Origin: an uncultured Nitrospiraceae bacterium
GTDB taxonomy: Bacteria; Nitrospirota; Thermodesulfovibrionia; Thermodesulfovibrionales; SM23-35
Assembly (NCBI GenBank): GCA_963727775.1
Contig: CAVSHB010000001.1
Location: 864,001-928,000, forward strand
Direction: 5' to 3'
DNA length: 64,000 bases
Below are positions 1-64,000 of this stretch, in pieces; within the stretch, counting starts at the first letter, position 1, and every line of letters starts with the position of its first letter. The notes below the pieces were generated by a model. That model was given only the letters and a program-made list of their open reading frames with translations, had not been told where the DNA came from and ran no database searches. Made by a program: the position numbers and the translations under genes.

Positions 1-72
1 GCGCACTTAAAGAGAAAAAGCAGCACTAAAAATAAACATTTGATAAGATAGCAAATAGAAGAAAGAGAAAAT

Positions 73-477
73 ATGAAAAGGTCATTTTATGTAATAATCA
101 TGTCTGTTTTTATTGGTTTGTTTTCGATACCGGTAACGATTTATGCACAATCTGACCAGGATGCAACAATAGTCTTTCCAATAGAGCAACCACTCGCCTG
201 TAAAAGCGCCTCATCGGTCAGACACTCTTTTATCGTAAAACTTAAAGATGAAATATCCTCAATCCTTAGTAAGATTAAATCTAAAATAACGGGAAAAGGC
301 GGCAGTTTCGATGGCAATAAGGAATGTGGCTCCTTTGAGGGCAAGTCAGTGCTCGGAACAATTAAGGTAGAGTATCGCAGTATTTCCGATAACGAAATAG
401 AAATTACCATTAAGGACAAACCGTTTGTTATCCCTTACAGCACGATTGAATTTGAGATAAAGAAATATCTCAGTTAG
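73..477 (+). CDS. Hypothetical exported protein
   Basis: 134-aa ORF with N-terminal signal-peptide-like segment (MKRSFYVIIMSVFIGLFSIPVTIYA); no family recognised. Confidence 0.6.
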   Translation: MKRSFYVIIMSVFIGLFSIPVTIYAQSDQDATIVFPIEQPLACKSASSVRHSFIVKLKDEISSILSKIKSKITGKGGSFDGNKECGSFEGKSVLGTIKVEYRSISDNEIEITIKDKPFVIPYSTIEFEIKKYLS

Positions 478-680
478 TGACTTCGCACAATTATATTTTT
501 CACGCCTATTCAAGCTTCAGCAACTGGGACCTCTCAATAGAGCGCGTATTGAAGAAAAAAATGGTTTGACAAACCGGACGCAATTGATATTATCTATTCG
601 TATAATGGGTTTAAAATGCGACGACTTGGTGCAAGGATGTTATTGTATAAACAAACTATAGATAAACTGAGGAGCGTGGG

Positions 681-2843
681 GTGGAAGCTATGAAGTGCTG
701 GGAAGTTTTTGAATGCAGGGAAAAAGAATGCCCGGCTTATAAGGCAAAGGCTCTCAATTGCTGGCTGTTCTCGGAAACCCATTGCCGTAACGAGATTCAG
801 GGGAAATTCCTTGAGAAGATGGAGATGTGCCTCGGGTGCAGGGTTTTTAAAATAAATATGGATGTTGAAGGGATGAAAGATACCATCAGCGTTGCCAATA
901 AACAGTTCAAGGAGTTCAGAAATATCGTCCGCAGCCGGGACAAGGAACTGGAGAATATCGGGTTGGAATTAGCTTTGGGCCTCTCGGAGGTCTTTGAGGC
1001 TTTAAAGAAGATTTCATCGGGAGACCCCACTGTAAGAATCCCCGAAAAATCCAGCATAGAGCTGATAGGCAAATTAAAGCATATCGTTAATTTAACTGCT
1101 GAAGAGATCGGTGAAATCGTTGATCAGTCTCATGAATTTGCGATAGTCCTTGCCGAGCATTTTGACGTATTGCATAAGGTATCGACGGGCGACCTGCGCG
1201 CAAGGGTGTCCGGCAAGTCGCAGATTGAACTGCTGGAGTCCCTGAAGAAGGTAATGAACAAGACAATCGAAAGTATTTCAAAAGAAATCAAAGAACGTAA
1301 TCGAGCAGAGGCTGCGTTGAAGAAGGCGCATGATGAACTCGAACAACGCGTTGAAGACCGCACCGCGGAACTGACGGAGGCAAATGAAAAAATGAGACAG
1401 GAAATTGCCGAGCGCAAACGGGTTGAAGAGGCGCTGCGGGAAAGCGAGATCAGGTTCCGCCGTGTGACGGAAGCCGCTTTTGAAGGTGTTGCGGTAACGA
1501 AGGGAGGCACATTAATTGACGTCAGTGCAAAGTTGGCAAAGTTGTTCGGGTATTTACGGAAGGAACTCATCGGGAAGTCTCTTGAAGGCCTTATAGCGCC
1601 AAAAACCCGTAAAGATACAATCGCGAAAATCCTTTCCGGGTATAGCATGTCTTATGAGAGCCTGTGCTTAAGGAAGGACGGGACAGTATTCCCTGTAGAA
1701 GTTTGCGGAAAGAACTATTCATCGAAGGGAAAAGAGCTCTGCGTTACGGCTATCCGCGATATTACCAAACGCAGGCTTCGGGAAGACGTGCTCCAGGAAA
1801 GTGAGGAGAAATATAAAACGCTGACGGAAAATTCACTGACAGGGATATTCATACACCAGAATGGGATGTTCGTTTTTGTCAATGATAAATTCGCAAAAAT
1901 GCACGGCTACAAACCCGAAGAGTTGCTGCATAAAGAACATTGGGTATTAGTCCATCCCGATGAAAGAAAACTCCTGAAGGAATTTGCTATGAAAAGGCTG
2001 GAAGGAAAACCTGTACCGCAACAATATGAAGTACGCAGGATGACAAAGGACGGAAAGACCATTTGGTGTGAGATGATGGCCACCGTTATTCAATATAGAG
2101 GCAAACCGGCAATCATGGGGAATGTTACTGATATTACAGAGCGGAAGCTGGCGGAGAGCGCCATTAAAAAAAGTGAAGAGCAGCTGCGGAATCTCACTTC
2201 ATATTTGCAAAAGGTCGGAGAGATAGAGAGAACGAATATTGCGCGTGAGATCCATGATGAATTGGGCCAGACCTTGACGGTCTTGAAAATGGATCTGTCT
2301 TGGCTGAGCCGGAGATTGGAGGATAATCAAATATCGCTGCTCGAAAAAACAGACGCAATGTCACACCTGATCAGTAAAACAATCCAGACCGTAAAAAAGA
2401 TTTCCACAGAACTGCGCCCCGGATTGCTGGATGACCTCGGTCTCTCAGCCGCTATCGAGTGGCAGGCCGAAGAATTTCAGAAACGGACAGGTATAAAATG
2501 TAAAATATCAATGGAACCTAAAGACATCACTTTTGACAGAGACCGCAATACCGCTATTTTTCGTATTTTTCAGGAGACTTTGACGAATATCGCGCGGCAT
2601 GCGGGGGCAACGGAAGTGAGCGTTAGCTTAAAACAAAAAGTGGGCCGGATAGAACTGACCGTGCGTGATAACGGCAGGGGAATTACCGAGGAGGAACTTG
2701 CCAACCCGAAATCGTTCGGGCTTATCGGTATCAGAGAACGCGTAAAAATATTCGGCGGAAATAACACAATAAAAGGTGTGCCCGGGCAGGGAACCACAGT
2801 GACTGTGAGAATGCCGGTCCGTGATATGATGGGAAATCGATGA
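681..2843 (+). CDS. PAS-domain sensor histidine kinase (HisKA_3/NarX-UhpB type) with Cys-rich N-terminal domain
   Basis: N-terminal CW...CPAY...CW...C...CxxC; two HAMP-like segments; two PAS/PAC; H-box IAREIHDELGQ; ATPase QETLTNIARH, DNGRG, FGLIGIRER. Confidence 0.93.
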   Translation: MEAMKCWEVFECREKECPAYKAKALNCWLFSETHCRNEIQGKFLEKMEMCLGCRVFKINMDVEGMKDTISVANKQFKEFRNIVRSRDKELENIGLELALGLSEVFEALKKISSGDPTVRIPEKSSIELIGKLKHIVNLTAEEIGEIVDQSHEFAIVLAEHFDVLHKVSTGDLRARVSGKSQIELLESLKKVMNKTIESISKEIKERNRAEAALKKAHDELEQRVEDRTAELTEANEKMRQEIAERKRVEEALRESEIRFRRVTEAAFEGVAVTKGGTLIDVSAKLAKLFGYLRKELIGKSLEGLIAPKTRKDTIAKILSGYSMSYESLCLRKDGTVFPVEVCGKNYSSKGKELCVTAIRDITKRRLREDVLQESEEKYKTLTENSLTGIFIHQNGMFVFVNDKFAKMHGYKPEELLHKEHWVLVHPDERKLLKEFAMKRLEGKPVPQQYEVRRMTKDGKTIWCEMMATVIQYRGKPAIMGNVTDITERKLAESAIKKSEEQLRNLTSYLQKVGEIERTNIAREIHDELGQTLTVLKMDLSWLSRRLEDNQISLLEKTDAMSHLISKTIQTVKKISTELRPGLLDDLGLSAAIEWQAEEFQKRTGIKCKISMEPKDITFDRDRNTAIFRIFQETLTNIARHAGATEVSVSLKQKVGRIELTVRDNGRGITEEELANPKSFGLIGIRERVKIFGGNNTIKGVPGQGTTVTVRMPVRDMMGNR

Positions 2844-3472
2844 TTAAGATTCTCATTGCCGACGACCATACGATTTTTCGTGAAGGACTGAAACATATCC
2901 TGGCAGAATACCCTGATGTGACCGTCACCGATGAAGCGAGTAACGGCCGTGAAGTCCTCGATAAAATCTGGAACAATGATTATGATATGGTCCTGCTCGA
3001 TATCTCCATGCCCGGAATGACCGGGCTTGAAGCGCTGAAACAGCTGAAAAATGAAAAACCTAAACTTCCCGTGCTTGTCTTAAGCATGCATCCTGAAGAA
3101 CAATATGCGGTTCGTGCCCTCAGGGCAGGCGCTTCCGGATACCTGACGAAAGAGAGCGCGCCTGATGAGTTGATGACTGCAATAAGGAAGATATCTCAAG
3201 GCAGAAAATATATCACTTCCTCTTTGGCTGAAAGATTGGCCTTCGAGGTTGAAGCCGATTCTGAAAAGCCTTTGCACGATATACTTTCGGACCGGGAATA
3301 CCAGGTGCTTCGCATGATCGCCGAGGGGAAGACGGTAAAACATATTGCCGAAGAACTTTCCCTGAGCATGAAGACCGTCAGTACCTATCGGACCCGGATC
3401 ATGGAAAAGATGAAAATGACTACAAACGCGGAACTGATGCATTACGCGATGAAACATCATATCCTGGACTGA
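2840..3472 (+). CDS. NarL/UvrY-family response regulator (REC + LuxR HTH)
   Basis: ILIADDH, LLDISMPG, GYLTKE, LSDREYQVL...KTVSTYR; ATGA overlap with the kinase. Confidence 0.95.
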   Translation: MIKILIADDHTIFREGLKHILAEYPDVTVTDEASNGREVLDKIWNNDYDMVLLDISMPGMTGLEALKQLKNEKPKLPVLVLSMHPEEQYAVRALRAGASGYLTKESAPDELMTAIRKISQGRKYITSSLAERLAFEVEADSEKPLHDILSDREYQVLRMIAEGKTVKHIAEELSLSMKTVSTYRTRIMEKMKMTTNAELMHYAMKHHILD

Positions 3473-3509
3473 TTCAGCTTATCCCGCCATTCAACACATA
3501 TCTGCCGTT

Positions 3510-3572
3510 GTAGGACAAAACCTTACCCCCAAAAGGCCGGAAGACCGACAAAATTATCAGACAAATGCCGAT
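3510..3572. promoter_or_regulatory. Candidate tandem operator upstream of the sigma factor
   Basis: Imperfect palindromes GTAGG-ACAAAA-CCTTAC and ATCAG-ACAAATG-CCGAT, with three GACAAA cores. Confidence 0.35.
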
Positions 3573-3666
3573 ATTTTTTCTTGCTTCCATATATCAAAAT
3601 TAAGTATGGATAAAAGAAAAAGAGCGCATCTAAAATTGTACACCGATTAAGTAGCAAGAGGTCCAT

Positions 3667-4713
3667 ATGAAAGAATCGGATAGTTACGCAAAGAACATTG
3701 ACTTATACGAAGAAAGAGAAGCGTACGATTTCCAGGGATTAAGCGACTGTGATACGGACATGTTGTTCCAACCCGAGTTGGAGTATCCTTCAGAGCAGGC
3801 CTTTAATATAGAGGATGAAGTTATAGCCGATCAAAAAACTTCTTGCGAAGGAGTGGTGAAGGAACACCCAACATACGGTGAAACTGAAGACCTTGTCCAG
3901 GCGTACTTCCACTCCCTGGGAGATATTTCGATACTTACGAAAGCCGAAGAAACAGCGCTCGCAAGAAGAATAGAGGAAGGGAATGAAGCTGCTGAAGCAA
4001 AGAACGAAATGATAATCCGCAACCTGAGGCTGGTAATAAATATAGCCAAACACTATATCGGCAGAGGGCTTTCGCTGCTTGATATGATTCAGGAAGGCAA
4101 TATAGGCCTTATGAAGGCGATAGACAAGTTTGACTATAAAAAGGGGTTTAAATTCAGCACCTATGCTTCATGGTGGATACGACAGGCGATTACAAAGGCG
4201 CTGTTGGACCAAACAAAGACGATCAGGGTCCCGGCGCATATAGTGGAACTTTATAACGAAGTTGTGAAGGCTTCGAAAGAACTGATATTGCAACTCGGGA
4301 GAGAACCATACACGGAGGAAATCGCAGAGCGTCTGAGGATCCCCGCAAAAAAAGTCGAACAGGTACTGAAGGCGATTCAGGACCCTGTGGCGCTCCAGAC
4401 TGCGATGGGGGATGATGATACAACGCTCGAAGATTTTATAGGCGATGATTCTCGTTCTTCGCCCTATTCAGACGCGGAAAAAAATAAAATTTCCGAACAG
4501 ATACTGAAAATCCTCCATACCCTTACCGATAGGGAGCAAACGATAATAAAAATGAGATTCGGCATCGGCCTTAACAGGACCTATACTCTAAGGGAAATAG
4601 GCAGCCGGCTTTCCATCACCTATGAAAGGGTCAGACAGATAGAGACCAAAGCCATACGGAAATTGAAGCATCCTCAACGGAGCAGGGAATTAAAGAGCTT
4701 GACAATAACTTAA
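3667..4713 (+). CDS. RNA polymerase sigma70 factor, RpoD/RpoS-like paralog lacking the non-conserved region
   Basis: NLRLVINIAKHY, DMIQEGNIGLMKA, FKFSTYASWWIRQAI, region 4 ERVRQIETKA. Confidence 0.93.
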   Translation: MKESDSYAKNIDLYEEREAYDFQGLSDCDTDMLFQPELEYPSEQAFNIEDEVIADQKTSCEGVVKEHPTYGETEDLVQAYFHSLGDISILTKAEETALARRIEEGNEAAEAKNEMIIRNLRLVINIAKHYIGRGLSLLDMIQEGNIGLMKAIDKFDYKKGFKFSTYASWWIRQAITKALLDQTKTIRVPAHIVELYNEVVKASKELILQLGREPYTEEIAERLRIPAKKVEQVLKAIQDPVALQTAMGDDDTTLEDFIGDDSRSSPYSDAEKNKISEQILKILHTLTDREQTIIKMRFGIGLNRTYTLREIGSRLSITYERVRQIETKAIRKLKHPQRSRELKSLTIT

Positions 4714-4723
4714 TTCAGGCGCC

Positions 4724-4975
4724 TTGAGAAAGAGCATGCAAATCGGCCAAAAACAGATAGAAGAACTCATGGAGGGATCGAAGGGCTTTGAAGGTTTTCA
4801 ATGTTATAAATTGGGCGTCGGAGTCCTCTGCAAAGCAGCCGATATAGGATTGGAGACGTTTCTTTTATGTTTGGAAAAAAAACCGGAGGGATGTAACTTT
4901 TCAGTGTCTTTTGGGAATGCATTATTTTGTAAATGTCCTCTACGCATCTTTATCGCAAGGGAAACGAAGGAGTAG
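4724..4975 (+). CDS. Small Cys-rich hypothetical protein
   Basis: Six Cys (FQCY, LCKA, LCLE, GCNF, FCKCPLR); directly follows the sigma gene; start uncertain. Confidence 0.65.
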   Translation: MRKSMQIGQKQIEELMEGSKGFEGFQCYKLGVGVLCKAADIGLETFLLCLEKKPEGCNFSVSFGNALFCKCPLRIFIARETKE

Positions 4976-4998
4976 ACTCGCGGTCCGGCACCCTATCT

Positions 4999-5433
4999 TC
5001 ACTCACAGGCAAAGAACGTTACATATGCTCCGGCTTTAGCGATTCCTGCATATTTTATTCTTTTGTCCAGGAGGTTTGCGTTATGTCTCCGGGAGTTCTT
5101 CCACCCATTGAATTGGTCTTCAGGCGCGGGCGAGTTCCATCCCACATTTTCAACGCAGTGCATACGCTTGCATTGTTTAAACCTCTCATCAAACGCGTTA
5201 TGGTTCAGAGAATTATTATCATTCATGTCTTTGCAGTGTTCTATTGCAAGTCTGTACAATGTTTCATCAGCGGACAGAGGATTCAATCGGTTCATTAGTC
5301 TGTAATGGTTTATAAGACGCAGGAGCCTTTCTTCATAAGTTGATGCTCTGTTCTTATCAACTGCAATTGCAGACTGCATTAACAGCGGCACTGTTAACAC
5401 CGAAGCAAGAATATAGATTAATCTGCGGCGCAT
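4999..5433 (-). CDS. Secreted CAP (SCP-like) domain protein
   Basis: Signal peptide; LINHYR, ENVG, WKNSRRHNANLL. Confidence 0.88.
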   Translation of the reverse strand: MRRRLIYILASVLTVPLLMQSAIAVDKNRASTYEERLLRLINHYRLMNRLNPLSADETLYRLAIEHCKDMNDNNSLNHNAFDERFKQCKRMHCVENVGWNSPAPEDQFNGWKNSRRHNANLLDKRIKYAGIAKAGAYVTFFACE

Positions 5434-5582
5434 GACTTTTTAGTCCCTATCATCTTTTTGATATATTCCTCAACGCAAAAGAGGGTATCGAGTTCTTTCC
5501 CCGCAATCTCTTGCAGGCGCGTCCATAACCGAACGTCTTATGAAGAGTATGCACTGAAGTGATTGAGCGGACTACATCGCTT

Positions 5583-6365
5583 TCAGGTTGTTCGGGCGTA
5601 TAAATACTCATCTATGCCGGTCTGTGATTTTAACCCTTGATATGTGATATCGGCTATCTTGAAAAGATTGACCGTGTCTTCCCTGTTGTAGGTTTTGAGG
5701 AGTTCAAGAGCCTCGCTGCTGCCTTTGTGCGCGCGCTCCCAGAGCTTGACAGCGTCGTAGCCATTGAAATCCCTGACCGTTTCATCCCTTTCGATGCCGA
5801 GATTTACTTCAAGTTTCTTGAGTCCTCCTTTGAACCCGAGCTTTTTTGACCCAAAGCAGATATCAAAATGCGGGATATCGAACTTCAGTCCGGGCATCGC
5901 TCTCATCAGGTAAGGTATATCAAAGCCGGTGCCGAAGAATGTTATGAGATATTTATATCCGGACAATTCCTTTTTCAGGTTGCCGGTAGTCAGGTTTATA
6001 TCTTTTATAAAACAGGTATAATCATATCCGTCGTACAAACCGACGACGGTTACGTATCCTCCTTTGCCTGGCATAAGCCCGTTCGTTTCGATATCCAGGC
6101 ATACCGCCCTGTTTTTGAATATATCAAAGAGCCTCCAGTGCTCTCTCCTCTTTATCGCAGTCCCGAAGTACACTGCATTGGCGTTGTCGAGTTCTATTGC
6201 TGCAGAGGACAAATACTGATCAAAAAGGTTTTTTTTATAACTGCTTATAAAATTTATATCGGATGCATCGATAAAATCAGGCCAGGTAAGTATTCCATTT
6301 CTCCAGAGTCTTTTTTCAAGCTTCTCACCGATTCCGTTTAGGATGCTGAAAGTGTTCCTTATCAT
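5583..6365 (-). CDS. RNase H-like 3'-5' exonuclease (YprB-like)
   Basis: CLDIETNG, FFGTGFDIPYL, GGLKKLE, YNREDTVNL. Confidence 0.85.
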   Translation of the reverse strand: MIRNTFSILNGIGEKLEKRLWRNGILTWPDFIDASDINFISSYKKNLFDQYLSSAAIELDNANAVYFGTAIKRREHWRLFDIFKNRAVCLDIETNGLMPGKGGYVTVVGLYDGYDYTCFIKDINLTTGNLKKELSGYKYLITFFGTGFDIPYLMRAMPGLKFDIPHFDICFGSKKLGFKGGLKKLEVNLGIERDETVRDFNGYDAVKLWERAHKGSSEALELLKTYNREDTVNLFKIADITYQGLKSQTGIDEYLYARTT

Positions 6366-6420
6366 TTATCTCCGGTTCTCTGAAACTGTTAATAGATTAT
6401 GATCCTTCAATTATTTAAAA

Positions 6421-7113
6421 TCATTTCTCCATTCTTTGTAAACCCTCTGCCGCCTTTTGCTGAGAAGGGTTGATTTTTATGGCCTTTTCAAATGCAGATT
6501 TCGCCCTCAATTTATAACCGAGTTCCAGGTAGATGTGTCCGAGTTCCGCAAGATAATCGGGATTCAAAGGATCGAGTTTAACGGCCTGACCAAGAATTCT
6601 GCCTGCTTCACTGAATTTATTCTCTTTCTTTAATATGATGCCGAGAAAGAAGAAGTAGGACGGTACAGAGTTGTCAAGATAAATAGCCTGTTCAAACAAC
6701 CTTTTTGCCTCGTCATACAATCCGTTGCTGAAAGCATCTTTTCCTTCCCTGAATTTAGTTCTTGCCATATCTGTATTGTTTATTCGGGCGCCGGTATCCT
6801 GTTCCGTGGAATGCCCGAATGAGAGGCTCATATCATATTGAATCCTCATCCGGGGGTCGGAGAGGATTTTATATACTTTTGTCAAATGGGAAAAGATCGC
6901 ATTCAATCTGTCTTTTAATACAGCGGAAGCGATATACGAATGTCTGTCAGGATGAAATTCTTTAGCGGCTTTATAATACGCCTTTTTGATCTCATTAAGA
7001 GTGGCGGCCTTTTCGACTCCTAAAAAGCTGTAGTTGTCGATGGAATCAATCTTCTCGTAGAGGGTATCGGCTCTCTCCGGAAAATCAGGATCTTCCTCGA
7101 TAGTATCACTCAT
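6421..7113 (-). CDS. DnaJ-domain / TPR protein
   Basis: J domain with EFHPDR motif; C-terminal TPR repeats. Confidence 0.85.
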   Translation of the reverse strand: MSDTIEEDPDFPERADTLYEKIDSIDNYSFLGVEKAATLNEIKKAYYKAAKEFHPDRHSYIASAVLKDRLNAIFSHLTKVYKILSDPRMRIQYDMSLSFGHSTEQDTGARINNTDMARTKFREGKDAFSNGLYDEAKRLFEQAIYLDNSVPSYFFFLGIILKKENKFSEAGRILGQAVKLDPLNPDYLAELGHIYLELGYKLRAKSAFEKAIKINPSQQKAAEGLQRMEK

Positions 7114-7226
7114 TGCGTCTTCATGAGCCTTCGGCCTGTCCTTTTGCTTTCATGTCAATTATCCTCTGCACATCAGGGAATAAATAGTATTCATTGTCAA
7201 CAGATTATTCAGGCGTGGATAAGCGC

Positions 7227-8033
7227 TTATATTTTGGCATCGGGAAGATTGATTTTTATGACCTGGCCTTTTTCTCCAAGGTTTCTGATTTCCTTGCCGT
7301 TAAAAACTAACCTTATTCCTCCTGCATTGCCGATTTTCAGGATAAAAAATTTATTTGCATACCATTTTACGGACTCACCGGGTTTCATCAATATTTCCCT
7401 TGAATCCGCATTATCGCTGGTAACAAGAAGCCATGTGGTATCAATAGCAAAAACCTCGAGGACCTGCTGCGAGGTCTTTGCTATTGATCCGGCGTTTGCC
7501 GAAAGGTTGTCCGTCACACGCGGGCCTGTTTTTTGTTTTCCTTTTTCATCCGTTGGACGCAAGAGAGCGGAAGGACCGTCCCGGCGTTCCTTTGCGGTCG
7601 TTTGAGGCGTGCTCAATGCCGGCTGGATCCGCTGGGAGGGCGGATTGGTAGGACCGGAAAAAATAAGTTTATTCGGGAAGCGAATAAATGTAACAAGGAT
7701 TATTGCAAAAGACAAGAGCAGCGCAGGGACAATAAAGTACTTGACTTTTGAAGGTCTCCTGTCCGTATTTTCCTTTTCGGGGAGGTTGATTTTCTCGTTC
7801 ATGGAGGCCGATAATTGTTCCTTATAAGCCTTGACCGCGAATTCAGGATCAATGCCGAGGGTCCTTGCGTATTCGTGGATATATCCTTTTACATAAACTT
7901 CTGCAGGAAGCCTTTCGATATTTCCATCTTCAATCGATTTGAGATAATCATATCCTATTTTAAGGCTGTTGGATATTTCCCTGAGATCCATGCCCAATTC
8001 TTCGCGCTTTTTCTTTAGAATCTCTCCTACCAA
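7227..8033 (-). CDS. rodZ: RodZ-like HTH / TM / DUF4115 protein
   Basis: N-terminal HTH (YLKSIEDG...YVKGYI), single TM, C-terminal IGNAGGIRL. Confidence 0.8.
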   Translation of the reverse strand: MVGEILKKKREELGMDLREISNSLKIGYDYLKSIEDGNIERLPAEVYVKGYIHEYARTLGIDPEFAVKAYKEQLSASMNEKINLPEKENTDRRPSKVKYFIVPALLLSFAIILVTFIRFPNKLIFSGPTNPPSQRIQPALSTPQTTAKERRDGPSALLRPTDEKGKQKTGPRVTDNLSANAGSIAKTSQQVLEVFAIDTTWLLVTSDNADSREILMKPGESVKWYANKFFILKIGNAGGIRLVFNGKEIRNLGEKGQVIKINLPDAKI

Positions 8034-8138
8034 CGGGCCTCCTTAAAACAGGCATTTTTCTAATAATAACACATGGCATATGTAAGGGCAACACACCGCA
8101 AGGGCGGCGCAAGCCACTCTATGCTATTATAACTAATA

Positions 8139-9383
8139 ATGGACCGCGTTGTTGTAACAGGGATGGGCGCTGTCAGCCCTATAGGAAATACATTGTATGA
8201 GTCCTGGACCGCTGCTAAGGCGGGTATGTCGGGCATAGCGCCGATAACAAGATTCGATGCGTCCATGACGCCGTGGAAAGTGGCCGGCGAGGTCAAAGGG
8301 TTTGATGCGGCAGCATATCTTTCCCTAAAGGAGATAACAAGACTTGACCGGTTTATACACTATGCTGTTGCTGCTGCGGTAATGGCGGCGGAAGACGCCG
8401 GTACCGGCGATCTCGAAAAAGCCGGGGTTATTATCGGTTCAAGCCGCGGAGGGATAAGTACATTTGAACAGGCCATAATCGACAGTACCCGGTCATCGGT
8501 AAAAGACCGGCATAGAGGATATCTGCCCAGGCGTCATGTGTCCGCATATCTTATGGCTGCAACAACAATCAGCATGGCTTCATCTTATGTCGCAAGGAAA
8601 CTGGGCATAAAAGGCCACTGCCTGGGCGTGTCCAATGCATGCGCTTCGGGCGCGAATGCTATCGGGGAGGCATATCGTCTGATCAGGTCGGGATATAATG
8701 GCCCGGTGCTTTGCGGCGGTACAGAGGCGCCTGTCTGCAGGATATGCATGGAAGGGTATGGATCATCGGGGGTGTTATCCGCGGGCAGTGATTATTCTGC
8801 AAGCAGGCCGTTTGACAGAACAAGAGACGGGTTTGTCCTTTCGGAGGGGGCGTGCGTCCTGGTTCTGGAGGAGCTTAAGAGCGCGGCGGACAGAGGCGCA
8901 AGGATATATGGGGAAATCACAGGATACGGCAATACCTCGGATGCTTTTCACCAGATTGTTCCGTCAGCAGAAGGAGAGGCAAGGGCGATAAAGTCCGCAA
9001 TAGAGGAAGCAGGATTAAAGCCGGCAAATATACACTTTATTAGCGCGCACGGCACTTCAACCATACTTGGCGACAAAACGGAAACTCAGGCGATTAAGCT
9101 GGTATTCGACAAAAATGCCTATCAGGTTCCCGTAACTTCCCTAAAATCATCCACAGGCCATATGCTCGCTGCGTCAGGCGCGATTGAGGCGGCTTTTACA
9201 TTGCTGAGCATGAACGAAGGGATTATCCCGCCGACAATAAATTTAAAGGAGAGAGATCCAGAATGTGATCTCGGTTATGTGACCGGGGGGCAGGGCAAAG
9301 CCGATATTGAGTTTGCAATGTCTCTATCGTTTGGGTTCGGTGGCGTAAACGCAGCGCTGGTTTTTAAAAGACCGGGCGACTGA
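8139..9383 (+). CDS. fabF: Beta-ketoacyl-ACP synthase II
   Basis: RVVVTGMG, catalytic NACASG, AHGTST, GHMLAA, SFGFGG. Confidence 0.9.
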   Translation: MDRVVVTGMGAVSPIGNTLYESWTAAKAGMSGIAPITRFDASMTPWKVAGEVKGFDAAAYLSLKEITRLDRFIHYAVAAAVMAAEDAGTGDLEKAGVIIGSSRGGISTFEQAIIDSTRSSVKDRHRGYLPRRHVSAYLMAATTISMASSYVARKLGIKGHCLGVSNACASGANAIGEAYRLIRSGYNGPVLCGGTEAPVCRICMEGYGSSGVLSAGSDYSASRPFDRTRDGFVLSEGACVLVLEELKSAADRGARIYGEITGYGNTSDAFHQIVPSAEGEARAIKSAIEEAGLKPANIHFISAHGTSTILGDKTETQAIKLVFDKNAYQVPVTSLKSSTGHMLAASGAIEAAFTLLSMNEGIIPPTINLKERDPECDLGYVTGGQGKADIEFAMSLSFGFGGVNAALVFKRPGD

Positions 9384-10341
9384 ATTCCATCATAGCTTCT
9401 TCTTCCGGGTTATCTGTCAGGTCTCTGTATTTGGGTGAAAAGTGCATAACAACAAGCTTTCTTACCCCTGCTTCCTTTGCGATCCTGCCGGTGATCTTTG
9501 CAGTTAGATGGAACCTCTGCAATGCCCTGTCAGCGTCTTTATCCATAAAATGCGCCTCGCAGTAGAAGGTGTCCGAATCATGCGCAAAAGAGATGATCCT
9601 CTTGATGTTTTCTTCGGAAATCGACACATCAGTTACATATGAGATTTTCTGGCCTTTTGTAATCTTTGCGATTTCACCGAGTTCTTCTAATTTGTAAACA
9701 CTGCCGGAGATTGCGAATTCTGTTTCCGCCGGCCTTTGTTCTCTGATGGCCTTTTTGAGTTCCGCAAGCCAGGGCCCGACCGGGAGTCCTAATGTCCTCA
9801 GGCAGGCTTTATCTATATTGATGTGGTACTCTTCCTCGACGGAAAAGGCGAGGCAGGGTATCTGATGTTCCAACTGCGTTGCCTTTATTGTAAACAGAGG
9901 TTCTTTGAGGAGAACACCATTGAACTCAGATATATTATTTTTTCTTTTCCTGAAAGAATTCTCAGCGTGAAAGCTCGAAGAGATAATCCTGTCCCCATCT
10001 ACGCAGAAGACCTCGATCTTTAAAGGGTATTCCTTTATAAGGTTCCATGCATAACCTTTCAGTTTGCCTTCTACACAATCGGTTATATTGGAAGGGCCGT
10101 ACACTCTCAAAGGGGTTTCCCTTCTCAAGAGCGCCCTGATAAGGACGTCGAATCCGATGAAGTGATCGATGTGCGTGTGGGTCACAAAGACGTCGGTTAT
10201 CTTCTGCAAATCACCGGGACCGAGCCTGGAGATGTTACCGATATCGAACAGAAACGCCCTCCTTTCCCTCATGATCCTGACGAAGAGTGAAGGGTCTTCA
10301 AACGGGTTATTTATAAGATTGTGTATGAATGTAGGTTTCAT
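9364..10341 (-). CDS. Ribonuclease Z-like metallo-beta-lactamase fold protein
   Basis: THTHIDHFIG motif, FHLTA, MHFSPKY; start moved to ATG 10341 (MKPTF). Confidence 0.85.
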   Translation of the reverse strand: MKPTFIHNLINNPFEDPSLFVRIMRERRAFLFDIGNISRLGPGDLQKITDVFVTHTHIDHFIGFDVLIRALLRRETPLRVYGPSNITDCVEGKLKGYAWNLIKEYPLKIEVFCVDGDRIISSSFHAENSFRKRKNNISEFNGVLLKEPLFTIKATQLEHQIPCLAFSVEEEYHINIDKACLRTLGLPVGPWLAELKKAIREQRPAETEFAISGSVYKLEELGEIAKITKGQKISYVTDVSISEENIKRIISFAHDSDTFYCEAHFMDKDADRALQRFHLTAKITGRIAKEAGVRKLVVMHFSPKYRDLTDNPEEEAMMEFSRPVF

Positions 10342-10479
10342 TGGTGATTGTATTTCCTTGTGATATAATATACCAAAATTAAAAAAGAGCGTGGAACATG
10401 GGCAGAAGCGCCGTTCTTTGCGAAAGATTTGATTTTTCATTCCCGGCGTTTTTTGCTTTCCATCTATAGAGGGGGGGAA

Positions 10480-11475
10480 ATGTCCGAACTTAGAAAGGAT
10501 CCGATATCTGGACGCTGGGTTATTATTTCCGTTGAGAGGGGAAAAAGACCTACGGATTTTGCTTCTCCTTCGCAGAGGAAAAGGGGAGGTTTTTGTCCGT
10601 TCTGTCCCGGTAACGAATATACTACGCCGGCAGAGATAATGGCATTCAGACCGTCCGGAACGAAGCCTAATTCTCCAGGGTGGACGCTGAGGGGTATGCC
10701 TAACAAGTTCCCCGCGCTTCAGATCGGCGGCGACCTCGGCAAATCAGGAGAGGGCATCTTCGATAAGATGAACGGTATAGGCGCCCATGAAGTTATTGTG
10801 GAGACCCCCGACCACATGCAGTCCCTTTCTACTATGCCGTTAAAATCGGTAGAAGACGCTTTATGGGCTTATTATCTGAGGCTATCGGATTTAAGAAAGG
10901 ACCGGCGCTTTAAGTATGTATTGATATTCAAGAATGAAGGAGAAGCGGCGGGCGCTTCGCTTGAGCATTCCCATACCCAATTGATTGCGCTCCCGATTAT
11001 ACCAAAATTGGTAAAAGAGGAGACGGACTCCGCCAAGCGTTATTATGATTTAAAGGAGAGATGTATATTCTGCGACGTTATTAGCCAGGAGCTCGAATCG
11101 AGGAAAAGGATAATCTACGAAAATGCCAGGTATGTGGCCCTTGCTCCTTTTGCTCCGAGTGCGCCTTTTGAAACATGGATATTGCCGAAGGAGCATGAAT
11201 CAAGTTTCTCTCCCCAGGACAACAATTTTTCACAACTGGCTGAAATACTTCAGATGGTTCTAAAACAGATTGACAGGATACTTGATATCCCTCCATATAA
11301 TTTTGTTATACATACTTCGCCTTTCAGCGATGATGAAAACGATTATTACCACTGGCATCTTGAACTTGTCCCTAAGCTCACAAAGATAGCGGGTTTTGAG
11401 TGGGGCTCGGGGTTCTATATCAATCCTACCCCTCCGGAGGAATCGGCCAAATTTATGAGGGAGGCAAAGCTTTGA
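10480..11475 (+). CDS. galT: Galactose-1-phosphate uridylyltransferase family
   Basis: SELRKDP, CPFCPGNE, GASLEHSHTQ, HWHLE; purine-rich RBS before ATG 10480. Confidence 0.92.
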   Translation: MSELRKDPISGRWVIISVERGKRPTDFASPSQRKRGGFCPFCPGNEYTTPAEIMAFRPSGTKPNSPGWTLRGMPNKFPALQIGGDLGKSGEGIFDKMNGIGAHEVIVETPDHMQSLSTMPLKSVEDALWAYYLRLSDLRKDRRFKYVLIFKNEGEAAGASLEHSHTQLIALPIIPKLVKEETDSAKRYYDLKERCIFCDVISQELESRKRIIYENARYVALAPFAPSAPFETWILPKEHESSFSPQDNNFSQLAEILQMVLKQIDRILDIPPYNFVIHTSPFSDDENDYYHWHLELVPKLTKIAGFEWGSGFYINPTPPEESAKFMREAKL

Positions 11476-12935
11476 AGATACTGATAGCTTCACCGGAGGC
11501 TGTCCCGTATATAAAGACCGGCGGCCTTGCGGACGTTGCAGGAGCTCTCTGCAAGGAATACCGGAGGATGAAACAAGATGCGCGCATTATCCTTCCCCTA
11601 TATAAAAAGATAAGGGACAGTAGTCCTTCACTCCGGGATACGGGGATTAAGATAGACGTCCCTGTAGGAGACAGGCATATCGAGGGCAGGATATTCAGTG
11701 ATCAATCATCGAACTATTTTATCGGGTGCGATGAATTTTTTGACAGAGAGGAAATCTATGGCACGCCGGAAGGAGATTTTGCGGATAATGCGGCAAGATT
11801 CATTTTTTTCTCAAGAGGGATTATTGAGGTATGCAAGTCCCTTAACTTTAAACCTGACATAATCCATTGTAATGACTGGCAAACAGGCTTGGTTCCGCTC
11901 TACCTGAAGACGATATATAAAGACGATAAATTCTTTAAAAAAACGGCGACCTTACTGACGATACACAACCTGGGATACCAGGGGTTGTTCCCTGCATCGG
12001 ACATGTACCTGACAAATCTCGGATGGGAGCTTTTCACGCCCGACGGTATAGAGTTTTACGGTAATATGAACTTCCTGAAAGCGGGGATTATCTCGGCTGA
12101 TGCGCTCAGCACCGTCAGTGACACGTATGCAAAGGAAATCCTCGATGGAGAGTTCGGGTTCGGTCTTGACGGTGTGTTGAGAAACAGAGAGAAGGACCTT
12201 TACGGTGTGATAAACGGAATAGATTATGAAGAATGGGACCCCTCGGAAGACAGGCTTTTGCCGGCATATTATACTTATAAAGATTTACCGGGAAAGGCGG
12301 CCTGTAAAAGGGAGCTGTTAAAAACATTGTTTCAGAAATCGGACATCCGTGTTTCAGAACGTGCTCCGGTGATCGGGATGGTCGGAAGACTGTCGGAGCA
12401 GAAAGGGCTGGACCTTGTTATCCTGTCTGTCCAGGAGTTGTCGTCTTTCGGCGTAAAGCTTGTTATTCTCGGGAAAGGCAACGAAAAATACCATGTTGCA
12501 TTTTCCGAGATTGCGAAAAAATATCCCGGCATGATCTCCGTTACAATCGGGTTTAATGACCGGCTTGCGCACAGGATATATGCCGGATCCGACTTCTTTC
12601 TCATGCCCTCAAAATATGAGCCGTGCGGACTAGGACAGCTTATATCTCAGAGATACGGCAGCATCCCCATAACAAGAAAGACAGGCGGACTCGCGGACAC
12701 AGTTCGGGATTATAACCCTCTGGTTCTAAAAGGGACAGGGTTCCTTTTTTCCGATTACACACCTTCCGCGATGCAGGATGCCCTGAAGAGGGCCTTTTGC
12801 GTTTATACAGACAGGGATAAAATGAATAAAATGATCAGAGACGGAATGAAGGCTGATTTCTCCTGGAAAAGATCTGCTGAAAGATATATTGAATTATACG
12901 GCAATGCGCTGAACAAAAGAAAAATTAAAAGGTAG
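11472..12935 (+). CDS. glgA: Glycogen synthase
   Basis: KTGGLADV, HCNDWQTG, PSKYEPCGL, TGGLADTV; TTG start overlapping the galT stop. Confidence 0.95.
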   Translation: MKILIASPEAVPYIKTGGLADVAGALCKEYRRMKQDARIILPLYKKIRDSSPSLRDTGIKIDVPVGDRHIEGRIFSDQSSNYFIGCDEFFDREEIYGTPEGDFADNAARFIFFSRGIIEVCKSLNFKPDIIHCNDWQTGLVPLYLKTIYKDDKFFKKTATLLTIHNLGYQGLFPASDMYLTNLGWELFTPDGIEFYGNMNFLKAGIISADALSTVSDTYAKEILDGEFGFGLDGVLRNREKDLYGVINGIDYEEWDPSEDRLLPAYYTYKDLPGKAACKRELLKTLFQKSDIRVSERAPVIGMVGRLSEQKGLDLVILSVQELSSFGVKLVILGKGNEKYHVAFSEIAKKYPGMISVTIGFNDRLAHRIYAGSDFFLMPSKYEPCGLGQLISQRYGSIPITRKTGGLADTVRDYNPLVLKGTGFLFSDYTPSAMQDALKRAFCVYTDRDKMNKMIRDGMKADFSWKRSAERYIELYGNALNKRKIKR

Positions 12936-15406
12936 TGCTTGTGGACATAACAGATAAAGAGAAATTTACAGAAGTCATCTTCGAAAACAGCCGTGACGGG
13001 ATTATAATGCTCGACAGAAATTACAGGATACTTGCCGTCAACAATTCTATAGTGAAGTGGACAGAAAAACCTGCCTCCGAACTTATCAATAAAGACTGCG
13101 TAGAAATATTTCATGACAAAGGCCGGGTATGTCCTCATTGCGCGGCTAAGACGGCATTCGAAACAGGCGAAGTAAATATCGTGACCCAAAAAATACATAT
13201 CGAGGAAAGTACATATTATGCCGAACTTTCGGCGTATCCGGTGCGCGGCAAAGGCGGTGAGATAGCTGAAAGCATCGTGTTTATTCAGGATGTGTCCGAG
13301 AGGATGCTCTGCCATGATGAGGTGTTAAAGCTTTACAATGAGGTCACCCATACTAAGGAGTATCTTGAGAGCATAATCAATAATTCGGCGGATGCGATAG
13401 TTACTTCCGATCTGGATGGCGTTGTTACTTCATGGAACATGGGCGCAGAGAGAATATACGGGTTTTCGAAAGAAGAGGTGATTGGGAAGGTATTGCCGGT
13501 TCTCCCTGATTTTATTATAGACCTTGAGCGGGATTATACCCACAGGATAAGAAATGGAGAGGTGCTTAAAAGGATCGAGACTTTCAGAAACAGGAAGGAC
13601 GGTACGATCATATCCGTAAGCCTTACATTGTCTCCGATCAAAAACTCTGAGGGAGAGGTGATAGGCGTCAGCGGTATTTCCAGAGACATATCGGAAAAGA
13701 AAAACGTCGAGAAAGAGCTGGTCAGAAGGAACCAGGAACTTTCTAGGCTTTTTTTCATAAGTTCAGCAATGAGGGGGACACTCGAACTCGACAGGCTATT
13801 GAGAATGGTTCTCACTGCGGTCACCATGGGCGACGGCCTCGGTTTTAACCGGGCGATCCTCTTTTTAATTAATGACGAAAAAAATGTATTAAAAGGCGCG
13901 ATGGGAGTAGGGCCGGGCAGCTATGAGGAGGCATTTCATATCTGGGACAGGCTTTCCCTTGAGAAGAAGACATTGCCCGATATCATGCAGGAGATAGAAG
14001 TCGGCCCTTCAAAAAAGGACTCTTTTTTTGACAGGCTGAGTCAAGGGATAGAGATACCCTTAACAGAAGAAACGGTCCTCACAAGAGCCGTGAAAGAGAA
14101 AAAGATGTTCAACGTCGAAGATGCCGGGAAAGGGCATTTATCGGACGCGGTGCTTATCCAGCAATTGGGGACAACTGCGTACGCTGTTGTGCCCTTAATA
14201 TCGCGTGATAAGATAATAGGGGTCTTATGGGTCGACAACTATTTTAACAAAAGACCTGTTACTGAAGAAGATTTAAGGTTTTTAACGGCCTTTTCGAACC
14301 ATGTCGCATCGGCCATAGAGAGCGCAAGGCTCTTCGAGCAGGTCAGGCTTACCGAGCAGGAGCTTGAGAATATATTTGAGTCGATATCCGACATGGTCTA
14401 CTTTGTCACCGAGGATTATGTCCTTAAGAACATCAATAAAGCCGTGAGCAAGAGATTGGGAAAACCTCCCGAGGAGATAATAGGAAAGAAATGTTACGAA
14501 ATGTTTCACGGTACAAGCGGGCCGTGGAGAGAATGCCCGCACCAGAAAGCTGTTGAGGCCAGAGAGGCGTTTGTGGAAGAGGTCGAGGACCCCTATCTTG
14601 GCGGAACGTTCATTACTTCAAGCTCGCCGATTTTTGATACAGCCGGAGAATTTATCGGTACCGTGAATATTGTCAGTGATATAACGGAGCTTAAAAACCT
14701 CCGTGAAAGGGTCATTAAAACAGAGAGAATGGCGGCTTTGGGAGAGGTCGCGGCGAGGGTGGCGCATGAGATAAGGAACCCATTGGTCTCTCTCGGCGGG
14801 TTCGCGAGGAGGCTCGAAAAGAAGCTGGACGGTAGTTTGAAGGAATATGCGGACATAATTTCACGAGAGGTGGAAAGGCTTGAGGACATACTGAATGAGA
14901 TACTGAGTTTTGTAAAGGAGTCAAGGATCAAAAAAGAAATTGTTAATTCCGTTAATATCATCGAAGAGGTTATCGCCCTGTGCGGGTTCGAGTGTGAAGA
15001 AAAAAATATCTCTCTTGTCAAAGAATTTGCGGCGCCCGTCGAGATATTCGTAGACCCTAACAGAATTAAAGATGCCTTGCTAAATATATTAAAAAATGCA
15101 ATCCAGGCTGTCGGCGGCAACGGGACTGTTGCTATTAAAACATATATCACAGATCATGCATGTGTATTCGAGATAAGAGATACAGGAGCGGGTATCACTG
15201 AGGAAGATATGCAGTTCATTTTCGATCCGTTTTTTACTACGAAGAAAGCGGGCGGCACCGGACTCGGTCTTACTATTACTCACAGGATTGTCGAAGAACA
15301 CGAAGGAAGTATCGAGGTGGAAAGCAAGCCTGGAGAAGGCAGTATATTCAGGGTATTAATACCGTTAATAATGCAAAGCGAGAAATCAAAGGGAGGAATT
15401 ATATGA
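12935..15406 (+). CDS. PAS/GAF sensor histidine kinase
   Basis: Three PAS, a GAF, H-box VAHEIRNPL, DTGAGI, FFTTK, GTGLGL. Confidence 0.93.
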   Translation: MLVDITDKEKFTEVIFENSRDGIIMLDRNYRILAVNNSIVKWTEKPASELINKDCVEIFHDKGRVCPHCAAKTAFETGEVNIVTQKIHIEESTYYAELSAYPVRGKGGEIAESIVFIQDVSERMLCHDEVLKLYNEVTHTKEYLESIINNSADAIVTSDLDGVVTSWNMGAERIYGFSKEEVIGKVLPVLPDFIIDLERDYTHRIRNGEVLKRIETFRNRKDGTIISVSLTLSPIKNSEGEVIGVSGISRDISEKKNVEKELVRRNQELSRLFFISSAMRGTLELDRLLRMVLTAVTMGDGLGFNRAILFLINDEKNVLKGAMGVGPGSYEEAFHIWDRLSLEKKTLPDIMQEIEVGPSKKDSFFDRLSQGIEIPLTEETVLTRAVKEKKMFNVEDAGKGHLSDAVLIQQLGTTAYAVVPLISRDKIIGVLWVDNYFNKRPVTEEDLRFLTAFSNHVASAIESARLFEQVRLTEQELENIFESISDMVYFVTEDYVLKNINKAVSKRLGKPPEEIIGKKCYEMFHGTSGPWRECPHQKAVEAREAFVEEVEDPYLGGTFITSSSPIFDTAGEFIGTVNIVSDITELKNLRERVIKTERMAALGEVAARVAHEIRNPLVSLGGFARRLEKKLDGSLKEYADIISREVERLEDILNEILSFVKESRIKKEIVNSVNIIEEVIALCGFECEEKNISLVKEFAAPVEIFVDPNRIKDALLNILKNAIQAVGGNGTVAIKTYITDHACVFEIRDTGAGITEEDMQFIFDPFFTTKKAGGTGLGLTITHRIVEEHEGSIEVESKPGEGSIFRVLIPLIMQSEKSKGGII

Positions 15407-15750
15407 AAATACTTGTGGTTGACGACGATCAGCACATACAAAGGCTTTATAAAGAAGAGTTTGAAGACGAAGGCTACGAAGTGGTCGTGGCATCCAACGG
15501 GCAGGAAGCTATGGAACTTTTCGATAAGGAAAACCCTGATATCGTTACCCTCGATATCCTGCTGCCCGACGTTGACGGTATTCGTATTCTGAGACAGATG
15601 AAGGAAAAGAACCCCAAAATCCCCATTATCATGTCCACCGCCTACGATTACAGGGATGACTTTGCCGTATGGGCCTCGGAAGCATATATTGTCAAGTCGT
15701 CGGATCTCGAAGAATTGAAAGCCATGATAAAGAAGCTGCTCAGCAAGTAA
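15403..15750 (+). CDS. Single-domain response regulator
   Basis: ILVVDDD, TLDILLP, MSTAY, YIVKS. Confidence 0.93.
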   Translation: MKILVVDDDQHIQRLYKEEFEDEGYEVVVASNGQEAMELFDKENPDIVTLDILLPDVDGIRILRQMKEKNPKIPIIMSTAYDYRDDFAVWASEAYIVKSSDLEELKAMIKKLLSK

Positions 15751-15752
15751 TA

Positions 15753-17675
15753 ATGACGCGCAACATCTACCTTGACAGTGTCCCCTTGCATGACGCGCTG
15801 GCAAAGTGGCTTGCAAAGCTTGAACATGAAGGCCTATTAAGTCCGCTTTCAGGAGAAACAGTCAGGATCACGGATTCATTGGGAAGGGTTACTGCTGAAG
15901 CTGTAACCGCAAGGATTTCCTCCCCTTTTTATCACTCATCAGCAATGGACGGTTATGCTGTTCGGTTTGTCGATACTTTCGGCGCTGCGGAAAGAACCCC
16001 CAAGAGACTCAAGACGGGAGAACGAGCAATCTATGTTGATACAGGCGATCCATTGCCTGATGGGTTTAATGCAGTAATTATGATTGAAGATGTTAATGTC
16101 ATAGATGAATATATTGAAATCATTTCTTCTGCAACACCGTGGCAGCATGTGAGGGTGATCGGAGAAGATATCGTATCTACTGAATTGATATTACCCGAAA
16201 ATCAGAAGATAAGACCTGTTGATATGGGCGTAATGCTTGCAGGCGGGCATACAGAGGTAATGGTCAGGAGAAGACCGAGAGTAGTCATTATCCCCACTGG
16301 TAGTGAAATTGTGGAGCCCGGATCTGATTTGAAGAAAGGCGATATTATCGAATATAACTCAAGGGTCCTCGGAAGTCTTGTTTCAGAATGGGGAGGCGAT
16401 CCTATTAGATTCAGCATTATCCCTGACAACCCTGAGGAATTGAAAAAGGCGATACTCATTGCGCATGATACAGGAGATTTAGTGGTAGTCAATGCGGGCG
16501 CATCCGCGGGATCAGAGGATTTCACAGCTAAGGTTATACAGGAACTTGGCGAGATAGTGCTGCATGGTGTAAATATAAAGCCGGGCAAGCCCGTTATCCT
16601 CGGTTGGGTTAAGGGAAAGCCTGTCCTTGGTATCCCGGGATATCCCGTATCTGCCTATCTGACCTTTATCTTATTCGCAAAACAACTTATTTATAAATGG
16701 CAGGGGCTTGAATCCGAAGGGCCTGAGATTTTAAAGGCAAAGATTTCGAGACAGGTCGCATCCGCCCTCGGGCAGGAAGAATTCCTTAGGGTTAAGGTAG
16801 GAAAGGTCGGCGATAATTTCGTTGCGACACCTGTCAGCCGGGGAGCAGGTCTTTTGATGTCATTAGTAAGGGCTGATGGATTTGTCAGAATCCCTGCCAT
16901 GTCCGAAGGCATCGGAGCCGGCTCTGAAATAGATGTGGAGCTGATGAGGTCCAAAAACGATATTGAACACACTATTGTCTGCATCGGAAGCCACGACAAT
17001 GCGCTTGATCTGCTCGCAAATATCCTTAAGAAAAGATTTCCGAACCTTTCTCTGTCATCGGCCCACGTGGGGTCGATGGGCGGACTGATGGCGTTGAGAA
17101 AGGGAGAGGCGCATATGGCTGGAACGCACCTGCTTGATGAGGAGACCGGCGAGTACAACACGCCTTTCATAAAAAAATTACTTCCTTCCAATAGGCTTCT
17201 CCTTATAAATCTGGTCTACAGGGAACAGGGACTTCTTGTGCGTAAGGGCAATCCGAAAAATATAAACGGATTTAAGGACCTGACGAGAAATGATGTGGTT
17301 TTTGTCAACAGGCAGTCAGGCGCGGGTACGAGGCTTCTCACGGACAAATGCTTGAGAGAACTCGGCATATCACCTGTTGATGTCAAAGGGTATGAGAGAG
17401 AGGAATATACTCATATGGGTGTTGCCTCTGCGGTGCTTACAGGGGTGGCTGATACCGGGCTTGCCATCCTTGCGTCTGCAAGGGCTCTCGATATAGATTT
17501 TATCCCTGTTGCAAAAGAAAGGTATGACCTTGCAATACCCCGCGACTTCCTTGAAACAGACATGCTCCGGCGTCTCCTGAGCATTATCAGAGAGGACATT
17601 GAATTCAGGGAAACGGTAAAAGGACTTGGAGGGTACGATGTTTCAGAAATGGGAAAGGTTATGTACGAAAGTTGA
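15753..17675 (+). CDS. moeA: Molybdopterin molybdotransferase MoeA fused to a PBP-type domain
   Basis: SAMDGYAV, IKPGKP, GYPVSA; C-terminal GSHD, NRQSGAGTR, ERYDL. Confidence 0.9.
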   Translation: MTRNIYLDSVPLHDALAKWLAKLEHEGLLSPLSGETVRITDSLGRVTAEAVTARISSPFYHSSAMDGYAVRFVDTFGAAERTPKRLKTGERAIYVDTGDPLPDGFNAVIMIEDVNVIDEYIEIISSATPWQHVRVIGEDIVSTELILPENQKIRPVDMGVMLAGGHTEVMVRRRPRVVIIPTGSEIVEPGSDLKKGDIIEYNSRVLGSLVSEWGGDPIRFSIIPDNPEELKKAILIAHDTGDLVVVNAGASAGSEDFTAKVIQELGEIVLHGVNIKPGKPVILGWVKGKPVLGIPGYPVSAYLTFILFAKQLIYKWQGLESEGPEILKAKISRQVASALGQEEFLRVKVGKVGDNFVATPVSRGAGLLMSLVRADGFVRIPAMSEGIGAGSEIDVELMRSKNDIEHTIVCIGSHDNALDLLANILKKRFPNLSLSSAHVGSMGGLMALRKGEAHMAGTHLLDEETGEYNTPFIKKLLPSNRLLLINLVYREQGLLVRKGNPKNINGFKDLTRNDVVFVNRQSGAGTRLLTDKCLRELGISPVDVKGYEREEYTHMGVASAVLTGVADTGLAILASARALDIDFIPVAKERYDLAIPRDFLETDMLRRLLSIIREDIEFRETVKGLGGYDVSEMGKVMYES

Positions 17676-18788
17676 TCATCCCTCTTTCTGAGAATCTTCT
17701 TGAACGTCTTTAAGTTCGATAAATCTTTTGGCCCCGATAAACCTTTTGAAATAGTATGGCGTTTCGAGGCTGTCTATAGTGACTTTTCTGCTCCTTGATG
17801 AAGCATGTATAAAAAGGTTGTTCCCGAGGTAAATGCCCACGTGAGATGGAAAGGCCGCATATGTTTTGAAGAATACGAGATCGCCGGTAGAAAGCTCTTT
17901 TCCGTCAACAGGCATTCCTTCCCGGAATTGCTCTCTCGCGGAGCGGGGAAGGTTTACACCTATAAGGCTGTAAACTTTCTTAACATAAGCGGAACAATCA
18001 ATGCCTAAAAGACTGTTTCCGCCGAATCTGTACGGAATATCCAACATCTTTTTTGCAAACAGAATAAGTCTTTCTTGCATGCCTTTATCATTTAGATCAG
18101 TAGATATCGCTATATTTTCCGGACTATTTTCATTATGTCCCTGCGACAGGATTGCCTCATAGTTTTTCGGGTCGTCTTTTTCCGGTTCAGGCTCCAGTAG
18201 TATTTTTTGGCCCGGTTTCAGGACGTCTGTTTCGAGACTGTTAATCTCCCTGATCTCATCCACATCGACCGCGAACTTTTTTGCAATCTGGAAAATGTTG
18301 TCTCCCTTTTTTACTGTATAGGTTTTAGTGTCGACAGGTCCTAATCTTTTCACGATGAGCTGTTGACCGGGTTTCAGTTTATTTGTTTTTATGTTATTGA
18401 TCTCTTTAAGTTCGCTTACAGATAGCGAATATTTTCTGGACAATGAAGATAAGGTGTCTCCCTTTTTTATCATATGGACGGAAGGATCTCCAGTATTTCC
18501 AGTTGTCCTGGCAAAACTGTGTGCGCCAATCCTGTCATGTTTTTTTGCGAGCTTGTTTTTACGGCTATCTTTTTGTTTTGACGGAATACTTATCACGGCG
18601 CCGGGTTTAAGACTGTGGGGCTTCAGATTATTGGCTTTGATGATATTCTGCGGACTGACCTTGAATTTTTTTGCGATAGTATAAGGGTTGTCTCCTTTAT
18701 GAACTTTGTATGTCGTGTCGGCATAGACATTACATGATAAAAAAAATATAAATACAAAGTTAGCAATAAGAAAATAAAAACTTCTCAT
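17676..18788 (-). CDS. LysM x3 + NlpC/P60 peptidoglycan endopeptidase
   Basis: Three Y/H-x-V/I-x-KGD LysM repeats; GIDCSAY, SHVGIY, FIHAS. Confidence 0.93.
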   Translation of the reverse strand: MRSFYFLIANFVFIFFLSCNVYADTTYKVHKGDNPYTIAKKFKVSPQNIIKANNLKPHSLKPGAVISIPSKQKDSRKNKLAKKHDRIGAHSFARTTGNTGDPSVHMIKKGDTLSSLSRKYSLSVSELKEINNIKTNKLKPGQQLIVKRLGPVDTKTYTVKKGDNIFQIAKKFAVDVDEIREINSLETDVLKPGQKILLEPEPEKDDPKNYEAILSQGHNENSPENIAISTDLNDKGMQERLILFAKKMLDIPYRFGGNSLLGIDCSAYVKKVYSLIGVNLPRSAREQFREGMPVDGKELSTGDLVFFKTYAAFPSHVGIYLGNNLFIHASSRSRKVTIDSLETPYYFKRFIGAKRFIELKDVQEDSQKEG

Positions 18789-18804
18789 AAGCCACCTCCG
18801 TTAA

Positions 18805-19338
18805 TCATGCCGCCTCTTCACGTATCAAATCTTTCAGAGTAGGCAATTCTGTAAGGTCCTTTAACCCGAAATATTGTAAAAATTCTCTTGTCGTTCCGTA
18901 AAGAAAAGGCCTGCCGGGCGCTTCTTTACGGCCCATTATCTTTATAAGCCTTTTTTCATAAAGAGTTTTTATCGCGCTGTCTGAATTAACGCCCCTGATC
19001 TGTTCTACCTCCGCCCTGATTATGGGTTGTTTATATGCTATTATCGCAAGGGTTTCGAGGGCAGGCATTGAAAGTCTGCTCGCGGTATTTGAACTTCTGA
19101 ATTTTTTTATCCATTCAGCATGGAAGGGATTTGTAACCATCTGGTAACCACCGGCAACCTCGACGATAAGCAAACCGGAATCCCGTCCCGTATACTCTTC
19201 TATTAAGTCTCCCATTAGTCTCTTAATTTCAGGTTCGGGAATTTCCGTTATATCTTTTAATGAAACGGAAGTCAAGACTTCCCCTGAAAGAAAAAGAAAA
19301 GCTTCAAGAACAGACTTTATTTCTCTGTCTTCGATCAT
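18805..19338 (-). CDS. scpB: SMC-ScpAB subunit ScpB
   Basis: LETLAIIAYKQP, IRGVNS, PGRPFLYGTTREFL. Confidence 0.95.
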   Translation of the reverse strand: MIEDREIKSVLEAFLFLSGEVLTSVSLKDITEIPEPEIKRLMGDLIEEYTGRDSGLLIVEVAGGYQMVTNPFHAEWIKKFRSSNTASRLSMPALETLAIIAYKQPIIRAEVEQIRGVNSDSAIKTLYEKRLIKIMGRKEAPGRPFLYGTTREFLQYFGLKDLTELPTLKDLIREEAA

Positions 19339-19374
19339 AAGACGCTATAAACATATCAAAAACGACAGAAAATA

Positions 19375-19551
19375 TCAATTAATTTCTTCAATAAATTCTT
19401 CGCTGATGATTTCCACGGCCTGCTGTCTGACACTCTTTTTATCAAACCCTTTCTTCCCTTTTTTGGTGGACACGCGATGGTCTCTGAGCTTCAGTACTGC
19501 CTCCATCGGCAAGCGGGGTTTGAGTTCCTTCTTTTTTGTGCGTTTTTTCAT
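19375..19551 (-). CDS. Small basic protein (58 aa, below the ORF-track cutoff)
   Basis: Hand translation MKKRTKKKELKPRLPMEAVLKLRDHRVSTKKGKKGFDKKSVRQQAVEIISEEFIEEIN; co-oriented just upstream of scpB. Confidence 0.5.
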   Translation of the reverse strand: MKKRTKKKELKPRLPMEAVLKLRDHRVSTKKGKKGFDKKSVRQQAVEIISEEFIEEIN

Positions 19552-19653
19552 CCGGAAAAAATAGAAAATAAATTATTATAAAGCACGAAAAATTGTATCA
19601 TCTGCTAAATATATTTTTGTATTATAATATTATAGAAGTTTTTTTATGATTAA

Positions 19654-20330
19654 ATGAAACCGGAGGGGATTATGCGCCAAAGTGGGAACCGTTTGCGTTT
19701 GAGGGCTGAGAAGGCTGAAAAAGACAAGGACACTTATCTTGAGATTATTGATGATCTCTGCGATTCATACTGTAGACTTGAGGGTCTTTTTATGGGATTT
19801 GTGACTGAAATAACCAATGCCCTTGACGAGAGGATGCTGCTGATGAAAGGCCATTCCCAGAGCGTAGCGGCGTATTCATTGAAGATTGCGAAAGAGATGG
19901 GTTTGCGCGAGGAAGAAATAGAGAAGCTCCGCCTTGCTGCCCTGCTCCACGATATCGGTCACATAGTCATTTCCGACGAATATATAAATAAACCGGCGAG
20001 GCTGACCAATGAAGAGTTCGAATTTGTTAAGAAACATACCGTTAAGGGCGCATCGATCTTAAAAAGGATCAACCAATTGCAGGATATAGTCCCTCTGATT
20101 AAATACCACCATGAACGTATTGACGGAAACGGATATCCCGACGGACTCAGGGGAGAAGAAATTCCCATAGGCGCAAGGATACTCCATATAGCGGACTCGT
20201 TTGATTCAATGACCGCCGACAGGCCTTATAGGACGGCGCCGGGAAGGAATATGCCTTCATGGAAATTAAGAGGTGTAATAACACGCAGTTTGACCCTAAA
20301 GTTGCAAAGTTTGCGCTGAAGGTGTTGTGA
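19654..20330 (+). pseudogene. HD-GYP phosphodiesterase with a frameshift near the C-terminus (or a sequencing error)
   Basis: LLHDIG, HHERIDGNGYPDGL, DRPYR; the expected tail GKEYAFMEIKRCNNTQFDPKV continues in another frame from ~20242 to TGA 20330. Confidence 0.75.
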
Positions 20331-20467
20331 GCACCGCGTCGCAGCTTTGCCCGTCATGCTGATTCTGTTAAAACCATGCCTCAGGTATGATGGAAATAAA
20401 GACTGCTGCTGATGCATAGCTTTGCAGAAATCGACACGAGCCTTCGGCTCACAAAGGAGTATGAAAA

Positions 20468-20517
20468 TAACTCCCCCTCGCCCCCTCTTAGTTTAAGAGG
20501 GGGTTTGGGAGGCGTTA
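20468..20517. repeat. REP-like GC-rich palindrome
   Basis: TAAC...CCCCCTCTTA-GTT-TAAGAGGGGG...GTTA; related copy at 26206-26252. Confidence 0.65.
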
Positions 20518-20570
20518 ATTAAAATAAATAGAATCATTTTCGGGTCAATGTTATTGAAAGGTATTTTTAT

Positions 20571-21668
20571 TTGAAAAGAGTTGTAGTGAAGATCGGCAGC
20601 AATATACTTGCCGATAAAAAAGAAGGGCTTGACACAAGAAGAATCCTGGCAATAGCCCACGATATTTCCGAACTGCTGGATTCGGGATTTGAAGTTGTGG
20701 TTGTCTCATCCGGTGCCATTGCCGCAGGGATGGGAAAGCTCGGACTGAAGGAAAAGCCGAAGGACATAAAACTCAAGCAGGCTGCTGCGGCTGTAGGACA
20801 GAGCAGCTTGATGTGGGCATATGAGAGAAGCTTTGGAGAATTTGGTAAGAAAGTTGCTCAGATATTGCTCACGCGCGATGATTTTTCCGACAGGAAAAGA
20901 TATATCAACTCCAAGAATACTTTGCTTACACTGCTTTCATACGGGATTGTACCGATAATTAATGAAAATGACACGGTTTCTACAGACGAGATAAGGTTCG
21001 GCGACAATGATTATCTTGCTTCATTGGTGGCCGGCCTTATCGAAGCGGAAAGGCTCATTATTCTTTCAGACGTAGAAGGGTTGTATACGGAGGACCCGAG
21101 GTACAGCGCGAAAGCGAGTCTTATTGAATGTGTTGATGAAATAACGGACGAAATCGAAAAAAGGGCGGGCGGCGCAGGAAGCGCCTTAGGCACGGGAGGT
21201 ATGTATTCAAAAGTATTGGCCGCAAAAAGGGCGATAAGCAACGGCGTAACGGTACATATTATAAGCGGGAGAAGGACCGGGCTTATTAAATCTCTTATGG
21301 AAGGTAACCGCTGTGGTACTTTATTCAAACCGAAAATAGAAAAGCTTTCCTCAAGGAAAGGGTGGATCGCCTATGGCAGCCGTTCAAAGGGGAACCTCGT
21401 AATCGATGAAGGCGCTGTGAGCGCTCTGGTAAAAGGCGGCAAGAGTCTTCTGCCATCCGGGATTGTATCGGTTGAAGGTAATTTCGATACGGGTGATGCT
21501 GTTTATTGTCTTGATTCCGGGGGCAACCGCGTCGCCAAGGGACTGATTAACTATTCTTCTTCAGAGGTAATAAAAATTAAAGGCAGGAAGACATCGGAGA
21601 TCGAAAGAATCCTCGGATATAAATATTCCGATGAGGCAATACACAGAGATAATCTGGTTTTGGTTTGA
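20571..21668 (+). CDS. proB: Glutamate 5-kinase
   Basis: VVKIGS, VSSGAI, INENDTV, FGDND, GTGGM, C-terminal PUA domain. Confidence 0.96.
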   Translation: MKRVVVKIGSNILADKKEGLDTRRILAIAHDISELLDSGFEVVVVSSGAIAAGMGKLGLKEKPKDIKLKQAAAAVGQSSLMWAYERSFGEFGKKVAQILLTRDDFSDRKRYINSKNTLLTLLSYGIVPIINENDTVSTDEIRFGDNDYLASLVAGLIEAERLIILSDVEGLYTEDPRYSAKASLIECVDEITDEIEKRAGGAGSALGTGGMYSKVLAAKRAISNGVTVHIISGRRTGLIKSLMEGNRCGTLFKPKIEKLSSRKGWIAYGSRSKGNLVIDEGAVSALVKGGKSLLPSGIVSVEGNFDTGDAVYCLDSGGNRVAKGLINYSSSEVIKIKGRKTSEIERILGYKYSDEAIHRDNLVLV

Positions 21669-21680
21669 ATCACTTCTATA

Positions 21681-22208
21681 CTAACGAGAGATTTTTTTCA
21701 ATAACCCGCGGGCATTCATGAAAATATCTATATGAGTATCTTCCTGATAATCCCTGAATGTAAAAAGATGTGGTTTGAACGTGCCTTCTTTCTGGTGAAA
21801 TATGAGTGTGACCTCTCCATAAATACCTTTCCCCAGGTTGAGGCGGTGTGAATAGTTCTTTGTGGAAGCAAGGACTACCTTTGCAAGGGTAAGGTAGCCG
21901 GGGTCTATGTTTATCAGTCTTTTGCCGCTGACAGAGAATGAAGCCTCAACCTCATTTGTCTTTATCTTAATATCGGCGAGTGTCCCGGTATTGAAAAGGT
22001 CTTTAAAGAAGATGAACCGACGTTCTATGGGAGAGCCGAGTTCGTTTCTGTAATAAACAGAGTAGTCCCATGGGAGGGGAGGGCTGACCGACAGACTGTC
22101 GCCGAAAATGTTTTCGAGGATTATTTTCGTATGCGCGAATATCTCCGGATCGGAATAAAGTGCGCCTGTGAAGAGTAAAGCAGCTTCAGGAGGTCTGATT
22201 TTCCCCAC
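21681..22208 (-). CDS. DUF4416-family protein
   Basis: NIDPGYL, LASTKNYSHR, FRDY. Confidence 0.8.
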   Translation of the reverse strand: MGKIRPPEAALLFTGALYSDPEIFAHTKIILENIFGDSLSVSPPLPWDYSVYYRNELGSPIERRFIFFKDLFNTGTLADIKIKTNEVEASFSVSGKRLINIDPGYLTLAKVVLASTKNYSHRLNLGKGIYGEVTLIFHQKEGTFKPHLFTFRDYQEDTHIDIFMNARGLLKKISR

Positions 22209-22244
22209 AATTCGTCAGCCGGTCATCAACTGGAAATTCAATTA

Positions 22245-22772
22245 TTAAGGTTCTTTTATAAGGTCCCGGAATGCTGAGATGGCTTGAGGCGAATCCCATT
22301 CGGCAGGACCGATCACCTTGTCCCTTAAAATTCCCTTCTTATCGATAATGTACGTCTCAGGCACGCCGGTAATCGCGAATATTTTGGCCGCTGATTCATC
22401 GGAGTTGAGGTAGACAGGGAAGGTAAGCCCATTCTCCTTCATAAAACCGGATGCCCTTTGAGCATCGTCTTTATAAAGAATTGTCACCATCTTGAATTGC
22501 GGGTTTCCTGAAAAAACCCCGGACAACCTCTCGACAGACGGCAATTCTTCAACGCATGATCCGCACCACGTTGCCCAGAAGTTTACAAATACAACCGACC
22601 CTTTCATATCGGAAAGGCTGATTTTGTTTTTGTTCATGTCGAGGATATTGAAATTCGGCACCGGGCTTCCGATTGTTGCCATTCTTGGACTGCGCTCAGT
22701 CTTTAGAACCAAAAAAGCGACTATTATCCCGCACAGTACTATTAACGTAATGATCAGAGGTTTGATTTTCAC
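22245..22772 (-). CDS. TlpA/ResA-family thiol-disulfide oxidoreductase
   Basis: N-terminal TM; NFWATWCGSC; GVPETYIID. Confidence 0.92.
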   Translation of the reverse strand: MKIKPLIITLIVLCGIIVAFLVLKTERSPRMATIGSPVPNFNILDMNKNKISLSDMKGSVVFVNFWATWCGSCVEELPSVERLSGVFSGNPQFKMVTILYKDDAQRASGFMKENGLTFPVYLNSDESAAKIFAITGVPETYIIDKKGILRDKVIGPAEWDSPQAISAFRDLIKEP

Positions 22773-22778
22773 CTGAGA

Positions 22779-25220
22779 TTAATTTGCACCGGACAAGATG
22801 GGAACGTCTTCCTCTATAAAAGCAGGACTGTCGCCTTCGAGAACAATGTTGATCTTGTGCGAATCCTTGAATCTGCCTTTGAGGAGTTCTTCGGACAGAG
22901 GGTCCTCTATTGTTTTTTGGACGGCTCTCCTCATGGGTCTCGCGCCATATGTCGGCTGATAGTAATGCTGGATGATCCATTCCTTTACTTCATGCGACAC
23001 TTCAATGACAAGCTCCTGCTGTTCGATGAGCAGCCTGTTTGTCTCTTCAACAAGTAAATCAATGATCGAGAACAGATGGCTTTTTTCAAGCGGGTGAAAC
23101 ACTACTGTCTCGTCAACGCGATTCAGAAATTCGGGATTGAACGTCTTCTTCAGCTCATTCAAAACGTTTTCCTTTATCTTCTCATAGACCATTTCCGAAA
23201 TGTTCCTCTGGAAACCTAAAGGAGTTGCTTTCTCGATCAAGCGCGCCCCGAGGTTTGAGGTCATGATGATTACCGTGTTCCTGAAATCTACTTTTCTTCC
23301 GTAATTATCCGTCAGCACCCCTTCATCAAGCACCTGAAGGAGTATATTAAACACCTCGGGATGGGCCTTCTCTATTTCATCGAACAGCACCACTGAATAA
23401 GGCCTTTTTCTTATCTTTTCCGTAAGCTGGCCGCCTTCTTCATACCCGACATATCCCGGAGGCGCCCCTGTCAGTCTGGAGACGTTGAACTTCTCCATAT
23501 ACTCCGACATATCGATCTTTATGAGCGAGGTATCGTCATTAAACAGGAACGATGCCAGCGCCTTGGCAAGTTCCGTCTTACCGACGCCGGTTGGTCCAAG
23601 GAAAAAGAAAGAACCTATCGGTTTCTTGTTGGATTTAAGCCCGGCCCTTGATCTTCTGATAGCCCTTGAGACGGCCTTAATCGCTTCTTCCTGGCCTATG
23701 ATCCTCTTGTGAAGGCTCTCTTCCATCCTGATCAGTTTCTCGGATTCTTTTTCTTCAAGCCTGGACAGAGGTATTCCCGTCATCTTTGATACGGTGTATT
23801 CAATATCCTCTACGCTCACTAAGGGTATATCCTTATTTAAATTCTCTATCCACTGTCTGTGCAACTGTTCATGCACCCTTTTGAGCCGTTCTTCTTCCAG
23901 CCGTATAGAAGAAGCCTTTTCGAGATCGTGCAATTTTATATAAAGATTTTTCTCTTTCGAAAACCTCTGTATGTCATTCTCGATTTCCTTTAATTCCTGC
24001 GGAGGGGTATACTTCTTCAGCTTGATCCTTGACCCGGTCTCGTCAATGACATCGATTGCCTTATCGGGGAGATATCTGTCGGAGATGTATCTGTCCGATA
24101 ATCTTGCCGCAATCTCTATCGCAGTCTCGCTTATCTTGACCTTATGGAAAGACTCGTATCTCGGTTTCAGTCCTTTAAGAATATTTATCGTGTTTTCGAT
24201 ATTCGGCGGCTGTATATAGATAGGCTGGAATCTGCGTTCCAATGCGCCGTCTTTTTCTATATGTTTTCTGTATTCATCCGGTGTAGTCGCACCGATACAC
24301 TGCATCTCCCCGCGTGATAAAGCGGGTTTAAGCATACTCGATGCGTCGACGGAACCCTCTGCCGCGCCGGCGCCTATCAGTGTGTGCAACTCGTCAATAA
24401 AGAGAATAATATTGTCCGATTGGGCGATTTCCTTCATCACGATCTTCAATCTCTCTTCGAACTGCCCCCTGTATTTTGTACCGGCAATTAACGCGCCGAG
24501 ATCGAGGGAAACAATTCTCTTGCCTATCAGGCTGTCTGGTATGTTCCCTGAGATGATTTTTTGCGCGAGCCCTTCGACTATTGCGGTTTTGCCGACGCCG
24601 GGTTCGCCTATAACAACCGGGTTATTTTTTATCCTGCGGCCGAGTATCTGGACAAGTCTCTCGATTTCATCTTCCCTGCCTATTACAGGATCGAGTTTTC
24701 CTTCTTTGGCCAGCAGCGTCAGGTCTCTCCCGAACTCATCAAGCGCCGGGGTCGTGCTCTTCTTGTCCTTTACATTAGAGTGTGCCCTTATTGAAAAGTT
24801 GATGGTGAGCTGTCTTGCCCCGAGAAGGTTGGCGCCGAAACTCCTCAATATCTTGCCGCCTATGCCTTCCTCTTCTCTTATCAGACCGAGAAAGATGTGT
24901 TCACTTCCGATATAATTGTGGCCGAGGAGACGCGCTTCTTCAACAGCGAGTTCGAGGACTTTTTTGGCGCGGGGTGTAAAAGGGATGTCCCCGAAGGTCA
25001 TGAGGTTAGTACCCTGAGGAAGGTTTCTTTCTATCTCCAGACGGACTTCTTCAGCAGTGATGCCCATCCTTTTCAGAATAGCTATCGGCAGGCCATCATC
25101 TTCTTTTAAGACTGCAAGTAATAAGTGCTCTGTCCCGAGATAATCGTTTTGGCGTTTCTCGGCCTCTTCCTTTGCATAGATGATTACCTTCCTGCCACGC
25201 TCTGTAAACTTCTCAAACAT
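22779..25220 (-). CDS. clpC: ATP-dependent Clp protease ATP-binding subunit ClpC
   Basis: Clp N repeats, GEPGVGKT, GPTGVGKT, GAPPGYVGY, GARP. Confidence 0.95.
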   Translation of the reverse strand: MFEKFTERGRKVIIYAKEEAEKRQNDYLGTEHLLLAVLKEDDGLPIAILKRMGITAEEVRLEIERNLPQGTNLMTFGDIPFTPRAKKVLELAVEEARLLGHNYIGSEHIFLGLIREEEGIGGKILRSFGANLLGARQLTINFSIRAHSNVKDKKSTTPALDEFGRDLTLLAKEGKLDPVIGREDEIERLVQILGRRIKNNPVVIGEPGVGKTAIVEGLAQKIISGNIPDSLIGKRIVSLDLGALIAGTKYRGQFEERLKIVMKEIAQSDNIILFIDELHTLIGAGAAEGSVDASSMLKPALSRGEMQCIGATTPDEYRKHIEKDGALERRFQPIYIQPPNIENTINILKGLKPRYESFHKVKISETAIEIAARLSDRYISDRYLPDKAIDVIDETGSRIKLKKYTPPQELKEIENDIQRFSKEKNLYIKLHDLEKASSIRLEEERLKRVHEQLHRQWIENLNKDIPLVSVEDIEYTVSKMTGIPLSRLEEKESEKLIRMEESLHKRIIGQEEAIKAVSRAIRRSRAGLKSNKKPIGSFFFLGPTGVGKTELAKALASFLFNDDTSLIKIDMSEYMEKFNVSRLTGAPPGYVGYEEGGQLTEKIRKRPYSVVLFDEIEKAHPEVFNILLQVLDEGVLTDNYGRKVDFRNTVIIMTSNLGARLIEKATPLGFQRNISEMVYEKIKENVLNELKKTFNPEFLNRVDETVVFHPLEKSHLFSIIDLLVEETNRLLIEQQELVIEVSHEVKEWIIQHYYQPTYGARPMRRAVQKTIEDPLSEELLKGRFKDSHKINIVLEGDSPAFIEEDVPILSGAN

Positions 25221-25339
25221 TTTAACTCCTATTTAGTTAAATGATACTTCTTTTATCGTCTAAAGTCAACAACGGCGCAACGTCCAAAGCAGCGATATTC
25301 CTTTCTATCCGGCGTATAATAATGATAATATTTAGACTA

Positions 25340-25522
25340 ATGAAAGAGAGAGGGATTGCTGAAATCGGAGCGAAAAAGGATGCGGATAAAGACAAGCTGC
25401 GGATTAAAAATAAGGATGTCCCGCAGGGTCATACAATGAATATCTGCACCAATGTTTCATGCCGTTTGAGGAAAGCGGGGTGCAGGGGATTTGAGGGTTG
25501 CCCCGGATATATGTCAAAATAG
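25340..25522 (+). CDS. Small hypothetical protein with a C-terminal four-Cys motif
   Basis: CTNVSCRLRKAGCRGFEGCPGY; start uncertain. Confidence 0.45.
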   Translation: MKERGIAEIGAKKDADKDKLRIKNKDVPQGHTMNICTNVSCRLRKAGCRGFEGCPGYMSK

Positions 25523-25549
25523 GTTCATATAAAAATTGAGGAGGATACT

Positions 25550-26128
25550 GTGAAAAAGCTGGCGTATATTATTTTTTCCGTTATGGTTTTGAGTGTCTCA
25601 GGGTGCGGCTATAATACCATGCAGGCAAATGAAGAAGCGGTGAAGGCCGCATGGGGCAATATCGAGGCGACGTATCAGAGGAGGAGTGATCTTATTCCGA
25701 ATCTTGTTGAAGTCGTAAAGGCATATGCAAAACATGAGAGGGAGACCCTTACCGCGGTGACAGAGGCGCGGGCAAAAGTCGGCACTATACAAGCGTCAAA
25801 GGTGGTTGATGACCCCAAGGCTTTCGCGCAGTTCCAGCAGGCGCAGGCGGCGATGAGCAGCGCGCTGTCGAGGCTTATGGTTGTAGTTGAAAAATATCCC
25901 GACCTGAAAGCCAACCAGAACTTTCAGGACCTACAGCATCAGCTTGAAGGAACGGAGAACAGGATCAACGTTGCGCGTACACGGTATAATAAAGCTGTGG
26001 AGGCATTTAATACCTCAATAAGGGTGTTCCCGAACAGCCTCACTAATTCCATGCTGTTACACCTGAAACTTAAAGAGCCGTTTAAGGCTGAGGCGGGAGC
26101 TGAAAAGGCGCCTCAGGTTAAATTCTAA
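25550..26128 (+). CDS. lemA: LemA family protein
   Basis: [27 protein letters not shown]. Confidence 0.95.
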
Positions 26129-26135
26129 GGTTACA

Positions 26136-27104
26136 ATGAAAAGCATAATGGAACAGGCCGGATACACGATGCACGATTGTTCTCTGCTTCCGACGCACCC
26201 TTTAGTAACCCCTCCATCCTCCCCTTATTTAAGGGGAGGCAAGGTGGGGTTAATTCTTTTTTCTTTTTTCTTTTTGTTTCTGATTTCTTCTGCCTATGCC
26301 CTTGACGTACCGAAGCTTCAGGGCTATGTGAATGATTATGGTGGCATGATGTCTACCCGGGCAGCAACAGCACTTGACAATGAGCTGCGAAATTTTGAGC
26401 GAACGGATTCGACACAGATAGTGGTCCTGACAATCCCGTCACTTGAAGGTGAAGTTATCGAGGACTTCGGCATTAAAGTAGCGGAGGCCTGGAAGATCGG
26501 CCAGAAGATGAAGGACAATGGCGTGATTTTTATTGTCGCAAAACAGGACAGAAAAATAAGAGTCGAGGTCGGGCGTGGGCTTGAGGGCAGGCTGACGGAT
26601 TTAATGTCAGGCAGGCTAATTGACCTTGTCGTAAAACCCAGGTTCAAGAGAGGGGATTTTGACGGTGGGTTTATTGCCGGGGTCTCAGCGCTTATCGATG
26701 CTACCAGAGGAGAATTCAAGGGGGACGGGAACCACCGTCCGCAAAAACATGAGAGATATTCGCAGGTTTTTACTTACATAATTTTTGGCGGTATTATTCT
26801 CCTTGCCCTCGGCAGTCTCTCGCGCGTTCTCGGAGGGATTGCAGGGGCCATTGTTCTGCCCCTGATTGTTTTTCTTGCCGGATTTTCCAGCTTGATTGTA
26901 TTAATTGTTTTTGCGGTTTTGGGAGTAGTTGCGGGAATATTCCTGCCGGCGCTGTTTTCATCCGGAGGGCGTTTTGGAGGCGGAGGTTTTTGGCCCGGAG
27001 GTTTTTTCGGGTCCGGCGGAGGGGCCAGCGGAGGTGATTTCGGAGGAGGTTTCAGCGGCGGCGGCGGTGATTTCGGCGGCGGCGGAGCGTCAGGAGACTG
27101 GTGA
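26136..27104 (+). CDS. TPM-domain (YgcG-like) membrane protein
   Basis: YVND, EVGRGLEG, Gly-rich tail ending GGGGASGDW. Confidence 0.92.
   Translation: MKSIMEQAGYTMHDCSLLPTHPLVTPPSSPYLRGGKVGLILFSFFFLFLISSAYALDVPKLQGYVNDYGGMMSTRAATALDNELRNFERTDSTQIVVLTIPSLEGEVIEDFGIKVAEAWKIGQKMKDNGVIFIVAKQDRKIRVEVGRGLEGRLTDLMSGRLIDLVVKPRFKRGDFDGGFIAGVSALIDATRGEFKGDGNHRPQKHERYSQVFTYIIFGGIILLALGSLSRVLGGIAGAIVLPLIVFLAGFSSLIVLIVFAVLGVVAGIFLPALFSSGGRFGGGGFWPGGFFGSGGGASGGDFGGGFSGGGGDFGGGGASGDW
26206..26252. repeat. REP-like palindrome inside the TPM gene 5' region
   Basis: TAAC...CCTCCCCTTA-TT-TAAGGGGAGG...GTTA; same architecture as 20468-20517. Confidence 0.65.
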
Positions 27105-27748
27105 TGAAACAAAAGGTTAAGGCAGAAAATTTCTTTAGAAAAGAAGAACGGGAAAGGATAACGCAGACCATCCATGATGTCGAGTCGCGCACAATCGGAG
27201 AGGTTGTGGTTATGGTGGTTGACAGCAGTGATCCATACCATGAAGCAGATGTGATGGGTGGAGTCATTCTCGGAAGTCTTTTATCACTTATTGCAACTGT
27301 TTTATTTTTTCATTCGTCCATATGGTTTTATATTCCGCTGAGTTTACTGTTCTTTTTCCCTTCAAAGTTTATATTCGGCAAAGCACCGATTCTGAAAACG
27401 GTATTCATAAATCTGCGAAAAAAAGAACGCGCCGTAAAGAAAAGGGCTGTAAACGTATTCTATGAAAAGGGGCTTTATAAGACAAAAAAGAATACCGGGG
27501 TCTTGTTCTTCCTCTCCCTGCTCGAAAGGAAGGTCTGGGTCCTTGCCGACAAAGGTATTTATGAAAAGATCGAACAAAAAACATTGAACAAATTTGCAAA
27601 TATTGTTTCTCAGGGTATTAAAGATGACCGTGCCTGTGATGCATTATGCGGGGCCATCAAAGAAGCCGGAAGCCTGCTTGCCGAGCATTTCCCGATCACG
27701 CCGGACGACGTCGATGAACTGCCTGATGAAGTAATTACCGAAGAATAA
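27101..27748 (+). CDS. TPM-like membrane protein (lemA operon partner)
   Basis: ESRTIGEVV, TGVLFF, LADKGI, DELPDE. Confidence 0.88.
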   Translation: MMKQKVKAENFFRKEERERITQTIHDVESRTIGEVVVMVVDSSDPYHEADVMGGVILGSLLSLIATVLFFHSSIWFYIPLSLLFFFPSKFIFGKAPILKTVFINLRKKERAVKKRAVNVFYEKGLYKTKKNTGVLFFLSLLERKVWVLADKGIYEKIEQKTLNKFANIVSQGIKDDRACDALCGAIKEAGSLLAEHFPITPDDVDELPDEVITEE

Positions 27749-27793
27749 AACTCTTAATCTTCGATTATTGAAGGGGTCAGGCGGTTTATGATA

Positions 27794-27802
27794 TGGTATA
27801 AT
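27794..27802 (+). promoter_or_regulatory. Extended -10 promoter for the tRNA pair
   Basis: TGGTATAAT ~20 bp upstream of tRNA-Gln. Confidence 0.55.
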
Positions 27803-27823
27803 ACACTTCGTAAAAATTGCTTT

Positions 27824-27897
27824 TGGGGAGTCGTCCAGCGGCAGGACGGCAGGCTCTGGATCTGCTTACAGGGGTTCGAATCCTCTCTCCCCAGCCA
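27824..27897 (+). tRNA. tRNA-Gln(CTG)
   Basis: Acceptor TGGGGAG/CTCCCCA, anticodon loop CTCTGGA, GGTTCGAATCC, encoded CCA. Confidence 0.96.
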
Positions 27898-27900
27898 ATC

Positions 27901-27976
27901 GGTCCCATCGTCTAGAGGCCTAGGACGTGGCCCTCTCAAGGCTAAAACACGGGTTCAAATCCCGTTGGGACCGCCA
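27901..27976 (+). tRNA. tRNA-Glu(CTC)
   Basis: Acceptor GGTCCCA/TGGGACC, anticodon loop CTCTCAA, GGTTCAAATCC, encoded CCA. Confidence 0.96.
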
Positions 27977-27990
27977 ATAAAATCAACAGG

Positions 27991-29076
27991 TTATATAGTT
28001 TCATTTCCTATTGCTCTGTTAACTGTAACGCTACTGTAACAGTTGGGGTCATCCGTTTTATTTAAGACTGAAATAGCGTCTCTCAGGTTTTCTACCGACA
28101 AGTGAGAGTATCTTTGCGTCATCCTGATATCCTTATGCCCGAGCAGCTTTGAAATTGTATGAAGGTCAATTCCTTTTTGTCTGAGATAGCTTGCGAAGGT
28201 GTGGCGGAAATCATGAAACCTGAAGTTTTCAATTCGTGCGACCTTGCACACTTTTCTTATCGCTCTTTGAAGCTTAACAGGATAAATCCCTTTTCCGGCA
28301 TCATGAAAAACGAGGTCTGTATCAACTCGCCTTATTTTTTGTAATGATATAAAGGTATCAAAGGCTTCTTGTGTAAGAGGTATCCCCAAATTTTCTTTGT
28401 TTTTCATTTGAGAACCGTCGATGCATATAAGGCGTGAAAAGACATTTACCTGCGGCCATGTTAGTCCGAGGATATTGGCCTCTCTAAGTCCTGTGTTCAG
28501 AGCTACAATGACCATAGGCTTTAGCCATGCCGGGGTCACCTGATTGTCAACCGCGTCAAAAAGGCGCTTGTATTCATCATCACTCAGAAATCTGATTCTT
28601 TCATTGTTGACTTTCGGCATTTCAACTTGAGATACAGGATTGTCTTTAACCCATTTCCATTTTCTTTCGGCAAGGTTAAACATCCTTCGGAGAAGTCCCA
28701 ATTCTTTTACTATAGTAGCAGGCATAGCTTTAGCAGCCCTATGTTTTTCATAACCTCCAATAAGCGTTTCTATCCTGTGCAATGGCGTATTTTCTCCGAA
28801 ATATTTTCCGAGATGTTTTAGGATACTTTTGTCTCTCGCTCGGTATTTCTTCTTGCAAAGATATTCACTCTCATACTTCTGAATCATTTCCTTGAAAGTC
28901 CTTTTCTTTGTGTGTGGATCAAACCACTTTCCTTCCACAATCTCAGTAATCCGTTTTGCATGAATCTTCTCCGCTAATTTCTTGTTTGCAGTTGTAGTAG
29001 ATTCATATATTCTCTCGCCGTTTACTGTAAAGAACATCCAGTAGAATTTGCTTCCGCACCGTTTATAAAGACCCAT
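27991..29076 (-). CDS. Tyrosine integrase
   Basis: TGLR, FHDFRHTFAS, LLGHKDIRMTQRY; adjacent to attL. Confidence 0.95.
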   Translation of the reverse strand: MGLYKRCGSKFYWMFFTVNGERIYESTTTANKKLAEKIHAKRITEIVEGKWFDPHTKKRTFKEMIQKYESEYLCKKKYRARDKSILKHLGKYFGENTPLHRIETLIGGYEKHRAAKAMPATIVKELGLLRRMFNLAERKWKWVKDNPVSQVEMPKVNNERIRFLSDDEYKRLFDAVDNQVTPAWLKPMVIVALNTGLREANILGLTWPQVNVFSRLICIDGSQMKNKENLGIPLTQEAFDTFISLQKIRRVDTDLVFHDAGKGIYPVKLQRAIRKVCKVARIENFRFHDFRHTFASYLRQKGIDLHTISKLLGHKDIRMTQRYSHLSVENLRDAISVLNKTDDPNCYSSVTVNRAIGNETI

Positions 29077-29319
29077 CTAAAACTGCCCTCCTTTCCTGGG
29101 TCTTCTATCTGTTGCAATATTATAATGTCTTTCTCCTGAGTTTTTACAGCCGTTAATCCAGTCTGATATTTCACCCTCATCGAACCGCAAGAGGCCATTG
29201 AGCTTGAAGCAAGGGATAACCCCTTGCTCCGCCCAAGAATAGACAGTGCTAGGCTTAGCCTTTATAAGCTCGGCGACCTCTTTGACGGTTAATATGCTTA
29301 ATAACTTGATTGAGCTCAT
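29077..29319 (-). CDS. Excisionase-like HTH protein
   Basis: LTVKEVAELI...STVYSW...IPCFKL...LRF; abuts the integrase. Confidence 0.88.
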   Translation of the reverse strand: MSSIKLLSILTVKEVAELIKAKPSTVYSWAEQGVIPCFKLNGLLRFDEGEISDWINGCKNSGERHYNIATDRRPRKGGQF

Positions 29320-29323
29320 GATA

Positions 29324-31564
29324 TTATCCGGGGTATTTATTCTGCTTTTTAATTGCCTCGACCAAATTCCTATTAATAAAGTTCATGGGGACACCATTCT
29401 CAGTGTGATTGTTACTTACTTCGAAATCGATGCCATAGGCGCTCAGATTCGGTTTAATCCGTTCCAAGGCGTTTCTTAATTTGTTGGTATGCCGTGGGAA
29501 GGTCGAATCATTCTTCGTCTCCACATGCTTTCGAAGCTTGTCATACGCTTCTTTGACAGTCCCTTGCCATATCTTCTTGGTTTTCATTAACTCAAGAACT
29601 GCTTGTGCCAATGAATCACTGTGAATTATTTCTTCATTCTGGTGATTAATATTTTCTTTATAAGCTTTTTTGAAATCTGAGTTCTTGTACCCCAGTGCCT
29701 CTGTAATAGCTACACCCCACTTCATGAAATCTGCCATACGTTCCAATTTTTTCACCTTCAGTGACGTATATATTTCTTTTGCTCTCGATAAAGTATCGAA
29801 CATAGCACCCAGTATGTAAGGACGGACTCTGTCAAACTTTCTCATCATTTCACGCAACCCTTCACGCTTGTCGGGCGTAATGCGGTTGATTTGGAATAAC
29901 AACGTCCTATCCATAAGGTCAGGCCTAGAAACGAGGAGGTTGATGCCGTTTATCCCGATACAACGTAAGAGCTTATAAGTAATATCTTCATCGTCCGTAT
30001 AGAGTTGTCTCATTGAAATACCTGCTCCCGTGCAAGCTTGTGATAAAAGATCTGAGAGCTCGTCTTTGCAGCTAGAAAGGTTATCGAACAAGCAAAGATA
30101 ATGGTGCTCAATTTTCCGTATTGTCTCTCTTCTCTTGTCTGGCAATATTAAATCGTCATTATTTGAAGGGTCTATCAGTTCCCTCAAGACCTTAAATATT
30201 ACCGTTTTGCCACTCCCTTGCGGCCCATAGATATGTATGACAGGGTGTGGTATGCCTGGAACTAAACAGGATACTAGATACACCAGAAAAAGCAGTTTCG
30301 AATTTGTGCACTTTATATTTACAAACTTAAAAATGTCATTAATGTTTCCTTTTCTCTTGGGCATTACTTGAGCTTTCTGATGCTGGTAATGTTTGAAGAG
30401 AATAGTGGTGTGATCCTTTATCTTCCAACCGGTTTTCTTGGTTACTACTACCTTACCTTCACCCATGTCATAGTAGAATACATTGCCCCGTTCCGCGACC
30501 CTATTATAAAGGCTAAAATGCGATCCGTTGTTCGACGCGATGGCAGCCACGGCGTGTATGGCAGTGTTAATCTCATTTTTGCCCGCTACTTTTTTGTGTC
30601 TATTCATATATTCATTGATTATCCAGCGTTTGAAGGCAACACTTTCGATCTGATAGACAACTCTGTTGACGCACGCACAAGGTTTCCCTGCATCATCAAC
30701 GAACAAGCTATAATTACGAGCAATTTTAATCATCTTGTCAGCAGTGCTATTGCCCGACGAGATTGGGACACTTTCAGTATTTTCGGTTTTATATCTCATA
30801 GCACTCGTCACCTTTTCTTCTACGATCTTGTCTTCCATAGGTGGCTCACAGAACAACTCATTCATTGTGCGCAGAATAGTCAGTATCCCATCGTGGCCCA
30901 ACCTAAGTTGATGCTTTTCATTCCATTCCCGTAACCTACATGCGTGTTTATATAGATTGATATCTCTTGATCCTTCATCTATCGGGATGTCCGTTGCAGC
31001 ATCTTCTTCCTTGGCTTGACGTACAGGCAGGAAGATATCGGGCATATAATCAAGGTCTCTTACATCTGGAATATATTTAACTTTTCGATTTTCTGTATTC
31101 TCTGTAGGTAAAACTATATATCCTTTCTTAGCAAGCTTGTAGTCAATGACAAAGCCACCAGTCGTTAGTGTATGCGTCGTTTGTGTTTCGACCTTTTTAC
31201 TGTCCTTGAATATGAAATGATAGCCGTTCGGTGTTCTTATTCCAATAAAATTTCTGTGATTCTTTTTCATCGCTTTATACAATTTTTTCCCAACTTTAAA
31301 ATTGTCTACATCAACAAGAATGTACCCATCAGGAATGACTAAACCTAACCATCCTTTAGCCTTTATCCAGTATGAAGCTTCATTTTCGCTTGTAGGCTCC
31401 CATTTACCGTAAGAATTCTTCGCTACGTTATAGTTTTCGTTGTTATAGTAGCCACGTAGTTTAATTATCTTGCAGTTTTTTGCTCCAAAGTAGTCGATAA
31501 GATCGTTGTAACTGAATGAATCTTGACTTGTGTCTGCCCCTGTTCTCTTCTTTTCTTTTTTCAT
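29324..31564 (-). CDS. Primase-polymerase / PriCT / P-loop helicase replication protein
   Basis: LVDVD, RTPNGYHFIF, EGSRDINL (PriCT-like), Walker A GPQGSGKT, FDNLS, RQLYTD, DRT. Confidence 0.85.
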   Translation of the reverse strand: MKKEKKRTGADTSQDSFSYNDLIDYFGAKNCKIIKLRGYYNNENYNVAKNSYGKWEPTSENEASYWIKAKGWLGLVIPDGYILVDVDNFKVGKKLYKAMKKNHRNFIGIRTPNGYHFIFKDSKKVETQTTHTLTTGGFVIDYKLAKKGYIVLPTENTENRKVKYIPDVRDLDYMPDIFLPVRQAKEEDAATDIPIDEGSRDINLYKHACRLREWNEKHQLRLGHDGILTILRTMNELFCEPPMEDKIVEEKVTSAMRYKTENTESVPISSGNSTADKMIKIARNYSLFVDDAGKPCACVNRVVYQIESVAFKRWIINEYMNRHKKVAGKNEINTAIHAVAAIASNNGSHFSLYNRVAERGNVFYYDMGEGKVVVTKKTGWKIKDHTTILFKHYQHQKAQVMPKRKGNINDIFKFVNIKCTNSKLLFLVYLVSCLVPGIPHPVIHIYGPQGSGKTVIFKVLRELIDPSNNDDLILPDKRRETIRKIEHHYLCLFDNLSSCKDELSDLLSQACTGAGISMRQLYTDDEDITYKLLRCIGINGINLLVSRPDLMDRTLLFQINRITPDKREGLREMMRKFDRVRPYILGAMFDTLSRAKEIYTSLKVKKLERMADFMKWGVAITEALGYKNSDFKKAYKENINHQNEEIIHSDSLAQAVLELMKTKKIWQGTVKEAYDKLRKHVETKNDSTFPRHTNKLRNALERIKPNLSAYGIDFEVSNNHTENGVPMNFINRNLVEAIKKQNKYPG

Positions 31565-31667
31565 TGCAAAATCCTCCTTTTTTTCGTTTTCGTTTTACAC
31601 AATATGATCGTAACAGGGGAGGGCATCTATCCTAAACCCTCTGAATTGAAGGAAACCTGAGGGAAAA

Positions 31668-32669
31668 TTAAATGTCGGTTAGTTCTGATAGGCGCATGTC
31701 AATATACTTTTTGAAGTATGTCTCGTTTTGTAACCTGTCTTCAATGTTTTTGATCCGGCGCCTTTTTAGTCCAGGCTTATTCTTTTTTGTATACTTTGGA
31801 ATTGAACCTTTTTTTGATGGAGGATTCTGGGGGTATTCGAGCTCAGGAAATATGTCTCCAGGTGCTAAGTCATATTTCTCTGCAAGTAGCTTTATTTTTA
31901 GTGTTGCTTCCTTCTGCTTTATTCTTTTCATAAGTGCTCCAAAAATCAAACTGTGTATGGAATGGGCGAGACAACAAAGGCCCTTAAGTTTCTCTCGCTC
32001 ATAGAAGGTTTTGGGGAGTTTTATATTTTTTTTAACACTGAGCCATTTATTGAAAACTCTATAAGACTTCTCAAGTACTTTCTTCTGCTGATTAGCGCCT
32101 CTGCCTTTTTTATAGTCCATATAATATGAGGCGTCATCCCCAAAAACTTCCTTCACAGTATTTAAAAAAATAGTGTTGCCTTCCTTCTCGGCTTTCTTGA
32201 CTTCATAAAAGAAACCTTCAAGAGTGATCATGAGGGTGTCAATTTCATCCATCATTATTTGAATAGCTGCCTGTGAGAAGTCTCTGAGACAGAACCCTGA
32301 AACCCGATGAAGCGGAAACGTTTGTTCTTCAGACGAATATAGGTATGGGTGAAAATTGATAGCCAAAAGTTGAAGTGCGGAATATTCTGACGCAGACATA
32401 TTAAAGTCTTTTTGCCATTTCTGAAGGGTTTTTCCACTCATTATCGCATTGGCTTCTGCAAAGATATCGTGATCCCATCCTTTGCTCCTACCTTTGTATT
32501 TCTTCTTTTTAGTGTAATAATTATCGGACAGAGAATCTTCTCTTTTTTTTCTTTTAGCCGGGACTTCAGGAAGATTTTGCAGACAACTATTGCACTCTTT
32601 GCCATGGCAAAAAATTGATTTGTTTACATTTAGTTTCACTACCGGGCAGAAAATGATATCCTTTCCCAT
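31668..32669 (-). CDS. Hypothetical protein of the element
   Basis: 333-aa ORF with N-terminal Cys cluster (C...C...CNSC); co-oriented with the primase. Confidence 0.7.
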   Translation of the reverse strand: MGKDIIFCPVVKLNVNKSIFCHGKECNSCLQNLPEVPAKRKKREDSLSDNYYTKKKKYKGRSKGWDHDIFAEANAIMSGKTLQKWQKDFNMSASEYSALQLLAINFHPYLYSSEEQTFPLHRVSGFCLRDFSQAAIQIMMDEIDTLMITLEGFFYEVKKAEKEGNTIFLNTVKEVFGDDASYYMDYKKGRGANQQKKVLEKSYRVFNKWLSVKKNIKLPKTFYEREKLKGLCCLAHSIHSLIFGALMKRIKQKEATLKIKLLAEKYDLAPGDIFPELEYPQNPPSKKGSIPKYTKKNKPGLKRRRIKNIEDRLQNETYFKKYIDMRLSELTDI

Positions 32670-32926
32670 TTATTTTTCCACTCTCCTTTGCACTTCTCCT
32701 TAAGCTCTCAAGCCTGTGCTTGAGAGTGCTGCAGCTTTTAGCCTCATTATGCTAGCTTTTGAATATTTATCTACTTAATCTCTTCTTATAAATCCTTCTT
32801 CTGCTAATATCTTTTACCAAATTTCTTATTATAACTTGATGGTAGTCAGTGAGAAAAGTTGCACTTTTGATGTCGAAATGCCTCCTGTAGAAATGTTGAT
32901 TCTGTCCGACGCATTTTTATGTGAAA

Positions 32927-33100
32927 ATTAATGACTGAAGATACTGAAGATACTTTTTTAAATAAATATAAAATGTTTTTTTAATAACAATTTTATTAAA
33001 AATATAAAAGTATCTTCAGTATCTTCAGTCATTAATCCAATATAAAATGCATAAAGAAGCTGTAGAAAGAATATCTAAAAAGTATCTTCAGTATCTTCAG
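32927..33100. repeat. Iteron-like inverted repeat, candidate replication origin
   Basis: Perfect 31-bp IR 32927-32957 / 33006-33036 around an AT-rich spacer; third partial copy 33078-33100; unit GTATCTTCA x2. Confidence 0.8.
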
Positions 33101-33386
33101 AAAAAACTAAGATAGTAACACCGTCGAGCTTTCTTAACAGTCTACGGAGTATAACCAGAAAGTATTATAAAGACACAAACATGCCTTTGCCCAAAAAATT
33201 GAGGATTTAATTCCACTTGCGTAGTCCTATATCTTTTCTCCTGCACTTGTTATTTTTATGCACTTTCCATAATATAGCAGAAGAAATATAGTACATGAAG
33301 GTGTATATCATGCGCCGCAAGATGGTGAGTACAATAATCAAAAGACAAGGCCCTTCAACTGAGATTCCCCGATTTATAAGATAAAG

Positions 33387-34442
33387 ATGAAAGATTTGAT
33401 AGGCGTGGAACTATTTTCAGGAGCTGGGGGCATGTCCTTGGGTGCAATGCAAGCAGGGATTGAAACCCAGTTGGCAGTCGAAGTGAATTGCTACGCGGCC
33501 GCAACGTTTGCTTCAAATATAAAAAACACAACTGTTGTTGTGGATGATATTAAAAATATCAAAGAGTTTAAGTTGAAAAAAAAGGCCCCAATAATTTTAT
33601 TCGGGGGGCCACCATGCCAGGGATTTTCAAGTTCCAATCAGAAAAACAGAACTGTTGAAAATCCTCGGAACTGGTTGTTTAAGGAATTTATGCGATGTGC
33701 TAAGCTGGTTATGCCTGACTGGATTGTTATAGAAAATGTTAAAGGTTTAGCAGAAATGCAAAACGGTTTCTTTCTTAAAGAGATATTTAAAAATTTATAC
33801 AAGATAGGTTATACAATTAATTTCAAAGTCTTAAATGCAGAAGATTATGGTGTGCCTCAAAAGCGAGAAAGAGTTTTTATTGTTGCTTCTCTTCACGGAA
33901 TTGCTTTCAGTTTTCCTCCTCCGATGAATGACAGACCTATCATTGTTAAAGATGCAATTTCTGATCTGCCTGAGCTAGCAAATGGAACCATGGAATATAA
34001 AATGGATTACCGGTCTTCTCCGTTTTCTAATTATGCAAAAATAATGCGAGGGAGAAAAAAAAAATCTCTTAACAATTATGTTACAAAAAACTCTGATTTA
34101 GTTGTCAAAAGATATGAACATATTCCGCAGGGAGGTAATTGGCAGAATATCCCGCAAGAATTAATGTTGAATTACAAAGACCACACAAGGTGTCATCATG
34201 GTATTTACAGACGGTTATCTGAAAACCAACCATCTGTTGTGATAGGGAATTATAGGAAGAATATGCTTATCCATCCCACGCAGAACAGAGGGCTTTCAGT
34301 GCGAGAGGCAGCAAGACTTCAGTCTTTCCCTGATTGGTTTGAGTTTAAAGGTCCTTTAATAAGCCAGCAACAGCAAGTTGGGGATGCTGTTCCACCGCTA
34401 TTAGCTAAAGAAGTATTCAAAAGAATCATTGAATCGAGTTGA
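33387..34442 (+). CDS. DNA (cytosine-5)-methyltransferase 1
   Basis: LFSGAGG, GGPPCQGFS, ENVKG, QKRERVF, REAARLQSFPD, GDAVPP. Confidence 0.95.
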   Translation: MKDLIGVELFSGAGGMSLGAMQAGIETQLAVEVNCYAAATFASNIKNTTVVVDDIKNIKEFKLKKKAPIILFGGPPCQGFSSSNQKNRTVENPRNWLFKEFMRCAKLVMPDWIVIENVKGLAEMQNGFFLKEIFKNLYKIGYTINFKVLNAEDYGVPQKRERVFIVASLHGIAFSFPPPMNDRPIIVKDAISDLPELANGTMEYKMDYRSSPFSNYAKIMRGRKKKSLNNYVTKNSDLVVKRYEHIPQGGNWQNIPQELMLNYKDHTRCHHGIYRRLSENQPSVVIGNYRKNMLIHPTQNRGLSVREAARLQSFPDWFEFKGPLISQQQQVGDAVPPLLAKEVFKRIIESS

Positions 34443-34443
34443 T

Positions 34444-35487
34444 ATGGAGTTAAATAGAAAGACACTTGAAGCTTGGTTAGAAGATCCGCCCGCTGAAGCG
34501 TTTTTCTTAGGAAGGAAGGTGGCTTTTTATTCTTATTATAGGACCCTTAAGGATTATCTTGATAGAGAAGTACATAAATGGGTTACTATAGGTGCGAATC
34601 TGAAAGATCCAAGTATTGTATTAAATGATCATGGACCAGACCATATAGTTTCAGTAATTGATAGGGCAAGCCTCTTGGTTTCTTGTAGAGACTGCACCTT
34701 AAATGCATTAGAAGTTTATCTCCTATTAGTGTCTATCCAGCTTCACGATACAGGAAATATTTTTGGCAGATATGAACATGAACTAAATGCAGAAAAAGTT
34801 ATGTCTGAAGCGGAGAAAAGATGTGGTCGCGATCAAATTGAAATCGCTATTGTCAAAAAAATAGTCGGAGCACATGGAGGAAGAATCAGAGGGATATCAA
34901 ATGGTTATGATAAAATTGGCTTTCTAAGTCCTTTGGAACCTATTATGAATGAAACGATTAGGCTTCAATCGATAGCAGGCATACTGAGGTTTGCTGACGA
35001 ATTAGCTGATGACAAGAGTAGAGCTAACATAATTTCATTAAAGAGCGGTGATATGCCTAAGAAGAGCGAGGTATTTCATGCCTATTCTTCTTCCTTAGAC
35101 TCTGTTTTAATTAAACACGAAGACAAAGCTGTTGAATTGTATTTTAAAATTCCAAAGGATTTTACAACTCGGAAGTTTGGCAAATTAGATGATGAGGTAT
35201 ACCTATTGGATGAAATATACAACAGAATCATGAAAATGCATCTGGAAAGAATATATTGCATGAGGTTTTGTAAGCGCCTAATAGATATTGAAAAAATTTG
35301 TGTATCAATTATTTTTTATGACAATTATATCGATGATATTTTCCCTCGCATAAGTTTTCAACTTAGTGAGTGGGGTTATCCTCAGGCGAACGAAGATGGC
35401 ATATACGGCCTGTGCCCATCTTTGAAAAATGCGGAAGGTGAAAAAATCAATGGTGAATATGTGAAAAACAAAATATTAGGTGCCTAA
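34444..35487 (+). CDS. HD-superfamily phosphohydrolase (conflict-effector type)
   Basis: DHGPDH, LHDTGN, HE, AHGG, LRFADEL; ATG immediately after the methylase stop. Confidence 0.8.
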   Translation: MELNRKTLEAWLEDPPAEAFFLGRKVAFYSYYRTLKDYLDREVHKWVTIGANLKDPSIVLNDHGPDHIVSVIDRASLLVSCRDCTLNALEVYLLLVSIQLHDTGNIFGRYEHELNAEKVMSEAEKRCGRDQIEIAIVKKIVGAHGGRIRGISNGYDKIGFLSPLEPIMNETIRLQSIAGILRFADELADDKSRANIISLKSGDMPKKSEVFHAYSSSLDSVLIKHEDKAVELYFKIPKDFTTRKFGKLDDEVYLLDEIYNRIMKMHLERIYCMRFCKRLIDIEKICVSIIFYDNYIDDIFPRISFQLSEWGYPQANEDGIYGLCPSLKNAEGEKINGEYVKNKILGA

Positions 35488-35489
35488 AA

Positions 35490-37262
35490 ATGAAAAGTCC
35501 GTTTGAATATACGACTCCTGAGGCTATTCCGGCAAAGGACATTATCGATTTGTTTGTGCCTGTTTTCGGTGAGTATTACAATGTCCCGAATGTAGGCCAT
35601 ACGTTTATAAATGGGCCAAGAGGCTGCGGAAAAAGCATGATGTTCAGATACATGGGGCCTGACTGCCAAATCCTTGCTTGCAATAAGAAGATTTGTGAAT
35701 TAGATTATTTTGCTATTCACATACCAATAAAAGAAGGACAGCTAGATAAGACCGACCTTAGCCTACTTGAGGACAAGCATGGAGAATCGCTCCTTAATGA
35801 ACACTTCATGGTAGTAAATTTTGCAATAAAGATTTTCGAGAAGTTAGGTGATACAGAAATTGATAGTTCTGTTGTAAACATTGATGCATTAAGAACTTTT
35901 TACAATGATTCTTTTTTGAAACTATTGAATTATGCAAGGTGGGATAGAAGTATTGCATTACCTTCAGAAGTAGAGAATTGCAAGTCTTTTTTTTACCATA
36001 TGAAAGAAGTATGCTCAGAGATAAACAGAGAGTTTACGCAGAACTTTATATATAAGTTAGTAGGTGTGACAACTCCTTTGCCTTATGAGGGGCCAATCTG
36101 TTTGTTTTCTGATTTTTTATTGCCAATTCTAACTAAAATAAAAGAATTGCCTTTTATGCCTAAAGGGCCTATTTATTTGTTGATTGATGATGCTGATAAC
36201 CTAAATAGAATTCAAACCAAGATTCTTAATACGTGGGTATCAATGCGTACCTCTAAATCTGTTAGTTTTAAGATATCAACACAGTTAAATTATAAAACCT
36301 ATAGGACAATTAATAATTCAAGGATTGATACACCACATGATTATTCGGAGATTAACATATCAGATATTTATACTGCGAAGAAAAGTTTATATAAAGCAAG
36401 AGTTAAAGAGGCCGTTGAAAGGCGATTAAATAAGTTTGGGTATAGAGATGTCGGAGCAGAGTCATTTTTCCCACAGGACATGGAGCAGGATAAAAAGATA
36501 AAATCGATATTTATTGAATACCAGAATAAATATGAAGGGAAGCGAGGCTATGATTATGCATATCGATATGCCAGACCGGATTTTATGAAATCTTTAAAGG
36601 GTAATTTAGATACATTTAGTTATGCCGGTTTTGACAACTTGGTGAACATATCTTCTGGGATAATGAGGCACTTTATTGATTTTGCAAATCATATGTATGC
36701 CCACCAAATTGCAAAAACAGGGGGAAAAGATTTTACTTATATCGAACCGAGCATTCAGGATTACGAAGTTAAAGAATATTCAAATTGGTTTTTTGATGAA
36801 AATTTTTCAAAGTTGAGAGGTGATGCTGAAAATACAACTGAAACAATTAATGCTTTCGATAAACTCCGTAATTTAATTGAGGCCTTGGGACAAACCTTTA
36901 ACTTAATTCTTTTTTCTGATGCGACGGAGAGAAGGGTTTTTTCTTTTGCACTGCAAAATGATCCTGATGCTGAGCTTAGGAGAATTTTAAACTTGGGTGT
37001 TCAGAATGGATACTTTCAAAAATCACTTATTGGAAATAAAATGGGAACTGGGAAAGCAAGACTTTACATTTTAAATAGATTGCTGGCTCCTCATTTCAAG
37101 CTTGATCCGACGAGTTTTGCTGGGTACAAATTTGTCACGTGTGATGTCTTGAAAGAAGCATTATATAAACCCAATACTGTTGTTGGGCGAGTAAAGACAC
37201 AAGGGGTTGATAATGTTTTTGAAGATCCGCAACATTCTCTCTTCAGAGAGAATGAATTATGA
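35490..37262 (+). CDS. ORC/CDC6-like P-loop ATPase
   Basis: Walker A GPRGCGKS, Walker B LLIDDADNL, SSGIMRHFI, C-terminal LNRLLAPHFKL. Confidence 0.8.
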   Translation: MKSPFEYTTPEAIPAKDIIDLFVPVFGEYYNVPNVGHTFINGPRGCGKSMMFRYMGPDCQILACNKKICELDYFAIHIPIKEGQLDKTDLSLLEDKHGESLLNEHFMVVNFAIKIFEKLGDTEIDSSVVNIDALRTFYNDSFLKLLNYARWDRSIALPSEVENCKSFFYHMKEVCSEINREFTQNFIYKLVGVTTPLPYEGPICLFSDFLLPILTKIKELPFMPKGPIYLLIDDADNLNRIQTKILNTWVSMRTSKSVSFKISTQLNYKTYRTINNSRIDTPHDYSEINISDIYTAKKSLYKARVKEAVERRLNKFGYRDVGAESFFPQDMEQDKKIKSIFIEYQNKYEGKRGYDYAYRYARPDFMKSLKGNLDTFSYAGFDNLVNISSGIMRHFIDFANHMYAHQIAKTGGKDFTYIEPSIQDYEVKEYSNWFFDENFSKLRGDAENTTETINAFDKLRNLIEALGQTFNLILFSDATERRVFSFALQNDPDAELRRILNLGVQNGYFQKSLIGNKMGTGKARLYILNRLLAPHFKLDPTSFAGYKFVTCDVLKEALYKPNTVVGRVKTQGVDNVFEDPQHSLFRENEL

Positions 37263-38218
37263 TAAAAATGCAACTTGGCCAGATTACAAAATCTATAAAA
37301 GACAAGATTGATGTGTTTATTTGTTCTTCAAGCTTTGAAGAACGGTGTTTTGCTGTTCCTGCCGAAGCAGCAATGCTGAACATTACTTCTAAGTTAATTT
37401 TTTATATATCAGATTTAGATGATATCATTGCTCAAAATGCCGATAAACTTGTGGCAGTTCTTGGTGATGCTTCACGAAAAATTGAGCTGCAAATATGTGA
37501 CCCAGCCCTATCACTTAAAAACATGAGTAATGCTTTGAGTGAAGTCTTTTCTGGAGAGAACCCACAATGCTATTTATTGGATATAACGACTTTTACACAT
37601 GAGGGCTTATTAATGCTGTTTAAGCTGCTTCAACTCAGATTGAAAAAAAATGATAGATTATTTTTATGTTATAACGGTGCTAAAGAATATTCATATAACG
37701 AGTCAACTCCTGAGAAGAAATGGCTTTCAAAAGGTGTCAAGACAGTTAGGTCAATATTAGGATATCCTGGATTATTAGACCCATCCAAAAAAAATCATTT
37801 GGTTATTTTGTTTGGCTTTGAGAGAGAACGCACAATGCGGCTGATTGATATCTTCGAGTACGATTTAGTTTCTCTTGCATTTGGGAGCAAAAATGCCTCA
37901 ATAAATGAAAACCATCAGCAGTTAAATGAAACTCGTCATGAAGAATTACTTAAACTTTATCCAAGCGCACAAAAGTTCGAAGTTTCTCTCATTGACGCCA
38001 GCGAAACAAAAGCACAACTCCTCACATATATTGGAGAATTTTCTGAATACAATACAGTCATTGTCCCCATGAATAATAAGATATCATCGCTAGGTGCAGG
38101 ATTAGCGGCGATAGAAAATCCTGAAATTCAGTTATGTTATGTCACTGCTAATCAGTATAATCTCGAAGGTTATTCCCACCCAAGCGACGAATGCTACTTA
38201 TTTGAAGTAACATTTTAG
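37259..38218 (+). CDS. Uncharacterised alpha/beta protein, possibly tandem CARF-like Rossmann domains
   Basis: SSSFEERC...LLDITTFT...CY and LFGFERER...IVPMNNKISSLG...CY; ATGA overlap with the ATPase. Confidence 0.6.
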   Translation: MIKMQLGQITKSIKDKIDVFICSSSFEERCFAVPAEAAMLNITSKLIFYISDLDDIIAQNADKLVAVLGDASRKIELQICDPALSLKNMSNALSEVFSGENPQCYLLDITTFTHEGLLMLFKLLQLRLKKNDRLFLCYNGAKEYSYNESTPEKKWLSKGVKTVRSILGYPGLLDPSKKNHLVILFGFERERTMRLIDIFEYDLVSLAFGSKNASINENHQQLNETRHEELLKLYPSAQKFEVSLIDASETKAQLLTYIGEFSEYNTVIVPMNNKISSLGAGLAAIENPEIQLCYVTANQYNLEGYSHPSDECYLFEVTF

Positions 38219-38365
38219 GAAGAGAATTCATATTTATTGAATCTGTGATGATAGCTTTGAGAAGGTTTTGCTATCTTTGTCTTTCCGTAATTGGTATTCC
38301 CAAAGGCTGTAAACGATAGGCACACGCAAATCTTTGCTATTATATCTAAGAACCAACAATAACAA

Positions 38366-38794
38366 TCAAATATTACTTCCTTTTCTTCTCTTGATCACAG
38401 CAAGAACCTTGGAAACACACACGTCAGTTCTTCTTGAAATTGTGTCGCCCCAAAAGCGTAATACAATCCATCCATTTTTTCTTAGGTATCTATTAACTCT
38501 TTTGTCTCTTTCGATATTATTCTCAATCTTTTTATGCCAAAATGCTTTGTTCGATTTTATATTTTGTTTTGCTCTGCTCCAATCCTTTCCATGCCAGAAT
38601 TCACTGTCACAAAAGATAGCTATTCTTAAAGACACCAATGCAATATCTGGAGTTCCTTTTATCCTCCGATAGTTTCTTCTATACCTCAAACCGTTAGACC
38701 ATAATGCCCTAGCAAGCGTATTTTCAATAATCGTATTGCAACCCCTGATAGCCTGCATGTTCTTTCTTCGATGCTCTTTTGATAAGTTGTCCAT
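38366..38794 (-). CDS. vsr: Very-short-patch repair endonuclease Vsr
   Basis: RRKNMQAIR, GTPDI, FCDSEFWHG, FWHKKIENNIERD, GWIVLRFW; start taken at MDNLS. Confidence 0.93.
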   Translation of the reverse strand: MDNLSKEHRRKNMQAIRGCNTIIENTLARALWSNGLRYRRNYRRIKGTPDIALVSLRIAIFCDSEFWHGKDWSRAKQNIKSNKAFWHKKIENNIERDKRVNRYLRKNGWIVLRFWGDTISRRTDVCVSKVLAVIKRRKGSNI

Positions 38795-38895
38795 GAATAT
38801 TTTCACTTCTCCAATTTTAATAAATGGCTTTTGTGTTAAGTGATGATTGTGGTAGCATAGTACGTCATATTTTAATTATTGTGGAGTAAATACCA

Positions 38896-39549
38896 ATGGT
38901 TGTTCAAGATGATCGCAGAGAACAAGAGTTAATTGAACGCTTTAACCTTCAATATGTTGAGGGCAGATCAAGCACAGATGCAAAGCTTGAGTTGGATGGT
39001 CAAACAATTTACTTCGAACTTAAATCTACAACAACAGGGTCTGTCACGACAGTTCGTGACTTTGGGCCCGATCACATTAAAAAATGGCAAGGTAAGCACT
39101 GGCTTATTGGTATTTATAACAGCGATCAGATATTGCAACACTGCTTGTATGGTTCCCCAAGAGACATGGAACCATGGATTAAAAAAAAGGAGCAATATAT
39201 TGCATTAGATTTTAATTTAGCTCGGGTTACACCTCCGTTAATCACAGAAGAAACTATGTATGGCCTATTAGGCAAGAAAGAAGTTTATAGTCTTAAAGAT
39301 GCATTTCATATTCAAAAAAGACAGTATTCCAGACAAGACTATAACTCATTAATGGACGTGAAGACTGGTTATTCTCCAGCACGGATGCTACAGATTATCC
39401 GGGAGCGGTGTCAGTACGTTATGGAACGTGGGTCAACCCTTAATAATCCACATATCCCAAGTGCATATTTCAAAGGATGGGAACAAATTGCGCCGGGTGA
39501 TATTAATAAACTTCACGAAAAAATTCGTGTCTATCTACAAAATTCTTGA
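38896..39549 (+). CDS. Putative type II restriction endonuclease
   Basis: TDA...FELKS PD-(D/E)xK-like motif; lies between vsr and a convergent C5-methyltransferase. Confidence 0.65.
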   Translation: MVVQDDRREQELIERFNLQYVEGRSSTDAKLELDGQTIYFELKSTTTGSVTTVRDFGPDHIKKWQGKHWLIGIYNSDQILQHCLYGSPRDMEPWIKKKEQYIALDFNLARVTPPLITEETMYGLLGKKEVYSLKDAFHIQKRQYSRQDYNSLMDVKTGYSPARMLQIIRERCQYVMERGSTLNNPHIPSAYFKGWEQIAPGDINKLHEKIRVYLQNS

Positions 39550-40785
39550 TAGTGCTTTAGCAATATTATATGCAACGGGAGGCGCAACTGAATTACCGAT
39601 AACTCCGATTGCCATATAAACGGGACAATCAAACTTCCAATAACTCGGAAATCCTTGTATAACTGCACAGTCCTCAACTGACAACCTAAAGTGGTTGTTT
39701 GTCGGTGGAAATAATCTTGCTTCTTCTCTATTTCTTGCAACGCCATTCGGCCATATTTGTAGCTTATCCCATTTCCGCAGTGCTGCTGTGCTACTAAGAA
39801 TGGATGTTGTATGTCTTGGCCCTGTCAATCCGCTACGTAATGTTGGAGCAAGCGAGTCATATCCGATTGAAGGTAATCCTAATGCCTCTCTAACCCCCAT
39901 GCATCTCTCAAGATTATCTGCTGAAGAATCTGCAAATAAGGTCAATGCTGCATCTGCTCTGTCTTCCAAAAAGCGACTTGCACTATGAGTAGGCTGTGGT
40001 TGTTTGAATTGTTTTGAAATATATCTCTTATTTGTCCCTACAAAGAAGATTCTTCTCCTTACTTGTGGAACGCCAAAATCATACGCATTAAGTCTAATAA
40101 TTGAAATGTCATAGATAATTTCCAATGGTTTTAAAATTACGCTTGATACATAATCCTTGAATTGCTTACTACCTAATGAAGGAACATTCTCGGCAACAAA
40201 ACATAATGGCTCTGCCTCAAGAACAGCACGAACAAATTCTGGGAACATATCTCTACTATCATTTTTGCCCAGTTGTTTGCCTGCTGTTGAAAAAGGCTGG
40301 CAAGGTGGACCTCCATGAATAACATTGACTTTTCCCCTATACTTCTTCCAATTGACTTTTCTGACATCACCCTTCTCCCCAGAATAAACGTTAATACTCG
40401 GATGATTATTCGTTAATATTTCAGCCCCAATTTCTAATATTTCGTATGAAGCAATATGTGTAAACCCTGCTAATTCAAATCCTATATCTAAGCCTCCACA
40501 GCCACTATATAATGAAATCGCTGTAAGTCCTTTCTTCTTAATCTGTTTCATAACATCTTCTGGTTTGAATAGGGGCATATTTATATCATGAATAGGTGAC
40601 GGCCCTTCTCCATTCAGAGCTTTTTTCTTTAGGCTGGCAGAGGACTTAGACCTGTTACTGTAAACTTCTCTTTCTTTATCGGTCAACGACCATCCATTAT
40701 ACCAAGGAGCTTCAGTGCCTCGATAATAATGTTCCAAGACCGCTTTTGATTTGTTGGTTTTTTGTTTTTTCATCTCTTTTATCAT
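39535..40785 (-). CDS. DNA (cytosine-5)-methyltransferase 2
   Basis: LYSGCGG, GGPPCQPFS, ENV, QVRRRIF, QGFP, IGNSVAPP. Confidence 0.95.
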   Translation of the reverse strand: MIKEMKKQKTNKSKAVLEHYYRGTEAPWYNGWSLTDKEREVYSNRSKSSASLKKKALNGEGPSPIHDINMPLFKPEDVMKQIKKKGLTAISLYSGCGGLDIGFELAGFTHIASYEILEIGAEILTNNHPSINVYSGEKGDVRKVNWKKYRGKVNVIHGGPPCQPFSTAGKQLGKNDSRDMFPEFVRAVLEAEPLCFVAENVPSLGSKQFKDYVSSVILKPLEIIYDISIIRLNAYDFGVPQVRRRIFFVGTNKRYISKQFKQPQPTHSASRFLEDRADAALTLFADSSADNLERCMGVREALGLPSIGYDSLAPTLRSGLTGPRHTTSILSSTAALRKWDKLQIWPNGVARNREEARLFPPTNNHFRLSVEDCAVIQGFPSYWKFDCPVYMAIGVIGNSVAPPVAYNIAKALSRIL

Positions 40786-40934
40786 ATCACCTTAACGGAT
40801 TTCTATGGTGAAAATCCTCGTCAGTTTGTTTGTAATGAATTATGTCCGCTGAATATGAATGAAAACATTCATTTTGGGAAAAAGCATTGAATTTCAAGGT
40901 TACAATGAAGAGTTTCATGGATCAATTTGATATC

Positions 40935-41047
40935 TTTACAAAATATACAATTTTGTAAAATTTAAGGGTTAAAACTCGCAATAAAACCAAGGAATTGAGC
41001 GGTTTTCAGGCAAAATAACTTTACATTTGTGCTATAAGTAATGTAAA
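40935..41047. promoter_or_regulatory. Paired palindromes, candidate resolution/binding site of the adjacent recombinase
   Basis: TTTACAAAAT-ATACA-ATTTTGTAAA (40935-40959) and TTTACATT-N12-AATGTAAA (41020-41047). Confidence 0.55.
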
Positions 41048-41077
41048 ATATCATATGATAAACAAAGGATATCAGCC

Positions 41078-41662
41078 ATGTTGCCCATATTAAGGAGCAA
41101 AAAAGACCTAACAATTGCATTCAGTCAGAAGCTTCCAAAATATTTCCATAAGCACGAGATCGATGCAATCCTTGATACCGTCAAGCATAATGACAAGTAT
41201 GCTCTCTTGATAAACTTGTTATGGCAAACGGGTGCAAGGGTTTCGGAGATTCTAAATCTCAAGGTCGGGGACATAGATTTTCATAGCAAGGCATTACGAA
41301 TAATTACTCTAAAACAAAAGAACCACCCACAGCGAGCACTTCCAATACAAGGAACACTTCTTGGACAATTAGGCGCGTATATCGCTCTGAAACAGCTTCA
41401 AAAAGACGCCTATTTATTGAAGTTAACAAGACAGAGAGCTCACCAAATAATAATGGATGCTGTTCTAAAGGCTGGCTTTGACAAAGAAAGAGCCCATCCT
41501 CACACATTTAGGCACTCGTTTGCGGTGTTTTCAGTGCTGTCGGGAGTTCCAATTCTGGTAGTAAAAAATTGGTTAGGGCACAGTAATATCCAAAGTACCC
41601 TTGTTTATATGCAAGTACTGGGGAGTGATACGAGGAACTTTTACGAAGGTCTTCAATTCTGA
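41078..41662 (+). CDS. Small tyrosine recombinase (catalytic domain only, resolvase-like)
   Basis: TGARVSE, HPHTFRHSFA, LGHSNIQSTLVY; 194 aa. Confidence 0.9.
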   Translation: MLPILRSKKDLTIAFSQKLPKYFHKHEIDAILDTVKHNDKYALLINLLWQTGARVSEILNLKVGDIDFHSKALRIITLKQKNHPQRALPIQGTLLGQLGAYIALKQLQKDAYLLKLTRQRAHQIIMDAVLKAGFDKERAHPHTFRHSFAVFSVLSGVPILVVKNWLGHSNIQSTLVYMQVLGSDTRNFYEGLQF

Positions 41663-41808
41663 TTCTTTTAATATGCGAAAAGCAGGTCGAGTTTTGCCTT
41701 CTACACATATGGTCGCCTATCCTTCGGACTTGCCCACAATCATTTTACAGGCCCACCTTTACTGCCTTTACGAATCTATGTCTCGCGATATTTGATAACT
41801 ATTCAATA

Positions 41809-42660
41809 TTAATTGAGTTTTCTTAAATCATCCTGATGCTGTTTTTCTATCATCTCTTTTTCATTTCTCTCTTTTCGGTTTCGAGATTCATAAATATCAT
41901 GACTTATTGAGCTATAATAACTTTGCGGAATAATCAGTAAGAAACCGCGAACAGAAGTCAACACATCAGTAGTAGTTCTCTTAATAAGATATACATTCTC
42001 GTTATTCTGTCGCTTGAAGCATGTCACGGTCACCTTAACAGGTGGCATTTTAACATTCTTGGCATAGCCATACTCAACAAACCACGTATTCCCTTCTGCG
42101 GCGTTCTCAGATAAACTTTTGTAGACATCATCATAGCTGGATATATCCGTAAATGCCATTGCAAATTTATTTTTATAAAAGATGTAATAAACGTCATCTA
42201 AATAAATGGAATAAAACTCCTCCGGTATATCACTAAAATCTACTCCTCTAAGTCCCATAAAACTGGTTATTCCAGCACCTAAACACAAAGCAATAAGGTC
42301 GGCATCGTCTACATGCTGCTGGTCTAAGAAATATTTACCTTTCCATTGAGGATTGCCAGAACAATGCTTTATTTCTTTAAAGTTCTCAAATTCAACTCCC
42401 CAAGGCACCCCTTTATAGTTGCCACTTTTTTCTTCTACCTTTCTATCTTTTTCTGTAACCAAAGGTGAGTCGACAGGTGATCGTTTTTCTTGTTCCATTT
42501 GTTGCCAAGGTACCCAATGTTCTGTTTCCTTATTCCCAGTTTCTGTCTGCGACTGTTTACATGCAGTGAGACCTAAGAACATCATTGACGCACACAAAAC
42601 TGTAAGCATGAAATTACCATATGAGAAGAACCAGTTTTCTTTACCACAGTCTGTTTTCAT
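41809..42660 (-). CDS. Hypothetical lipoprotein
   Basis: Hydrophobic stretch ending in lipobox LTAC; start uncertain. Confidence 0.7.
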   Translation of the reverse strand: MKTDCGKENWFFSYGNFMLTVLCASMMFLGLTACKQSQTETGNKETEHWVPWQQMEQEKRSPVDSPLVTEKDRKVEEKSGNYKGVPWGVEFENFKEIKHCSGNPQWKGKYFLDQQHVDDADLIALCLGAGITSFMGLRGVDFSDIPEEFYSIYLDDVYYIFYKNKFAMAFTDISSYDDVYKSLSENAAEGNTWFVEYGYAKNVKMPPVKVTVTCFKRQNNENVYLIKRTTTDVLTSVRGFLLIIPQSYYSSISHDIYESRNRKERNEKEMIEKQHQDDLRKLN

Positions 42661-43114
42661 CTGTCCTTTTCATGTCCCATCCAAATATTTTAGCATTAGA
42701 TCTTTCTATAGTTTCTCTACACCACTTTTATTTAATTTATCCGATGTCAATTTCCACATTTGTCCTCTCTTATATCAGTTCCATTCATCTTTTGTGCTTT
42801 CATTTATCCTTCGATTAATGCTTTAATTTACATATTTATGTAATGAATCTGCAATGTTTCTACTGCTAATATTATCACCTTTTTATTCCACATTTCATAC
42901 TATATACATTCGTTCTTTTTGTCCACCTTTTGAAAACTTCTTGCTCCACTTTGAGCCTTTGGTTACTGTAACAATAATGTAACAGAAATTGTCTCTCTTT
43001 ACCTTAAAATATAGAAAATAGCCTAAAGGATGGAATGAAAAAACTCTTTAAAAATAAATAATTTATGTTAAAATCCAGATAGAAGGCCCAGGTACAAAAT
43101 TTATTGTTTTTGTT

Positions 43115-43164
43115 CTCTCAAGGCTAAAACACGGGTTCGAATCCCGTTGGGACCGCCAATAAAA
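43115..43164 (+). repeat. attR (duplicated tRNA-Glu 3' half)
   Basis: CTCTCAAGGCTAAAACACGGGTTCGAATCCCGTTGGGACCGCCAATAAAA; one mismatch versus 27933-27982. Confidence 0.95.
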
Positions 43165-43413
43165 ACAAAGGTTTACACGATTTTAGCCGGAACATTTTCA
43201 TCCGACCGTGAAGCAAACGCGAAGGTGAGTTTTGAGATGAGACTTCTTAACGAGTCCACATTGAGGTGCATAATGTAATTACAGAAATAGAAATTTAGAC
43301 TTGATCTTTATGAGACCTCAATTAGGAGATGTTAGATACATCTCCTTTTTCTTTAAGGTAGTAATTTGAATGATGAAGAAACAAGCGTGCGAGGAGCAAA
43401 GATACACTAATAC

Positions 43414-43899
43414 TCACTTTTCGTTGGCTTTTTTGAGAACTTCCTTATAGATTTTATCGCTCAGTCTGAAGTTTTTATGCTTGAGCTCATCAAGCAAAGG
43501 TTTGATCGAAGAGATTAGTCTGAGTTGTTTTGCCAACAATAAAATCCCGGCAAGCCCAATTATGTTGAACCCGGCAGAAGTTGCCGCAGTCCTGGCTCTC
43601 TCATCATCAATGATAAGCCAGTCAGCATTTAATTCCTTTCCAAGTACCAAGACCTCTGCTTCGCCCTGTCCAATTTCCGCAATAAACATTTCAACGGTAC
43701 GCCGATCTTTAATTGTCTTCCTTTTAATCCACTTAGAATTCAGTATTTCCTTGACTCCGGGCCTTCCTTTACCTCCGGTAACAACTTCATTGAAAACCGC
43801 ATCGGGAATGTAAACTTCTCCGCAGATTTGGTTTAGAAGCTCGATTTTTCTGATCTTGGCGAGCCCGATCAGGACAGTAGAATCGCAGACAACTTTCAA
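43414..43899 (-). CDS. PIN-domain protein (DUF3368-like)
   Basis: VVCDSTVLI, IPDAVFNEV, GEAEVL, IIDDERAR. Confidence 0.88.
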   Translation of the reverse strand: MKVVCDSTVLIGLAKIRKIELLNQICGEVYIPDAVFNEVVTGGKGRPGVKEILNSKWIKRKTIKDRRTVEMFIAEIGQGEAEVLVLGKELNADWLIIDDERARTAATSAGFNIIGLAGILLLAKQLRLISSIKPLLDELKHKNFRLSDKIYKEVLKKANEK

Positions 43900-44828
43900 C
43901 TTTTCAGAGCCTTCTTAAGCCTTTCCGAACTTTTCAACTCTTTCTCTAACTGTTCTTCGCTGTAATCTATGACGGCAACATTATTTTCCCCGAGAAACTC
44001 GATAAATTCCCACATCGAAAGACCTGATAATTCCGCAGATTTCCCCAGCGATAATATTTTGTCCTTATAGCATTTGAGGGCCAATAGTTTTTTTGTTTCC
44101 TTCGATATCATTTCTTTTGACAGACCATGAGAAGATAAGGTCTGGTAAAGGTCTTTCGGTAAATCTATAACCGCTTTTACTGCCATGACCGCCTCCAGTC
44201 TTTTAGTGAACCGATTTAATAAATCATAACATTTCACAAGAAAACTTAAAACACCTTTTGGTATTAAGAGTCCCGACTGAATAAAATTTCTTAGCTGGAT
44301 CTTTTTCCTGATTTCTTCTTTTATATTCTCTAACGGTATCATCAACCAATTAAACCCGAATGACATTGCATCACTCGATGCTTTTCTAATTCTTTCTCTA
44401 ACTTCGGTTTCTTCTCTGCCGGATGTATATTTATAGTAGGTCTCTTCCGAAGAGAAAATTTCAAACGCCTTCAAATAGTATTTGCTACTTTCTTCCTGCA
44501 TCATGTCTGCAAGCTCCAACATCAGTGCAAATATATTTTTCTCCTTCTTAACTTCTTTCCTTATTTCCCTTAATTGTTCCTCTTTTACTGGTTTATCCAT
44601 AACGATGCCTAAATCAATGAAAGCATCCTTAGCGGTATCACGTTCATATATCGATGCAAGACTCGGAAAGCCTTCAATTTCCAACGTCCTCAGATTCCTA
44701 TCGTATAACGCGAGATAGCCTTTATTTCCGGGGAGTTGGCTGATAGTGAGAAATTCTAAGTAGAATTTTATGAATTTATCAAAGGTAGGATCAATTTTTT
44801 CTTTCCAAGAACGGGTATTAGATGCCAT
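43896..44828 (-). CDS. Hypothetical domain in frame with a UPF0175-family antitoxin (internal start 44186)
   Basis: C-terminal LSLGKSAELSGLSMWEF; GGAGG RBS before the internal ATG 44186 (MAVKAV). Confidence 0.75.
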   Translation of the reverse strand: MASNTRSWKEKIDPTFDKFIKFYLEFLTISQLPGNKGYLALYDRNLRTLEIEGFPSLASIYERDTAKDAFIDLGIVMDKPVKEEQLREIRKEVKKEKNIFALMLELADMMQEESSKYYLKAFEIFSSEETYYKYTSGREETEVRERIRKASSDAMSFGFNWLMIPLENIKEEIRKKIQLRNFIQSGLLIPKGVLSFLVKCYDLLNRFTKRLEAVMAVKAVIDLPKDLYQTLSSHGLSKEMISKETKKLLALKCYKDKILSLGKSAELSGLSMWEFIEFLGENNVAVIDYSEEQLEKELKSSERLKKALKS

Positions 44829-45158
44829 GCCGAATTATATCAAATCTGAGATTAGCAGCGAAATTTAGTTTGCGGAGTACACCCCGCAAAAATCAGTATA
44901 TGATCCAAATAAATATATCAAAAAACTAACTATATAACTCTAACCAACAGGAATAAAAAAGAAAGCAATAAGACTTAATAGAACCCACAGGCAGAAAAAG
45001 AAGAAATGTCTACGGTCTGATTCTTCTCCAGGGTGGGGAATATCAAAGTACCGCCACTTATCAAGAAGGTTTTCAATAAAAAAGCCAATAGTAATTGTTA
45101 AACAGAAACCAGTAATAGCCCAGAAAGCTAACTTTTCAAAGAAAGTATGACACCCCGT

Positions 45159-45200
45159 TCTCAAGGCTAAAACACGGTTCGAATCCCGTTGGGATCGCCA
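45159..45200 (+). repeat. Third, degenerate tRNA-Glu 3' copy (older att site)
   Basis: TCTCAAGGCTAAAACAC-GGTTCGAATCCCGTTGGGATCGCCA; one deletion and one substitution versus attR. Confidence 0.9.
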
Positions 45201-45277
45201 ATTAAATCAAGCGGTTTACAGCGATATTGCGCATTCTCTCATTTCCGATTGTAGCCGATTTGTTTCACCTGATACAT

Positions 45278-46228
45278 CTACCCATGTTTCAATGTAATGA
45301 AAAAATCAGGTATGTATTCGTTAATTGTGCTTTTGATGTGTTTTTCCCATTTACCCGGTAGTGTGTCTAAATAGGATAAAGCTTTTTTAAGCATATCCGG
45401 ATTTTTCATTATTCCTCTTAAGAGACCGGCAGCCTGCATAAGGTCTTTCTCTTTTTTATCCTTTGTCTTTCTTTTCTGTGATACCAGAATTTTGTGGAAA
45501 GCTAATGTCCAAGGGTTCGGTACAAAATAAACATAATCCTCTTTCCCCATTTTTAAGGGTTGTTCAGACAACATCTGCAGGTACCGTAAAGGAGTTGCTT
45601 TTATTTTTAACGCACGTATAGGTACAGCTTTGTCAGAACCCTTGCCTTTTTCAGGTGTCAGAAACTCAACCTTAAATATACCGTTTGTAAAGTAGGTGGA
45701 ACCATCTGGAGCGAACCCTATCGAAAAACCCATAGGTTTTAGCATTGATTCAACATCGGTTTCTTTTCCCTTATACGGGATATTCAGCATAAAATCTATA
45801 TCCTGGGTCTTAATTGTGGGCAGAGTAAATCCTAGTTCATCTTGCATAACAGGCATACAGTAAGAGCCGATGAGAATTGATTTAATTCCGTGCTGAGAGA
45901 ATATTTTTATTATTTCTACGGCAGTAACCTTCTGTGTATTAATTGCCTTTGCTATAACACGAATATTGCCCAGGATTTCTTTTTTCTGTTTTTCCAGTAA
46001 CTGTCTTCTATTGATAGCCTCCAGAAGTTCAGAGGGCACCGCACCGCCCAACGAAACGGACTTTACCTTCCTGCCCTCCCTCCACTGCCGGTAATAGTAT
46101 GTTGATTTGCCGATTTTTTTTGCAGAGATGTTTCCAGCAGGTAATTCCTTGATATCTTCATTTATCCGGGCAAATTCTTTGATAAAGTATATATAGTTTT
46201 CCTGTAGGGTTTTCTCCACGACGCTCAT
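45278..46228 (-). CDS. Nucleotidyltransferase-fold protein (GSU2403-like) with N-terminal extension
   Basis: ILIGS, KTQDIDF, VEFLTP, LAFHKILVS, KKEKDL. Confidence 0.75.
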   Translation of the reverse strand: MSVVEKTLQENYIYFIKEFARINEDIKELPAGNISAKKIGKSTYYYRQWREGRKVKSVSLGGAVPSELLEAINRRQLLEKQKKEILGNIRVIAKAINTQKVTAVEIIKIFSQHGIKSILIGSYCMPVMQDELGFTLPTIKTQDIDFMLNIPYKGKETDVESMLKPMGFSIGFAPDGSTYFTNGIFKVEFLTPEKGKGSDKAVPIRALKIKATPLRYLQMLSEQPLKMGKEDYVYFVPNPWTLAFHKILVSQKRKTKDKKEKDLMQAAGLLRGIMKNPDMLKKALSYLDTLPGKWEKHIKSTINEYIPDFFITLKHG

Positions 46229-46431
46229 AATTAACTACATATTAACTACAATAAGATAATAAGTCAATAATGTAGTTAAAGAAATATAATGCTGAAAATG
46301 AAGAGAATCTATGTGCTTAAAAAGGCAGAATCAACGTTTGTCGTCTATGCGTAATAGAAAGAAATCAAGGACTAATGTAGGAATAAACTACATAGCGTCA
46401 ACATATGCCGACTGCCATGGGGAGACTCAAA

Positions 46432-46917
46432 TTATCCTTCTACGATGCTACGGTCATCCCACATGAACCAATTACCAGTATCCGAGAGGAATGAGTAAGT
46501 GTCCTGGAAAATGGCAAAGTGCTCTTTTTCATCCTTGATAAGACATTCAAAAAAAATCTTCTCCGCAGTATCCTTAGCCTCGGCAGCGGCTTTCTGGTAA
46601 AACTTAATTGTTTCTTCTTCCATCTTCATCGCCGTTTCGAGGGCCTGCAGTTCGTCGGTCGTTGCGGACACTCGCTGCAACATGGCTTCTTTGTTCTGCT
46701 CAAAGAGCGTTTTCATGTCTTGCAAGGGGGTCGTTTCAGTGGGTTTAATTTCCTGTCCCTGCGTAACCTTGGTCGCACAGGCGAGATGGTATTGTTCATC
46801 CTCAACAATACTAAGGAACATCTTCTTTCCGACAGGATTATTCGTTTTCCCGGAGCACTTCGTGTAGAAATCAATAGCTTCCTGCTCCATTTTTATTGCC
46901 GTTTCAATAGCGTTCAT
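46432..46917 (-). CDS. Rubrerythrin/ferritin-like protein
   Basis: Duplicated A(I/M)KME...FY...DExxH diiron motifs. Confidence 0.88.
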   Translation of the reverse strand: MNAIETAIKMEQEAIDFYTKCSGKTNNPVGKKMFLSIVEDEQYHLACATKVTQGQEIKPTETTPLQDMKTLFEQNKEAMLQRVSATTDELQALETAMKMEEETIKFYQKAAAEAKDTAEKIFFECLIKDEKEHFAIFQDTYSFLSDTGNWFMWDDRSIVEG

Positions 46918-46999
46918 TGTTCTCCTCCTTATCTACTACCTCAGAGACTGTAATAATTGAGGTCCTCTATATTAAGATTATTTAACCAGGACAAAATTT

Positions 47000-47437
47000 T
47001 TACTTCAACTCCCCGGCTTCAGCTTTCCCCAGTTCAATTTTTGCCGTTGCAAGTTTCTTATAATATTTCCGGGCTTTTTCCATATTCTTCGCTGTAATCG
47101 CTTTTAGAAGATCGCCTTCAACCTCCGCGATTTCGAGACGCTTGTAATAATCAAGCATTTCCATAAAGTGGGCCATGACAATCTTCCCGGTTAGCACAGG
47201 ATGATTATTCGTAACGTTATATTGTTTGAACATCAAGCCGTGTTCTAACTCGACTTCAAGTCCAATTCTGAAGTCTTCCAGAGGGATCTTCATTTTTTCA
47301 GTATTTACATGTGGCAGAATGATACGAGCCTCTTTCAAAGTAACCTGTGGTTTATTTAATTTTGTCCAGTCTCTGATCTTCAATTCTTTGCAAATTCTAC
47401 TTACCTCCTGGATAGAAATGTATTCCGGCAATTTCAT
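47000..47437 (-). CDS. DUF5661-like protein
   Basis: GLEVELEHG, KIVMAHF, DYYKRL; AAGGAGG RBS before ATG 47437. Confidence 0.7.
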   Translation of the reverse strand: MKLPEYISIQEVSRICKELKIRDWTKLNKPQVTLKEARIILPHVNTEKMKIPLEDFRIGLEVELEHGLMFKQYNVTNNHPVLTGKIVMAHFMEMLDYYKRLEIAEVEGDLLKAITAKNMEKARKYYKKLATAKIELGKAEAGELK

Positions 47438-47527
47438 GAAACCCTCCTTTGGTTTAGTATATAAATAGAATCGCTGAGGCAATTAATCCTTTTCTTGCCT
47501 CAGGTAAGAGCTTTTTCAATCAGCCCA

Positions 47528-47719
47528 TTAATATCGAACTCCTTGCTCTTTATATCCGCAACCCTCTTCTACAAACATTGATTTAGCCGCGCCACAGACG
47601 GGACAAACCCAGTCATCCGGCAATTCCTCAAAAGGCGTCCCTGGTTTGATCCCGGAATCAGAGTCACCTTGCGCAGGATCATAGACATAACCGCAAGCTG
47701 TACACACATATTTTACCAT
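47528..47719 (-). CDS. Rubredoxin
   Basis: [30 protein letters not shown]. Confidence 0.95.
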
Positions 47720-47741
47720 TCGCCTTCCTCCTCCTTATGTA

Positions 47742-47993
47742 TTATAGTCCTATTGCTCGCCTGATTTCTGTTTCTTCAAAGCCGATGATGACTTCATCCC
47801 CAATAATAATCGTGGGAAAGCTGCACTCCGGATTGAACTTCCTCACATCTTCAAGAACAGCTATCCTTTCTTCATCAGGGAGCAGATCAACATCTGTAAA
47901 TTCATACTGAATAGCACATTCGTTCAACAACTTTTTGGTGGCCTTACAGTGAACACAGGTACTTAAGGTATAAAGTTTAATGGGTTTTTGCAT
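47742..47993 (-). CDS. Glutaredoxin-like protein
   Basis: LSTCVHC, SFPTIII, GF; own RBS AAGGAG before ATG 47993. Confidence 0.88.
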   Translation of the reverse strand: MQKPIKLYTLSTCVHCKATKKLLNECAIQYEFTDVDLLPDEERIAVLEDVRKFNPECSFPTIIIGDEVIIGFEETEIRRAIGL

Positions 47994-48542
47994 TCTATCT
48001 CCTTCTATGCTATTCTTTAAAAATTCTTTCCATCGCTTATATACTAAGACCTGTTCTATGAAGTTTTCTCGCAGGTCCGGATTATGCAGCCTCCTATCAT
48101 CTATGACCGGGATCAATGGAAAATAACGCATGAATGCTCCACCAAATATGCCCGTGCCCTTATTACTTGGCATCCCCGAGGAAGTATAGACTTTAATGCC
48201 GCTTATCCCGGAACTTGGCGACTTACTCTTGAAAATAAAACCGCAGAGATCCTCCTTTTCAAGCCGTCTTAATTTATCCTCAGCCCATTTTTTCATGCCC
48301 TTGGTATGGTCAACACCGGTTCTTACCGTTACAATACGGGGTGAGGCAGGATCACCGATCAGATGCATTGGTTCTCTTGGTACAGGAAGACCATATTCTA
48401 CTTCCGGACATACCGGAAACCATTCAAAATAATGCCCGAGCGTATCCGTTATCTATTGATCGAGCTTGTGTCCGCCGTCATACCGAACTTTTTCACCAAG
48501 GAGACAAGTACTTATTCCGATTTTGATCTTTTGCACGAGCAT
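47994..48542 (-). pseudogene. DUF523 (2-thiouracil desulfurase-like) pseudogene
   Basis: IGISTCLLGEKVRYDGGH, in-frame TAG at 48453-48455, VCPEVE, KSKSPSSG (Ser where Cys is usual); runs into the glutaredoxin without a stop. Confidence 0.8.
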
Positions 48543-48567
48543 GTTCCGGAAGTACAAGCAAGAAAAC

Positions 48568-48807
48568 TTATGCTAACGGTCCGTTATCGTCTTCAGCACT
48601 ATCTTCTTTCGTTCCCATTTCCTCAAGCGCCTTGCCGATTTCTTTTTGTGTGGCCTTCAGGCCATCCTTGCAAAACTTTATCAACTCAGATGCCCTTTTC
48701 ACCTTTGCCGTAAGAACATCGACGTCAACTTCTCCGGATTCTATTTCGCCGACAATTTCTTCAAGTTCGGTTATGGCAGAAGTATATGTCAGTTTATTCT
48801 TCTTCAT
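48568..48807 (-). CDS. xseB: Exodeoxyribonuclease VII small subunit
   Basis: YTSAITELEEIV...L...C; overlaps the xseA end. Confidence 0.88.
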   Translation of the reverse strand: MKKNKLTYTSAITELEEIVGEIESGEVDVDVLTAKVKRASELIKFCKDGLKATQKEIGKALEEMGTKEDSAEDDNGPLA

Positions 48808-50134
48808 TAATTCTCTCCACCCTGCTTCTTATTGACCCCTGGTATAACTTTGTCTGTATTATATCCCATTCGGATAATTCAGAGACGCGCGTTATCGCTT
48901 TGTTATTCAGGTAGGTTATACTGTATCCCCTTTTCAAAACGTTAATAGGGTCAAGCAATCTTATGTCCTGCTCTAAATGTTTTATTCTATCGGCCTGAGT
49001 CTGTAATAATGATTTCACCGATGAACCCAATTTGTTCCTATCAATATCGATTCTGTTGCTGCCGGCAATGACAGTCCGATTAGTCCCGTTGATCAAGCGA
49101 TGGATGGCTGTATGGAGCCTTTTATCCTCTGTGTGAAATCTCCCACCCGTGATGCGGGCGAAACTCTGGACGATACTCTGAAGCCTGTGATTTTCTTCCT
49201 TCATGAAGTCTTTGGTCCTATGTATCAATCTTCGCTCCAAGTCCGATAGATTTTCCTCAAAAGTCCTGCAGCCGTCAATGATGAACCCCGCAACAGCGGT
49301 CGGCGTCTTCAGCCTTGTATGCGCGACAATATCGACAACCGTGTCATCTCTTTCGTGCCCGATGCCTGTAATAACCGGCAAGGGGAACTTTGCCACTTCG
49401 GCAGCGAGCCTGTAGCTGTCAAAACAGCTCAGGTCCACCTGGGATCCCCCACCCCTGATGATTACCACAATATCGTAAAGACCGGCTTTCCCTTTGATAT
49501 TGGACAATGCCGAGATGATGGACTCCTCTGCGTCCCGTCCCTGCATGAGGGACTGATACAGCTCATGATATATCCTGTAGCCGTAAGGATTGTTTTCTAT
49601 ATGGTTTATAAAGTCTCCGTAGCCCGCTGCGGTTGAAGATGACACAACGGCGATCCTTTGCGGGACTAACGGCAGGGACAGGGTTTTATTGAGATCCATG
49701 AGGCCTTCCTTCTTCAGTCTCTCTATGGTCTCTTTCTTTTTCTTTGCCATCTCGCCGAGTGAATAGGTGGGGTCGATGTCTTTGATGTTTAAGCTCAGGC
49801 CGTAGACTTCATGAAACGTAACGTCCGCCGAAAGCAATACCTGCATCCCTTTTTTTAATGTTTCTCCGGTAGCCATCTCGAATCTGTGGGAGATATTCCG
49901 GTAGGTGTATGCCCATATGTTTGCCTTCATCTGGGCTATCACGGAATCATCCTTTTTTTCTACGAGTTCAAGATAACAATGCCCTTTTGTGTTACCCCGA
50001 ACTTCCGATATTTCGGCAATGACCCACACGGCCTCAGGGAAAGTAAGTTCAACTGTTTCTCTGATTGCGGTATTGAGTTCTGAAAGACTGTATGTATGAT
50101 GATTTTGAAAAAGGTCTTCGGGTAAATTCGCCAT
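48794..50134 (-). CDS. xseA: Exodeoxyribonuclease VII large subunit
   Basis: GHCYLEL, IIRGGGS, TGIGHERD, TPTAVA, LKRGYSI. Confidence 0.95.
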   Translation of the reverse strand: MANLPEDLFQNHHTYSLSELNTAIRETVELTFPEAVWVIAEISEVRGNTKGHCYLELVEKKDDSVIAQMKANIWAYTYRNISHRFEMATGETLKKGMQVLLSADVTFHEVYGLSLNIKDIDPTYSLGEMAKKKKETIERLKKEGLMDLNKTLSLPLVPQRIAVVSSSTAAGYGDFINHIENNPYGYRIYHELYQSLMQGRDAEESIISALSNIKGKAGLYDIVVIIRGGGSQVDLSCFDSYRLAAEVAKFPLPVITGIGHERDDTVVDIVAHTRLKTPTAVAGFIIDGCRTFEENLSDLERRLIHRTKDFMKEENHRLQSIVQSFARITGGRFHTEDKRLHTAIHRLINGTNRTVIAGSNRIDIDRNKLGSSVKSLLQTQADRIKHLEQDIRLLDPINVLKRGYSITYLNNKAITRVSELSEWDIIQTKLYQGSIRSRVERINEEE

Positions 50135-50683
50135 CTATCTGCCCAATATGTGATCTAAAATATCGCTCAGATTGTTAAAGAGCCTGAGGTCGTTGTTTGC
50201 CAATCCCCTGTTCCACGGGAACAATAATCCTGTCCCCTTGGCTCCACTCGCTAAAGCCTTTTCCAGCACATCCGGAGAGTCATCTATCACGACATCGACG
50301 GCGCCAAACAGGTCGGTCTTATGAAATGAAAGGTGCAGCTCATCATATACAAGCCCATGATTTTCAAGCCACTTCCTGGTCTGTTTCCTGTAATCGGGGG
50401 ACCTATGGCTCGCTATCGTGATGTGATAATCGTTTTCCCTGAGCTTGATTAGAAAATCTCTGGCTTCGGGATAAGGCAAGAAGCCGTCGCTGTCCTGATT
50501 AAAATGAATTACATTTACAGCTCTATAAAAATCCTGCTCGGAACAATATCCCTGCCAGAGGTCCCAGTCTGTCCAACCGTCCGGCGCAGGGAAGTTCTCA
50601 TTGACCCTCTTCAGTTCCTCATAAAGCGCGTCGCAAAACTGCCACAAGGTGTTATCTATGTCAACGATTGCCGTCTTATGCAT
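50135..50683 (-). CDS. HAD-family 5'(3')-deoxyribonucleotidase-like protein
   Basis: VDIDNTL, ASHR, K, VIDDSP, PWNR. Confidence 0.8.
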   Translation of the reverse strand: MHKTAIVDIDNTLWQFCDALYEELKRVNENFPAPDGWTDWDLWQGYCSEQDFYRAVNVIHFNQDSDGFLPYPEARDFLIKLRENDYHITIASHRSPDYRKQTRKWLENHGLVYDELHLSFHKTDLFGAVDVVIDDSPDVLEKALASGAKGTGLLFPWNRGLANNDLRLFNNLSDILDHILGR

Positions 50684-51267
50684 TTTATATCTCCAATCCA
50701 TTTATTAATAATATAAACCAAAAAGCCTTATAATTGTATTTATCAGGCGGTACGATCAAGCAGGGTCTTGAGATGGTTCTTAGGAGGTATCAATTGAGTA
50801 ACAGAGTCTGTCCCTGGTGGTTAGGTTATTTGTTGGCGAGTCCATTGAGACGTTTTTTGCAGGACCCCGAAGGGATTGTGAGACCATATGTTAAGGAAGG
50901 CATGAGTGTCTTGGATATCGGCTGTGGCATGGGATTTTTTTCTTTACCATTGGCGAAGCTGGTGGGCGAGACAGGCAAAGTTGTCTGTCTCGATTTACAG
51001 GAGAAAATGATTAAAGGTCTCATAAGGAGAGCTCAAAAGATCAGATTATCTGACAGAATTGACGCGCGAATCTGTCTTCAGAACTCTCTTGGGGTGAGTG
51101 ACATTGCCGGTAAAATCGATTTCGCGCTGGCCTTTGCGTTAGTTCATGAGGTGCCTGATAAGGAACGTTTGTTTACCGAAATATACAATACAATGAAGCA
51201 GACTGCAGAATTGTTGGTGGCAGAGCCCAAGGGACATGTATCAAAACCGGATTTTGAGAAAACCGTT

Positions 51268-52650
51268 GATAGCGTAAGATCAATTCTGCAAATATGAATC
51301 AGGGTATAATTCTCAATGGAAAAAGCAATCTCTCAAAGAGAGAAAGGAGAATTATACCCATGAGAAGAATTTTATCAAAGAAGGCGAAAAAAGTCATTGA
51401 GGATGGAGTGCAGGAGTTTATGGCGATGCCCCCGTTAGCGGAGTTGACGAGGATCGGAGCGAGGATGATGTTAGAGTCGGCGATGGAAGAAGAAGTGACG
51501 GCATATCTTCAGAGAGACTATTATGAGAGGAATGCCTGCGCTAAAGGAAGCCGGAGTGGATCGAAGCCCAGAACCGTGAAGATCGGTAGCGGTGATATAG
51601 GGCTAAAGATGCCGCAGGTAAGGAATGCCGGTGGCCCATTTCATTCCCGGATATTGCCGCCACGGATGACCCAGATGGATGAAATACAGGAAATCATCCC
51701 TCTTTTGTATATGAACGGCCTGTCCAGCAGGAAGGTAAAGAAAGCTGTGGGTAAACTCATAGGCAAGAAAGGCCTGAGCCATCAGAATGTCATAAGGATC
51801 AGCGGCAGGATCGTCGATGAGTTCAATGCATGGAAGAAGCGGGACTTATCGATGCTGCAGGTGGTGTATCTTGTTCTGGACGGCGTACGGATGGGAGTAA
51901 GGGCCGGGACCAAGGAGAAAGAGGCGGTGCTGGTGGCCTGGGCGTTTCTGGAGGACGGCAGCCGGGAGCTCGTGGGCGTGTCCCTTGGCAACAGTGAATC
52001 GTACAATGCGTGGAAAGGTTTTCTGGAGGATCTCACGAAACGGGGCATAAGTGAACCAATGCTCACGGTTATCGATGGCTGTCCCGGCCTTATCAAGGCG
52101 GTGGATGAAGTCTTCCCTGAATCAGACAAACAGCGCTGCACGAAGCACAGGACTGAAAACGTGCTGGATAAAGTACTGGAACAGGACAAGGCATCAGTAA
52201 AAGAGTCAGTAAGGAAGGTGTTTTACGCCTCGACCTATGAGCACGCAAAGGAGGCCGTGGAAATGTTCAAGAAGAAGTGGCGCATGAAATATCCTTCGGC
52301 AGTGGAATGCCTGACTGAAAATATAGAAGACTGTCTGACCTATTACAAATATCCTTACCAGCACTGGCTTAGAATTCGGACGACCAATATAGTGGAGAGG
52401 AGCTTCAAGGAGGTGAAGCGAAGGGTAAAGGTAGCAGGCCGGTTTCAGAAGGAGGAGCGTGCGCTCACCATGGTTTACTGGCAGCTCCACGAACTTAGAT
52501 GGAACGGTGTAAGCATGACCAAGGAGGCAAAGGCAATCCTTACGAGGATCCGGGCATCAAGGATGCAAAGGGTTGCGGCATAATCGTATCAATGAAAACC
52601 CTTGAGAATAAAGCCCTGAAGAGAATTTACAGAAAAGACTTGACACTGTC
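51268..52650 (+). mobile_element. IS256-family insertion sequence
   Basis: Imperfect TIRs GATAGCGTAAGA...CTGCAAAT / rc GACAGTGTCAAG...CTGTAAAT; 8-bp TSD AAACCGTT at 51260-51267 and 52651-52658. Confidence 0.93.
51360..52583 (+). CDS. IS256-family transposase
   Basis: LDG, IDGCPGL, QRCTKH, RTTNIVER. Confidence 0.93.
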   Translation: MRRILSKKAKKVIEDGVQEFMAMPPLAELTRIGARMMLESAMEEEVTAYLQRDYYERNACAKGSRSGSKPRTVKIGSGDIGLKMPQVRNAGGPFHSRILPPRMTQMDEIQEIIPLLYMNGLSSRKVKKAVGKLIGKKGLSHQNVIRISGRIVDEFNAWKKRDLSMLQVVYLVLDGVRMGVRAGTKEKEAVLVAWAFLEDGSRELVGVSLGNSESYNAWKGFLEDLTKRGISEPMLTVIDGCPGLIKAVDEVFPESDKQRCTKHRTENVLDKVLEQDKASVKESVRKVFYASTYEHAKEAVEMFKKKWRMKYPSAVECLTENIEDCLTYYKYPYQHWLRIRTTNIVERSFKEVKRRVKVAGRFQKEERALTMVYWQLHELRWNGVSMTKEAKAILTRIRASRMQRVAA

Positions 52651-52754
52651 AAACCGTTTCCATTGCTCAAAGTGCGGGCTTTGAAGTTTCACGTGACTTA
52701 AAAATAAAAAGAAGTCGTGCCGTCTTGTTGCGAACGCGGTGAGACTCGTCTCCC

Positions 52755-54209
52755 TCAGCTGGGGTAAGTTCCGACTAAGACTTTTAATCCACGGCTTCTG
52801 CTTGGATGTTTGAGTTTTCTCAATGCTTTTGCCTCTATTTGTCTGACCCTCTCACGAGTAATGGAAAAATGGTTCCCGACTTCTTCAAGTGTGCAGTCTT
52901 TTTCGCATGCGATACCAAATCTCATCCTAATAATCTCAGCCTCTCTGGGAGATAGAGTATTAAGGACCTTCAGTATATGCTCTGTAACATCATTCTTTTC
53001 CGTATTGGCATATGGGGAAGGGCTATCTTTATCACAGATAACATCACCTATCGTTGAACCTTCATCCCCTATAGGAGTTTGGAGAGCTATTGTGTCACGC
53101 ACTGCTGTGAATACTTCCTCGAGTTTTCCTATCGGCACTTCCAATCTTTTCGCAAGTTCTTCTTTGCTCGGATCTCTTCCGAGCTTCTGTCTTAATTCAG
53201 TGGACGCTTTGGTAGCCTTACTATAAAAGTCAGCCGCATGTACCGGAACTCTGATAGTTTTTGCCTGATCCATTAATCCCCTCGTTATGCCCTGCCTTAT
53301 CCACCATGTTGCATAGGTGCTGAATTTGAACCCCTTTTTATAGTCAAACTTATCTATAGACCTCATGAGACCTATATTCCCTTCCTGAATCAGATCCAGC
53401 AGATTCAATCCCCTTCCTATATAGTGCTTCGCTATATTAATTACCAATCTCAGGTTGTGAGTTATTAATTCATTCTTGGCTTCACTAACAAGGATTCCCG
53501 CCCTGGTTATTCTGTCCCAATTAGCTTTCAATCGGTCAATCTTAATCCCCACCTCTGATTCAACACGCTTATACTCATCCTCAACTTCCTTTGCAAGGGT
53601 AATAAGTTGTATAGAATTGATATCCTGTTTCTTTTTGTCTTTAATTATTTTTTTTAAGTTTTTTAAAGTCCCATATCTTGTAATCTTTCTATCCGCTATT
53701 TCTATTTTTGCCATGAGATCGTCAAGGACCTTTAAGCTTATTACCAATGCTTTATCTGCTTTCTCTTCTTCGGAATTGTTCATGTCCTCTTCGTCTTTTC
53801 CCTCTAAATTCATTTCAGTTCTCTTATATAAAGGCAACGAAGTAATTATCCCTTTAATAATCTCTTTCCCTTCTTCCAATCTTTTGGCAAGCTCTATTTC
53901 TTCGGCCTTTTTAAGTATTGCGATGTTTCCCATCGAATGAAAATATGTTTGGACAATATCCTCTGTTTTTTCATGCTCCTCTTCTTCCTCTGAAGCCAGG
54001 ACTTCTTCTGCAAACGGATCATGATCCTGATCGTCTATAACTTCAACTCCCGCATCATGCAGAAGATCAATCAGTTCTTCCATTTCATCCGTAGAAAAAT
54101 ATTCTGAAGGAACGGCAGCATTTATCTCTGCATAGGTAAGCTTTCCGGAACTCTTGCCTCTATCCATAAGCTCTTCAAAAATCTCTTCAATCGTATCATC
54201 TTTTTCCAT
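52755..54209 (-). CDS. RpoD-like sigma70 factor paralog with region 1.1
   Basis: GKLTYAEIN, NLRLVINIAKHY, DLIQEGNIGL, STYATWWIRQ, TLEEVG...TRERVRQIE; AAGGAG RBS before ATG 54209. Confidence 0.92.
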   Translation of the reverse strand: MEKDDTIEEIFEELMDRGKSSGKLTYAEINAAVPSEYFSTDEMEELIDLLHDAGVEVIDDQDHDPFAEEVLASEEEEEHEKTEDIVQTYFHSMGNIAILKKAEEIELAKRLEEGKEIIKGIITSLPLYKRTEMNLEGKDEEDMNNSEEEKADKALVISLKVLDDLMAKIEIADRKITRYGTLKNLKKIIKDKKKQDINSIQLITLAKEVEDEYKRVESEVGIKIDRLKANWDRITRAGILVSEAKNELITHNLRLVINIAKHYIGRGLNLLDLIQEGNIGLMRSIDKFDYKKGFKFSTYATWWIRQGITRGLMDQAKTIRVPVHAADFYSKATKASTELRQKLGRDPSKEELAKRLEVPIGKLEEVFTAVRDTIALQTPIGDEGSTIGDVICDKDSPSPYANTEKNDVTEHILKVLNTLSPREAEIIRMRFGIACEKDCTLEEVGNHFSITRERVRQIEAKALRKLKHPSRSRGLKVLVGTYPS

Positions 54210-54483
54210 AGTACTCCTTAAAACAAATTTATTGCTGTTACCCGTGTGAGAAGAATATCCGTCGAGTTTGTTGGTGTATTCCCTTTTGAGCTTGCAACAG
54301 GAGTGAAATAGATAAGGGTTAGACCATGAGAAGCTCACTTACTATTGTACCAAGAATAGTGATTTAATGTTGTATTAGGTCCTTATAATGATTTCAGCTC
54401 CGGGTTAAATTAGGCAAAGGTGATGGTAACGCCGGTCTGCCGGGATATCCCCGGGGCTGCATTTGCATGGTCAGGCCGCCGCG

Positions 54484-55116
54484 CTACTTCGTTATTATTG
54501 ACTTCAACCATTTATACGGTATCAGCATGGACACCCTTTTCTGATAGGCGCGGTATTTTCCCCCAAATTCCCTTACCAGTTTTTTTTCTTCCAGATAAGT
54601 TCCTACAAGCAAATAGGATGTAAGTATCGCATTTACAAGGATTGCGGAGATGTCCAGCGGCCTTGCCCAGATAAGGAGCATACTTGCGAGATACCAGGGA
54701 TGTCGTATGATACTCAGGACACCCGAAGTGTCCAACTCTCCGGCATCGGCTATACCCTTCTTCGAGGTCCTTTCTCGTATCTGTCTGAATCCCAGGAATT
54801 GGGCTGCATCATAGTGGCATGCTCCGAGGAAGAACAATAAAGCAGCTGTTCCCAGTAAGAGAACCTGGATTATCCGCATATATCCATCCCAACGGAATAT
54901 CGGTTCAGTTCGTGCAGAGGATGCATACAAGACTACAGGTATCAGGGTTAGAGCTGAGACCACGTTGAAGAACAGTCGATAAAACCGAAATGTGTGACCC
55001 AGCCTTTTATGAAGATATTCCGTCACCGATATCGATATCAGTGCGCTGTGCAAAACGCACCAGGCAATAACAAGCAAGGAAAGGACGATGTATTTCATGT
55101 AATTTATTGGCTCCAT
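54484..55116 (-). CDS. Isoprenylcysteine carboxyl-methyltransferase/NnrU-like membrane protein
   Basis: Multiple TMs, IRHPWY, EEKKLVREFG..YRAYQKRV. Confidence 0.85.
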   Translation of the reverse strand: MEPINYMKYIVLSLLVIAWCVLHSALISISVTEYLHKRLGHTFRFYRLFFNVVSALTLIPVVLYASSARTEPIFRWDGYMRIIQVLLLGTAALLFFLGACHYDAAQFLGFRQIRERTSKKGIADAGELDTSGVLSIIRHPWYLASMLLIWARPLDISAILVNAILTSYLLVGTYLEEKKLVREFGGKYRAYQKRVSMLIPYKWLKSIITK

Positions 55117-55164
55117 GACCAGGTTATAATACGAAAACGCCTGCTAACTCTCTGAAGCTTGGGC

Positions 55165-55385
55165 TTGTGGGCGTGAGCTTATGAATGTAACGCACGAGAC
55201 TCAAGAGATAGCTGTCTTTGTCGCAGAGATAGGATTTATATCGCCCCTGAAATAAGTGTCCGACCTTCTCATATTTCCTGTTGAAATACTGTGTATAGGT
55301 AAAATTGATCATCTGCATGATGCGCGATATCGGGTCATTGGGTGTCTCGATCAGGAGATGAACGTGATTAGTCATGAGAACATAT
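55165..55385 (-). pseudogene. REP-associated tyrosine transposase (RAYT/Y1) internal fragment
   Basis: YVLMTNHVHLL (HUH), GHLFQGRYKS, LVRYIH; both ends missing; boundaries approximate. Confidence 0.85.
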
Positions 55386-55487
55386 GTTCTGGCTGGGGTT
55401 CCACCACCATGAATGGCGGCTACCTTCTCTGATAAATTCACATCTTTGTGACCGCAGAAGATACTTCAGCAGTTCACTGCGCTTCAT
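55386..55487 (-). pseudogene. Truncated HicA toxin
   Basis: Hand translation MKRSELLKYLLRSQRCEFIREGSRHSWWWNPSQN, then junction into the RAYT fragment; ATG overlaps the hicB stop. Confidence 0.75.
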
Positions 55488-55696
55488 ACCGCGATTTTTT
55501 CTTCTTTATATCCTGAACCTACAGCGGCGATAGCGTCCTTTCGGTTAAAGTCAAGGGCCTCTTTCAGGGTTAGCCGAAGGCTTTTAAGCAGTTCGTCATA
55601 CGTTCCTTCCTGACAGTTTACACCCGGAATTTCCTCTATCCATCCAATCCACCAATTACCTGATTGCTTTATTACTGTTGTATATTCTGCATTCAT
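55484..55696 (-). CDS. HicB-family antitoxin (cassette 9)
   Basis: YTTVIKQSGNWWIGWIEEIPGVNCQ. Confidence 0.85.
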   Translation of the reverse strand: MNAEYTTVIKQSGNWWIGWIEEIPGVNCQEGTYDELLKSLRLTLKEALDFNRKDAIAAVGSGYKEEKIAV

Positions 55697-55760
55697 AATT
55701 TACCTCCTTATACAAACCATTATAACGTAACATGGGAAACTTTTGGCATCATTCTATTTG

Positions 55761-55820
55761 CTATAACGATGGAAATATACGGCAGAGCAAAGCGGAGTCC
55801 GCATGATTGATTTGTTAAGC
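55761..55820 (-). repeat. attC site 8
   Basis: Minus strand GCTTAAC...GTTATAG, 60 bp; antitoxin stop TAA lies in the R'' box. Confidence 0.75.
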
Positions 55821-56099
55821 CCTTTTTTTCTCTAATAAGTATCCTGATACGTATTTATGAATGATACTGGATATTAATGTTTGGTAAGGAATTCCCTCCT
55901 GTGCAGCAATGACTTGCACCTGATCCAAATCTTTTGATGACATCCGAATATTTATTCTCTTGTCTTTTTGCAGTGTGTTCCTTGCGTACTCCTGTAATTT
56001 CTTAATTTCCGCCTTTGGATTCTTAACAGGTTTCCATTCTCCACGCTCATATGAATCAAGAATATCTTTTTCTTCTGCATCTAATATTATCTTTTTCAT
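55815..56099 (-). CDS. Antitoxin, BrnA/CopG-like (cassette 8)
   Basis: KDKRINIRMS, EGIPYQTLISS. Confidence 0.85.
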   Translation of the reverse strand: MKKIILDAEEKDILDSYERGEWKPVKNPKAEIKKLQEYARNTLQKDKRINIRMSSKDLDQVQVIAAQEGIPYQTLISSIIHKYVSGYLLEKKRA

Positions 56100-56374
56100 T
56101 TTTTTGACCTCATATATTTGTTTGTAGCTTTTCTGCTGGGAATTATGGTTTTTAAAAATATCTCGTCGCTTTCCTGAACATAAGGAACGAGATAGGCATA
56201 ATCATCAATCATGACTGTCGCTATTTTTTGACCCGGATATTTATTTTGATTTGGGTGTTCAATTGTTTCCAGAATATCTTCCCTTTCCATCAAAATAACG
56301 ACTTGTTCAAAACAAACACCTCTGCTGTTTTTCAATAATTCATTCTTTTCATTGTCCCATCGGAAAACCTTCAT
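56096..56374 (-). CDS. BrnT-like toxin (cassette 8)
   Basis: FRWDNEKN, RGVCFE, FLKTIIPSRKAT. Confidence 0.85.
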   Translation of the reverse strand: MKVFRWDNEKNELLKNSRGVCFEQVVILMEREDILETIEHPNQNKYPGQKIATVMIDDYAYLVPYVQESDEIFLKTIIPSRKATNKYMRSKK

Positions 56375-56422
56375 GATATATAATTACGACATTGTGTGCC
56401 TTTTGTCAATATTATTTTCCGG

Positions 56423-56510
56423 GATTAACGCGGCACTAAGCCGCCCGGCTACAAGCCTTTACCAACTCAAAACGGTGTTAATCCGGGTCGGCTTGAGTGA
56501 TTCGTTATGT
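56423..56510 (-). repeat. attC site 7
   Basis: Minus strand ACATAAC...GTTAATC, 88 bp, internal imperfect inverted repeat. Confidence 0.8.
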
Positions 56511-56513
56511 GGC

Positions 56514-56771
56514 TCACTTGTATACATCTCGTCTATGTCCAACTTTAACAACTATAATATGTAATTCGCGGTCGGAAACTGAATAGATTATTCTGTAAAC
56601 TCCCTGCCGAATTCTGTATCTGTTTTCTCCTGTTAATTTTTCACATCCTTGGGGTCGGGGTGTATTCGCCAGTCCCTGAATCTTCTGAATTATCCGGAGG
56701 CGATCTTTTCGTGGAATGTTCTCAATTTCTTTGACTGCGGATGGCTTGATGAGGATATTATATTTTGCCAC
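56514..56771 (-). CDS. RelE/ParE-family toxin (cassette 7)
   Basis: PRPQGCEKL, YRIRQGVYRIIY, VGHRRDVY. Confidence 0.92.
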   Translation of the reverse strand: MAKYNILIKPSAVKEIENIPRKDRLRIIQKIQGLANTPRPQGCEKLTGENRYRIRQGVYRIIYSVSDRELHIIVVKVGHRRDVYK

Positions 56772-56991
56772 GCCTCTTCAGGTCCTTGAGAACTTCCTCA
56801 AATGACAGGTTAGTCTCATGTGCCCTTTCTGCAAACGCAGCGATGTCTTCTGCATCTTCCGCGAAGACGATTCGGATTGCCTCATTGACGATATCAGAGA
56901 CAGAACTATCAGTTTCAGCGGCTTTTAGACGAAGAGCCTTATGGATCTGGGGGTCAAAATAAATTGTTGATTTCTTGGCTATTGTTTTCAT
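56758..56991 (-). CDS. CopG/RHH antitoxin (cassette 7)
   Basis: STIYFDPQIHKALRLKAAE..SVSDIVNEAI; upstream TTGACG-17-TATCTT promoter. Confidence 0.88.
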   Translation of the reverse strand: MKTIAKKSTIYFDPQIHKALRLKAAETDSSVSDIVNEAIRIVFAEDAEDIAAFAERAHETNLSFEEVLKDLKRRGKI

Positions 56992-57266
56992 GTTTTTAAG
57001 ATACCATCATGAAGGCAAAGCGTCAAGACGCAAAATTATTAATTTGCATCATAAAATGGGGACGGTTCTAATTTATCTCATTGCCGGTCTTTCTCGGCCT
57101 GCCTACCGGGCGTATCACTGCTTTCATTCTATATCTGGCCCCCACTGTCTTAACTAACTCTTCGTCACCATACACAGCCCGCTTTCTCATTACCCCTTTC
57201 ATCGCATCCTTTTCTTTAAGCAGCCCTTTCACGAATTCCCGATAGCTTCTTCGTCGTTCGTTTTCC

Positions 57267-58355
57267 TCATCCGCTATTTAGTGTCCCACTAACGGCTTTA
57301 CAATGAACGACCTTTTCCAAGATGGCATCGACCTTTTTCGTCCAGACAAACGGCTTGGGACTCTCGTTGTTGATCTGGATGAAGTCTTCTATTGCAGCAA
57401 CAAGTTCCGAAACACTGCGAAAAACTCCACAGCGAATGCGTTTCCGTGTGATCTCTCCGAACCATCTCTCCACCAGATTCAACCATGAGGAACTGGTCGG
57501 CGTGAAATGAAGGTGAAATCGGGGATGTTTTTTCAGCCATGCTTTAACCTTGGGATGGTTGTGCGTACCATAATTATCCAGAATCATATGGACGCCCAAT
57601 TCCGAGGGTACGGTGGCGTCGATCTGTCGCAGGAATTTCCGAAATTCGATGTTGCGATGCCTCGGATAACAGGAGCCAATAACTTTTCCCTCCAGCACAT
57701 TCAACGCCGCGAACAGACACGTAGTGCCATTGCGCTTATAGTCATGGGTCATGGTTCGGCAGCGCCCTTTCTTCATCGGCAAGCCGGGTTGTGTCCGATC
57801 CAACGCTTGAACTTGGCTCTTCTCGTCAACACACAGCACCACCGCCTTGTCCGGCGGATTCAAGTACACTCCCACCACGTCCGTCAGTTTTTCAACAAAC
57901 CGCTTGTCCTTGGATAACTTGAATGTCTCAACGCGATGAGGCTGAAGACCGTGCGCGTCCCATATACGTTGCACCGTGGACTTGCCGACTCCCTGAGCCC
58001 TTGCCATCGAACGCACCGACCACTGCGTGGCATCGCGAGGTGTCGTGTGGAGAGTCGCTTCGACAATGGCCTTCACCCGGTCCGGCGGAAGAGCCTGTGG
58101 ACTCGGGCCATGGGGTGCGTCCTCGGCCAATCCCATCGGTCCATGCTCTTCGAAACGTTTGCGCCATTGGATTACTGTCGGGCGGGAGGTGGACAGTTGG
58201 GCCGCGATAGCGTTGTTCGACAAGCCATCCGCCGCCAAAAGACAAATACTCGCTCGCAGTACTGCTCGCTGAGGGCTGGTCTTAGCCCGTTTCCAAGCTT
58301 CCAATGTCCTGCGCTGCTCTTTTGTCATCTCCAGAACTTCTGCTTTTTCCCACAT
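57267..58355 (-). CDS. IS630-family transposase
   Basis: CVDEKSQ, THDYKRNGT, ILDNYGTH, SSWLNLVERWF; start MWEKA. Confidence 0.9.
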   Translation of the reverse strand: MWEKAEVLEMTKEQRRTLEAWKRAKTSPQRAVLRASICLLAADGLSNNAIAAQLSTSRPTVIQWRKRFEEHGPMGLAEDAPHGPSPQALPPDRVKAIVEATLHTTPRDATQWSVRSMARAQGVGKSTVQRIWDAHGLQPHRVETFKLSKDKRFVEKLTDVVGVYLNPPDKAVVLCVDEKSQVQALDRTQPGLPMKKGRCRTMTHDYKRNGTTCLFAALNVLEGKVIGSCYPRHRNIEFRKFLRQIDATVPSELGVHMILDNYGTHNHPKVKAWLKKHPRFHLHFTPTSSSWLNLVERWFGEITRKRIRCGVFRSVSELVAAIEDFIQINNESPKPFVWTKKVDAILEKVVHCKAVSGTLNSG

Positions 58356-58414
58356 GCCATATAGCTTACCATGACAACTAATCATTGTCCAGCTTTTAGT
58401 GGGACAGTACACTA
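57279..58414 (-). mobile_element. IS630-family insertion sequence
   Basis: Ends TAGTGT(ACTGT)CCCACTAA inverted; TA termini; left end 5 bp shorter than the right. Confidence 0.88.
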
Positions 58415-58660
58415 GAATATTGTAAATTGGATGTTTGTCTGTTATCGGATCAACCTTTCCGTAGGCATATGCATTGTAACTGCTCCACCGATAATTCTTA
58501 GGGTCCTCAACTATTCTTGCCCTTACCGGATTTAACTCTACATAGCTTCCACAGGCAAGCAAATAATCGTCCTTTGATACAACGATGCTCTTGTATCTAT
58601 CCTGCCAAAAATGGCCGATGTGACTATATCTTCTTTTATAATGCTGTGCATAGGAGAGGT

Positions 58661-59156
<496 letters not shown>

Positions 59157-59174
59157 TTATTTTATTATTTTGCG

Positions 59175-59265
59175 GTCTAACGACCAAAAATAACCCGCAC
59201 GGGAAATAGACTTGCATGAAAGCAAACCAGCGTTAATTCGTGTCGGGTTGATTTTCTTGTTACCC
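59175..59265 (-). repeat. attC site 5
   Basis: Minus strand GGGTAAC...GTTAGAC, 91 bp, AACCCG/CGGGTT arms. Confidence 0.85.
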
Positions 59266-59270
59266 CAGTA

Positions 59271-59552
59271 TTATCTTCGCTTTAAATAGCTTTTGAGGTC
59301 CTTATAATAATTTTCATGTGGACCGATCATGATTAATTCCATATCCGATTTAATCATTCTGTACGAAAGAAGATACTGAAGAGATTTGATTTTGAACTTA
59401 TGGACATAGATGCCTCTGAGATTTCCCTTCTTCTCATCCCCGATCAAAGGATTGTCGGTTATTTGTCTGATTTCGTCGTCAAGTATTTCTTTTTCTTGTT
59501 TTGATAATTTCTTGACTTTGTTTTCAAATGATCGTGACTGATAAATCTTCAT
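59271..59552 (-). CDS. RelE/ParE-like toxin (cassette 5)
   Basis: NPLIGDEKKGNL..VHKFK, IGPHENYY. Confidence 0.88.
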   Translation of the reverse strand: MKIYQSRSFENKVKKLSKQEKEILDDEIRQITDNPLIGDEKKGNLRGIYVHKFKIKSLQYLLSYRMIKSDMELIMIGPHENYYKDLKSYLKRR

Positions 59553-59555
59553 TAT

Positions 59556-59780
59556 TTATCCGAACGTATACTCCGACCGCTCACCCTGTTCTAGTTCCTG
59601 TAGTCCGATAAGAATTTCTTTGATAAGACTGTATGTCAAATCCGGATTGTCTTCTGCACATTTGCCGATCTTTGCCCAGTGCTCTATTTGGCCTGTTATA
59701 GAGCGATGGTCAACATGACTATACTTTTTAGCCTCTTTTACCAATTTTTCGGATATTCTTACAGCCGTTGCCATTTTCAT
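59556..59780 (-). CDS. ParD-like antitoxin (cassette 5)
   Basis: RSITGQIEHWAKIGK..EDNPDL. Confidence 0.9.
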   Translation of the reverse strand: MKMATAVRISEKLVKEAKKYSHVDHRSITGQIEHWAKIGKCAEDNPDLTYSLIKEILIGLQELEQGERSEYTFG

Positions 59781-59802
59781 ACCTCCGTTCAGTTTTTAAT
59801 TT

Positions 59803-59831
59803 ATTATAAACATTGACATAGCATATTGCAA
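59803..59831 (-). promoter_or_regulatory. Cassette-internal sigma70 promoter
   Basis: TTGCAA-17 bp-TATAAT upstream of the ParD-like gene. Confidence 0.65.
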
Positions 59832-59856
59832 CTAATTGTATACATATTGATTCGTG

Positions 59857-59924
59857 GGGTAACGCTCAAGCTCACGGGGAGGCGTGGCAGTTTCACGCTG
59901 ATCCAGTGCAGCGCATCGTTATGC
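59857..59924 (-). repeat. attC site 4
   Basis: Minus strand GCATAAC...GTTACCC, 68 bp; core nearly identical to attC1. Confidence 0.9.
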
Positions 59925-59957
59925 CTTTCTCCGTTTATATAGATAACCAGTTATTAA

Positions 59958-61578
59958 CCCAAAAAGTGCAGTTGACCTAAAATAATATCCCCGAAGAAAT
60001 TCTCCTTTCGTATTAGAATCAATAGGTTTAAGCGACCATCAACTCTAAACGAAAGGAGAATAGAAATATGCAGTCAAAATGTAGCACAAAGATCGAAATA
60101 AATAAAGTAAGGATTGGATTTACGGAGAAGAAGATGACGGCATATGGGGGATTCAGTTTATTGGCTGCATTTTTTGAAAAGATCAAATTGAGAGGAATTT
60201 TGCAAGAGGTGATTCCGATCCATGAGAGTTCACCCAATGGAATGGGGATATACAGCAAGGTATTGGCATACATCCTTCTGATCTATGCGGGAGGCAGCAG
60301 GTTTTCTCATCTACTTTATCTTGGTTGGCAGGAGATTTTCACCGATCTTTTTGCAGTGAAGAGGCTTCCTATCGCCTCGACGACATTGGGCAGGCTTTTC
60401 AGGAAGATCAGAAAACTGAAGGAAGTGGAAGAGATGTCGGAGGGATTATGGGGATACTTGAAGAGATTGATCCCCTGGAAAGAGCTCAAAGAGGACTGGT
60501 TGACGTTCGATTCTACAGTCCTTGAGCGATACGGAAAACAGGAGGGAGTCAAGAGGGGATATAACCCGAAGAAGAAGGGCCGTGGTAGCCACAGCCCGCT
60601 TCTGGCATTTCTTAACAGAAACAAGTATGTGATAAATCTTTGGAACCGCCCCGGCAACGTGATGTCATGGAACAACATTATTGGATTTTTTGAATCCACA
60701 TGGCAGAGGATCAACGGTCATATCGATATCAAGGGCATTATTGCAGACAGTGGATTTTATCTTAGGGAGTTCATCGAACTGCTTGAGAAGAGAAAATTAA
60801 TCTATATCATAGCCGCTCGCCTATACCGTCCTTTGCAGAGGATGGTTTATGCACAACAAAACTGGAAGCGGATAGAAGAGGGGATATGGATCACGGAGTT
60901 CTTTTTCCAGCATGTCGATTGGATAACCGACAGGAGATTCATTGCAGTCCGGCAGGATATAAAGAAGAGGCCGCATGCGATGGGGAAGGAGTTATCTCTT
61001 TTTAGAGATGAGTTTGATACAGGGAATTATCGTTACAGCGTATGGATAACCAATTCACATGATCCCGCATATGAGGTATGGAAGCAGTGCAGGCCGAGGG
61101 CGAACGATGAGAATACCATCAAGGAACTGAAAGAGGATTTTGCGCTTGGAGGGTTCTCGATGAAGTATTTCTATTCAACAGAGGCGGCAATGCTTATTCG
61201 GGTATTCATCTACAATCTGTTTGTCCTGTTTCGACATCAGATACTGGGGCAGAAAGAAAAGATAGAACGCCTGAAGACCTTGCGGTATAAGTATTTTGTC
61301 CTCCCCGCCCAATTGGGAGGAGATGGCAGAAGGCTGGTATTGCGGATCTCCGTCTTTACACAGAAAGTACGATCAAAACTGTTATACCTCTTTAACCGCA
61401 TAAGACAATACTTTCCGCCAGGTCTTGATAATTGCACTGCAGTTGGATGATGACAATAAACTTCAAAAGGAGGTATGTCAAAAAACAGTGTAAAGATTAG
61501 CTTTGCTAACGCTAATTCCGAGAATGCCTTGATAGGCTTGGATCTATAGGCATGTCTTTTCCAATTGCACTTTTCGGG
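59958..61578 (+). mobile_element. IS1380-family insertion sequence
   Basis: TIRs CCCAAAAAGTGCAGTTG / rc CCCGAAAAGTGCAATTG; TTAA on both flanks. Confidence 0.92.
60068..61450 (+). CDS. IS1380-family transposase
   Basis: TAYGG, FDSTV, YGKQEG..GYNP, ADSGFY, RANDENTIKELK. Confidence 0.92.
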   Translation: MQSKCSTKIEINKVRIGFTEKKMTAYGGFSLLAAFFEKIKLRGILQEVIPIHESSPNGMGIYSKVLAYILLIYAGGSRFSHLLYLGWQEIFTDLFAVKRLPIASTTLGRLFRKIRKLKEVEEMSEGLWGYLKRLIPWKELKEDWLTFDSTVLERYGKQEGVKRGYNPKKKGRGSHSPLLAFLNRNKYVINLWNRPGNVMSWNNIIGFFESTWQRINGHIDIKGIIADSGFYLREFIELLEKRKLIYIIAARLYRPLQRMVYAQQNWKRIEEGIWITEFFFQHVDWITDRRFIAVRQDIKKRPHAMGKELSLFRDEFDTGNYRYSVWITNSHDPAYEVWKQCRPRANDENTIKELKEDFALGGFSMKYFYSTEAAMLIRVFIYNLFVLFRHQILGQKEKIERLKTLRYKYFVLPAQLGGDGRRLVLRISVFTQKVRSKLLYLFNRIRQYFPPGLDNCTAVG

Positions 61579-61826
61579 TTAATGAATTAATAATGAGCGT
61601 TCCGAATATTACGATAAATTTTACGGTCCACGAATAGTCCAGCCCTATCAAATATATAATTGCCGAGAAGACGATTAGGCCAATGAGCAGGTACAAATAA
61701 TAGATAGTGTTGCCGACTTTCTTTTTGAAGTCGGTCAGATACCACGCATTGGAGATGGCACCAAGCAGCCATAATAAGCCAATGAACAAATATAGAAGTT
61801 CATTTTTCATTCTATTTTAATATTCG

Positions 61827-61913
61827 GCATAACGATTTAAATGAGGCGCAGGGGCAACCACCCCTGAAAACCCGCCCCGCTTATTCCCTGTCGCCTCGAT
61901 TTGGGTGTTAGAA
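61827..61913 (-). repeat. attC site 3
   Basis: Minus strand TTCTAAC...GTTATGC, 87 bp, GAGGCG/CGCCTC arms. Confidence 0.88.
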
Positions 61914-61916
61914 GCA

Positions 61917-62189
61917 TTATTTTGTCTTGGATGCCTGCTTTTCCAATTTATTAAGAATTGCATCATATCTGTCGGTTTGCTTTTCCCATCTTTCAAGAAG
62001 TTTGTCATAACGTGCAGCTTGTTCCTCCAACTTTTTTTCCTGCTTGTCATACTGAGTTTGCTGTTCTTCCATCGTCTTTAATCGTGCATCATATTCCGCG
62101 GCTTGTCTTTTTTCCGTCGAGCTACCGCTTAACTGATTGCAGCCGGCGACAAGAGCCAAAAGAATAACAAAAGTATAGATTTTCTTCAT
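61917..62189 (-). CDS. Small coiled-coil lipoprotein (cassette 3)
   Basis: Lipobox VAGC; ~14-residue (Q..(R/E)YD..L) repeats; GGAGG RBS. Confidence 0.82.
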   Translation of the reverse strand: MKKIYTFVILLALVAGCNQLSGSSTEKRQAAEYDARLKTMEEQQTQYDKQEKKLEEQAARYDKLLERWEKQTDRYDAILNKLEKQASKTK

Positions 62190-62210
62190 AATGCCTCCTC
62201 AATTTTTTGC

Positions 62211-62273
62211 TTCTAACACACGGCTCATCCTGAGCCGGCTTTTTCGGCGATTGGGTGCAGCCGATGGTTAAGT
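62211..62273 (-). repeat. attC site 2
   Basis: Minus strand ACTTAAC...GTTAGAA, 63 bp, CGGCT/AGCCG arms. Confidence 0.88.
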
Positions 62274-62280
62274 GATGCTT

Positions 62281-63027
62281 TCATATCGTATTGCTGCCCC
62301 CACAGAACGGGCAACTAACGGATACCAGGGGCTCGGAGTCTCCAGCGAATCCTTGAATAACCTTTGAGAATGAAACAGATCGGCCGCACTTCTCGCAATT
62401 CGTAATTACGAGCTTGGATATCATTCCTGCGGCCATCTTTACTGGCCGATCCACGATGACATGGCTTTCAGAGGCTGAACTGCCACCAAACGAGACGACC
62501 CTCTTGCCGGTTCCTATGCCTGAATTCGTAATAATCTCACCGATCCCTGATCCCTCAACAACGATTCGTTCGGCGGGACCCTTCCCAGTATGCTCGATAT
62601 CAAGGCCGATTCCCGGACCTTCGTTACATACGACACCGCCGATGCCTCCGTTCTTGACGAGGACTTCTCTCCCGGCCATTTCAGGTTTCCCATCTGATAC
62701 CCATTTCTCGTGCTTGTTCTTCCATTCGGTCAAGAGAGAAACGGGGTACTTTGCCTGATCGACATCAATTCTCCGTGCGCATTCTTTACAAAGCCAGATA
62801 CCGTTAGAAATAGCCCCGCGTTGTTCATCCGTCATGTTGGCATCGTATCGAGCCTGACCTGGACGGGCGGCGCGGATGTGGGCTGCTTTGCCCAGATTGA
62901 TGGCTTTGGTTTCATCTGAATGTGGGCCACTTGTTGGTCTTCTGCACTCGGGGTTGGAACAAACTTGCCCGGCCCTCTTCGCCAATGTTTGCTTCATGCC
63001 TTCGGAAAAGTCAGGTCCGCTTGTCAT
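62281..63027 (-). CDS. HNH-like endonuclease fused to Gly-rich repeats and a Zn ribbon (cassette 2)
   Basis: CSNPEC, AAHI, NGIWLCKEC..ID, WK..HE; five 11-aa repeats; CEKC...CPFC. Confidence 0.8.
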   Translation of the reverse strand: MTSGPDFSEGMKQTLAKRAGQVCSNPECRRPTSGPHSDETKAINLGKAAHIRAARPGQARYDANMTDEQRGAISNGIWLCKECARRIDVDQAKYPVSLLTEWKNKHEKWVSDGKPEMAGREVLVKNGGIGGVVCNEGPGIGLDIEHTGKGPAERIVVEGSGIGEIITNSGIGTGKRVVSFGGSSASESHVIVDRPVKMAAGMISKLVITNCEKCGRSVSFSKVIQGFAGDSEPLVSVSCPFCGGSNTI

Positions 63028-63050
63028 TTCTCTTCCTTTTCATCTTGTGC

Positions 63051-63119
63051 ACTTAACACCTAAGCTCACGGGGAGGCGTGGGCAGTTTCACGCCGATCCA
63101 GTGCAGCGCTTGGTTGTGT
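63051..63119 (-). repeat. attC site 1
   Basis: Minus strand ACACAAC...GTTAAGT, 69 bp, GGCGTG/CACGCC hairpin. Confidence 0.9.
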
Positions 63120-63140
63120 GTCTTTTTGAGTCGTATGGTT

Positions 63141-63494
63141 TTAATCGGTTTGGATTTTATTCTCATTTTCTTTCAAGCGCAGCATTTCTAATTTATCATT
63201 TATCTGTATCAGGTAGAAAATACCAACTGCAAGTATGCCGCCAACCAAACCGAAAATAGTCCAAAGTAAAGTTGCAGTTTTCGCTTTACGTGCCAGATGC
63301 CGAAGCCAAAACGCAGCTGCAATCTGTGGTAAGAAAATTACTATATAAATCATTTGCGATGTGCCTTTGACTAATATTGGCACATCGCCGCCGTAGGCTT
63401 GCAGTAAATATATATCTTTAATGATCGGAAGGCAGATCGAGAGCAAGGACAAAATAATGAAATAAACAACATATCGTCGAATATCGCTTTTCAT
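63141..63494 (-). CDS. Small membrane protein (cassette 1)
   Basis: Three hydrophobic segments; AAAGGAG RBS before ATG 63494. Confidence 0.8.
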   Translation of the reverse strand: MKSDIRRYVVYFIILSLLSICLPIIKDIYLLQAYGGDVPILVKGTSQMIYIVIFLPQIAAAFWLRHLARKAKTATLLWTIFGLVGGILAVGIFYLIQINDKLEMLRLKENENKIQTD

Positions 63495-63509
63495 GTATCT
63501 CCTTTTGTC

Positions 63510-63558
63510 ACACAACCAATGATTATACCGATACGGTTTTATTTGCCAAATTATATCA
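63510..63558 (-). promoter_or_regulatory. attI core and candidate cassette promoter Pc
   Basis: Minus strand GTTGTGT (63516-63510) is complementary to the attC1 R'' box; TTGGCA-16-TATAAT (63549-63522) and TGATATAAT (63558-63550). Confidence 0.7.
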
Positions 63559-63673
63559 CACGCAATTACATAAAAAAATCGAATATGATTGAAAACGGCA
63601 CGTTAGCATTTGCATAATTCGGTAATATGTGGATAATAACATGATATAAGGGATTCGGTATAGTAAAGGATTT

Positions 63674-64000
63674 ATGGTAAAAGAGAGTATATTGACCGAT
63701 TTTCAGGCGTTCCTGCGCTCTCGTAAGCTCGTGCCTGATAAAAACATCCCCTATTTTGCCTCATGGGCCAGCAAGTTTCTTTATTTCTGCAATAAAAACA
63801 ATCAGTTGGATAACAATAAACTTGTAATAGAATTTATGGATTCATTGCAAAAAGACCATAGGGTCCCGGACTGGCAAATCCGTCAGGCCAGGCAGGCGGT
63901 TCAGGTTTATCTGGTCAATTTCAAGGTAAAAACAGTATCAGATGCTTTATCTCTATCTGCTGGTAGCGTTGCAAAAGGTCCCGACGTTTCGCGGATAATC
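63674..64000 (+). CDS. Probable integron integrase, N-terminal part (runs off the window)
   Basis: Open to the edge: MVKESILTDFQAFLRSRKLVPDKNIPYFASWASKF...DWQIRQARQAV; AAAGGA RBS; divergent from attI; catalytic domain not visible. Confidence 0.7.
   Translation, partial: MVKESILTDFQAFLRSRKLVPDKNIPYFASWASKFLYFCNKNNQLDNNKLVIEFMDSLQKDHRVPDWQIRQARQAVQVYLVNFKVKTVSDALSLSAGSVAKGPDVSRII

Follow-up and report, generated by a model that had tools for sequence, protein, structure and literature searches.

A methylase-led HD-CE, ORC-CDC6-like ATPase and tandem-CARF cassette with a predicted sliding-clamp-binding tail: a likely bacterial immune system

How BREX-like systems stop the DNA of an invader, and why ATPases of the ORC/Cdc6 clade are needed for this, are questions that have been only partly answered. 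In BREX such an ATPase couples methylation to restriction (PMC12839542), and the same coupling is described for MANTIS, whose ATPase also loads the methylase (10.64898/2026.09.23.753747). A predicted system, HINPO (HEPN-iNTase-ParA-ORC/CDC6), includes an ORC-CDC6/STAND ATPase that is proposed to sense invader DNA (10.64898/2026.10.19.760177). Replicating DNA is also sought out by proteins of mobile elements, in which clamp motifs are common; TnsE, for example, finds replicating conjugative plasmids via the sliding clamp (PMC3971601).

A cassette that invites comparison with these systems lies in a 64,000-nucleotide stretch of DNA from an uncultured Nitrospiraceae bacterium (the window, from whose first letter all positions are counted). 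Its four genes, all on the plus strand, encode a C5 cytosine DNA methyltransferase (33387..34442; 351 aa), an HD-CE protein (34444..35487; 347 aa counted from the ATG), an ORC-CDC6-like AAA+ ATPase (35490..37262; 590 aa) and a tandem-CARF (CARF6) protein (37259..38218; 319 aa). The successive genes are spaced by 1 bp and 2 bp, and the ATPase and CARF genes overlap at an ATGA. The coordinates thus agree with the tightly packed, co-oriented operon described in the initial annotation, and the methylase, HD and Walker A and B motifs claimed there are all found intact in the sequence and its alignments. The cassette is 35.8% GC, compared with 37.2% for the element that carries it and 45.0% for the genome, as befits the AT-rich cargo slot in which it had been placed. 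A promoter and terminator scan gave results at chance level (23 vs 24 and 5 vs 3.8), and two tRNAs were the only matches of an Rfam search.

The carrier, which the initial annotation had recognized as integrated at a tRNA gene, is a 15-kb element at tRNA-Glu. It is bounded by a 61-nt direct repeat of the 3' end of this tRNA: attL (27933..27993, plus strand) lies within and just past tRNA-Glu(CTC) (27901-27976), and attR (43115..43175, plus strand) is a copy 92% identical to it. The core of the element (27991..31564, minus strand) encodes a tyrosine integrase, an excisionase-like HTH protein and a primase-polymerase/helicase (PF00589, PF12728 and PF09250, all above cut-off; the PriCT and helicase matches in Pfam are weak). 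Such an integrase-excisionase-primase core with att repeats would suit a PICI-like phage satellite, but no packaging gene was recognized, and one ORF of 333 aa is without assignment. The R-M set reported nearby does adjoin the cassette. It includes a gene for a Vsr T:G mismatch nicking endonuclease (38366..38806, minus strand; PF03852, TIGR00632), an accessory present in 18 of 116 related loci, and a candidate PvuII-like restriction endonuclease gene (38896..39549, plus strand), separate cargo outside the cassette. The PvuII-like protein has no Pfam match, but is assigned by Atlas (scores 0.96-0.97) to clusters in which 17-32% of members carry PF09225. Convergent with it is a gene for a second C5 methyltransferase (39535..40785, minus strand; PF00145, E=5.3e-56), and these two are likely to be a type II R-M pair. 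The PvuII-like gene was also considered as the source of a cognate nuclease for the cassette methylase and was rejected; it occurs in 0 of the 116 related loci, and the co-inheritance of a classical endonuclease with its methylase that defines type II R-M is not seen.

The three non-methylase genes of the cassette are members of the HD-CE (PF24391), ORC-CDC6-like (PF24389) and CARF6 families, and the class to which it belongs is therefore already present, in parts, in domain catalogues; this accords with the statement in the initial annotation that HD and ORC/CDC6-like ATPase families of this type have been predicted computationally as conflict-system parts. Burroughs and Aravind (J Bacteriol, 2020) and Makarova et al. 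(NAR, 2020) are reportedly the source papers. Among the profiles of PADLOC-DB 2.0, a set that covers systems up to 2023, no complete named system has this layout, as the initial annotation had supposed; the HD protein has no profile there, and the ATPase matches only mad8 (E=0.0094 over 32 residues). No paper on the cassette came up in the literature searched, a collection with few subscription articles and neither of the two papers just named.

The HD-CE protein scores 86.4 bits against PF24391 (cut-off 27) and retains the HD ligands. Residues H63, H67, H101, D102, H112, E133, H144, D185 and E186 are invariant in 31 sequences, and the site consists of six ligands, H...HD...H...H...D, with a single His in motif IV and H63 lacking from none of the 31 aligned. 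In HD phosphatases and dNTPases, according to a review of the superfamily, an Arg precedes the first His by three residues and the site is in most cases mononuclear (H...HD...D); a dinuclear site, H...HD...H...HH...D, is that of the HD enzymes that act as phosphodiesterases or nucleases (Cas3, HD-GYP, PDE), and a single His in motif IV is as in the diphosphatase YqeK, whereas typical HD phosphodiesterases have HH; the same text warns that the substrate of an HD enzyme is not readable from its sequence (PMC8177086). The Arg characteristic of phosphatases and dNTPases of the YfbR, SAMHD1 and dGTPase type is absent from HD-CE, in which the residues upstream of H67 read N-D-H-G-x-D. When its model (pLDDT 89.6) is compared with VIA-align, the HD domain of PPX/GppA is the best match (Z 11.8, rmsd 3.2, 166 aligned), followed by class I PDEs (Z 10-10.8, 211-238 aligned) and YhaM (Z 9.9); such matches are middling and tied at Z ~10-12, with none that stands clear. 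Foldseek searches with the HD-CE and CARF models gave no clear match, and PDB sequence searches with the two profiles gave short or weak matches only. Motif and model together suggest that HD-CE is likely a phosphodiesterase or nuclease effector. The initial annotation had proposed an HD enzyme that depletes or cleaves nucleotides, and depletion is less favored than phosphodiester cleavage, because the phosphatase/dNTPase Arg is missing and the fold is closer to that of phosphodiesterases. Its further statement, that the genes downstream of the methylase show no nuclease motif, is not established, since Cas3 and other HD nucleases share this dinuclear motif.

The fourth protein had been called unknown, but is a tandem CARF protein by both profile and fold. 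It matches the PADLOC profile PDLC01917 (CARF6) with E=1.5e-75, and its model (pLDDT 94.1) carries two CARF folds that in VIA-align match Can1 best (6sce; Z 14.3, 233 aligned at rmsd 3.6), with Can2, Csm6, Csa3 and Card1 ranking next. It has no effector domain, and the cassette has no synthetase gene; a role as nucleotide sensor is predicted. No CARF match was found in phage records.

The ATPase scores 328.9 bits against PF24389 (cut-off 27), a family to which its top Atlas matches also belong, and has an intact Walker A (GPRGCGKS, 42-49) and Walker B (IDDAD, 232-236). A C-terminal winged-helix DNA-binding domain is expected in ORC-CDC6-like (PF24389) proteins. At its extreme C-terminus, following a poorly conserved linker, the ATPase carries the sequence QHSLF (residues 581-585; 37230..37244, plus strand), a predicted beta-sliding-clamp-binding motif of the QxxLF type, for which the consensus was taken from PMC12926913. 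This tail has no place in the description of the ATPase given in the initial annotation. Of 60 dereplicated ATPase homologues, 36 have QxxLF in their final 22 aa, and none of 187 partner proteins has it (0/68 HD, 0/72 CARF, 0/47 methylase); in further controls it was present in 1 of 285 other ORFs and 1 of 1499 internal windows. Within the tail, Q581 is kept in 35, L584 in 33 and F585 in 37 of 39 sequences, and position 2, His in the present copy, is most commonly Leu among homologues. The motif recurs in 96 of 120 proteins of an ATPase subfamily that is only ~20% identical, is degenerate in one PRTase/C5 subfamily (1/118, with a loose form in 13/118), and 10 of the 60 close homologues have none of the motif patterns. 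Archaeal homologues, in which a PCNA motif replacing QxxLF would make a natural control, were not identified in searches. Beta-clamp binders are recognized by a motif of the QxxLF type on a flexible stretch, frequently at one end of the protein, and the ATPase is accordingly predicted from its sequence to dock on the beta sliding clamp. The motif indicates where the ATPase can sit; it is not evidence of methylation sensing. No mention of a clamp motif on these ATPases was found in the literature searched, and the beta-clamp-type C-terminus appears to be what is new here.

The methylase at the head of the cassette (PF00145, E=1.8e-67, with a TIGR00675 match) has the motifs FSGAGG, GGPPCQ and ENV. 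Mean identity among 39 cassette copies is 54%, with residues ~241-320 among the best conserved, and the cassette methylases form a single clade whose target-recognition region is conserved. In 56 of 90 loci a methylase with an identity of 45% or more is directly upstream of the trio, and in 9 of 90 it is elsewhere in the locus; when nine genomes with a missing methylase were re-checked, it was found 8-9 kb downstream on the same contig in four, and on another contig in two more. In a survey of 301 genomes from the phylum, the genomes that hold the HD-type ATPase are the ones with the top three methylase matches (at least 55%), and a 48% methylase occurs in one genome where the 9 kb examined contain no trio. 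Methylase distances follow those of the HD-ATPase-CARF trio (Mantel rho 0.47-0.63, kin not being independent), and the two trees have 7-8 of 14 supported splits in common, compared with a shuffled maximum of 2 (again with kin not independent).

Gene order within the trio is nearly invariant. Across the 116 related loci, HD lies upstream of the ATPase in 109 of the 109 with room for it and CARF downstream in 104 of 105, and after dereplication both counts are 58 of 58; the conservation check proposed in the initial annotation thus came out in favor of a methylase-coupled unit. The cassette is also found on plasmids, and viral contigs hold two cassette-bearing loci and three distant methylases. 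Sister cassettes keep the ATPase and CARF6 core and exchange the effector for PRTase-CE (PF24390, likewise a catalogued family), TIR, kinase or ParA; in 6 of 7 an N6, N6/N4 or C5 methylase is adjacent, and one locus (L179) has a ParA-PF24389 fusion together with CARF6 and a methylase. By analogy, such swapping of effectors resembles what immune modules do. The defence-rich setting anticipated for the cassette is also often observed. The four genes recur together in many bacteria and, on this comparative evidence, likely form an immune system.

The reading that we put forward, tentatively, is a methylation-based defence in the manner of BREX and MANTIS, stationed at the clamp. Self DNA would be marked by the C5 methylase, and the ORC/Cdc6-like ATPase, docked on the beta sliding clamp by its C-terminal QxxLF, would inspect DNA under replication. 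Replicating DNA without the mark would then activate HD-CE. This enzyme is likely a phosphodiesterase, with DNA ends or single strands on the one hand and a small cyclic or oligomeric nucleotide on the other as candidate substrates, and the double-CARF protein is predicted to act as a checkpoint gated by a nucleotide. A broader form of this proposal is more doubtful: a widespread immune family would patrol from the host clamp, with an ATPase that reads the methyl mark, a CARF checkpoint and an exchangeable effector (HD, PRTase, TIR or kinase) that fires, replication itself being the sensed event. Replication in such a role was not found described for methylation-based defence in the literature searched. 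Several points tell against the clamp-based reading: the degenerate tail of the PRTase/C5 subfamily and the ten close homologues that lack every motif pattern, the His at position 2, the tied fold matches of HD-CE with PPX/GppA domains at their head, its lone His in motif IV, and the genome with a 48% methylase and no trio nearby. The interpretation in the initial annotation is upheld in part, for a conserved methylase-coupled unit of catalogued families; the fourth gene proves to be a CARF6 protein, and nucleotide depletion becomes less likely.

Cassette neighbors bring up another, rather unlikely explanation, that the trio is a guard or back-up for 5mC R-M, watching either the methylase or a neighboring restriction system, and responding to a phage block or nucleotide debris with dormancy or death, by destruction of a nucleotide or signal molecule. 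Of the 116 loci, 27 have MutL-Z1-DUF4420-AIPR genes next to the trio, and individual loci have type I R-M, McrB-like or AbiGi genes; where checked, the same methylase clade stands at one end of the MutL-Z1-DUF4420-AIPR run, and the cassette methylase may therefore serve that system, which tells against the preferred reading. Thymidylate-synthase-family genes, in 9 of 116 loci and overlapping the methylase start in 6, fit a guard as well, as does a CARF protein that has neither its own effector nor a synthetase in the cassette. The PRTase, TIR and kinase effectors of sister cassettes do not cut DNA, which suits a switch to death or dormancy more than it does restriction and is a further point against the preferred reading. 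Against a guard, the methylase heads the trio with neither the window's nor Mza-like nuclease genes adjoining in 38 of 48 dereplicated loci (other neighbors being annotated in part), the clamp motif suggests that DNA is what the system acts on, and the HD protein is without the phosphatase Arg. The non-nuclease effectors of sister cassettes also weigh against a plain multi-subunit R-M system, with HD-CE as nuclease, the ATPase as loader and the tail motif incidental or a localization aid only; the Cas3-type dinuclear site (PMC8177086) and the single, conserved specificity region of the methylase would suit it, but strong selection on the tail and the universal presence of the CARF gene make it improbable.

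The occurrence of the cassette on an integrated element and on plasmids, the prevalence of clamp motifs in mobile-element proteins (PMC3971601) and the loading of methylase by the MANTIS ATPase (10.64898/2026.09.23.753747) would all accord with addiction or replication-coupled upkeep of methylation, whereby the ATPase, bound to the clamp, loads the methylase anew behind the fork, HD harms cells that lose the element or mark, and phage defence is incidental. This is quite unlikely, as immune systems are marked by a dedicated sensor of the CARF fold and by an effector slot that is swapped, and many loci lie among other defence genes. Least probable is that the cassette serves type III CRISPR or CBASS signalling as an accessory effector, its CARF protein reading cyclic oligoadenylate made elsewhere in the cell. 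The cA4-binding Can1 and Can2 are indeed its best fold matches, and a Csm1/Cas10 with a GGDD motif is encoded in the genome, on another contig and unlinked to the cassette; but no cas or oligonucleotide synthetase family was detected in the carrier element, in 57 neighbor proteins from 34 GTDB loci or in 30 sister-locus proteins, the genome has no SMODS match, and the strict link of the cassette is to a methylase.

Returning to inspection from the clamp as the preferred reading, its clearest consequence is that three residues of the tail would tie immunity to the replisome, a prediction that is specific and cheap to test. If it holds, the CARF6 family, here without a linked signal-making enzyme, would gain a testable role, and a new nucleotide signal could emerge.

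Comparison with described systems places the cassette near several of them and within none. Its tandem CARF protein aligns over both domains of Can1 but, unlike Can1, Can2 and other CARF effectors of type III CRISPR, it has no fused nuclease and no linked cas genes, nor were the synthetase or cas genes expected of a type III CRISPR or CBASS effector found in the element or the neighbors scanned. With HINPO it shares an ORC-CDC6-type ATPase, and membership was rejected as HEPN, iNTase and ParA are absent. TnsE of Tn7 and IS transposases resemble the ATPase in having a short motif of the clamp type, frequently toward the C-terminal end, for reaching replicating DNA (PMC3971601); theirs targets insertion, whereas the predicted motif of the cassette is on a putative immune ATPase. 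BREX (BrxC, PglX, PglZ, BrxA/B) likewise joins (PMC12839542) a methylase, an ORC/Cdc6-clade ATPase and a metal-dependent nuclease-type enzyme, and differs in methylase class (PglX-type adenine rather than C5), effector fold and sensor; the four genes have no BREX profile among the matches listed, and BREX membership was rejected. MANTIS (Gao_RL, BREX-related type 2) is also built of four genes, with an ORC/Cdc6-clade AAA+ ATPase, a DNA methylase and an effector. In MANTIS the methylase is of the N6-adenine type, the ATPase is a DUF499 protein, and a small co-regulator and a PLD nuclease-helicase complete the set, whereas the cassette combines a C5 methylase and a PF24389 ATPase with a tandem CARF protein and an HD enzyme and has no helicase; as the Pfam assignments of ATPase, methylase and effector differ, membership was again rejected. 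The cassette may instead be regarded as a compact four-gene relative of BREX-like systems, with a point mutation available to test every part.

The four-gene operon of the initial annotation was reproduced in every coordinate and spacing: a C5 methylase (33387-34442; PF00145), an HD gene (34444-35487; HD-CE PF24391, 86 bits vs a cut-off of 27), an ORC-CDC6-like ATPase gene (35490-37262; PF24389, 329 bits vs a cut-off of 27) and a fourth gene (37259-38218) matching the PADLOC CARF6 profiles, separated in turn by a 1-bp gap, a 2-bp gap and an ATGA overlap. Its placement in the AT-rich cargo of a tRNA-integrated element also held, with 35.8% GC in the cassette vs 45.0% in the genome and tRNA-Glu repeats on both sides. 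A 61-nt repeat derived from the 3' end of tRNA-Glu delimits the element (27933-27993 and 43115-43175, 92% identical), and a third, weaker copy lies at 45157-45217. The core of the element, by Pfam, comprises an integrase, an excisionase-like HTH protein and a primase-helicase; a 333-aa core ORF (31668-32669, minus strand) has no Pfam family above E=0.08 and none in PADLOC or NCBIfam. Cargo 3' of the cassette consists of vsr, a 217-aa gene, a second C5 methylase and a small integrase-family gene; the PvuII family, found in 17-32% of members of the 217-aa gene's Atlas neighbours, is a lead only.

Several other features of the region were recorded. The AT-rich gap 5' of the cassette (32927-33100) contains a 54-nt imperfect inverted repeat and a 23-24-nt unit present three times (two direct, one inverted), which are candidates for a replication origin or operator of the element. 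Further along the element are a short integrase-family gene with the catalytic domain only (41078-41662) and a 283-aa lipoprotein-like ORF with no Pfam match (41809-42660). From attR, the right-hand bounding repeat, to the third tRNA-Glu repeat (43176-45217) there is a second small island, which has a PIN/DUF3368 gene paired with a UPF0175 gene and probably remains from an earlier insertion, and an NTP_transf_8 nucleotidyltransferase gene (45278-46228, minus strand) lies immediately past that repeat.

Loci were retrieved with the ATPase (34 from GTDB, the best 80 of 218 from metagenomes and 2 viral), and these 116, many of them near-duplicates, represent the HD-type subfamily only. Where there was room, HD lay directly upstream of the ATPase in 109/109 loci and CARF directly downstream in 104/105, the exception (L068) having an integrase there; dereplication at 80% gave 58/58 for each. 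A PvuII-like gene occurs in none of the 116 loci and vsr in 18. Thymidylate-synthase-family genes were seen in nine of the 116 (raw count), six of which may reflect a single ancestral event: a full-length gene overlaps the methylase start in L006:4032-4850, L008:4078-4872, L032:4032-4850, L046, L048 and L060, and divergent family members lie downstream in L003, L040 and L102. These genes may hint at a pyrimidine-pool link. Five of the 116 loci (L009:9778-10539, L012, L058, L062, L091) have a small class I SAM-dependent methyltransferase 3' of the CARF gene.

Of 90 loci with room, 56 have a methylase related to that of the window (at least 45% identity, a cut-off of our own setting) immediately upstream and nine have it at another place in the locus; in 20 it is absent from the fetched flank and a MutL-Z1-DUF4420-AIPR run is present, and five have neither (38, 2, 6 and 2 of 48 after dereplication). 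Nine GTDB genomes lacking it in the flank were re-checked: in four, a 51-53% copy lies on the same contig, 8-9 kb further downstream; two have a copy on another contig, one a 44% methylase upstream and one a broken 32% methylase, and in the last (a 1.7 Mb genome, the locus at a contig end) no methylase was found. The methylase has matches at E<=1e-60 in five of 301 genomes from the phylum; the three at 55% or above are the genomes that hold the HD-type ATPase, the fourth (48%) has no trio of HD, ATPase and CARF genes within 9 kb, and the fifth matches at 40%. Over 39 complete cassettes, methylase distances correlate with those of the trio (Mantel rho 0.47-0.63; 0.53-0.62 within the trio). Of the methylase's 14 supported splits, 7-8 are also found in the trees of the other genes, where shuffling gives 2 at most; the trio genes share more with one another. 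These correlated distances and shared splits show, at the level of sequence, that methylase and trio travel as a unit, which says nothing of function. The recognition region is among the best-conserved parts of the methylase, suggesting that the clade has one target sequence. By sequence its top solved relatives are eukaryotic DNMT1 (E~1e-43), then M.HaeIII and M.HhaI. The same clade closes or leads Mza-like MutL-Z1-DUF4420-AIPR runs beside the trio in L014-L017, L021, L077, L083 and L099.

The wider family in the same phylum is more varied on one side of the ATPase; source labels assign proteins of two genomes from this phylum to Nitrospirota. CARF6 is directly downstream in 7/7 PF24389 loci and a C5, N6 or N6/N4 methylase is adjacent in 6/7, while the upstream or fused partner differs (HD-CE, PRTase-CE in three, TIR, protein kinase, ParA); from sequence comparison, therefore, the constant core is ATPase, CARF6 and methylase, and the effector is the part that is exchanged. 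Enterobacterial plasmids, numerous and near-identical, also carry a distant PF24389-like ATPase (155 matching records, 129 of them Klebsiella; plasmid hits H7-H41).

The fourth protein had been taken as an unknown; it is recognized by the CARF6 profile at E=1.5e-75 and has a Can1-like tandem CARF fold. Its model (pLDDT 94) matches best the two CARF domains of Can1 (Z 14.3, rmsd 3.6, 233 residues), followed by Can2, Csm6, Csa3, Card1 and SAVED domains. It has no effector domain, and its invariant residues (F26, E27, R29, D108, E115, G186, R191, N272, K274, S276) are grouped in the CARF loop motifs. In the HD protein H63, H67, H101-D102, H112, E133, H144 and D185-E186 are invariant in 31/31 aligned sequences. 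According to PMC8177086, six ligands signal a dinuclear site in HD proteins, an arginine three residues ahead of the first His marks HD phosphatases, and HH at motif IV is typical of HD phosphodiesterases. That arginine is absent here, and motif IV has one His, as in YqeK. Fold matches are tied, with Z 11.5-11.8 for PPX/GppA HD domains, 10-10.8 for class I phosphodiesterases (211-238 residues), 9.9 for YhaM and 8.5 for a type I-D Cascade chain. On these grounds we favour phosphodiester cleavage over dNTP depletion as the probable activity. The absence of a nuclease motif downstream of the methylase, as first annotated, does not exclude a nuclease, since the HD ligands point to a dinuclear site.

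A short conserved motif was seen in alignment at the end of the ATPase. Within their last 22 residues, 36 of 60 dereplicated full-length homologues have exact QxxLF and 46 have a looser form (3.9 on average and 10 at most in shuffled tails). The commonest residues are Q-L-S/T-L-F, with a median distance of 4 residues to the C-terminus. Exact matches numbered 0/68 in HD, 0/72 in CARF, 0/47 in methylase, 1/285 in other ORFs and 1/1499 in internal ATPase windows. Across the 39 aligned cassettes Q581 is conserved in 35 rows, L584 in 33 and F585 in 37, and no residue exceeds 16 in the preceding twelve columns. The PRTase/N6 subfamily, about 20% identical to the window ATPase, has QxxLF in 96/120 (shuffled maximum 7), the PRTase/C5 subfamily in 1/118 with LPLF-like remnants, and TIR- and kinase-fused members have related tails. 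That the motif persists down to 20% identity, after a linker that varies, argues for selection on it, although the homologues are not independent. QxxLF is the beta-clamp consensus (PMC12926913), and the tail is predicted to be a clamp tether, a new and testable element of the cassette. Judged by their titles and the opening of their abstracts, none of the papers listed by a literature search on clamp motifs in defence deals with this.

We tentatively prefer, as a possibility taken with all four steps together, a mechanism in which the C5 methylase would mark self DNA, the ATPase docked on the clamp would survey replicating DNA, unmarked replicating DNA would license the HD enzyme, and CARF-bound nucleotide would gate that enzyme. 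MANTIS, BREX and TnsE serve as precedents: MANTIS uses an ORC/Cdc6-clade ATPase to load a methylase and couple it to restriction, and TnsE uses the clamp as its route to replicating conjugative plasmids. That the cassette instead guards or backs up 5mC restriction is less likely; in favour of this reading are the non-nuclease sister effectors and the 27 of 116 loci that adjoin a MutL-Z1-DUF4420-AIPR run.

Addiction or upkeep of methylation is improbable as an account of the cassette, and plain restriction-modification with the HD protein as nuclease slightly more so. Csm1 on another contig of this genome speaks for a listener to type III CRISPR, to which we give very little credence. That gene (L198:12684-15140, contig C4 of G000, the genome of the window) encodes a type III-A Csm1/Cas10 with a GGDD motif and sits amid transposase-like ORFs; the tails of two of these ORFs are of the QxxLF type.

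The cassette is real and widespread, and its parts are of a catalogued kind, this cataloguing having reportedly been done by Burroughs and Aravind in 2020 and Makarova et al. in 2020, where the four-gene layout may already have been drawn. None of the papers listed by the literature searches shows a test of it, and, as checked with PADLOC 2.0, it matches no complete system. Membership of BREX or MANTIS was rejected on Pfam and PADLOC assignments; the likeness to both would lie in the way of working proposed for the cassette. HINPO is a different system, in which DNA sensing by an ORC-CDC6/STAND ATPase is proposed (10.64898/2026.10.19.760177). A sister locus (L179:3753-10450), in which a ParA-PF24389 fusion and CARF6 lie together with an N6 methylase and two unknown genes, may link that proposal to the cassette family. 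Set against these known systems and already catalogued parts, what is new is the predicted clamp tether.
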